Assembly: GCA_005191425.1 (NCBI GenBank)
Contig: SUPR01000019.1
Location: forward strand, 8,789-40,788
Source: Candidatus Helarchaeota ASGARD archaeon Hel_GB_B
GTDB taxonomy: Archaea > Asgardarchaeota > Lokiarchaeia > Helarchaeales > HEL-GB-B
Reading direction: 5' to 3'
Length of the DNA: 32,000 bases
Below the pieces are notes generated by a model, which saw only the letters and a program-made list of their open reading frames with translations, ran no database searches and had not been told where the DNA came from. Position numbers and translations under genes: made by a program. Below, piece after piece: positions 1 through 32,000 of the stretch. Each line of letters starts with the position of its first letter. The stretch's first letter is position 1.

Positions 1-1046
1 ATCATTTCTGCAGGAAATGGGGCTGCTCCAGAAATATATGCTTTAACATTTTTTAAGACTTCACTCGGAATTGTTCTTGATAGCGGTTCTTTCATTATCA
101 TTAAATATAACGAAGGGACATTAGCAATTAAAGTCGGTTTTTTAGATTTCATTTCATTAATAAAGAATTTTATATCTCTGGGGTCTGGTATTAATATTTG
201 CGGATTGGACAAAAAGACTGCAGCTTGACAAAAACATAGTCCTGCTAAATGGAACAGCGGAAATGCTGAAAGACTAATATCTTCACCAGGTGCCAAGTTA
301 ATCCAATTTGAAATTTGCACTAAGTTAGCTATTTGATTTGCATGAGTTAACTGCGTACCTTTTGGTCTACCTGTTGTACCACCAGTATATTGCAATAAGG
401 CAAGGTCCTTGTCGGGGTTGATTTCGACCTTTTTAACATTTGGTCCGGTTTTCAATACCTTCCTAAAATTTATAACTATTTTTTCGGGATGTGGCACGAC
501 CTTACCTTTTGGAATTTTTCCAATTAATTTTCCTAATAATACAATCAACTTTGAAAGCCCCATATAATCAGAAATATTGGTAGTAATTACAATTTCCAAG
601 TTAGGAACTTTACTTAATACATCTTTAGGGATTAAAATATCTGCATAAATTTTATCTAGCGTAATCAATACTTTAGCCCTGCTATCATTAATTTGGTATA
701 TAAGTTCATCAGCACTCAAAAGTGGAGAGCACCCCGATGCTACACCACCAGCTAATAAAGTCCCAAAATGAGTGACCATATATTGAGGGCTATTTGGTAA
801 ATTAATTGCAACAACATCCCCTTTTTTAAAACCATTTTCCTGTAAGTAAGTAGCAAATCTATGGACATAATCTCTAAACTCACCAAAAGAAATCTCCTTT
901 TTTCTCATCCAACAAGCTGGTCTATCAGGAAATCTCTGCATTGATTCATCAAAAATTAATCCAAGACTCTTTTTAGGGTAATCCAAATCTGTTTTTATAT
1001 GTTTATCATATGACTTTGTCCAAAATCTTGAATTATATATCTCCAT
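1..1046 (-). CDS. Long-chain fatty acid--CoA ligase (FadD/LcfA-like), N-terminal part, runs off the window start
   Basis: Not in the ORF track; translated by hand from ATG 1046: MEIYNSRFWTKSYDKHIKTDLDYPKKSLGLIFDESMQRFPDRPACW...LKKGDVVAINLPNSPQY...ALLQYTGGTTGRPKGTQLTHAN...FPLFHLAG...ISGAAPFP. Contains the AMP-binding signature. An in-frame GTG at 1055 is an alternative start. Confidence 0.9.
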   Translation of the reverse strand, partial: MEIYNSRFWTKSYDKHIKTDLDYPKKSLGLIFDESMQRFPDRPACWMRKKEISFGEFRDYVHRFATYLQENGFKKGDVVAINLPNSPQYMVTHFGTLLAGGVASGCSPLLSADELIYQINDSRAKVLITLDKIYADILIPKDVLSKVPNLEIVITTNISDYMGLSKLIVLLGKLIGKIPKGKVVPHPEKIVINFRKVLKTGPNVKKVEINPDKDLALLQYTGGTTGRPKGTQLTHANQIANLVQISNWINLAPGEDISLSAFPLFHLAGLCFCQAAVFLSNPQILIPDPRDIKFFINEMKSKKPTLIANVPSLYLMIMKEPLSRTIPSEVLKNVKAYISGAAPFPAEM

Positions 1047-1322
1047 TATTTTCACATTTCAAAATTCTAATCTCTTTTTCAAAAATAAATGCTTTTTTCT
1101 TTTATTAAGCAATCATGGAAATAACTATAATTAAAATCTACTATAAATAATTTATTGATTTAGAGAAAATTCCTAATAATAGAAATTAGATTTTTTACAT
1201 TATATGTTCAAGGCTCTAATTTGGACTAAATATGACCTATAAAAATTAATAAATTTAAAAAGAGTATTTAATATATAGAACTAATAATAAATAAAATTAT
1301 TAAATTAAATAAAATTATTAAA

Positions 1323-2405
1323 TTATCTTGTGATTTTTTCTTCTTTAAAAACAGAAATTAGATTTTTATTATTTTTAAAATATTCTCTGACCGGTTCTAA
1401 TATTTTAATTAAGTATTCTGATACATTTTTCTTTACATCTTTAGGATGTAAATCTCCATTTTTGTAGAGGCGTTCAAATTCCTCTAATGTTACTGTAATA
1501 TCTCCTCCAAATTGTGATTTTCTTTTAATTTCAAATGTAGCGTCCTTTTTTCTCAAGATTATGTATTTTACTATTTCATAAATGGGATTTTGGTCTAATA
1601 TTTTTTCTGGGCAATAAGCCTTCTTAATTTTTCTCCTAATTTCATCTGGTGAATCTAAAATGAAAATTGCTGAATCTGGTTTGCTTTTACTTTGTTTTGA
1701 GCTAATTTGCTTATCTATATTAATGTCTACATCATATCCCATACGTTCTTGGAGAATTAAGCCCATTAGAAGATGGTGGTGCACAGCTACTGGTTTCCAA
1801 AAGCCTAGCTTTGGCCCTACTTCTCTGGCTAACATATTGACATTTCTCTGGTCCATTCCTAATTGATTTATATCTACTTCTAATTCAAAAATATCTGCAC
1901 ATTGGAGCGCGGGGTATAATAAATGGGCAAAAGTAAGTCCTTCGTTTTTAGTCCTGCCAAGAATGGGTAGACAACGTTGAATTCTCTTAAGAGTAGTCTT
2001 AGTAGATATCCTCATAACTTTTTCCCAATAACTTTCATTGGCAATTAAATCACTTGCATAAATATATTCAACATCATTTACTCCTAAAGCTGACCAACCC
2101 GCTTTGAAATATTCTGCCACTTTTTTTATTTTATCTATATTACCGCCCATTTTTTTGTTTAAAAATGCATGCCAATCAGCTAATAACACTTTATACTTTA
2201 TTCCTGCTTCTATAAAATCCATCATTTTAAAAGCTGAAATTAGTCCTGTTCCTAGGTGCATCTGTCCGCTGGGCTCAAACCCGTTATAAGCAATTGGATG
2301 CTCCTTCGTCTCAAATAATTCTTTTAATTCCTTTAAATTTATTATTTCTTCAGTCGGTGGACGCTTTATCAAATTTATTTTTTCTTCAATGTCCATTTTA
2401 GTCAT
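1323..2405 (-). CDS. tyrS: Tyrosine--tRNA ligase, archaeal type
   Basis: AYNGFEPSGQMHLGT (HIGH-like), LLADWHA, YPALQCADIF (Tyr pocket Y/Q/D), GMDQR, KQSKSKPDSAIF (KMSKS-like), AYCP, LHPKDVK. Confidence 0.95.
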   Translation of the reverse strand: MTKMDIEEKINLIKRPPTEEIINLKELKELFETKEHPIAYNGFEPSGQMHLGTGLISAFKMMDFIEAGIKYKVLLADWHAFLNKKMGGNIDKIKKVAEYFKAGWSALGVNDVEYIYASDLIANESYWEKVMRISTKTTLKRIQRCLPILGRTKNEGLTFAHLLYPALQCADIFELEVDINQLGMDQRNVNMLAREVGPKLGFWKPVAVHHHLLMGLILQERMGYDVDINIDKQISSKQSKSKPDSAIFILDSPDEIRRKIKKAYCPEKILDQNPIYEIVKYIILRKKDATFEIKRKSQFGGDITVTLEEFERLYKNGDLHPKDVKKNVSEYLIKILEPVREYFKNNKNLISVFKEEKITR

Positions 2406-2453
2406 CCTTACTATTAGTTATTTTAAAAATTCACCAATTCTTTTAAACATTTT

Positions 2454-3284
2454 CTAATTTGATTTATTAAATTTTATGAATCCGATATTAAAACATCCTA
2501 ATTGTTGCTCTTCAATATCTAAATTGCCATATAACCTTAATAGAAACTCCTTTAATTCTTGGACTATTTTATCATGAATATTTTTCGGGACTTGCGTGTG
2601 CCACGTCATACTCTGGTCTTCAAATTCTATTAAGCTTTTTTTAAGACTTTTTTTCACAGAATATGTCCCCTCAAATATTTCGATTTGCGCGTTTAATTCA
2701 TTTTTAATAAATTCAGGAATTTCAGCCCAATCTGCACCGTAATAAAAAAGTGGATATCCGTATTTTTCTCTTAATTCAAGATATTTATCATTAGACGGAC
2801 ATTTGTTTAGAATTTTTTTACCTGGTCCGCCAGTGATAATAACTAGTAGTCTATTATCCTTAATACACCTTTTTACTTCTCTGATTGCATCCTTCCACCT
2901 TGGGAGAATATGAACCGCTCTTACCATTAATGATAAATCAAATTTATCTTTTTTAAATGGTAAATAATAGGCATCAGCTAAGATCATTTCTAAATCTGAA
3001 TTCTTATATTTTTTCTGTAATATCTTGAGCATTTTCTTTGATATATCGATCCCAATATACTTTGGTACTAAATTTCTTAGATTTGGCAGATAACTTATTA
3101 CCATTCCTGTCCCTATACCCACCTCTAATACGATAGGTCTATCTCCTTTTTTAAAGCCGGATTTCTTGAATATTAAGGATATTATTGATTGAAATGAATT
3201 TGATATTTCTCTAGTCTTATCATAAATATCCGCAAAAATATCAAAATTAAAATATTTTTTAAGATCATTAATATTTTTGTCCAT
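2454..3284 (-). CDS. Class I SAM-dependent methyltransferase (UbiE/Methyltransf_11-like)
   Basis: VLEVGIGTG motif I, GIDISKKML, ADAYYLPFKKDKFD. Ends in TAG. Confidence 0.85.
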   Translation of the reverse strand: MDKNINDLKKYFNFDIFADIYDKTREISNSFQSIISLIFKKSGFKKGDRPIVLEVGIGTGMVISYLPNLRNLVPKYIGIDISKKMLKILQKKYKNSDLEMILADAYYLPFKKDKFDLSLMVRAVHILPRWKDAIREVKRCIKDNRLLVIITGGPGKKILNKCPSNDKYLELREKYGYPLFYYGADWAEIPEFIKNELNAQIEIFEGTYSVKKSLKKSLIEFEDQSMTWHTQVPKNIHDKIVQELKEFLLRLYGNLDIEEQQLGCFNIGFIKFNKSN

Positions 3285-3486
3285 AATAATATCCTTTTAA
3301 CCAATTTTTTTCCTAAATTTACACAACATGATGTTTATTAATTTATAGATAAAAATATTTTTCCAAAATACACATTTTTAAATACTAAATTTTTTAACTT
3401 ATTATTATAAAAAATATCTTCAATTAGACTAAAAAATTGATTAGTTATTTTCAGTATAACTGTTTAGAATATAACATCCAGATATA

Positions 3487-3651
3487 TTAACCCTTAACTT
3501 GTCCACAATCATTAAAAAAGTCGCAAATTATGCATTCAAATCTATTCTTTTTAAAGGTCTTAAAATCCTGAAAACAAGATGGGATTGATTTTATAGTTGT
3601 TTTATGTTTATCTTTTAGTATCTTTTCTTTAATTTTTCGAGTAATTACCAT
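3487..3651 (-). CDS. Small basic Cys4 protein (C-x13-C-x2-C-x5-C), putative Zn or Fe-S binder, 54 aa
   Basis: The internal ATG at 3651 has a GGTGG RBS-like motif upstream. Sequence MVITRK...PSCFQDF...ECIICDFFNDC. Confidence 0.5.
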   Translation of the reverse strand: MVITRKIKEKILKDKHKTTIKSIPSCFQDFKTFKKNRFECIICDFFNDCGQVKG

Positions 3652-3981
3652 AAATTCCACCACAAGTATTCGATAAAGAAATATATATAAACACATCAAT
3701 TCTTAAAAATTTGATAAAAGATCAAACCAAAATATAAAAATATCCAATAGAAATTGATTTCTAATCATAATTCTTGAAATTTAAAAAAAAAATAAAATAA
3801 AGATTAAAGTGATAAAATATAATAAGCTTAGTTAATAATTTAAATATAAAGACCAAATAAAAAATAACATAAAAGACTTAATTTTTACCAAAATTAAAAG
3901 AAATAATCTACATCTAATATATATTCTATTAAAAATAATAAATAAAAAGATTCTTTATTATGCTCTTCTATTCTAATTAAT

Positions 3982-4734
3982 TTACACATGGCGATCTACT
4001 AAAATTCTTGCATTTTCAGGGCAATGAGACACACATAGTCCACAACCTTTACATAATTTTAAATTTGTTTCTACTTTTTTATCGTTAGTAAATTTAATAG
4101 CATTAAATTGGCAATAATCGATACATATTCCACACCCTGAATATTTTTCCACATTATATTGGACAATAAAATCTGATGGTTTAATTAAATAGGTTTGTTC
4201 TCCAAATAGTTTATAGGTATTCAAAACCACACAACAACAAGAACAGCAATTACATATGACATAGAAAAAGTCTTTATTCGGGAAGTGACTTAATTGGTGT
4301 ACCAATCCCCATTCATCAGCTAACTTTAGTATTTTAAAAATTTCTTCTTTTGAAATTTTCATATTAAACCCGGCATTATCTATTTCTTCTAGGTTTTGTC
4401 CTCTTGCTAGTATAATACATGTATGGACTGGAGCTTTGCAATTTTTATCATGATAAAAAAGTGTCCTACAAAAGCAATCTGTAATGCCTACAACTTCTGC
4501 ACGTTGGACCAACTCATAAATTTCTTGTGATGGTCTTACCTCTACTTCAGTCGAAATGGTCTGCTTTACAGGAATTACACGTCCTCCCTACACATTATGA
4601 ATTTTTCGATAAAAATAATACCTGAAATTTTTAATAAATAGTTTTTTAATAATTCTGACAAAAGTTAGCATCGGAATTTCTAAAAATTTTCCGAAATAAG
4701 TGGAAAATCTTCTTTTAATAGATGCATTTTTCAT
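3982..4734 (-). pseudogene. 4Fe-4S dicluster-domain protein interrupted by an in-frame TAG at codon 49 (250 aa if read through)
   Basis: Track ORFs 4588..4806 and 3982..4512 share a frame. ATG 4734 has a GGAG RBS. Sequence ...KIHNV*GGRVIPVKQTI...DCFCR...C...TC...ICNCCSCCC...YSGCGICIDYC...CKGCGLCVSHCP. The first ferredoxin Cys is Tyr (TAT). Confidence 0.75.
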
Positions 4735-4750
4735 TATAATCTCCAAATTC

Positions 4751-5923
4751 TTAAAATTTAATGGGATAGACCCCATATTTTTTTGTAATATTGAGCATAC
4801 CTTCAATATAATTCGCCGGAATCGTATTAGGTGGAATAGAATGGTCTGCAGCCATAATAAATCCTCCGCCAGGTCCTAAATTCTTTATTAATTTTATTGT
4901 ATAATCTTTAACTTCCTCTATTGTCCCATTTGTTAATAAAGGCATTGGGACATTTCCGACAAGCGTGATTTTATCTCCAAATTTTTCATGAATTTCAAAA
5001 ATATCCATTGGAACTGTAGACTGTATCGGGTTTAAGCCATCAAATCCGCTTTCAATGAAATCCGGGATTAATTTTCTGATATTACCACATGAGTGCAAAA
5101 TAATTTTAGAGCCATTTTTATGGACAACATTACAAATTTTTTTGTGCCATGGATAAATATACTTCTGTAAAAATTTTGGAGACATAATTGGCCCTAATTT
5201 CTCACCAAGATCTTCGCTTAACCATATAATTTCTGGCGGTGGGTCTATTTCCATAAATCTTTTAATTTTTTCAAAAGTATAAGAGCCGCTATCTTCAAAA
5301 ACTCGTTTAATAAATTTTTGTTCTTGATATAGTAATTTTGTAAATAATTCCATCCCAAATCCATTCCAAATTCGACCGAAAATTTCTCCAAAAGATGGTA
5401 AAATTACAATCTCATTGACCTTTTTTCTAATTTTTTGGTATCCATTAATTATTTGGTCAATTTTTGGATCATCAGCACTTGGTATATCCCATTCATCATA
5501 ATCTTCTTTACTTGTCCAATATCCTCCCACATAATAAAAACTCTCTGCTCCCTCAGGTAATTTTTGTATTTTCATTTTTGACCCCCAATCAGTTACAATT
5601 GTATTTTTATCGAGAAACTTAATATAAAGTGGTGGATTTGCCATAAAATATGTCAAATCTGCCCCTAAATTCTCATAAAATTTATAAAGCTTTAGTAGAT
5701 AATTTTCTCGAATAGGTGTCAATTTTCTATAAAACCAACTAAGGATATGCCTCCACCCAATCAACCAACTCACAACATTTATTATTGACTTTAAACTTGA
5801 TATTATTTGAGGACCATCATACATTTCAATTATCTTAATGGAATCAATTAGGTCTCCAAAAATTGGTATTCTATCTGGTTCTTTATGTTCTAATGTAGTT
5901 ATAACCCGATCTAAAGAATTCAT
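4751..5923 (-). CDS. Uroporphyrinogen decarboxylase / MtaA-CmuA family protein
   Basis: DRVITTLEHKEPDRIP start, SEDLG, ILHSCGN, GFDGLNPIQ, TLVGNV, GGGFIMAADHSI. These are typical UroD-superfamily metal-ligand motifs. Confidence 0.85.
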   Translation of the reverse strand: MNSLDRVITTLEHKEPDRIPIFGDLIDSIKIIEMYDGPQIISSLKSIINVVSWLIGWRHILSWFYRKLTPIRENYLLKLYKFYENLGADLTYFMANPPLYIKFLDKNTIVTDWGSKMKIQKLPEGAESFYYVGGYWTSKEDYDEWDIPSADDPKIDQIINGYQKIRKKVNEIVILPSFGEIFGRIWNGFGMELFTKLLYQEQKFIKRVFEDSGSYTFEKIKRFMEIDPPPEIIWLSEDLGEKLGPIMSPKFLQKYIYPWHKKICNVVHKNGSKIILHSCGNIRKLIPDFIESGFDGLNPIQSTVPMDIFEIHEKFGDKITLVGNVPMPLLTNGTIEEVKDYTIKLIKNLGPGGGFIMAADHSIPPNTIPANYIEGMLNITKKYGVYPIKF

Positions 5924-6159
5924 TTTTAATCATTCAGTTTGTTATTTATACTTTAAAATAAAATTTTAATTTAAAATGGGATTTAAAAATAATTTATTAG
6001 TCATACAGTGTTATTCGAGTATTTATAAATTATTAATGGTATTAATTTTATAATTATTAAGCACTTTTTTTAAAAAATCTAAATTATAAAGAATGTTTTT
6101 GTAATTTTATAACTTTTTATAATATTGGAAGACATAATCATAAAAGTATCTTGGATTTA

Positions 6160-9100
6160 TTACTCCAAATCTCCTTCTAAATTAATAATTATGTTTTTTA
6201 ACTCATTTAATCTATCTTGGGAAGTGTTCCAATATCCACGATTTTCTGACTCTACTAATAATTCACAAATTTTCATAGTGGCGTATGGATTATTTTCAAG
6301 CAATTTTTTTCGCAATTTTTCATTAAAAATCAAATTATTTGCTACTTCGTCAAAGACCCAATTTTCTACTTTATGAGTTGTGGCTGCAAATCCTAATAAA
6401 TGCTCTATTCTATCTTTGATTTTTTTAGTTCCATGGAATTCATGTTTTAACATACCTTTAATCCATTTTGGGTTTAATATTCTAGTCCTTACTGAGCGTT
6501 CAATGCTAATTTTCAAATCTTCGACAATCACTTCCTCTTCTGTAGAATCAATTATCAGTTCGTCGCTATTTTCTCCCCTAACATCTTGAACTGTCCTTGA
6601 TAATCCCCCTAAAAATTCATAATAATGGTCTAAATCTGTTATTTCATATTCTATATTATCTCTTTCTTGGGTTATTAAATTTATATTTTTTAAATTGTTG
6701 GCAAAAGCTTGTTCATTTTTTATAATTTTACCTTGAAAATATAAATAGCTCATACTCTCTTTATAACTTTTTACAAGGTCTTTTTCATCTTTCCAGGCAC
6801 TATTTTCTACTAGCGTTCTCATAGCAGTGGCATATTCTGTAGGTGATGGACCAAAAATTCTAGCCATTGCAAAATCTTTCAGGTCTTTTTTCATTTTAAG
6901 GTAATGTTTTTTGATATAATTTTTTTCAATGTCTTCATCAAGATTTGCGACCATTTCAATTGCTCGGTTTATCAACTCTATGTGTGTCATAAATGTGTCG
7001 CGAAAAATACCACATATTGTAATGACAACATCTATTCTTGGCCTTTTAAGGTCTTCTAGTGGTATAACTTTAAGTTCTTTAAACCACGGATTCTTTTTAT
7101 GTAAAATTTCCACGCCAAGAAGTGATAGGATAGTCGCGATAGTATCCCCTCCGGTTTTCATAGTCTCAAAACCCCATAAAACAATTCCGATGCTTTCTGG
7201 AAATTTTTCATATTTATCAAAATATGATTGGATTAATAATTCTGCTGCCTTTTTGCCCCTTAATTCTGCAATTACAGTTGGAATTTGTCTAGGATCAAAG
7301 GCATACATTGCTCTACCTGATGGATATACATCGGGATCTCTGATAGGATCACCGCCCCGATATGGAAATATATATCTTCCTTCTAAAGATTTTAATAGAC
7401 TTGTACTCTCATCAAATTTTTCAATTCCTCTAAAAATATCATTTACATAATTAATATAATTTTTAGGAATCCATTTAGGAATATTTTTGTTCTCTATGAT
7501 ACTCTCTATAACTTTAAATGCTTCTTTTTCTATTGATTTAGAGATTTTACTATCTTTAATTTTTTCCCAATCCAAATTTTTCTGCTTGGAAACTAATTTA
7601 AAAATTGATGGGAATTCTCGGTCTATTCTTAAAGTGCTAAGCAAATATTCTAGTAATTCTTTTTTATTATATTTTCTGTCCATTATGTGTAGTCCATAAG
7701 GGATAAGTCTTCTACGCATTCTATATATTTCTTTTTTTAGCTGTCTAATTTCTAAAGGTAAATTTAATTCACTTGCCGTTTCTAGAATTAATTCCAAAGT
7801 CTTTTCATCGTTACTACTTTCATATTGGTCCAATAATTCATCAAGGACTAAATATTTTTCATATAATCCCGAATATGTCATTGGTGGTGATGCATGAGAA
7901 ATACATAACGCATAAGAACGTCTTTTTGCTATTGTAGATTCAGATGTATTCCCAATCCAATAATAATATATATGTGGCAGATTTCCAATTAAAATATCTG
8001 GGAAACAGTTTCTTGATAGAGCTACCTCTTTTCCTTTAGTAAATTCTAGCGTTCCGTGCATTCCAAAATGAATTATTGCATCTGCATTGAATTCATTCTC
8101 AATATAGCGGTAAAATGCAAGATATTGATGATGGGGCGGTAAATCTTTGTCATGATATGCTTTATCCAGGTCTTCATGAACTCCGCGTGAAGGTTGAATA
8201 CCCAAGAAAATATTTCCCAATATTATCCCTGGAATTATTATATTATTCCCGTTTGTCATTATCATTCCAGGTGGCTCTCCCCATTTTTCAATTACCTCAT
8301 TTTGTATTTCTTTTGATAGGCTTTTAAACCATTTTATATAATTTTCCAAAGAAATTTTCAATCCTTTTTTTTCAATATATCTTGGAGAATTTACAAGCCC
8401 TTTTGACAAAAATAAATCTTTTAAATCTTGGTCTGGGATCTCTACATTATACCCTGCAGATTTCAGCTTGTTTAAAAAGATTTCCAGACTTTTAAAAACA
8501 TCTAAATATCCTGCATTTCCGACATTTTCTTCACCTGGCGGATAATTATAAGTAATTATTGCAATTTTCTTATCGGAATTTGCTTTCATTCTTAAATTTA
8601 TCCATTTTAAAATTCTATTGCATAACTTTTGGACTCCATCTTCTAATACTGCAATTTTTTTTATCTTTCCCAATTCATTGTCAATATCGCTTTTAAGAAG
8701 TCCAATTATTATTGGTTCAATACCGCCATCTAATTCTGGTAATATTATTCCTAGTGCAACTTCAAGAGGATTTAAGCCATTTTTATCCATTTGCCAGTTA
8801 TCTATTTCAGTTTCATATGAACTTAATCCAATTAAATAAGGAGAATCATTTTTTATTAAAAAATCATAAGTTGGCTCGGGTTCTCCCCCATAGGGCCCAC
8901 CATGAATCCTAAAATATTGCAAATTTAAAAATAAATCAGTATATTTCAGATACTTATTAATAGCAAAAATATTGTACTCTACTTTTGAAAATACAATTAT
9001 TAAATTAACTTTGTCTTTTAAATGATTAAAGATACTATCTACTAAAGGCCTATTATCATCAAAATGCATTCCACCATAAAATAAGATCCCTACTGATGGT

Positions 9101-9765
9101 CTATTACTATTAAATTTGATTTTATTTTTGTATTCAGTTAAATCTTCAAAAAATCCTACTTGTGGAAGATAAAGGCCAAATGGCGGTTGCTTTTTTGGTG
9201 GTGGTACCTTTTTTATTTGTTTCATATTTGCATAATTTTTTAATAAAAATAAGATAAGATTTTTTAGATTCTCAGTTCCGCCCTCAGCAAAGTATTCTTG
9301 GGCTAAAATCCAATTTCTCATATCTTTTAATATACCAATTGGTAAAATTCGACCTAATTTCTTGGTAAATTCTGAAATTTTTTGCATTTTTAAAAATTTA
9401 TGTATATCAAATTCCACATCTTTATTGGGTTTAAAAATCATACTACCTTTAAATTTTCCCATATTTAGAAAGGAATAGATTTGCTGACTTCCTGCAACTA
9501 AAACAACAATGGTTTTGTCTAACCCTTTCAATAAACTTGATAACTCTCTTCCTACTCTAATATCGCCCCTAATATCAATAAGAATGATATCTGATTCAAT
9601 TATTTTATTCTTTATTTCTTGTAGTGAAATATTGTTGTTTTCAAATTCATCAAAATAAACTTTATGCACCTCAACAATTTTACCATATTCTAACTTTATC
9701 TCATTAATTGCTTCTTTTAAGCTAGTTGTATTATTTATTGTAGTTAATGCCAAGATTCGTTTCAC
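6160..9765 (-). CDS. Class I chelatase large subunit (CobN/ChlH/BchH family), ChlH-like
   Basis: [91 protein letters not shown] start overlaps the upstream TGA, with a GGAGGAG RBS. Confidence 0.92.
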
Positions 9766-11549
9766 ATTATCTCCTCCAAATAAAAGTGTGATGCGTTAAA
9801 TATCTTGGATATCTTTTCGAGTATTCCTATACTTTTATACCTATTTTCTGCATTGATAATTACAAAATTTGTATTATTTGAAATTGAATTAAGAAATTTA
9901 ATGTCTTCATCGATATTATTTTTTATAAATACATTACCTTTACCATCTGAAATCAATACTATAGTTGGAGTATTATTTTTATATTTATTAGCCAATTCAA
10001 TTGCTTTATATAGAGCTATAGTCAATGGAGTTTTACCACCAGTAGGTAGGTCCTGTAAAGCTTCTTCTATTTTTATCATATCTCTAGTGGGATTAACTAA
10101 AATACGTGCATTTTCTCCCCTAAATGATATAAGACCTACTTTATTTTTTCCTTCATAGGACTTTTTAAGGAGAAGCCACGACAATGTTTTGGCGAATTTT
10201 ATTTTTTTATCGATTCTCATTGACGAAGATGAATCCAATAATATTATGTATAGCGAGCTACTTTTCCCAATTCGTATTTTTTCCATTAAATGTTCAGGTA
10301 ATATTTCCAATTTCCCGTTTTCTCTCACAGATTTTCTAATAGTAGCATCTATGGCAATATTTTTAGGTTTATCACTATTTCTTGCTTTAATATATAGTCC
10401 TCGCTCACTGTTAATCTTGAATAAATCTTTACCTTTAGATATCCCGTATATTTTTGAATTTAATAAATTATTTTTAATCTCACCTTGTCTATCAAAATCA
10501 AATACTTCTTCATTAACTTTAGTCCTAATCATTTTCTGAATAGATTCAGGTGTAAGTTGTTTTCTTTTATCAAAAGGATCTTGCCTTAATCTATGGTTTA
10601 ATGCTAATTGAGTTGCTTCTATTAAATCATTTTCAATTACATAATTTCTTCCATCTAATGCCATTAAGGCTTTTATTACTTTTTCCATTACAATATCTGC
10701 TCGATGCGTTTTTATACCCAAGGATATCGTAATTTCTACTATTTTTTCAAGAATTTCATCAGGAATGTCTATAATATCTATATTCATTTGGGCTTTCGCT
10801 ATTTTTTCTCTTAATCTATCAATTTCATTTTTAAATTTACTTTCAAATTTCCATGGATCTTTATCAAATTCTGATCTATATTTTACAACTTTCATTCTAT
10901 CTTCTTTATTACTTAGCGCTGATATATTAACGCAAAGCCCAAACCTGTCCAATAATTGAGGCCTCAAATCTCCTTCTTCTGGGTTCATCGTCCCGACTAA
11001 TATAAATCTTGATGGATGATATATGGAAATCCCTTCTCGTTCAATTATATTAACGCCCATTGCAGCTGCATCTAATAAAATGTTTGCAAGATGATCGTCA
11101 AGTAAATTCACTTCATCAATATACAATATATTCCTGTTAGCTTTTGCCAATATTCCAGGTTCTAAAGCCTTTACTCCTTCTTTAAGTGCCTTCTTTATGT
11201 CTATTGTTCCTACGACCATATCTTCAGTTGCAGATAATGGCATATCTATAATCTCCATTCTCCGTTCTATCCACGGTAATTTTCCTTCTTCCTTAAATCT
11301 TTTCTGACATGTAGGACACATTAATCTTAAATTTTCCGGATCGCAATTAAACGGACAATCCTTAACAACTTTTATTTTTGGTAATAAATCCATTAATGCA
11401 CGGACTGCTGTCGATTTTCCTGTCCCTTTATCACCATTAATTAGTACTCCACCTATTAATGGGTCAATAGCATTAATCAATAATGCTTTTTTCATTAAAT
11501 CTTGTCCAATTATTGCTGTAAATGGGAAAATTACAAATTTATGGTTCAA
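9762..11549 (-). CDS. Class I chelatase AAA+ subunit, ChlI/ChlD-type with C-terminal vWA domain
   Basis: [18 protein letters not shown] (Walker A), [23 protein letters not shown] (Walker B), [19 protein letters not shown], vWA MIDAS DSSSSM, GGKTPL, LISDG. TTG start with a GGTGA RBS. Confidence 0.92.
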
Positions 11550-11560
11550 TAAAATTCACC

Positions 11561-11589
11561 GTAATACTGTCACTTTACACAGTAATACT
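11561..11589. promoter_or_regulatory. Candidate operator upstream of the chelatase operon
   Basis: Palindrome TACTGT-N8-ACAGTA (11565-11584) with perfect 6-bp arms, overlapped by a GTAATACT direct repeat at 11561 and 11582. It lies 16-35 nt upstream of the TTG start. Confidence 0.4.
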
Positions 11590-12000
11590 CAAATGTATTT
11601 ATGAAAATATCGTTTAATTAATTGAAAACCATATTAAATAAAAATTAATTAAAAATTTTATATATTGGCATAACTCTTTAAGGTTAATTTTACTTTACAA
11701 TGAAATATGGCTATTAATTATAATAATTAAATGATTAATTGATTATATTACTATAATTTCGCTAAATATAATAAATGTTAGAACATATTTTCCTATTTAT
11801 TGCTAAAAAGTTACAAATTGAACTGAAATTTCAAAAAATCTAATAAAATACTTTGATAATTTTCTATAAACAAAATTAACTCTACAATTTGTAAATTTCA
11901 AAAGATTAATTAAAATATAATTGTTATTTTAAATCGAAAAATTAATTTAGTATAATATTTTTTATTATTTAATCAATACCAACTAAATCGACGAAATAAA

Positions 12001-13545
12001 ATGGGTATTTCAAGTCTAATTGTCCAAAAGATTATAAAATATGTTGATAAATTCATTAGAAAAGATATTGAGCGTCCACTTGAAATTCAAGAAAAGTTAT
12101 TTCATAGCATAATTAAAAGAAATACCCATACAAAATTCGGTATAGACCATAAATTTAGTGAGATCTATAATATTGAAGATTATCAGAAAAATTGTATGCC
12201 CCAAAAATATGAATATTTCAAACCTTACATTGATGAAATTTTTAAAGGAAACTTTAATTCTCTTTTTAATGCCAGATTAGTCTGTTTTGGTCAAACTCCT
12301 GGGACTACAAGTACACCCAAATTAATTCCTATTATTCATCAAACATTTTCCAGTGTATCTCTAGCACAATTACGAATTTATACTTCATATATCTTAGAGG
12401 ACCCTGCTAAAAATGCGCAATTTTTGGACGGTATTACATGCTTTTTTAGTGCATATCCTATTTTAAGAAAAATCAAAATAGGAAATCGTAGTTTCAATAT
12501 TGGCTATGGGACGGGAATTTTCTCGTATCCAATATTATATGATATTTCTCATATTTGGAAGATTCTTCTAAAAAACAAAACATTTATCCCAATTGAATTG
12601 AATATAATGACAGATCTAGACAAAAAATATCGGTATTTAACTGATGAATGCTTAAAAAGGGATATAAGGTGTTTCTCAGGGACGCCCCCAATAATTCTCA
12701 ATTATTTAGAAAAAATTTTAGATTATAGTGGAGCAAAAAAAATTATTCAACTTTTTCCAAATCTCAGTTATCTCAATTTTGGCGGTATTCCACCCCTATT
12801 TTATGAAAAACGTATTGAGCATGTAATTGGGCGTTCCATTGATTATAGAGAAATGTATGCCGCCACAGAAGGTGTTATAGGTTATCAATTAGACAAAACT
12901 CCTTCACTGCTAACCCCTGCATTTGATGCTAACTTTTTTGAGTTCATAAGTGTTGACCAACCTGATAAATGCTATACTCTTGCTGATGTTAAAAAGAATG
13001 TCAAGTATAGGGTAGTAATGACGTCATACAATGGTTTTTATAGGTATTTGATTGGCGATATAATCGAATTTAAAAAAATTGACCCTTATTTGTTCAAATT
13101 TGTTGATAGAGAAAATTCAATAAATTTAATGGATGAAAAAATGTCCGTAGACCAAATTTATCTTGCTATTCAAACGAGTGCCCAAAAATTGGATATAATT
13201 ATTAAAGAATTTTCGGTTGTAGGTGTCCAAAAAGATAATAGATATGTAATAATTATTGAATTCCTAAAAAAATCTGACTCAAAATTTTATCAGCAATTTA
13301 TACATCAATTAGATGATAATTTTTGCAAAATCAATCCTACATACAAATATTTCAGAAAAAATGTCAAGACAATCAAACCACCAATTTTATGGGTTGTAAA
13401 ACCTAACGCATTTAATGAAGTCGAGAATGAACGAATAAAAGAAGGGCAAGCTAGTCATCAATTGAAAATTTTACAAGCAAGTATGGACCTAAATATTTTA
13501 TCTGAATTTGAAAATAAAATATTACAAGTCATTACTCTGAAATAA
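12001..13545 (+). CDS. GH3 family acyl-adenylate/amido synthetase-like protein (paralog A)
   Basis: N-terminal QEKLFHSIIKRNTHTKFGIDHKF, QTPGTTSTPKLIP, FSGTP, YAATEG, FFEFI, GFYRYLIGDII. Confidence 0.85.
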   Translation: MGISSLIVQKIIKYVDKFIRKDIERPLEIQEKLFHSIIKRNTHTKFGIDHKFSEIYNIEDYQKNCMPQKYEYFKPYIDEIFKGNFNSLFNARLVCFGQTPGTTSTPKLIPIIHQTFSSVSLAQLRIYTSYILEDPAKNAQFLDGITCFFSAYPILRKIKIGNRSFNIGYGTGIFSYPILYDISHIWKILLKNKTFIPIELNIMTDLDKKYRYLTDECLKRDIRCFSGTPPIILNYLEKILDYSGAKKIIQLFPNLSYLNFGGIPPLFYEKRIEHVIGRSIDYREMYAATEGVIGYQLDKTPSLLTPAFDANFFEFISVDQPDKCYTLADVKKNVKYRVVMTSYNGFYRYLIGDIIEFKKIDPYLFKFVDRENSINLMDEKMSVDQIYLAIQTSAQKLDIIIKEFSVVGVQKDNRYVIIIEFLKKSDSKFYQQFIHQLDDNFCKINPTYKYFRKNVKTIKPPILWVVKPNAFNEVENERIKEGQASHQLKILQASMDLNILSEFENKILQVITLK

Positions 13546-13707
13546 CAAATATAGACCCATTTTCTTATTTTTAAAATCAAAAAATAACTTAAAAAAACGC
13601 GATATCTAATTATTATGCCTTATTTTTTTTAAAATAATCAATCAAAAATTTAAATAATAGGAATGGTAATATTATTATTGAATTTCTTAATTTTAGGTAG
13701 GGTTTTA

Positions 13708-16371
13708 ATGAATCCAAGAATTTTTAAATATAAGGAAAATGTTCTTTCAGCGCCTTATGAAATATGTATTGAACGACCAAAATATTATACTGAGTCCTAT
13801 AAGAAAACCGAGGGTCTCCATCCTGTATTAAGGTCTGCCATGGCTTTTAAACATTTAGTTGAGAATATGACTATTTATATTTTAGATGAAGAGATTTTAG
13901 TCGGTAATAGGACCTCAAAATTAGTGGCACCAATTATACCTATTGAACGGGGAGAGATCAACACAGTAATGAAGGTCGACTTAAACAATTTATTAAAAAG
14001 AAAATTCCAGCCCTTTCACATCGATAAAAAAGATAAAAAATTATTAATGAAGAAAATTCTCCCATATTGGAAGGGTAAAACAGTAAAAGATTTACGTACT
14101 AAATTATTAAAAGAAAATAAACTCATAATTAAACCCAGTATTGGCATAAAATCTTGGATTAAAAGATATAAGTCTATGGGCGGCTTTAATTGGCTAAAAA
14201 AATTTTATGACCTTTTAATGAAGGGCAGATTACGATATATGTTTGAAGGTCTTACTTTACTTGCTACTAATAACCCAAACTTCGTAAATAATGTATTTGA
14301 TACTCAAGGGCACCTTGTCATGGGACATAATAATTTATTAGAAATTGGCGGGTTCTCCAAAATAAAGGAAAAAGCATTAAGAAAATTAGAAGAGCTGGAA
14401 TCTTCGATAAATGAAAATAAAGACCCACCTGAAGTAATACAAAAAAGTATACCTAAAAATTATAGTTCCTTTAATAATCATATTTCCGATGACTTAAATT
14501 CAGACCTCTTAACTCCTGAACAAAAAGTTGTAGACTATATAAGTCCAGATTCTCTCTCTTTAGAAGATAAAAAGGCATTTCTTAAAGCAGTTTGTATTTG
14601 TTGTGATGCTACCAAAATTTATGCCGAACGGTTTTCAAAACTTGCAAATGAAATGGCAATGAAGGAAACGAATAAAGATAGAAAAGAAGAATTGCAAAAG
14701 ATATCTGAAGTCTGTAAACAAGTCCCATGGAATGGACCCAGAGACTTTCATGAAGCAGTCCAAATGGTCTGGTTTAACCAGGTATTAGGATATTTATCTC
14801 ATGGAATTGGTGCTATTTTTGCACTTGGCCGCCCAGACCAATATCTTTATCCGTTTTATTTAAAAGATAAAGAGAAAGGTATGCCTGACCAATATTTTCT
14901 GGACTTAATAGAAGACCTACTCATTAAAACTTCTTATAATTTATTACCTCTTCCATCTTATGCAAAAGCTACGGCTTCCGAATTAGGCGGCGATAATGTA
15001 GGAATTTGCGTTGGCGGTCTGGACAAAGATGGAAATGACGCCACTAATGAGCTCAGTTATTTGTTTATGGACGCTATTAAAGACCTTAAAAACATGACTA
15101 ATTCGTTTTCAATCCGGACTTCTTCTAAGAGTAGTCGAAAATGGTTTGATAAAATTGTAGAAGTATGTACGACTACTTCAGGCCCTGCAATTTATAATGA
15201 CGATGTAATTATCGAGGCACTCAAAAAAACCGGTCTTACGCTGGAAGATGCCAGAGATTATGGAGTAATTGGGTGCGTTGAGCCCTCCGGACAAGGTAAT
15301 ACGCATTCTTGTACTTCTGGTAATGACATTGACTTATATGGAATATTAGAGCAGGTATTCACTAATGGAATGATAAGGAGCTGGGGCAAAAGAAGTGGTT
15401 TAAAAACGGGGAATCCAAGTGATTTTAAGACTTTTAACGAATTTTATAATGCATTTTTGAAGCAATTAAAATTCTGGATCGATTTTATTGTCAAATGGGT
15501 GGATATTAAGGATTATGTATACGCAAAATATTATCCAAATCCATTTGTTTCATGCACAATGAGTGGTTGCATTGAACATGCTGCTGATATAACCCAAGGT
15601 GGTGCAAAATATAATATGTCTAGCATCTCTGGGAGAGCTTTTGGTACCACCGTGGACAGCCTTTACGTAATTAAAACAGCTGTTTATGAAAAAAATGTTA
15701 TTTCGATGGAAAAACTGTGTAAAATGCTAGCAAAAAATTTCAAGGGAAAAGAAGCCGAAATCATCAGACAAAAATTTGAAAATAAATTTCCCAAATATGG
15801 AAATGATATCGAGGACGTTGATACCCTCGCCGTAAAGTTAACGGAACATTTTTGTAAAATGGTCCGTCAAAATAGATGTATCCATACAAACGAAAATGGC
15901 GGCATTTATCGACCGGGGTTCTTTTCATATGGAATGAACGTTTCTGATGGATTCTTTCTAGGTGCAAGCCCTGATGGTAGATTGGCTGGTACGCCGGTTT
16001 CAAACAGTATGTCTCCTTCAAATAATTCTGAACGAAATGGACTAACTGCAGTGTTAAATTCTGTTTCTAAGATTGATTTTACCAACGTCAGTAATGGATA
16101 TTCTATAAATGTAAGAATCCCCACAAGCTTATTTAATAACAAGGAAAATTCCCAAAAACTTGCTCAGATTATACGTTCCTATTTTCAGCAAGGTGGAAGT
16201 CATATCCAATTTAATATAATTGACCACCACGTGTTATTAGATGCACAAAAACATCCTGAAAATTACAAGGATCTTGTTGTTAGAGTAACCGGATACGCTG
16301 CCTATTTTATAGACTTGGGAAAATACGTCCAAGATGACATTATTGCGAGATGTCAGTTCCAGATGCTATAG
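13708..16371 (+). CDS. Glycyl radical enzyme (PFL2/eliminase-like), substrate unknown
   Basis: EICIERPKYYTESYKKTEG, LGRPDQYLYPFY, GCVEP Cys loop, FPKYGND, SPDGRLAG, HIQFNII, LVVRVTGYAAYF glycyl motif. The ATG at 13708 (preceded by GGTAGGG) is preferred over 13663. Confidence 0.95.
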   Translation: MNPRIFKYKENVLSAPYEICIERPKYYTESYKKTEGLHPVLRSAMAFKHLVENMTIYILDEEILVGNRTSKLVAPIIPIERGEINTVMKVDLNNLLKRKFQPFHIDKKDKKLLMKKILPYWKGKTVKDLRTKLLKENKLIIKPSIGIKSWIKRYKSMGGFNWLKKFYDLLMKGRLRYMFEGLTLLATNNPNFVNNVFDTQGHLVMGHNNLLEIGGFSKIKEKALRKLEELESSINENKDPPEVIQKSIPKNYSSFNNHISDDLNSDLLTPEQKVVDYISPDSLSLEDKKAFLKAVCICCDATKIYAERFSKLANEMAMKETNKDRKEELQKISEVCKQVPWNGPRDFHEAVQMVWFNQVLGYLSHGIGAIFALGRPDQYLYPFYLKDKEKGMPDQYFLDLIEDLLIKTSYNLLPLPSYAKATASELGGDNVGICVGGLDKDGNDATNELSYLFMDAIKDLKNMTNSFSIRTSSKSSRKWFDKIVEVCTTTSGPAIYNDDVIIEALKKTGLTLEDARDYGVIGCVEPSGQGNTHSCTSGNDIDLYGILEQVFTNGMIRSWGKRSGLKTGNPSDFKTFNEFYNAFLKQLKFWIDFIVKWVDIKDYVYAKYYPNPFVSCTMSGCIEHAADITQGGAKYNMSSISGRAFGTTVDSLYVIKTAVYEKNVISMEKLCKMLAKNFKGKEAEIIRQKFENKFPKYGNDIEDVDTLAVKLTEHFCKMVRQNRCIHTNENGGIYRPGFFSYGMNVSDGFFLGASPDGRLAGTPVSNSMSPSNNSERNGLTAVLNSVSKIDFTNVSNGYSINVRIPTSLFNNKENSQKLAQIIRSYFQQGGSHIQFNIIDHHVLLDAQKHPENYKDLVVRVTGYAAYFIDLGKYVQDDIIARCQFQML

Positions 16372-16471
16372 ACTTTCTATGTTATAATTTCGAATTTAAC
16401 TTTTTTAATTCCATTCAAAATAAATAGTTTTTGAGTTATACATTATTTAGTAAAAATTTGAGGGTTCTAAA

Positions 16472-17455
16472 TTGTCATTCGTAAACTTAGAAGATGACGA
16501 TAAATTAAGAATTTTATTAAATTCGGCAAGTCTAGAGCAATTAAAGGAATTAATACGGGATTATAATGATGAATGCATTAAAAATAACCAAAAAGAAAAT
16601 AAAATTAAAGGATATTCCAAGTACAGAAAACTTGAACTGACCGATTTTATAATTTCTTCCTTGTCTGATGAATATAAAAAGAAACTATTACCAAAAATCG
16701 AAAAACAATACGTTCAATATCTAATTTCTGATGGGATTTTAATTTTGAAAAATCAAGATACCCGTGAAGTACTAAATAAAGTTGAACATTTCGAAGGTCT
16801 GGAAACCGGCTATTCTTTTATTTTTAAGGGTTTCAATTGGGAAACTGAAACAAAAATAATACTTGCAGATGATGGTTCAATAGATGACTTTATATGTGGC
16901 TGTAGAATTGCTCAGAACCAGGGATTATGCAGGCATTTCTTTACAGGTTTGATTTATCTTTTAAATATTGGTGAATTAGACCCAAACAATCTTGGCATTT
17001 TTTTCGAGATTGAAGATGATAAATTAAAGGAAATAAAATCATTGGAAGTTGTAATTGGAAAATCAAGACCAGGGACTGGCGTTGAAACTTTAATGCCTTT
17101 TGATAAGATTGAAACCGCTCCAGTGATCGAACAATTTGCATCTGAGGACGAAAAGCAGCGCGTTTCAATTTATGATGCAAAAATTGTTTTAATAAGCGAA
17201 AATAAGTCTACATTTCAAGACCATGTCAATATATGGTATCTTATTAAAATACAAGGTGGTGAATGCGGAAATATTGACGAAACATTACCTGATAAAGAAC
17301 CTTTCAATGAAATTAATATAAGGTGTTCAAAGAAATTGATGGAGAAAGAAAAATTAAAAGTTAATGACATAATCTCGTTTAAGGGTACCTTAAAAAGAGA
17401 TAACTTTTTTGGTCTTTTATTACAAAATATACGTAAAATTGTTAAATCAAATTAA
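16472..17455 (+). CDS. SWIM zinc finger protein with Rho-N/HeH-like N-terminus and OB-fold-like C-terminus
   Basis: FICGCRIAQNQGLCRH (CxC-x8-CxH). N-terminus LEQLKELIR...IKGYSKYRKLEL. Beta-rich C-terminus ending LKVNDIISFKGTLKRDNFFG. Confidence 0.65.
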   Translation: MSFVNLEDDDKLRILLNSASLEQLKELIRDYNDECIKNNQKENKIKGYSKYRKLELTDFIISSLSDEYKKKLLPKIEKQYVQYLISDGILILKNQDTREVLNKVEHFEGLETGYSFIFKGFNWETETKIILADDGSIDDFICGCRIAQNQGLCRHFFTGLIYLLNIGELDPNNLGIFFEIEDDKLKEIKSLEVVIGKSRPGTGVETLMPFDKIETAPVIEQFASEDEKQRVSIYDAKIVLISENKSTFQDHVNIWYLIKIQGGECGNIDETLPDKEPFNEINIRCSKKLMEKEKLKVNDIISFKGTLKRDNFFGLLLQNIRKIVKSN

Positions 17456-17605
17456 AAATTTAATTTTTAGGTCTCTAATTTTTTTGTAATTATAAATTTT
17501 TCTAATTTTCATATGATTTTTTAAGTAAAAAAGATTTTTAAATTCTATATTATGATTTACAATGAATTTGGATGAAATTAGGTTAATTAAAAGGAAGAAT
17601 AGAAA

Positions 17606-18736
17606 ATGAGCAAAAAAAAAGTGATTTTAATATCGATTTTTTCGATAATTATTGCTGTAACTATTTATGCATTAATAGATTTTATTTATCCACAATTCAA
17701 CCTAATTCCAGACTGGGTATTTCCGACTATTTATTCTTATTTAGTAGTAATTTTTTATAAGGACAACTATTATTTCTTTATCATTGCTCTTTTAGCAAAT
17801 TTCATAAGCGGAGGTATTTTTGGACTTGGTTATAATATTACAAAGCGATATCGAGTCAACGGGACAATAATTTATTTGATTGGTCTATGTGGTATTTTTC
17901 TAATAATCTTAATTTCTATTGGGTATTATGGCTTTAGTATTATTTTTGCGGACGATATTACAGTTTCCTTAAAGATCATTTTATTAGGGACATATATGCC
18001 ACTTCTGTTTATTTTTTTTTTAATATTAGAATTAATTTTTGATTCTGGCTCTTATTTAAAAGATGTAATCAAGGCAAGGCACGAATATAAAAATCTTGAT
18101 TATAGGGTAAAAAAGATAAAAGACGGAAAAGTAACTTTTATTGAAGTTTTTCGGAAAAATGAGGATTCAACAACCAAGTGTTTTTTTGAAACTGCACCTC
18201 AATTAGTCTTAGAAGAAGCACTATACAAGCTTGGTGATGGAGCAATATCAAGGTACATTAAAGCTGCAGCTACTAATATTATTCTCTTAATTGCATCCCA
18301 TTTAACTGGGTGGCATTCTGCAAAAGCTGCATTATATAGATTCCTTGGTGCTAAAATTGGCAAACATTGTTTAATTTCTCATTATAGCAGGTTTGACCCA
18401 CTTATGCCTAATAAAATCGAGATGGAAGATTATGCAGGAATTGGGATGGAAGTATTATTACTTACCCATAGTTTTATTGATAGAGAAGGTTTTATGGGAT
18501 TTAGATATGGCACTGTTAAATTATGTAAACATTGCCGTATTGGAGTTAGTGCTACAGTTTTACCCGGTGTCACAATTGGAGAAGGAGCTGTCGTAGCTGC
18601 AAATTCATTAGTAACCAAAGATATCCCTCCTTGGACAATGGTAGGCGGAGTCCCTGCAAAAGTCATCCGGAAACTTGACCGGTCAATAGCTCATGTTTTG
18701 ACCAATGAAATTGATGGTGAATTAATGGATGAATAA
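17606..18736 (+). CDS. Membrane-anchored left-handed beta-helix (hexapeptide) acyltransferase
   Basis: About 4 hydrophobic helices in the first ~145 aa, then LYRFLGAKIGK, LLTHSF, VLPGVTIGEGAVVAANSLVTKDIPPWTMVGGVPAKVIR. Confidence 0.85.
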   Translation: MSKKKVILISIFSIIIAVTIYALIDFIYPQFNLIPDWVFPTIYSYLVVIFYKDNYYFFIIALLANFISGGIFGLGYNITKRYRVNGTIIYLIGLCGIFLIILISIGYYGFSIIFADDITVSLKIILLGTYMPLLFIFFLILELIFDSGSYLKDVIKARHEYKNLDYRVKKIKDGKVTFIEVFRKNEDSTTKCFFETAPQLVLEEALYKLGDGAISRYIKAAATNIILLIASHLTGWHSAKAALYRFLGAKIGKHCLISHYSRFDPLMPNKIEMEDYAGIGMEVLLLTHSFIDREGFMGFRYGTVKLCKHCRIGVSATVLPGVTIGEGAVVAANSLVTKDIPPWTMVGGVPAKVIRKLDRSIAHVLTNEIDGELMDE

Positions 18737-18798
18737 AATGAACGTTAAATAATATAGAAAATTGAAAATAATAATTCTGCTCGTGTATTCAGGTCAAT

Positions 18799-20340
18799 GT
18801 GATGAAGTTTCTAAGTTTGATTGGAAAATCGTTTGGAAATTATCTTCTAAATTATTTTGAGGATAAAAACGAAGCACCAATTAAAACTCAGATTAAATTA
18901 TTGAGTAAAATTTTAAAATATAATTCTACTACTAATTTTGGAAAGAAACACCATTTTTCTGAAGTTAGGAGTATACGAGATTTCCAGAAAAATTGTAAAA
19001 TTATAGATTATTCTTATTTAGTTCCTTATATTCGCGCTACAATAGAGGGAAACAAAAATGCATTAACAAATTCTAAAATTTTATATTGGGCACAGACTTC
19101 CGGAACTCTTGGCGCACCGAAATTGATCCCTATAACTAAGTTTATAATTGATACTTATAGTTCATTGTCGGTTAGAATTATTTTACATTATATAAAAGAA
19201 TATCCTGAGAGGTCTGAATTTCTGGACGGTAAATGGTTTTTATTATCTAGTTACCCTTTATTAAGGTATGAAAAAGACGGAACCCCAGTCGGATTTATAA
19301 CGGGTATCATTATGCATCCATTTGGAATTTATTCATGGAAAAAATTTATCAGACCTTTTTATTATTATCCGATCAAATTTCTACAAATAAGAGATGTAGA
19401 AACTAGGTTCAAAAGGATCGCTGTTGATATTAAAAATAAAAATATTACTTACACAATGGGAGTAACTTCTGTTATAATGAACTTTTTTGAGAAAATAATT
19501 GAATATAATAATGTAAATAATTTACTGGAAATTATACCTAATTACAAATTTGCAATTTTTTCAGGAGGGGGCACAAGAAAATATATTGATAGATTTTATA
19601 AAATAGTCGGGAGGAAAATAGATGTAAGAGAAGGTTATTTTGCAACTGAAGGGAGTTTTGCTATTCAAAAATCTGATAAACCTGTAATGGAATTTGCATA
19701 CGATTCTTGTTTTTACGAATTTTTACCTGTTTCAAATAAAAATAAAGGTATTGAACGACTCATTATAGACCAGTTAGAAAAAAACAAAGAATATTCCCTC
19801 ATTATTACTTGTTATAATGGACTTTATGCTTATACTATGAATGATATTATTAAAGTAATTTCTACTGACCCCCTACAAATTCAGTTTTCTTATCGATCTG
19901 GAGTTATTGATTTAGCTGATGAAAAATTAACACCTAATGAAATAAATATGGCTGTTATGTATTCAGCAAATAAAAATAATTGCGATTTTATTGATTATTG
20001 TTTAGTCGGAGTTTATAACCCTAAACCTCATTACATATTTATTTTTGAATTTAAAGATAAAAACACTCCAAAAGATTATACGCTATTTTTGAAAGATATT
20101 GACTTAAAATTACAAGAACTTAATAATATTTATTACTTTAACATCGCAGGGCCCAATAAAGGGACTTTAACGAGTCCAGAATTGTGGGTACTTAAAAAGA
20201 ATGGCTTTATCGAAGCAAATAACAGAAAAATTAATGAATTTGATAATATTGGGCAATCCAAAATTAATCGTTATTCTACTGATAGCACTATATTGAAATA
20301 TTTTGATGATTTAATAATTTCCAAATATTATTTAGAGTAA
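18799..20340 (+). CDS. GH3 family acyl-adenylate/amido synthetase-like protein (paralog B)
   Basis: QIKLLSKILKYNSTTNFGKKHHF, QTSGTLGAPKLIP, YFATEG, FYEFLP, GLYAYTMNDII. Starts at GTG 18799 or ATG 18802. Confidence 0.85.
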   Translation: MMKFLSLIGKSFGNYLLNYFEDKNEAPIKTQIKLLSKILKYNSTTNFGKKHHFSEVRSIRDFQKNCKIIDYSYLVPYIRATIEGNKNALTNSKILYWAQTSGTLGAPKLIPITKFIIDTYSSLSVRIILHYIKEYPERSEFLDGKWFLLSSYPLLRYEKDGTPVGFITGIIMHPFGIYSWKKFIRPFYYYPIKFLQIRDVETRFKRIAVDIKNKNITYTMGVTSVIMNFFEKIIEYNNVNNLLEIIPNYKFAIFSGGGTRKYIDRFYKIVGRKIDVREGYFATEGSFAIQKSDKPVMEFAYDSCFYEFLPVSNKNKGIERLIIDQLEKNKEYSLIITCYNGLYAYTMNDIIKVISTDPLQIQFSYRSGVIDLADEKLTPNEINMAVMYSANKNNCDFIDYCLVGVYNPKPHYIFIFEFKDKNTPKDYTLFLKDIDLKLQELNNIYYFNIAGPNKGTLTSPELWVLKKNGFIEANNRKINEFDNIGQSKINRYSTDSTILKYFDDLIISKYYLE

Positions 20341-20367
20341 ATTAAATAAAAAGATGGTTTAAATAGA

Positions 20368-21051
20368 TTGAATAAAAATAAATTTGAAAAATATTATCAA
20401 AGGGAAGGTTTAAAATTTGGATTGAATGATTATTATATCGGAATTTACCAGATGTATTCATCTCATGCCTGTAGAATTTCGATTATAAAAAAATGGTTAA
20501 AACTTATTAAAACTGGAAATTTCTGTGAAGTAGGTTGTGGATTTGGTTATTTTACTCATTTTGTCGCAAAAAAAGGAATACCAAGTACTGGTATAGATAT
20601 CTCCGAAAATAAATTGAAAATAGCTCGGCGAATTGCAGAAAAAAATAAATTAAACTGTAAGTTTTATAGGATGGACGCTCAAAATTTAGATTTCAAGGGC
20701 AATTCTTTTAATTGGGTACTTAGTTCTCAAGTTTTAGAACATGTTCCTGATGATTTAAAAATGATTTCCGAATTATACAGAATTTCTAAAAAATATACTA
20801 TTCTTACTGTTCCCAAAAAAGCGTTATTCTGGGAATTATTAGATTCCAGTTCTCACATTAGAAGTTTTGATAAACCTGGACATGGGCATCTAAGAGAATA
20901 TACCACTAAAAATATTATTGAAAAAGTAAATAAGGTTGGATTTAAAGTCTTAGAGATGAAATATGCTGGTTTTATTTCCCCCCGAATTGATATTATATTT
21001 AATAAAATACCTTTTATGCAAGCAATAATATGTCTCTTGCTTAGGAAATGA
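20368..21051 (+). CDS. Class I SAM-dependent methyltransferase
   Basis: CEVGCGFG, GIDIS, MDAQNLDFKGNSFNWVLSSQVLEHVPDD, HGHLREYT. Confidence 0.88.
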   Translation: MNKNKFEKYYQREGLKFGLNDYYIGIYQMYSSHACRISIIKKWLKLIKTGNFCEVGCGFGYFTHFVAKKGIPSTGIDISENKLKIARRIAEKNKLNCKFYRMDAQNLDFKGNSFNWVLSSQVLEHVPDDLKMISELYRISKKYTILTVPKKALFWELLDSSSHIRSFDKPGHGHLREYTTKNIIEKVNKVGFKVLEMKYAGFISPRIDIIFNKIPFMQAIICLLLRK

Positions 21052-21071
21052 CCTTTTTTCCTTAATAAAAA

Positions 21072-21422
21072 TTATGTAAAATAATGCAGTTTTTCCAAGT
21101 CTTCTTTTTCATTCTTCTCTTCTATGTCTAGATCCTTCTCAAGTAGTAGCTTTTCAATAAATTCTAAAAGAAAATCACTATCTGCATAGTTCATATGATC
21201 TCGATCTCCATCGTCATTTATTTCTCCAGTTTTTACAAGTTCATCAAAAGCATCCTGAATTTCTTCCTTAGAGATATTTAAATAATCAGCTACTTCATCT
21301 AAAGGGATCTTATTTCTACCAGTTTTTTCATGGAACTGATTACATACTTCTAAAGCATCTTTCGCCAGTCTCAATTTTCTTGCATCTAATTTGTCGATAT
21401 CATAATCGCTTTCTTTCTTCAT
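21072..21422 (-). CDS. Small acidic winged-helix-like protein
   Basis: Likely start ATG 21422 (MKKESD). IPLDEVADYLNISKEEIQDAFDELVKTGEI fits a wHTH pattern. Confidence 0.6.
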   Translation of the reverse strand: MKKESDYDIDKLDARKLRLAKDALEVCNQFHEKTGRNKIPLDEVADYLNISKEEIQDAFDELVKTGEINDDGDRDHMNYADSDFLLEFIEKLLLEKDLDIEEKNEKEDLEKLHYFT

Positions 21423-21791
21423 AATATTCACTAGTATTACTATCATATTTTATCATATTTTTAATTTATGTTTTTAAAAGAAATAAACCGAATTTAAAGA
21501 ATCCTATTTTCATATTTAATACAATTTTTCGCGTTAATATTTTCTACAAATTTTTGTTCATAATCAAGATCTCTGCATTTAAAAATAATTAAATTTAATT
21601 TTTAATGTTATTATTTAAAAAAATTCCCATTTTCAAAATGTTGGTGTTAAAAAACTTACAAAAATATGTAATAAATATTTAAAAATAATTTGAAATAAAT
21701 AGTTTTATAAGAGAAAAAAAGTAAAAATAACTTAGAAATTAGACTCTATTTTAATTAAATTAACAAATATTTAGAATAAAAGGATTTTAAA

Positions 21792-22406
21792 ATGAGTTCA
21801 GAAAACAAAAAAGGATTTAAGCTTAGTTATAAATATTATAAGATGTTATTAAACTTTAAGGAAAAAACAAATATCCCTGAAATTAAAATTCCGGGTGTTA
21901 TTATTAGAAAATATGATAAAGATAAAGATTTTAATAAATTTGTAGATTTATATAATAAAATTAAAGTCCCATTTTATGACCCAAATTATACTGAATCTGA
22001 ATTTAAATTAATCCAAAATGATATGGTCTTTTTAGCTGAAATTGACAATAAATTAGTTGGGTATGTCATCTGTTTTATAAGGGACGCAAAATATGATAAA
22101 GATTCAGAACAATTTTTTGATAAAGAATTAGCGCAATATGTAAATAAAAATGAAAGACTGGGTGTTTTGGGAGAAATTGGTGTACTCGAAGAATATAGGA
22201 GGAGTGGAATTGCAACAGCATTAGCTGCAGAAGTAGGGCGTTACTTTAAAGAGAAAAATGTGGATAAGATCTATGCTGAAGCTTATTCAGAAAATGTTGA
22301 AGCCTTAAAATTTATACAGAGCTTTGGGTTTAAGAAAATTGGTATGGTGGTAGTTACACAAGACGAAGTTAGAAAACCACATCCAAGAAGGATTCGACCG
22401 AGTTAA
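21792..22406 (+). CDS. GNAT family N-acetyltransferase
   Basis: LAEIDNKLVGYV, IGVLEEYRRSGIATAL (acetyl-CoA motif A), NVEALKFIQSFGF. Confidence 0.88.
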   Translation: MSSENKKGFKLSYKYYKMLLNFKEKTNIPEIKIPGVIIRKYDKDKDFNKFVDLYNKIKVPFYDPNYTESEFKLIQNDMVFLAEIDNKLVGYVICFIRDAKYDKDSEQFFDKELAQYVNKNERLGVLGEIGVLEEYRRSGIATALAAEVGRYFKEKNVDKIYAEAYSENVEALKFIQSFGFKKIGMVVVTQDEVRKPHPRRIRPS

Positions 22407-22430
22407 ATTTCTTTTTATATTCGTTTATAT

Positions 22431-23183
22431 TCATTTATTTACGGAGCGGTCGTAAGCAAAAATTCCTAAAAAAATGATTGAAATTGTAAAAATTGTGATC
22501 CCGATCATATCTTGAATTTGTATTTGCCATTGAAAAAGAAGCGACCTTAATATATTAACTCCGAAACTCATTGGATTGAATTGTAATATATAAACTACCA
22601 GATTTGGGAAATAATTTGAGATTATATCAATAGGGTAGAATATTGTAGAACCAAACATCAACCACAAATACACCAAACTTCGAGCTAATGTAAAATTCCG
22701 GCTACCCCTAATCGATGTAGCTAAAATAATTGCCAATGAAGTCATGGAAAGCGAAAAAACTATAATAAAAAATAATATAATCAGAATTTCTAAAATATTC
22801 GGTAATCTAATTAAAATAAATGATGTAATAAGTAGTGGAAATGAATAAACAAGCCCTTGCAAGGCTCCAGCTAATGCCCTGCCTAATATAAAGTCCAATC
22901 TTTTTAAAGGTAAAGAAAGTAAATAAAAATCAAATTTGTTTTCTTTTTCAATATTTATTTTCCGCCCTAAAATGAATGACGCTGAAAATGCAGAAACTAA
23001 AGTTATTCCAGGACTGAAAAATTTCAAATAATTCAGGCCAACAATTAAATTTCCGAGTGTATTTGCCATAATCAACAAATCAATGATATATGATACCATT
23101 AATATTGCGATCCAATAAGTAAACCTGAAAAAGTTCTTAATGTCCATTTTTAAAATTATAACAAATGTTAGTCGGTTTTTCAA
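22431..23183 (-). CDS. ABC-2 type transporter permease
   Basis: Multi-TM protein with FFSPG, LGRALAG, STIFYP, NPMSFGVNILR. Start is TTG 23183 or ATG 23147. Confidence 0.88.
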   Translation of the reverse strand: MKNRLTFVIILKMDIKNFFRFTYWIAILMVSYIIDLLIMANTLGNLIVGLNYLKFFSPGITLVSAFSASFILGRKINIEKENKFDFYLLSLPLKRLDFILGRALAGALQGLVYSFPLLITSFILIRLPNILEILIILFFIIVFSLSMTSLAIILATSIRGSRNFTLARSLVYLWLMFGSTIFYPIDIISNYFPNLVVYILQFNPMSFGVNILRSLLFQWQIQIQDMIGITIFTISIIFLGIFAYDRSVNK

Positions 23184-23959
23184 CTGAATTTTCCACCCTC
23201 CAGTTTTGAAATATATAATTTTAAACTAATAGTCATTAATCCTACTGAGAAAATAATTAAATATAAAACAGGATATGTTATATTTGTAATTTGTTGGACC
23301 CCGGTACTATACCTCAGCAAATCACTGGCATGAGTCAATGGATTTAACCGAGAAGCTAACTTCATCCAGAACATCATTGCAGATTCTGGATAATAAATCG
23401 TCGACAGTCTTATCATAAAAATATCTATTATTCCAATCAAAAAGTCTAATACCATCACAGATTTAATTAATGAACCTAATGTGATCGCAAAACCTGATAG
23501 TCCAAGTCCGAATATGACCAAAATCCCAATTATTAATAATAAGTTTATTATATTTGGAACCCCCACAATTAACAATATTATTATTAAAAATGGTGCGATA
23601 TATATTAAATTTCTAAAAGTTGAACCGAGCATCCTACCAATTACATATTCTGATTTCTTAATTGGCAAACTAAGATAATAATCAACCATACCAGATTGCC
23701 GCTCTCCTGATACACTCCAAGCTGTAAACATTGAAAATGACCATAATGTAAGGACTGACATCCCTATCGCATAATATTGCATATAATTTAAACTGGGAAT
23801 TAAATAATTCAAAATAAATGCATAAATAAATGTTTGGACTATAAATGACAGTGAGTTGGTAAATAAATATAGTTTATTTGCTAATAAATGCTTCCATTCA
23901 CGTTCTATAATTCTTAATATATTATATAATGTATTATTTCTTAGATTTAATATGTTCAA
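23180..23959 (-). CDS. ABC-2 type transporter permease
   Basis: IIEREWK, ERQSG...LPI, IGRMLG, STIYYP, NPLTHASDLLR. Confidence 0.88.
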   Translation of the reverse strand: MNILNLRNNTLYNILRIIEREWKHLLANKLYLFTNSLSFIVQTFIYAFILNYLIPSLNYMQYYAIGMSVLTLWSFSMFTAWSVSGERQSGMVDYYLSLPIKKSEYVIGRMLGSTFRNLIYIAPFLIIILLIVGVPNIINLLLIIGILVIFGLGLSGFAITLGSLIKSVMVLDFLIGIIDIFMIRLSTIYYPESAMMFWMKLASRLNPLTHASDLLRYSTGVQQITNITYPVLYLIIFSVGLMTISLKLYISKLEGGKFS

Positions 23960-24930
23960 CCTCCATTAGTTAAAAGAGACTTTGTATAATAGAAAAAAAC
24001 ATCGTCTAAACTTGGGTTTGTAGTTTCGAGGTTCTTAATAATTATTTTATTGCTCTGAAAAAATTGCAAAATTTCTGGAGTTACCTTTTTAATGTTTCTT
24101 ACTAAAATTTTCATCTCAATTTCATTTGTATTTTCAGAATTTTCTTTAAAATAAATTTCTGAAATATATGGTAAATTTAATAACTGCGATTTTACTTCTT
24201 TAAGTTCTAATTTGCAAGTATTTTTCTCAAAATTAATCATAATAACGTTTCCCGCCGGAATTGAATTTTTCAAATTTTCAGGGCTATCAATTTTTATAAT
24301 TTTACCTTCGTTCATAATTGCGACACGGTCTGACAGGACGTCTGCTTCGTGCATTAAATTTGTAGCTAAAATAATTGTGCTCCCATTTTCGTCATTGAGT
24401 TCTTTTATGTAATCCCAAATTATCTTTTTCATTACGGGGTCTAGAAACGCGGTCGGTTCGTCAAAAATTGCAATTTTTGGCTTGGCGACGAGTACTTTAC
24501 ACACTTCTATTTTTTTTCTGGTCCCTCCAGATAATTTCCAGTTTTTTATTTTTCTATAATCTTCCAATTTTAGTGATTTAATAAGCTCATTTATCCTTTT
24601 ATTTAATTCTACCTTCGGAATTTTATATACTTTCCCATGAAACCGGAGTGTTTCAACTAAATTTAATTGCCAGTCTAATTTTGGGTCTTGAAAACTTACT
24701 GAGATTAATTTACGGACATTATATGGCTGGTCTATGATACTAAATCCTCCTACTTTAGCACTCCCAGAATCTGGCTTTATAATTGTCGCCAATAAATTTA
24801 TCAGAGTCGACTTCCCTGCACCATTTGGACCAAGTAACCCGAATATCTCTCCATCATTAATATTCAAGCTTACATTATCAACTGCAATAATTTTTTTAAA
24901 CTTTTTTGTTAACCCATTTATTTCAATCAT
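23956..24930 (-). CDS. ABC transporter ATP-binding protein (DrrA-like)
   Basis: GPNGAGKST, LSGG, IAIFDEPT, and C-terminal PSLDDVFFYYT. Confidence 0.92.
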   Translation of the reverse strand: MIEINGLTKKFKKIIAVDNVSLNINDGEIFGLLGPNGAGKSTLINLLATIIKPDSGSAKVGGFSIIDQPYNVRKLISVSFQDPKLDWQLNLVETLRFHGKVYKIPKVELNKRINELIKSLKLEDYRKIKNWKLSGGTRKKIEVCKVLVAKPKIAIFDEPTAFLDPVMKKIIWDYIKELNDENGSTIILATNLMHEADVLSDRVAIMNEGKIIKIDSPENLKNSIPAGNVIMINFEKNTCKLELKEVKSQLLNLPYISEIYFKENSENTNEIEMKILVRNIKKVTPEILQFFQSNKIIIKNLETTNPSLDDVFFYYTKSLLTNGG

Positions 24931-25334
24931 TTAACTCTATTCCTAATTTCCTCATCAAGAATATTCACATATTTTTTCAGCATATTACAAATCTCTTTTG
25001 GGATTTCTATTTCATTGTTGTCCTTATAGCAACTACAATCTCTGTCAATTTCACATTCATTATTTATATTTAAAATTATTGGATAAAATTTACAACCTAA
25101 AGGGCGGAATTCATAAATTTTACATATATTTTTATTTCGATTAAAAAAGTAGCAATAACCATTAATATTTCTTAACTTTTGGTATCCGTCTTCGACTACA
25201 ATAAATTCATCTTTTACATACCCTAAACTCTCTAATTTATTAATCTCTGCATTTGTTATCTCCATTTCAGTCTCTTTACAACAATTTCCACATTTTATAC
25301 ATTTTAATTTTAAATCTTCTGGGTTATTAATCAT
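24927..25334 (-). CDS. YkgJ/UPF0153 family cysteine-cluster protein
   Basis: CIKCGNCC, CYFF, CKIYEFRPLGCKFYP. ATGA overlap with the ABC ATPase gene. Confidence 0.88.
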   Translation of the reverse strand: MINNPEDLKLKCIKCGNCCKETEMEITNAEINKLESLGYVKDEFIVVEDGYQKLRNINGYCYFFNRNKNICKIYEFRPLGCKFYPIILNINNECEIDRDCSCYKDNNEIEIPKEICNMLKKYVNILDEEIRNRVK

Positions 25335-25529
25335 TAAATCTACTCTACCTAATTAATAAGTGGTTTGACATATTAAAATTCGTGGTTTCTATGATAAATA
25401 AGTTTTTTTTCTCAATAATTTTATTCGAATAACTTTAATAATCTTAAGAATTAAATAGGATATTACAAAATTAAATTATCATTGTAAAAAATCCTAAGTT
25501 TAGAATCTCAAATCCGAATAGTGATTATG

Positions 25530-25844
25530 ATGCTAAGAAATATTTTAGTCATTCAAGGGAAGGAAATTATTTACAATAGGAAATATGGAGAAACTTATCC
25601 ATGGGAAGCGATTGCACCTTTATATCTATCTTTAACGTATTTTCTTGATGAAATTGTTGATGATGTTGAAATAGATTTCATGAATACTGTCCATTATAAA
25701 ATTGCTTATTCAACTAACTCTTCTGTTCCTGGTAGACCATTGCTTTTTATTTTTGTAACTGATTTGGGCGATCCAAACGATATTATTAAAGAGCAGATCA
25801 CACTTTTTAATAGTGAGGTCTCAAAAATGCTGGGAGGTGTATAA
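25530..25844 (+). CDS. Stand-alone longin-like domain protein
   Basis: MLRNILVIQGKEIIYNRKYG...LLFIFVTDLGDPNDIIKEQI shows the beta-beta-alpha-beta-beta-beta-alpha pattern I recall from longin-like N-termini of Asgard small GTPases. Start may be 25521, 25527 or 25530. Confidence 0.6.
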   Translation: MLRNILVIQGKEIIYNRKYGETYPWEAIAPLYLSLTYFLDEIVDDVEIDFMNTVHYKIAYSTNSSVPGRPLLFIFVTDLGDPNDIIKEQITLFNSEVSKMLGGV

Positions 25845-25845
25845 A

Positions 25846-27291
25846 ATGTCTACAATTCCCGAATTACCTGTTAGTGTAATCCAAGGCGTTGGAGAACAAA
25901 TCACAAAAAAGCTGGGGAAGGTCGGTGTAAAAACTGTTTCAGATCTCGCAGCAATTGAAATCCTTGAAATATCAAAAAAACTTAAAATCCCACAACATAT
26001 CTTAATCGAATTCCGTAAAAAAGCCCGACAATTACGCGAACTCATTTTCGACTTTGAAATAATAAAAAAACTTGAAGATAAAAAGTTGATGATTAATGAT
26101 TTAATTGAACTTTCTATTGAAAAAGTCCAAAAAATTACCGGTCTAAATGAAGAAGATGCTTTAAAACTTTTGGATAAAGTTTCAATCTTAACAATTGTTT
26201 TAGATGCTGAACGTTGTAAAAATCTACCTGTCTCTTCTTTACAAACTAAACCATATATTCCAGAAACCGGTGAACTTGAAAAATTAGTTGATATTAAAAA
26301 AGTAGATACTCTTGCAGATAGTATCCTTAATGAAATTCCGCCTAAAATTTCATTAATAGGATTCTCTGGAACTGGAAAAACTACCATCGGAAATTTAATT
26401 CAAAATGAAGAATTTCCAAAGACTCATCTGCCAACTATGACATTAGATATTGATAATATAGTCATTGGTGGACTACAAAATTGTATTCTATTTGATTGCG
26501 CAGGTCAAGAACAATTTTCTTTTCTCTGGAATCGATTTATTAAAAATTCTGATGCTATTATTTTAGTCACAGACTCACAAGAAGATAATGTAAAAAAATC
26601 AATATTTTTTATTGAACAAATAAGAAAAGAAACCCCTAAAACACCTCTTGCTATTATTGCAAATAAACAAGACCTTCCAAATGCAATGAAGCCGGACAAA
26701 ATTAAAGAGATACTCGGCGGATATAGGACCGAAGGACTTGTAGCTATTGAACGAGAAAATAGAGAAAAAATCTTGACATTAATTGCTGACCTATTAAAAT
26801 TAAGTCCTGAGCTGAAAAATATGATCCCTATCCAGGTAAAAACTGACACTATTATCCGAGAAGCTGAAATTGTCACCCAATACCCAGAATCTGTTGTCAA
26901 TGAAATCAAATCAATTGAAAAAGAAATGGAACAAATTGAAAAAGAAATCAATGACTTAAAACTAGAATTAAAAAAAGAACTCTCCGAAGAAGAAGCAAGA
27001 AACTTACGAATTAAATTAATTGTTTCCAAGGCTAAATTACGAAACAAACAAAATGAAATTAATGCCATTAAACTCAGAAGTGATAGTATTACATGTTTAA
27101 GTTTCGATATACACCAAGGAATGAGAAATGTAAGCTATATAATTCAATGCAAATGTGGTAATATCTATAAAGTCCTTTATGAAGTTGATCGTGGTACTGA
27201 ATCGGTGGTACTTACTTGCCCCGTTTGCGGAAGTGAATATGTCGCCGATGAATCTACATGGAATGAATTAAAATTAGATAGTTTTAAATAA
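25846..27291 (+). CDS. Multidomain Arf-like small GTPase: HhH repeats, GTPase, coiled coil, Zn ribbon
   Basis: ATG 25846 has a GGAGGTG RBS. G1 GFSGTGKTT, G2 PTMT, G3 DCAGQE, G4 ANKQDLPNAM. N-terminal IQGVGEQITKKL...VKTVSDLA HhH, heptad-rich segment, CKCG...CPVCG. Confidence 0.88.
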   Translation: MSTIPELPVSVIQGVGEQITKKLGKVGVKTVSDLAAIEILEISKKLKIPQHILIEFRKKARQLRELIFDFEIIKKLEDKKLMINDLIELSIEKVQKITGLNEEDALKLLDKVSILTIVLDAERCKNLPVSSLQTKPYIPETGELEKLVDIKKVDTLADSILNEIPPKISLIGFSGTGKTTIGNLIQNEEFPKTHLPTMTLDIDNIVIGGLQNCILFDCAGQEQFSFLWNRFIKNSDAIILVTDSQEDNVKKSIFFIEQIRKETPKTPLAIIANKQDLPNAMKPDKIKEILGGYRTEGLVAIERENREKILTLIADLLKLSPELKNMIPIQVKTDTIIREAEIVTQYPESVVNEIKSIEKEMEQIEKEINDLKLELKKELSEEEARNLRIKLIVSKAKLRNKQNEINAIKLRSDSITCLSFDIHQGMRNVSYIIQCKCGNIYKVLYEVDRGTESVVLTCPVCGSEYVADESTWNELKLDSFK

Positions 27292-27368
27292 AATAAAATA
27301 ATTTAAATGATTTCTCTTTTTTTTACATCATTTTTTATTTGAAAAGGAAAAAAATAAAAAGAAATTAT
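27292..27368. terminator. Probable bidirectional T-tract terminator region
   Basis: Plus-strand T-run (TTTCTCTTTTTTTT, 27311-27324) after the GTPase, and a plus-strand A-run (27342-27364, T-run on the minus strand) after the convergent small ORF. Confidence 0.45.
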
Positions 27369-27494
27369 TTATGGGAAAGGCCAAGGAGCCCAAGGATCCG
27401 CAGTAACTGGTTCTTCATTATTTAATCCGAACGCAATTATGTATTTGAATAGGCCTAATAACTTCGTTTCCATTAATTGTTCTAATTCGGTCAT
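27369..27494 (-). CDS. Unannotated 41-aa small protein MTELEQLMETKLLGLFKYIIAFGLNNEEPVTADPWAPWPFP
   Basis: ATG 27494 to TAA 27369, visibly GC-richer than its flanks. TATA-like TTTAAATA ends 22 nt before the ATG, and a T-tract follows the stop. Confidence 0.6.
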   Translation of the reverse strand: MTELEQLMETKLLGLFKYIIAFGLNNEEPVTADPWAPWPFP

Positions 27495-27516
27495 GATAAT
27501 TTTTAATAATAAAATA

Positions 27517-27524
27517 TATTTAAA
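27517..27524 (-). promoter_or_regulatory. Candidate archaeal TATA box for the 41-aa ORF (leaderless spacing)
   Basis: TTTAAATA on the minus strand, centred about 26 nt upstream of ATG 27494. Confidence 0.35.
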
Positions 27525-27774
27525 CCCCACAAATTCTACTTTATGAGCAAAATCTATATGAAAATTTTATCTACTCCTATTTTGAGAATTGCGTCTGAAA
27601 TAATTATTATAACAATCACAATTCGGTATTTTTTCTGACACAATTTTATTTTGTAAAATTAACGCTTAAACCTAATTCAATATGGTACTCCTGCTTGATA
27701 GGTATATAGATAAATTTTTTAGTGATAATGTTGAAAATTCACACTAATATCACCATTTGAGAAAGAGAGAAACA

Positions 27775-28470
27775 ATGAAATTTGAAAAAATAATTGAATG
27801 GGACAAAAATTATTTTATGAAAATTAATCAATATAATAACCAGTTTTTAACAATTATATTTAAAATTATTTCCTTTTTTGGACGTGAATCATTCTGGCTC
27901 TTTTTGATAGCTACTTTTATTTTTATTTATTATTGGCGTCTGCCCTTTATTAGCATTGGACTTTGTCTATTATATGGACTCGGCATTTGTTATATTATAA
28001 AAATAATTATAGATCGAAATAGACCTTACCAAAATAACTTAATTAAAGATAGAGTAAAAAGACGTGAAAATGTTGGGAGCTCATCATCGTTTCCATCATG
28101 GCATACCTATAATATTACTGCACAAATCTTGATTTTTTATTTTATATTTCAGGACTCACTTATTTTATTAATCGGAATACCATTTACTATTTTATTAGGA
28201 ATTTCAAGGATATACCTAGGCGTCCACTATCCCACTGATGTAATTTTTGGCTTTATTTTTGGGGTCATTGGCTACTTCATTACAATATCTACTTTTAATT
28301 GGTGGTATTTTTTAGTGCTCGCAGTCGAAGAATGGGCTGGTTTTGGGGGTCAACCCGACCAAATTATCAATTCTTTTTTTAAATTTCCATGGTATACAAT
28401 TCTGGTTATAATAATATTTGTATTCATCCTAATTTCGTCAATATTCAAATTAATTAAAAGAAATAATTAA
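27775..28470 (+). CDS. PAP2 family membrane phosphatase
   Basis: C1 KIIIDRNRP, C2 SFPSWH, C3 SRIYLGVHYPTDV, and multiple TM helices. ATG 27775 is preferred over TTG 27757. Confidence 0.88.
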   Translation: MKFEKIIEWDKNYFMKINQYNNQFLTIIFKIISFFGRESFWLFLIATFIFIYYWRLPFISIGLCLLYGLGICYIIKIIIDRNRPYQNNLIKDRVKRRENVGSSSSFPSWHTYNITAQILIFYFIFQDSLILLIGIPFTILLGISRIYLGVHYPTDVIFGFIFGVIGYFITISTFNWWYFLVLAVEEWAGFGGQPDQIINSFFKFPWYTILVIIIFVFILISSIFKLIKRNN

Positions 28471-28750
28471 TTATATCCCTAAAAATATCTTAATAATTGT
28501 TTTTGTATTTTCTTTCTAAGATTTTTCCTAGAATCATCCCAAATCGTTAATAAAAGATATTCATTCTAACATAATTTTCTCTTATTAACAAAATTCTACT
28601 CTGTATAATAACCGGAAAACAAAATTTAATTGATATAGTGTATTTGATTAATATGTACTTCTTATCTAAATTGTCTTGAAATTTCAAAAAGTAATTAAAT
28701 TATTGTTATTTAATATATAGTGATTAAAAAAGAAATTTCTGGTGTAGTCA

Positions 28751-29089
28751 TTGAGCCAAGAAAAAGTTTGCAAATTTTGTGGTGCAATAATTAGAGCAGA
28801 GGCTTTATATTGTGATATCTGTGGCAAAAAGCAACCAAATCCAACAAATACACTTGAAATAGCTAAAAATGCAAATAATGATAGAAAAATCAATCATAAT
28901 CAGTTAGATGAAAATATTATTGAATCTGAATTTGCTGAAATTCATGAAAAAATAAAAGAATTAATTATGCAAGGAAAAAATAAAGAAGTAGCAAATAAAT
29001 ACCAGTATCTTGCAAACTTAGCATTTGAATTAGGAAAAGAAGATAAAGCTAATGAATATATTAAAAAAGCCAAATATTTTTTAAGTTAA
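28751..29089 (+). CDS. Zinc-ribbon protein with C-terminal helical (TPR-like) hairpin
   Basis: CKFCG...YCDICG, then EVANKYQYLANLAFELGKEDKANEYIKKA. Confidence 0.65.
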   Translation: MSQEKVCKFCGAIIRAEALYCDICGKKQPNPTNTLEIAKNANNDRKINHNQLDENIIESEFAEIHEKIKELIMQGKNKEVANKYQYLANLAFELGKEDKANEYIKKAKYFLS

Positions 29090-29325
29090 TTAAAACTAAA
29101 TCGCACAAATAAATTTTCCGAATATTTAATTTTTAAATTTTTTTTTAATATTGGTCCAAATTTAGAAGTAAATTCTTTAATTCTATCTTTCTTTTTGTAA
29201 AATCATTCTTTATCGTTCATATATAGAAATAATTATAAAATTTATTGAATATTAATATTTTAAAACTAGATTTTGATCCTTTATTTTCTATCTTTAAAAT
29301 TAATAACACAGAGTCGAGATAAAAT

Positions 29326-31122
29326 ATGACAAATAAAAATATCGGGCTACTTATTCACGAGGTGGCTCTGAAACATCCAAAACAAAAAGCTATCATTCAA
29401 GGCGATAGAGTCTTTACTTATAAACAAATTGACGAAAGAATTAATGCACTTGCTAATTCATTAAAAAGTCTTGGTTGTGAAAAAGGAGATCATGTTGCAG
29501 TTCTTCTGTATAATTGTCCAGAATATTATGAAATCTATAATGCATGCTATAGAATTGGTGCAGCTGTTGTAGGAATTAATTATCGTTATAAACCACCCGA
29601 AATTCTATTTATAATTAAAGACGCCAAGCCTAAGGTTTTTATTTACGCCAAGGAATTCATTAATTCAATTAAAGAAATAAGAAAAGAATTTGAATCAGTT
29701 AACCATGAATTAATTATAGGCCATGATATTCCAAGTAATTTTTTAAATTACGAAAATGAAATTTTAAAACATATGTATGATCCATTTTTAGTAGTTGATT
29801 TAACTGAAGATGACAAAGCATTTTTAATTTATACTGGAGGAACTACAGGTCGTCCTAAAGGAGCTGTTTGGACTCATAAGGCAGTAAACACATTAATAGG
29901 ACAAGGTGGCATGATGCAATGGGTAATACCGATGTTCAGACGAATAAAAGAAATGCCTAAAAAGATGAGCAATAAATGTCTTCAAATGTTGCCATTCCCT
30001 TATAATTTAGGACGCTTTCCTATTTTATCCTTAATTCAAACCAAAAAACTTGTTAAAAAAGTTAATGATGAACTGCAAAAGTCTGCTGAAAATAATTATC
30101 CTAAAGGTAGTCTGGGTGATAAAGCAATAGTAAAGAATACTATGCTCTGGTACCCGCCTGCATTTCATATTTATGGCTGGTTGGCCCATTTACCATTATT
30201 TTCTGGCTCAACTTTAGTTTTATCAGAAAGTAAAAGTTATAATCCTAAAGAAATACTCCAACTTATTGTTAAACACAAGGTACGGTTTATGACCACTATT
30301 GGTGATAAAACCGCCCGCGCATTAATCAATACCCCAGAAATTGATGAATACAAAAATAAAGTCAATAATATCTTGATCGGTATTGTTTCTGGGGCTGCAA
30401 TATTTTCTGCACAGACAAAAAGAATGCTCTGGGAAATTTTCCCTGATATCGGTTTTCTTGATACAATTGCAGCAACCGAAAGTCTTCAATTAGTCCCAAA
30501 AGTATATATCCCAGGGGATAAAGTCTCCTCAAATGAGTTTGACAGATTACCTCCAGATAGATTCCGTATTGTAAAGGATAACGGTGAAGATGCTAAACCA
30601 GGAGAAATAGGTGAAGGATATTTCAAAAGTGGCCCAACAATGAAAGAATATTATGGCGCAAAAGAAAAAACAATATCAACAATAACTGAAGATGGGTGGA
30701 TAAAAAGTGGAGATCTTTATAAATTGCTTGAAGATGGAAAGACTGTAAGGTTGTTAGGCAGAATAAAGGAAACTATTAATACTGGTGGCGAAAAAATACA
30801 CCCTCCTGAAGTCGAAAATGTATTAAATCAACACCCAAAAGTCTTTATGTCTGTAGTCATCGGCGTCCCAGATCCAGAATGGGGTCAGAGTGCACTTGGA
30901 CTGGTCCAATTAAAAGGGAAATATAAAGATGAAATTAAAGACGAAAAAGCAGCTGAAAAATTAAAACAAGAACTTATTGATTTTGTAAAAGACCGGTTAG
31001 CAAGATATAAAGCACCTAAATATATTGAATTTGTCGATGAATTCCCAATCAGCCCGGCTGGTAAAACTCAAAGAGGCAAAATTAGGTCACAATGGAAAAA
31101 TTATATCACGGATGAGGAATAA
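29326..31122 (+). CDS. Acyl-CoA synthetase (AMP-forming), FadD19-like
   Basis: LIYTGGTTGRPKG, IVSGAAIFSAQTKRMLWEIFPDIGFLDTIAATE, SGDL, LLGRIKETINTGGEKIHPPEVE, GKTQR. Confidence 0.9.
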   Translation: MTNKNIGLLIHEVALKHPKQKAIIQGDRVFTYKQIDERINALANSLKSLGCEKGDHVAVLLYNCPEYYEIYNACYRIGAAVVGINYRYKPPEILFIIKDAKPKVFIYAKEFINSIKEIRKEFESVNHELIIGHDIPSNFLNYENEILKHMYDPFLVVDLTEDDKAFLIYTGGTTGRPKGAVWTHKAVNTLIGQGGMMQWVIPMFRRIKEMPKKMSNKCLQMLPFPYNLGRFPILSLIQTKKLVKKVNDELQKSAENNYPKGSLGDKAIVKNTMLWYPPAFHIYGWLAHLPLFSGSTLVLSESKSYNPKEILQLIVKHKVRFMTTIGDKTARALINTPEIDEYKNKVNNILIGIVSGAAIFSAQTKRMLWEIFPDIGFLDTIAATESLQLVPKVYIPGDKVSSNEFDRLPPDRFRIVKDNGEDAKPGEIGEGYFKSGPTMKEYYGAKEKTISTITEDGWIKSGDLYKLLEDGKTVRLLGRIKETINTGGEKIHPPEVENVLNQHPKVFMSVVIGVPDPEWGQSALGLVQLKGKYKDEIKDEKAAEKLKQELIDFVKDRLARYKAPKYIEFVDEFPISPAGKTQRGKIRSQWKNYITDEE

Positions 31123-31201
31123 CTACTTTTAATTAATTTTGATTAATTAACAACACACAAAATTTTTTTAATTTATTATATATTTATCAAGGGGTTTTAA
31201 T

Positions 31202-31795
31202 TTGGACAATTTTAAGGAGTATATTGCTTATTTAAAAGAAGATTTTAATCTTGAAATTGATAACCCAAATTTGCAGGACTTAAATAAAAAAATAATAGCT
31301 AGTATCAATAAAAATGATAAAAAAGAAATTGCTAAAACCTTGTTTGAATGGGTCAGAGATAATATACAATATAAAATAATTGAAATTGTTGGCGCACTAG
31401 GGACTTATAACCGTGGCTCTGGTGCTTGTGTAGATAAAAGCTCTTTATTGATCTCATTACTTCGAATAAATAACATTCCTGCTCGATACATTTTATTGAG
31501 AGCTTTTTTTACTAACACTATCCCAATTAAACAAAAATATGTAGACCATTGCGCTGTAGAAGCTTTTATTAAAAATAAATGGGCTATTTTAGACCCTACT
31601 TTTGACCCTCGATTTGATAATATTTTTTCTAAATCCGAATTTGGTGCACCTAATTGGTGGGATATAAAAAAGTCTAAAATATTCGAATATAAATCTAATT
31701 TCTCAAGCATAGAAACTCGACTCATCTCAAAATCATATCAAATTATTAATGAATGGAAAATATTCATAGATAATGTCATTAAAAACAAAAACTAA
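31202..31795 (+). CDS. Transglutaminase-like superfamily protein
   Basis: LFEWVRDNIQY, GACVDKSSLLISLLRINNIPARY (catalytic Cys), HCAVEAF (His), WAILDPT (Asp). Confidence 0.85.
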   Translation: MDNFKEYIAYLKEDFNLEIDNPNLQDLNKKIIASINKNDKKEIAKTLFEWVRDNIQYKIIEIVGALGTYNRGSGACVDKSSLLISLLRINNIPARYILLRAFFTNTIPIKQKYVDHCAVEAFIKNKWAILDPTFDPRFDNIFSKSEFGAPNWWDIKKSKIFEYKSNFSSIETRLISKSYQIINEWKIFIDNVIKNKN

Positions 31796-31859
31796 GGACA
31801 TAATTGCCTTTATTTCAACATTCTTTTTAATTCCATTAAATCGGTAATTGGACTTTTAC

Positions 31860-32000
31860 CATATCCATCCGAGAAAGCCACTTCCTTTAGGGAGTGGATG
31901 AATCGGATAAGAATTGTTATTAAGATTAAGAATATTAAAAGGATATTAAAAACTAGAGGTTTAAAAGGTTTAAAACTATAAATATATAGTGAAAGTAACG
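31860..32000 (+). mobile_element. Probable left end of an IS200/IS605-family (IS608-like) element, continuing beyond the window
   Basis: TTAC (31856-31859), then CATATCCATCCGAG, AAAG (31874-31877), and the hairpin CCACTTCC-TTTA-GGGAGTGG (31878-31897) inside an outer ATCCGA/TCGGAT inverted repeat. Confidence 0.6.

Follow-up and report, generated by a model that had tools for sequence, protein, structure and literature searches.

Plant GH3 enzymes are well studied and are known to convert an acid and ATP into an acyl-AMP, from which an amide is then formed with an amine, and to our knowledge no archaeal GH3 has an established function; a literature search on GH3 proteins of Asgard or other archaea found no paper. 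The only characterised prokaryotic GH3 is OlsH, a lipid amide synthetase described in 2025 (PMC12493201), which in Singulisphaera acidiphila is encoded in one operon with the N-methyltransferase OlsG and the O-acyltransferase OlsI, leading to a trimethyl-ornithine lipid (PMC12493201). According to PMC12493201 and PMC12971839, archaea have no aminolipids. In this study, a window of 32,000 nucleotides, that is, the whole stretch of Asgard archaeal DNA that was analysed, was investigated, and we observed that a GH3 amide synthetase, a SAM methyltransferase and an acyltransferase are encoded side by side here too. The product of the Ols operon is a membrane lipid, and that of the Asgard cluster is likewise predicted to be membrane-bound. 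Despite this likeness, one GH3 is present in the Ols operon against three paralogs in the Asgard system, which score 141-167 bits where 620 would be expected of OlsH; OlsI is an alpha/beta-hydrolase, whereas the Asgard enzyme is a membrane-anchored hexapeptide O-acetyltransferase, and a Pfam domain search detected no OlsI-like alpha/beta-hydrolase in the Asgard block; and the Asgard system further includes three B12-radical-SAM enzymes and has an archaeon as its host. The explanation that we favour, though tentatively, is an Asgard-specific system that tailors a membrane-bound molecule, be it a lipo-amino acid or the head group of a polar lipid or glycolipid, through amide ligation, O-acetylation and methylation.

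The original prediction had described six co-oriented genes at positions 12001-21051, and all six open reading frames were found on the plus strand at those coordinates. Re-measurement returned the same spacings, namely 62 nt between the acyltransferase and GH3-B and 27 nt between GH3-B and the methyltransferase, and the reported neighbours (two AMP-binding ligases, a GNAT, a PAP2 and an ABC-2 exporter) are present as well. The gaps around the glycyl radical enzyme (GRE) and ORF3 measure 117 nt (162 nt if the GRE starts at Met16), 100 nt and 150 nt, and contain T5-T8 tracts, although T5 tracts are frequent by chance in intergenic DNA of 15-19% GC. Such tracts come after GH3-A (T8), the GRE, ORF3 and the methyltransferase (T6), and none was detected in the intergenic stretches between the acetyltransferase, GH3-B and the methyltransferase. 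These tracts agree with the caveat, raised at the outset, that the GRE and the SWIM gene may be transcribed separately; probably both are, and both are probably later inserts, since they lie within the block in one sub-lineage only. The robust unit is the proposed operon running from the membrane acetyltransferase through GH3-B to the methyltransferase (17606-21051), probably aided by GH3-A. The sequencing runs listed for the 9-kb stretch are DNA-type metagenomes from hydrothermal vent and marine sediment samples.

The same six-gene order was detected in four further contigs of Helarchaeota/Lokiarchaeia-like Asgard archaea, with protein identities of 59-77%; two of these carry complete blocks (L017 and L078), while the other two (L018 and L076) are interrupted by contig ends. 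Since the contigs come from different samples and display the same order, the arrangement is not a product of chance. The original prediction had proposed a comparison of synteny and made its case depend in part on a shared order; as that order is kept in these relatives, the lack of conservation that would have spoken against it was not observed. The downstream flanks differ in L018 and L078 while the block is retained, and the complete six-gene order is confined to one sub-lineage.

GH3-A (12001..13545, plus strand, 514 aa) and GH3-B (18799..20340, plus strand, 513 aa) are acyl-acid amido synthetases of Asgard clades A and B, respectively, and they are full-length paralogs as had been claimed, each harbouring all three Pfam GH3 domains (N, M and C) with scores of 86, 54 and 60 bits for GH3-A and 108, 54 and 43 bits for GH3-B. 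A third paralog, GH3-C, scores 121, 52 and 43 bits (the cut-off is 23.6 bits for each domain) and lies on another contig of the same genome, C126, together with three B12-radical-SAM genes; neither this paralog nor the three B12-radical-SAM enzymes figured in the original prediction. GH3-A and GH3-B share 34% identity over their full length (E 8e-86), and orthologs of GH3-A occupy the equivalent position in L017, L076 and L078. The GH3 tree gives good support to the three clades and places GH3-A in clade A at an SH-aLRT of 99%. The nucleotide-binding motifs (S/T)xGT(T/S)xxxPK, YxA(S/T)E and YxYxxxD are kept in all three clades, each of which displays its own signature, and the clades appear from these sequences to be ancient paralogs with intact motifs. 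The sole NCBIfam model matched by the three proteins is the OlsH equivalog NF052613, against which GH3-A, GH3-B and GH3-C reach 167, 147 and 141 bits, respectively, so that none passes the cut-off of 620. With the plant enzymes JAR1, GH3.5/3.6 and grapevine GH3-1 they have the three-domain family and the nucleotide-binding motifs in common; however, the similarity is remote (best PDB match E 9e-15, with partial coverage), the Asgard proteins are about 70-100 residues shorter, and their genes have no hormone context. The family chemistry and the intact nucleotide motifs predict that all three are acid-adenylating, amide-forming ligases, and in view of the low OlsH scores and the distance from plant GH3, their substrates would not be deducible from the family. 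The GH3 genes of f31, another large Asgard family, belong to a different clade (21-24% identity) and adjoin a conserved nine-gene operon in seven of the eight loci examined, which is uninformative on the present cluster.

The membrane-anchored hexapeptide (LbH) acetyltransferase (17606..18736, plus strand) consists of five predicted membrane helices followed by a Pfam Hexapep domain. Its soluble part is of the maltose/galactoside O-acetyltransferase type: the PDB sequence matches are galactoside and maltose O-acetyltransferases, and the top NCBIfam match is the heptaprenylglyceryl-phosphate O-acetyltransferase YvoF (NF058585), at 90 bits against a cut-off of 300. The structural model (pLDDT 86) has helices at residues 3-27, 38-78, 83-113 and 120-156, and Foldseek aligned it over about 170 columns with maltose/galactoside acetyltransferases and the N-acyltransferase AntD (E 3e-9, target TM-score about 0.6). 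The left-handed beta-helix and the catalytic His that characterise the maltose/galactoside O-acetyltransferases are both present in the Asgard enzyme, which differs from them and from YvoF in its extra N-terminal five-helix membrane domain, found in Asgard archaea only. Residues H288, D146 and R158 are unchanged across 22 homologs, the latter two lying at the end of the membrane domain; all named full-length homologs are from Asgard archaea, barring one contig that is probably mis-binned, and an atlas search with the membrane domain gave no usable match. Maltose-acetyltransferase-type enzymes normally use acetyl-CoA; fatty "piggy-back" acylation in the style of ornithine lipids is therefore unlikely, and a short acyl donor is more likely. 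The original description as a membrane acyltransferase thus stands with regard to the predicted helices and needs amending with regard to the donor. A poly-lysine-synthetase role was also considered and rejected, as the 39 bits scored against the model of the Pls C-terminal domain do not exceed the scores against many other hexapeptide families, and Foldseek led to ordinary acetyltransferases.

The link between this enzyme and GH3-B extends well beyond the six-gene block. In each of the 14 loci examined, the gene directly 3' of the membrane acetyltransferase is a clade-B GH3, with a spacing that ranges from a 4-nt overlap, which is often seen, to 70 nt, and the adjacency persists, with overlapping stop and start codons, between clades that are only 33-46% identical; GH3-B is the obligate downstream partner of the acetyltransferase. 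In L019, L021, L068 and L069, one GH3 of each of the clades A, C and B is gathered into a single cluster with the acetyltransferase and three B12-radical-SAM genes. Small membrane proteins with a single pass and a length of about 80 aa recur between the radical SAM genes. Other pairs of acetyltransferase and GH3-B are joined by a pair of proteins of the 2-hydroxyacyl-CoA-dehydratase/double-cubane type. The acetyltransferase also has paralogous loci without GH3, and in the eight of these, family-2 glycosyltransferases were found throughout (8/8), a NodB-type deacetylase in 6/8, a CDP-alcohol phosphatidyltransferase in 6/8, a B12-radical-SAM enzyme in 5/8 and a LuxE-type acyl-adenylate ligase in 4/8. 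When the Lokiarchaeia genomes were compared by hand, about 31 of about 58 turned out to have a LuxE-family gene no more than 6 kb away from the acetyltransferase, so the acetyltransferase is habitually paired with an adenylate-forming ligase. No glycosyltransferase, deacetylase or CDP-alcohol transferase was detected in the window or in close relatives; a NodB-type deacetylase homolog is encoded on contig C105 of the genome, and the cluster of glycosyltransferase and CDP-alcohol transferase known from relatives was not seen beside it.

GH3-B is followed by a class I SAM-dependent methyltransferase (20368..21051, plus strand), which matches Methyltransf_31, _11 and _25 (E about 1e-19 to 1e-20); NCBIfam and PDB searches for its specificity gave generic matches only, and the Pfam search found no specific NodS match. 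It occupies the equivalent position in L017, L018, L078 and L079 at 68-70% identity, and is limited to the GRE-bearing sub-lineage, being missing from the more distant clusters. Downstream lies a GNAT acetyltransferase (21792..22406, plus strand; Acetyltransf_1 E 2e-15, FeeM 21.5 bits, below the cut-off of 27), which is near the methyltransferase in L017, L078, L079 and L080 and does not occur within 10 kb in L018; it is often linked to the block, and its membership is uncertain. The ABC-2 type exporter (22431..24930, minus strand) comprises two permeases (ABC2_membrane in both) and a DrrA-like ATPase (ABC_tran with DrrA1-3_C), and its conservation is limited to two close relatives, L017 and L079, so that its linkage may merely reflect recent shared ancestry. 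A role in exporting or flipping the product is possible, and its membership is likewise uncertain; PAP2, as well as the GNAT and the exporter, is linked to the block among close relatives only.

The GRE (13663..16371, plus strand) is of the 1,2-eliminase type, with 518 bits for the PFL-like domain and 105 bits for Gly_radical, and likely starts at Met16 (position 13708). It recorded 609 bits against TIGR01774, which has a cut-off of 678, and passed no equivalog model. Among solved structures, it comes closest to the B12-independent glycerol dehydratase 1r8w (E 1.9e-133), with which it has in common the Cys-x-Glu pair and the glycine loop: Cys538 and Glu540 are invariant, Cys538 is found across 120 relatives, Glu540 is aligned to Glu435 of 1r8w, and the glycine radical motif RVTGYAAYF lies near the C-terminus. 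The GRE is, however, about 100 residues longer and has no adjacent activase. At dehydratase positions 282 (Ser) and 447 (Asp), which we take to bind the glycerol substrate, it displays Ile385 and Ser552 instead, a pattern other than that of a glycerol dehydratase. An arylacetate decarboxylase identity was rejected, the indoleacetate and hydroxyphenylacetate decarboxylase models scoring well below the dehydratase models. ORF3 (16472..17455, plus strand) comprises a helical N-terminus, a CxCx8CxH SWIM zinc finger and a C-terminal OB fold, and matches no Pfam or NCBIfam family, the Pfam SWIM model included. Six homologs all keep the SWIM metal ligands C142, C144, C153 and H155, the AlphaFold model has a mean pLDDT of 86, and Foldseek relates the C-terminal part weakly to the OB folds of PriB, SSB and Stn1 (E 3e-3 to 1e-2). 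ORF3 is only 43-47% identical to the orthologs in its position, where the adjoining genes reach about 60-75%, and its homologs in two genomes (G123 and G124) sit in unrelated gene contexts; it is probably a nucleic-acid-binding protein and not a pathway enzyme.

The original prediction joined all these genes in one pathway. Amidation, acylation and methylation fit the tight linkage of acyltransferase, GH3-B and methyltransferase, and the GRE as a pathway step is unsupported. That all six genes form one pathway, in which the GRE would perform a radical elimination or dehydration on the acid, amine or conjugate handled by GH3, we regard as unlikely, even though five contigs of different sample origin (the window, L017, L018, L076 and L078) all have the GRE gene placed after GH3-A and before the acetyltransferase, and radical or low-potential enzymes, such as the B12-radical-SAM trio and the dehydratase/double-cubane pair, recur beside the acetyltransferase and GH3-B. 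The in-block GRE orthologs also have His at position 548, where Phe stands in the other family members, which may indicate an altered specificity. Against this, a GRE ortholog of 74-75% identity is located outside any GH3 block in L075 and in a genome of the same genus (G126), where it adjoins a second GRE and its activase, and the more distant GH3 clusters have no GRE. The 120-member GRE family displays one common active-site signature, and a paralog at 53% identity has a catabolic context, with an aldehyde:ferredoxin oxidoreductase and an iron alcohol dehydrogenase beside it. The GRE gene is moreover flanked by T-tracts, and domain searches detected no activase within the window, the sole canonical one in the genome being on contig C152 (TIGR02494, 330 bits). 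The GRE is therefore probably a lineage-specific later insert that need not belong to the pathway.

A soluble product was also weighed, in which the GH3 ligases would build a small molecule (an oligo-amide, siderophore-like, or peptide-like without a non-ribosomal synthetase) that is then acetylated, methylated and exported by ABC-2. Three distinct and intact amide ligases in one system, the exporter adjoining the block, the scores of the B12-radical-SAM genes against peptide-maturation methylase models, and the arrays of six or seven GH3 paralogs in tandem, with an ABC ATPase behind them, in genomes of another Asgard family, which resemble an assembly line, all speak for it. We nevertheless consider it rather improbable, because the five-helix membrane domain of the acetyltransferase is conserved with invariant charged residues, the radical SAM genes are accompanied by single-pass membrane partners, the paralogous loci are of lipid or glycan type (with their CDP-alcohol phosphatidyltransferases and family-2 glycosyltransferases), no carrier protein or precursor peptide was found, and the linkage of the exporter is confined to close relatives. 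Quite improbable, in our judgement, is the absence of any common pathway, whereby independent genes were co-retained through recent ancestry, for instance with GH3 serving organic-acid conjugation or detoxification as in plants and the acetyltransferase a general envelope function. The restriction of the full order to one sub-lineage at 59-77% identity, the T-tracts that divide the block into at least four units, and the Lokiarchaeia, where the membrane acetyltransferase occurs mostly without GH3 (only 4 of the family's 135 genomes have one), are in keeping with it; but the adjacency of acetyltransferase and GH3-B across distant clades, the association of GH3-A, GH3-C and B12-radical-SAM genes in four independent loci, and the constancy of the block while its flanks vary argue against it.

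The Asgard-specific tailoring system that we favour would thus consist of the core in the window and GH3-A, along with GH3-C of contig C126, the three B12-radical-SAM enzymes and the small single-pass membrane proteins. Judging by the chemistry of the family, each GH3 would adenylate a carboxylate at the expense of ATP and join it to an amine; the five-helix acetyltransferase, in view of its fold and the invariant His288, would use an acyl-CoA to place a short acyl group on a membrane-held acceptor, at a hydroxyl or an amine; the methyltransferase would methylate the product; and, more speculatively, the adjacent ABC-2 transporter may flip or export it. The five predicted acetyltransferase helices, Asp146 and Arg158, and the recurrent single-pass membrane proteins suggest that the system is associated with the membrane, while the fold matches to sugar O- and N-acyltransferases, the ether-lipid O-acetyltransferase YvoF as best NCBIfam match and the GH3-less paralogous loci suggest an acceptor of sugar or lipid type; a glycolipid would be indicated by analogy with the paralogous loci and with L019. 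A comparable set of activities is known from the tailoring of lipo-chitooligosaccharides (Nod factors) by NodC, NodB, NodA, NodS, NodL and NodIJ, which involves a glycosyltransferase, an amine-freeing deacetylase, amine acylation, a SAM methyltransferase, a hexapeptide O-acetyltransferase and an ABC-2 exporter. Of these, the window offers analogues in the acetyltransferase, GH3, methyltransferase and ABC-2, and the paralogous loci in the family-2 glycosyltransferase, NodB-type deacetylase, acetyltransferase and LuxE-type ligase; the analogy differs in that the window has no glycosyltransferase or deacetylase, and N-acylation would fall to an adenylating ligase and not to NodA.

A bolder reading, which we hold to be doubtful, is that Asgard archaea make amide-linked membrane lipids, with amino-acylated or N-acylated head groups or lipo-amino acids, by means of a dedicated GH3/acetyltransferase/B12-radical-SAM system. 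Three GH3 ligases, one membrane acetyltransferase and three B12-radical-SAM enzymes would be the builders, and the GRE would have been recruited in the Helarchaeota-like lineage to supply or remodel one building block. If true, amide-linked lipids in these organisms would contradict the reviews that state this lipid class to be absent from archaea.

This study argues for detaching the GRE from the proposed GH3 pathway and assigns it to a family of anaerobe enzymes that is large and uncharacterised and merits a substrate search of its own. It also describes Asgard GH3 as three ancient paralog clades, fixed beside B12-radical-SAM enzymes and a membrane acetyltransferase confined to Asgard archaea. 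Models of the origin of eukaryotes give a central place to membrane composition; should the product prove to be a lipid or glycolipid head group of the membrane, the cluster would add a new class of membrane chemistry to the archaea, in the lineage nearest to eukaryotes, and would give defined targets for lipidomics in the few cultured Asgard strains.

The stretch at window positions 12001-21051 is filled by six open reading frames (ORFs), all on the + strand, within DNA of about 29% G+C, whose closest named homologs come from metagenome bins of Helarchaeota, Lokiarchaeota and Promethearchaeota, and which occurs in hydrothermal-vent and marine-sediment metagenome runs. GH3-A (12001-13545), an acyl-acid amido synthetase family member matching three of three Pfam GH3 domains, is followed by a glycyl radical enzyme, GRE (13663-16371), with PFL-like and Gly_radical domains, ORF3 (16472-17455; 327 aa, without family match), a 376-aa hexapeptide-repeat acetyltransferase (17606-18736) with hydrophobic residues from 1 to about 150, GH3-B (18799-20340), also a Pfam GH3 match, and a class I SAM-dependent methyltransferase (20368-21051). 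The two GH3 proteins share 34% identity over their full length. Gaps of 62 nt and 27 nt join the acetyltransferase, GH3-B and methyltransferase, and those around GRE and ORF3 measure 100-160 nt and contain T5-T8 tracts; the co-oriented genes and spacings described in the original prediction are thus borne out by the ORF coordinates, and the neighbouring genes it named are present. Upstream, the window carries an MtaA/URO-D-like methyltransferase gene (4751-5923, - strand), separated from GH3-A by a CobN/ChlD-type chelatase pair (6160-11549, - strand); the MtaA/URO-D-like gene lies divergent and immediately upstream of GH3-A in contigs L076 and L078, and near GH3-A in L017.

It can be observed that the order GH3-A, GRE, ORF3, acetyltransferase, GH3-B, methyltransferase recurs in several other contigs. 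The 527-kb Helarchaeota contig L017 keeps all six genes at about 70% identity, L078 keeps them with one additional 191-aa ORF behind GH3-A, and L018 and L076 keep the order up to their contig limits. The downstream flanks are unlike that of the window, consisting of a TnpB-like gene and a DUF87 protein in L018 and a Ras/Roc GTPase in L078, and the block has therefore outlasted rearrangements around it. The original prediction was to be given up if gene order proved to be conserved in no relative; since the six-gene order is present in these contigs, that objection fails.

The paralog structure of the GH3 proteins was investigated with a maximum-likelihood tree of 83 GH3 proteins (SH-aLRT support), in which three well-supported Asgard clades were recognized, jointly separated from bacterial homologs at 98%. 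Clade A (99%) and clade C (96%) are sisters at 99%, and clade B is made up of two groups with 100% each. Three nucleotide-binding motifs are kept in all three clades, alongside a signature specific to each, and from these sequences the enzymes look catalytically competent. In each of the 14 loci examined, a clade-B GH3 is the next gene after the acetyltransferase, the two overlapping by 4 nt at the closest and standing 70 nt apart at the widest; a clade-C GH3 lies directly upstream of the acetyltransferase in four loci. In three Lokiarchaeia genomes (L063:10808-13081, L064:4265-6761 and L067:10999-13493) the acetyltransferase/GH3-B pair precedes two further proteins, both from the 2-hydroxyacyl-CoA dehydratase D-component / double-cubane reductase family. 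The pair was also found in L022 (GCA_035531115, contig DATKTP010000115), filed as the bacterium 'Candidatus Deferrimicrobium'; this contig shares its downstream genes with metagenome contig L021, also carries an archaeal Cdc6/Orc1 gene, and is probably a mis-binned archaeal contig.

Four loci from more distant relatives (L019, L021, L068 and L069; 33-46% identity) unite GH3 and B12-radical-SAM genes in one cluster, consisting of a GH3-A-type GH3, three B12-binding radical SAM genes, a further GH3, the membrane acetyltransferase and a GH3-B-type GH3, without GRE, ORF3 or methyltransferase. In the source genome, a third GH3 stands immediately behind three B12-radical-SAM genes on contig C126, and the ancestral GH3 cluster is split across two contigs there. 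Two of the three radical SAM proteins score best on the model of HpnJ, the hopanoid head-group ring-contraction enzyme, with all three far under every model cut-off. Small proteins of about 80 aa with one membrane pass are found repeatedly between the radical SAM genes, with related stretches in the C126 cluster, and could anchor the radical SAM enzymes at the membrane. These small proteins fall into three families with a conserved basic cytosolic segment (L024:4008-4109, - strand; L024:7249-7470, + strand; L019, L021 and L068). Three glycosyltransferase genes lie just downstream of the GH3 cluster in L019. Taken together, the genes of the paralogous loci, these glycosyltransferases, the HpnJ-model scores and the small membrane proteins point to a membrane-held substrate.

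The AlphaFold model of the acetyltransferase (pLDDT 86) displays five long membrane helices, a small beta-hairpin with a helical linker, and a left-handed beta-helix. Foldseek aligned about 170 columns with maltose/galactoside O-acetyltransferases and the sugar N-acyltransferase AntD (E 3e-9, target TM-score about 0.6), in agreement with the PDB sequence matches, and the top NCBIfam model was heptaprenylglyceryl-phosphate O-acetyltransferase, which scored 90 bits where the cut-off is 300. Three residues are invariant among 22 homologs: His288, at the catalytic position, and Asp146 and Arg158, where the membrane domain ends. Named full-length homologs are all from Asgard archaea except one contig, which is probably mis-binned; outside the Asgard homologs, the soluble domain alone finds matches, to generic acetyltransferases.

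In the main Lokiarchaeia family, about 58 genomes harbor a full-length acetyltransferase homolog, and any GH3 was detected in only 4 of 135 genomes. We inspected eight GH3-less acetyltransferase loci (L057-L062, L070 and L071), six of them from this family. Family-2 glycosyltransferases were near the acetyltransferase in all eight, a NodB-type polysaccharide deacetylase in six, a CDP-alcohol phosphatidyltransferase best matching the archaetidylinositol-phosphate synthase model in six, B12-radical-SAM genes 36-41% identical to those of C126 in five, and a LuxE-type acyl-adenylate-forming ligase in four. Coordinates compared by hand showed that about 31 of the approximately 58 genomes have a LuxE-family gene no more than 6 kb from the acetyltransferase; the acetyltransferase family is therefore a habitual partner of an adenylate-forming ligase, which is either a GH3 or of the LuxE type, in a lipid or glycan context. 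The conserved GH3-less cluster probably encodes a Lokiarchaeia pathway for a glycolipid head group.

The original prediction placed all six genes in one acyl-amide or lipid pathway; the acetyltransferase/GH3/methyltransferase core of this idea stands, and GRE probably does not belong to it. GRE harbors the catalytic Cys-x-Glu pair and the RVTGY glycine loop, and is closest to B12-independent glycerol dehydratase (E 1.9e-133), with no equivalog model passing; Ile and Ser align to dehydratase residues 282 and 447, which we take to bind glycerol. All 120 GRE relatives from Asgard archaea and bacteria (43-77% identity) have a common signature after the catalytic Cys, in which the in-block orthologs differ solely by His for Phe at position 548. 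A 53% identical paralog in L077 has aldehyde:ferredoxin oxidoreductase and iron alcohol dehydrogenase as neighbours, as is usual for a catabolic dehydratase. Three GREs are encoded by the source genome; its single canonical activase is located on a fourth contig. The most telling evidence comes from L075 and the same-genus genome G126, where an ortholog at 74-75% identity is not part of any GH3 block and neighbours a second GRE and its activase. Because of this evidence GRE is treated as a lineage-specific insert, and its integration into the pathway is unlikely. The L077 run (8001-14912) comprises the GRE paralog, a corrinoid protein, a URO-D-like methyltransferase, aldehyde:ferredoxin oxidoreductase, an SCP2 protein and iron alcohol dehydrogenase, and is a candidate catabolic module representing this uncharacterised GRE family as a whole. 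Codons 1-15 of the GRE ORF (13663-13707) are hydrophobic and unmatched in the alignment with the solved dehydratase, which begins at residue 19, and the true start is probably Met16 at 13708.

ORF3 is most likely a nucleic-acid-binding protein and not a pathway enzyme. Its model (pLDDT 86) has a helical N-terminus, a small sheet that carries the four SWIM ligands, all of them invariant, and a barrel at the C-terminus that weakly matches the OB folds of PriB, SSB and Stn1. Homologs in two same-order genomes occupy unrelated contexts, and ORF3 is more diverged from its positional orthologs (43-47% identity) than the other block genes (about 60-75%).

GH3 proteins of other kinds also occur in Asgard archaea. 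In another Asgard family, L072:3592-15076, L073:4990-11552 and L074:1-9292 (genomes G109, G108 and G111) have tandem arrays of six or seven GH3 paralogs with 25-29% identity to the window GH3s and, in L072, an ABC ATPase next in line; the arrays look like an amide-ligase assembly line. A 554-aa GH3 at L028:1477-3141 (G152, Lokiarchaeia) is far more plant-like, matching grapevine GH3-1 over its full length (E 6.5e-34) and GH3-B at only 24% identity, and the short flanking stretches covered showed no acetyltransferase. The large Asgard family f31 (L085-L090 and L095) has a single distant GH3 (21-24% identity), divergent from an adjoining conserved nine-gene operon in seven of the eight f31 loci examined.

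To the gene content, paralog structure, fixed acetyltransferase/GH3-B pairing, membrane anchoring and intact motifs demonstrated here, we would add a putative pathway in which the GH3 enzymes would form amides after adenylating a carboxylate, a short acyl group would be added by the membrane acetyltransferase and the methyltransferase would methylate, on a membrane-seated acceptor that may be a lipo-amino acid or the head group of a polar lipid or glycolipid. Among worked-out systems, the OlsH-OlsG-OlsI operon, which makes trimethyl-ornithine lipid (PMC12493201), comes nearest. However, the window GH3s miss the OlsH equivalog cut-off widely and the window acyltransferase has another fold; therefore, the block works at most along the same general lines as this operon and does not belong to its type. 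Our literature search found no paper on archaeal GH3 proteins, and archaea are stated to have no aminolipids (PMC12493201; PMC12971839). The block is a real, conserved, uncharacterised Asgard gene system with a function predicted from context, and it matters because it may make an archaeal membrane component of a new kind.

Follow-up and report, generated by a model that had tools for sequence, protein, structure and literature searches.

A longin-fold gene coupled to a helix-hairpin-helix Arf-like GTPase gene in a Helarchaeales genome: a probable two-gene version of the Asgard longin-GTPase switch

The window analyzed here, a stretch of 32,000 nucleotides from contig SUPR01000019.1 of Candidatus Helarchaeota archaeon Hel_GB_B, contains two adjacent genes encoding a small protein of predicted longin fold and a multidomain protein with an Arf-like GTPase domain (Table 1). 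The two open reading frames occupy different frames, with one base between the stop codon of the first and the start codon of the second. This geometry, together with the GGAGGTG element in the upstream gene, upholds the initial sequence-only reading of the locus, which had described two coupled genes at these positions with a strong internal ribosome-binding site. Two alternative starts of the longin gene are available (ATG 25527 and GTG 25521), and ATG 25530 is the likely one because all orthologs begin with M-L-R.

Table 1. Features of the longin-GTPase gene pair, in positions of the window
Feature	Coordinates	Strand	Description
Longin-fold protein gene	25530..25844	+	104 aa from ATG 25530; stop TAA 25842-25844
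Shine-Dalgarno-like GGAGGTG	25833..25839	+	Inside the 3'-terminal codons (L-G-G-V) of the longin gene, 6 nt upstream of the GTPase ATG
GTPase gene	25846..27291	+	481 aa; ATG 25846
N-terminal helix-hairpin-helix (HhH) module	25846..26250	+	Residues 1-135; HhH profile matches
Low-confidence linker	26251..26337	+	Short helix (residues 150-161) directly before the G domain; AF2
Arf-like small GTPase domain	26338..26850	+	Residues 165-335; G1 GFSGTGKT, switch-I PT, G3 DCAGQ, G4 NKQD
Helical coiled-coil region	26878..27081	+	Residues 345-412; AF2 helices 348-375 and 381-409, pLDDT 75-91
C-terminal beta-rich domain with C4 zinc ribbon	27082..27291	+	Residues 413-481 and stop codon; D-x-H-Q-x-M-R-N-V invariant; CxC...CxxC

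The G domain was matched by the Pfam Arf family with an E-value of 6.4e-18 over residues 167-292 (65.3 bits against a cutoff of 22.3). At the sequence level the motifs for GTP binding and catalysis are all intact; GFSGTGKT, P196-T197, D217-G220-Q221 and N273-K274-Q275-D276 are invariant in the six orthologs. The nearest solved relatives by sequence are the Asgard structures 8oun and 8oum and the eukaryotic Arf and Arl proteins, including Arf1, Arl1 and Arl8 (8e-13 to 1e-11); in this search 8oum, which is titled GerdArfR1, and 8oun score no higher than the eukaryotic Arfs. The best Foldseek matches of the domain are Arl1, Arf1 and Arf6 (TM by target 0.72-0.82). The full-length AF2 model of the GTPase protein is moderate (pLDDT 67.5, pTM 0.42, six-row alignment) and served only to read secondary structure and the fold of the G domain, never domain packing. 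An Arf GTPase domain, with a G4 segment ANKQDLPNAM identical to that of eukaryotic Arf1, had been proposed from the sequence; the domain is confirmed, and the segment has a letter-by-letter match in the alignment with the solved fungal Arf 5uf8.

Within residues 1-165 of the window protein, Pfam searches detected IMS_HHH_1 (9.4e-5), HHH_5 (1.2e-4) and RAD51D_N (3.2e-4). By itself the window protein falls under the Pfam HhH cutoff (22.9 vs 27 bits); HHH_5 and RAD51D_N were matched in all six orthologs, at best with 7.1e-9 and 7.3e-6, respectively. A profile of the module compared with the PDB retrieved the thumb of DNA polymerase IV (0.0028) and the N-terminal domain of RAD51D (0.028), as well as a weak match of residues 75-106 to the NusA C-terminal repeat (E 0.064). 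An hhalign comparison of the two halves of the module (1-66 vs 67-135) gave P 0.008 and a probability of 4.8%, weak evidence for a tandem second HhH unit at residues 70-135. The HhH assignment of the N-terminus stands, at a length of about 135 aa and not the 150 aa first estimated. The module was also said to replace the N-terminal amphipathic helix of Arf proteins, which binds membranes and is released by an interswitch toggle; that helix is absent and the 135-aa module lies at the N-terminus, but a short linker helix remains just upstream of G-domain strand 1. The linker is modeled by AF2 with pLDDT below 50 (residues 134-164). In the ortholog P0015, the segment EIDVIADQI.. aligns with the segment preceding the G domain of P0131, a fused relative described below.

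Downstream of the G domain, a profile search of the PDB gave compositional matches to GCN4-type coiled coils only (E 0.004-0.1), for the C-terminal domain as well. In that domain, AF2 predicts five strands, and predicted strands flank two cysteine pairs, C435 and C437 (CxC) and C458 and C461 (CxxC). These four cysteines are invariant in the six orthologs and also occur in P0131. The coiled coil and the C4 ribbon noticed at the outset are both upheld. The domain is acidic (pI 4.6) and matched no named zinc-ribbon or other family above threshold, and in an Atlas feature search it scored no higher than 0.83, a level at which matches are leads only. We collected 152 proteins related to the G domain or to the longin; the ribbon domain is limited to the six orthologs and P0131 among them.

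The same HhH module, at ~130 aa, is reused in other architectures of related genomes. It is joined to TackOD1 and Mrr_cat in nuclease-like proteins and precedes C-terminal parts with a faint winged-helix-type match (Penicillinase_R, 8e-4, under cutoff). One protein has three copies of it in tandem, and in a second protein it is followed by a predicted membrane anchor. These relatives surfaced only in a six-frame genome search; a word-based search of shorter proteins returned only P0152, a truncated ortholog, and no stand-alone donor of the module.

The module could quite possibly bind nucleic acid directly, at a little under even confidence. A fuller version, in which binding of DNA or RNA ties the GTPase cycle to nucleic-acid sensing or tethering and the longin acts as a GEF or platform, is tentative. 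It is favored by the similarity of all six orthologs to HHH_5, RAD51D_N and the thumb of polymerases IV and iota; by the canonical G-V-G hairpin of the window protein (residues 14-16, also seen in several other copies) and the invariant basic helix that follows it (E55, R57, K59, A60, R61, R64); by the pI of the module (8.95); and by its fusions to the nuclease-like and winged-helix-type parts, which are DNA-associated contexts. On the other hand, this pI is only mildly basic and the ribbon domain is acidic, P0131 dispenses with the module, and P0015 and most paralogous copies carry a G-I-D hairpin, the type of the protein-binding NusA acidic repeats. Moreover, conserved defence or DNA-metabolism genes do not flank the pair in the fetched orthologous loci, and no PADLOC family matches the longin protein, the GTPase protein or the other HhH-module proteins.

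Somewhat doubtful in our judgment is the reading of the module as a protein-protein adaptor, which would recruit the switch to a protein partner in the manner of the NusA AR1/AR2 or RAD51D N-terminal domains. The G-I-D hairpins and the weak NusA repeat match are in line with it, as is the promiscuity of the module, found in tandem, before a membrane anchor and before unrelated C-terminal domains. The presence of a nuclease-like domain among its fusion partners argues against an adaptor, and so does the fact that its strongest sequence similarity is to the DNA-binding HhH domains of Y-family polymerases.

The small protein can be assigned confidently to the longin domain on the basis of its structural model. 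Its AF2 model, built from a 31-row alignment (pLDDT 84.8, pTM 0.77), has the topology b-b-a-b-b-b-a (E3-10, E13-19, H26-42, E50-53, E57-64, E72-79, H84-101) and lacks the N-terminal helix of Roadblock proteins. The best VIA-align match is the longin domain of VAMP7 (Z 11.4, rmsd 2.2, 93 residues aligned), followed among other longins by Sec22 (Z 10.7) and AP-3 sigma (Z 10.6). Since the Roadblock proteins MglB (Z 11.0) and Gse1 (Z 11.1) score level with these longins, the structure search sets the superfamily and the topology sets the longin subtype. Foldseek matches include AP sigma, LAMTOR, zeta-COP and SRX, with E-values of about 6e-4 to 1e-3. The longin-like character suggested from the ORF alone is therefore confirmed by structure prediction, and no Pfam or NCBIfam family, including the Longin, Clat_adaptor_s and Sybindin models, matched the protein at E-values up to 1. 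An invariant arginine lies in the M-L-R segment (position 3 or 4) at the start of b1. The b1-b2 loop of the 31 aligned sequences has K/Q-G-K-E and lacks the GP motif (as defined in PMC12290439).

A profile of the small protein matches the first ~100 residues of long proteins, with E-values from 1e-4 to 1e-28, and in all ten of the longin-matching long proteins tested an Arf domain follows, spanning approximately residues 120-260. Fusions with an N-terminal longin make up 124 of the 152 collected proteins. The genome of the window encodes four further paralogs, all of them fused, so that the window pair is its only split one; across genomes the split form was seen in about 8 loci of one order. 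In the G-domain tree (quick search, midpoint root), the six split proteins group with P0131 in a single clade (SH-aLRT 99), and fused proteins lie on either side of it. P0131 shares 72% identity with the split ortholog P0015 across the G domain, coiled coil and ribbon, and its longin is fused directly, without the HhH module; it is known from a single 2.9-kb contig of about 2.9x coverage. By comparison of these sequences, the split form appears to be rare and derived and P0131 to be a re-fused form; in the window lineage, the HhH module occupies the former linker site between longin and G domain, and the reading frame is interrupted. The initial impression of an unrecognised architecture is not sustained, as longin plus Arf-like GTPase has been described in Asgard archaea as a single-chain fusion. 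What is new here is the two-gene split, together with the HhH module and a tail made of coiled coil and zinc ribbon.

An assembly error does not account for the split, since contigs of three public runs from three studies span the junction without indels and the same layout occurs elsewhere, in six fetched orthologous loci and further genomes. The public runs listed as containing this stretch include none of RNA. The pair and its Shine-Dalgarno-bearing junction persist across the six fetched loci, even where protein identity drops to 47%, and the flanking genes differ. At each of these six junctions the GGAGG core lies 5-8 nt upstream of the GTPase start (as GGAGGTG in three loci), which is ATG, GTG or TTG depending on the locus, and the stop-to-start gap is 0, 1 or 2 nt. 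The sequence of the junctions supports translational coupling of the two genes.

It is very unlikely that the longin gene is merely a relic of gene disruption, with a product that no longer works with the GTPase. The rarity and derived position of the split form would agree with such an origin, but the small ORF is intact, its stop always adjoins the GTPase start, and its product is modeled with high confidence. Furthermore, close orthologs of the longin share 67-78% identity, eight of them have 48 positions in common that are invariant, and in a distant locus whose GTPase is 47% identical to that of the window, the longin is 53% identical. Programmed frameshifting or stop-codon readthrough joining both ORFs into one polypeptide is extremely improbable: the frames of the window pair and of three orthologous loci would be joined if ribosomes shifted by +1 at the stop, and fused relatives exist, but the varying gap leaves no single conserved recoding event, and the start codon that each locus provides just past its GGAGG core is a signature of reinitiation.

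A complex of the longin with G-domain residues 150-335, GTP and Mg was predicted with a score of 0.51, compared with 0.01 for the best control, in runs that share at least 92% of contacts and have partner pLDDT of at least 87. Of 80 solved complexes, 58 attained the mark used, as did 2 of 110 mismatched pairs; only 7 of the 80 passed with a score of 0.60 or under, a range that includes both passing mismatches. The present run departs from this calibration in that its alignments were custom-built and a ligand was included, and the prediction may owe something to longin/roadblock-GTPase complexes that are already solved. Binding of the longin to the G domain is likely because of the fusions, the conserved coupling and this weak support from complex prediction. 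Regulation may be of the GAP, GEF or effector type; the longin has no GP motif and no longin Pfam match.

Longin-Arf-like fusions in Asgard archaea have been in print since 2016 (Klinger et al. 2016, as cited in PMC4917890) and were reported in Lokiarchaeum and MK-D1 (PMC4917890, PMC10933270, PMC11914678), as "L-G" architectures in MK-D1 (Tran et al. 2024, PMC10933270) and as AArfs with longin N-termini (Zhu et al. 2025, PMC11914678). The window pair shares with them the longin domain and the G-domain family, and its G domain nests among theirs in the tree; in the ArfL/ArfR division of Asgard proteins (Klinger 2016; Vargova 2024/2025), fusion to a longin suggests a place in the "Arf-like" group, whose members PMC4917890 describes as carrying a fused longin. 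It differs in the separate, coupled longin gene, the ~135-aa HhH module and the clade-limited coiled coil and C4 tail. Because GTPase genes of MK-D1 generally lie outside operons with longin genes (Tran et al., PMC10933270), the window pair is an exception.

Among systems with a single longin-type domain, the nearest analogy for binding of the G domain may be SRX of SR-alpha on the Arf-related SR-beta (PDB 1nrj; SRX Foldseek E 1.2e-3), a likeness at the level of fold; the window pair has no SRP-receptor context. The longin fold also acts on Rag, Arf and Rab GTPases in the GAPs FLCN-FNIP, GATOR1 NPRL2-NPRL3 and C9orf72-SMCR8 and in the GEFs TRAPP, Mon1-Ccz1 and DENN, several members of which are among the structural matches of the small protein (Z 8-10). 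These eukaryotic systems employ longin heterodimers inside large complexes, and the GAP longins of the FLCN/SMCR8/NPRL2 type possess the GP motif that is absent from the window longin (PMC12290439). In MglA-MglB, a small GTPase gene likewise stands beside a gene for a small regulator of the longin/roadblock superfamily (MglB, Z 10.8-11.0). However, MglB has the Roadblock topology with its N-terminal helix, whereas the window protein has the longin element order without that helix, and the window G domain is Arf-like, not MglA-like.

Taken as a whole, the pair is probably a form of the Asgard longin-Arf-like GTPase switch that is divided over two translationally coupled genes. In such a switch, ribosomes finishing the longin gene would restart on the GTPase gene, giving roughly matched amounts of the two proteins, and the free longin would bind the G domain in trans, as it presumably does in cis within the fused relatives. 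It would then be a regulator or platform devoted to this GTPase and would gate its nucleotide state in a GAP-, GEF- or effector-like mode. The HhH module and the coiled-coil/zinc-ribbon tail may be lineage-specific targeting or assembly parts, which would bring the switch to DNA or to a partner associated with DNA. It can be speculated further that this is an Arf-like switch acting on DNA or chromatin and not on membranes, with the HhH module as tether, the longin gating the nucleotide state and the tail driving assembly; we regard this complete scheme as rather unlikely.

Asgard archaea possess numerous small GTPases, along with longin and roadblock proteins by the dozen. To our knowledge, the assignment of a regulator to its GTPase in these organisms is almost never known. 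Operons seldom help to pair them (Tran et al., PMC10933270). Here the assignment appears to be made explicit by evolution, through fused, split-coupled and re-fused forms of the same longin and G domain. The split form offers a separable regulator/GTPase pair of two naturally separate, small, soluble-looking proteins, which could show whether the action of an Asgard longin on an Arf-like GTPase is that of a GAP, GEF or effector. In addition, the HhH module suggests that some Asgard Arf-like GTPases do not work at membranes, which Zhu et al. (PMC11914678) had surmised because the N-termini are so diverse. If the switch does act on DNA or chromatin, it would be a case of a prokaryotic small GTPase system serving a DNA transaction, and the series of split, fused and re-fused forms would show a longin regulator becoming a free subunit.

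The sequence-only reading had proposed two coupled genes, and the window bears this out: the large ORF opens one base past the stop codon of the small ORF, in a different frame, and a GGAGGTG sequence lies 6 nt 5' of its ATG. Two alternative starts of the small ORF are present (ATG 25527 and GTG 25521), but ATG 25530 is favoured because M-L-R opens every ortholog. The junction is spanned by contigs of three studies without indels. The names carried by the nearest database proteins indicate an Asgard archaeon of Helarchaeota/Lokiarchaeia type. Public runs containing the window DNA are hydrothermal-vent and marine-sediment metagenomes.

Features of the longin/GTPase pair, its neighbourhood and related loci
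Feature	Location	Strand	Remark
Small ORF (longin)	window, ATG 25530 to TAA 25842-25844	+	direct reading of window
GGAGGTG	window, 25833-25839	+	within last codons of small gene
Large ORF (GTPase)	window, ATG 25846 to 27291	+	direct reading of window
Divergent upstream block	window, 22431-25334	-	CxxCxxCC (PF03692-type) protein, ABC ATPase, two ABC-2 permeases
41-aa ORF	window, 27369-27494	-	convergent on GTPase gene; D-P-W-x-P-W-P-F-P tail
P0131	L003:322-1641	+	re-fused longin-GTPase-coiled coil-zinc ribbon without HhH module; one chain of 439 aa
Three tandem HhH modules	L025:3-1796	-	one 598-aa open frame; each E 1e-30 to 1e-35, module HMM
HhH module + TackOD1 + Mrr_cat	L018:460-1977	-	~506-509 aa
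HhH module + TackOD1 + Mrr_cat	L026:2759-4285	+	~506-509 aa
HhH module + conserved ~250-aa C-terminal part	L024:1984-3210	+	family unassigned
HhH module + conserved ~250-aa C-terminal part	L027:1112-2446 and 4030-5355	+	two paralogs

At the six orthologous loci fetched, 0, 1 or 2 nt lie between the stop of the longin gene and the GTPase start codon, which is ATG, GTG or TTG. The codons of the longin's conserved L-G-G tail supply a GGAGG core (GGAGGTG in three loci) 5-8 nt upstream of that start. Because the gap varies, a conserved frameshift or readthrough joining both ORFs is ruled out, and the junction fits termination-reinitiation. Other genomes of the order carry further copies of the pair. 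The flanking genes common to the closest genomes only (the divergent CxxCxxCC protein and ABC-2 transporter) are different at a locus of 47% identity; thus, the conserved unit is the pair itself. Synteny of the upstream block with the pair extends to the close relatives L002 and L010-L012 but not to L001; on the short contig L013 only its CxxCxxCC gene fits. The 41-aa ORF is kept directly downstream of the GTPase gene (60-69% identity) in L002, L011, L012 and L013, and was not found in L010 and L001.

Searches of Pfam and NCBIfam with the small protein gave no match, and a profile search of 1.8 billion representatives placed its counterpart at residues 1 to ~100 of far longer proteins. Its AF2 model, for which 31 rows of orthologs and N-terminal domains of the long proteins were aligned, is confident (pLDDT 84.8, pTM 0.77) and has the topology b-b-a-b-b-b-a, which is the longin order; the Roadblock N-terminal helix is absent. 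The model matches the longin of VAMP7 (Z 11.4, rmsd 2.2 over 93 residues), Sec22 (Z 10.7) and AP-3 sigma (Z 10.6), a tie with the longins is seen for Roadblock proteins such as MglB (Z 11.0), and Foldseek returned AP sigma subunits, LAMTOR, zeta-COP and the SRX domain (E ~6e-4 to 1e-3). Searches with this predicted structure agree on the superfamily. Since sequence models give no match, it is the predicted fold and element order that support the longin assignment. The longin has an invariant Arg where strand 1 begins (M-L-R); the GP motif of the FLCN/SMCR8/NPRL2 GAP-longins (PMC12290439) was sought in the aligned longin sequences and is absent.

The domains assigned to the large protein from sequence alone were recovered. 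Residues 167-292 match Pfam Arf (6.4e-18, 65.3 bits, cutoff 22.3), and the nearest solved sequences are Asgard 8oun and 8oum (the latter titled GerdArfR1) and eukaryotic Arf/Arl proteins, among which a fungal Arf aligns with ANKQDLPNAM letter for letter. Arl1, Arf1 and Arf6 rank first in a Foldseek search with the GTPase model. The protein is predicted to be a competent GTPase rather than a pseudo-GTPase, because six orthologs show no change in GFSGTGKT (G1), the switch-I Thr, DCAGQ or NKQD. The N-terminal region matches HHH_5 and RAD51D_N in all six orthologs (best 7.1e-9), the HhH match of the window protein's own region, taken alone, being under the Pfam cutoff; profile matches to the DNA pol IV thumb and the RAD51D N-terminal domain are concordant with HhH. 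In the model, a short helix (150-161) remains ahead of G-domain strand 1, and two long helices (348-375 and 381-409) follow the G domain. Past them lies a beta-rich domain with an invariant D-x-H-Q-x-M-R-N-V and four invariant Cys (CxC, CxxC), the putative ribbon, which no named family fits in family searches.

G-domain relatives found by sequence are nearly all 300-800 aa long. We collected 152 proteins related to the G domain or to the longin and built domain HMMs, by which the window-type longin is fused N-terminal to the G domain in 124 of them; in all ten long proteins checked with Pfam, Arf follows the longin at about residues 120-260. Within this set, the HhH module was found only in six full-length orthologs and two fragments, and the zinc ribbon only in those six and P0131. 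Four further paralogs in the window's genome are all fused, leaving the window pair as its sole split copy. A quick ML tree of G domains groups the six split proteins with P0131 in a single clade (SH-aLRT 99), flanked on either side by fused proteins. Therefore, the window pair belongs to the longin-Arf-like GTPase family as a derived member that has been split, with the HhH module at the old linker. P0131, known from one low-coverage contig (2.9 kb, ~2.9x), is sister to the split ortholog P0015 within this clade (SH-aLRT 99). The two share 72% identity across the G domain, coiled coil and ribbon, and the N-terminal domain of P0131 has 61% identity with the separate longin whose gene adjoins that of P0015. 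The HhH module of P0015 is a homologue of the one in the window protein (42% identity). In the simplest history, module and split arose once, and a subsequent loss brought the genes back into one. A further GTPase-gene ortholog, P0016 (319 aa, 1075-nt contig), can be followed through the HhH module as far as the P-loop (GFSG), past which the sequence is that of a DDE transposase (precomputed Pfam DDE_Tnp_IS240 and rve_3); either an IS disrupted this copy or the contig is a chimera.

The longin and the GTPase probably bind each other. Longin-GTPase fusions provide a strong prior for binding of the split proteins, to which complex prediction adds weak support. Modelled together with GTP, Mg and residues 150-335 of the GTPase (its G domain), the longin scored 0.51 (best control 0.01); the alignments made for this analysis and the riding ligand differ from the calibration. 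There, 58 of 80 solved complexes passed, as against 2 of 110 mismatched pairs; just 7 of the 80 were passes at 0.60 or below, as were both passing mismatches. The runs share at least 92% of contacts with partner pLDDT of at least 87. Solved longin/roadblock-GTPase complexes may account for part of the score.

When 400 genomes of the phylum were searched in six frames, strong HhH-module matches (E <=1e-27) came from only five: that of the window, a further genome of its genus, two from its order and one from a different family. The module (~130 aa) occurs in several settings besides the GTPase orthologs, including tandem copies, fusions with TackOD1 (E ~1e-37) and a weak restriction-endonuclease-like Mrr_cat match in two genomes, and a position preceding a hydrophobic tail; one of the three L024/L027 paralogs has a faint winged-helix-type match (Penicillinase_R 8e-4). 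Twelve aligned copies share 13 invariant positions, including the hairpin Gly and a P-x-H-K-x-M-E-F-x-K-K-A signature. These varied settings and the shared signature show that the module is a discrete, mobile domain of the lineage. Its fusion partners hint at DNA, and direct binding of nucleic acid, as the proposed nucleic-acid-sensing switch would have it, is a reading to which we give somewhat less than an even chance. However, the hairpin is G-I-D in P0015 and most paralogous copies, the module is only mildly basic (pI 8.95), the zinc ribbon is acidic (pI 4.6), and P0131 manages without the module. That the module is instead a protein adaptor is given a somewhat lower chance.

Of the architecture, which the sequence-only reading did not recognise, the longin-Arf-like GTPase combination was already described: five Lokiarchaeum Arf-like GTPases with fused longin domains in 2016 (as cited in PMC4917890), AF2-based 'longin-GTPase' architectures of MK-D1 in 2024, with GTPase genes generally outside operons with longin genes (PMC10933270), and Asgard Arfs that include longin N-termini (Zhu et al. 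2025, PMC11914678). New are the split, the HhH module and the coiled-coil/zinc-ribbon tail, and our literature search found no paper joining Asgard small GTPases with helix-hairpin-helix domains. The earlier interpretation is thus partly supported. The window is confirmed to encode a longin and an Arf-like GTPase that are split and translationally coupled, the GTPase having an HhH module specific to the lineage and a tail of coiled coil and zinc ribbon. The value of this naturally separable pair lies in its suitability for biochemical tests.
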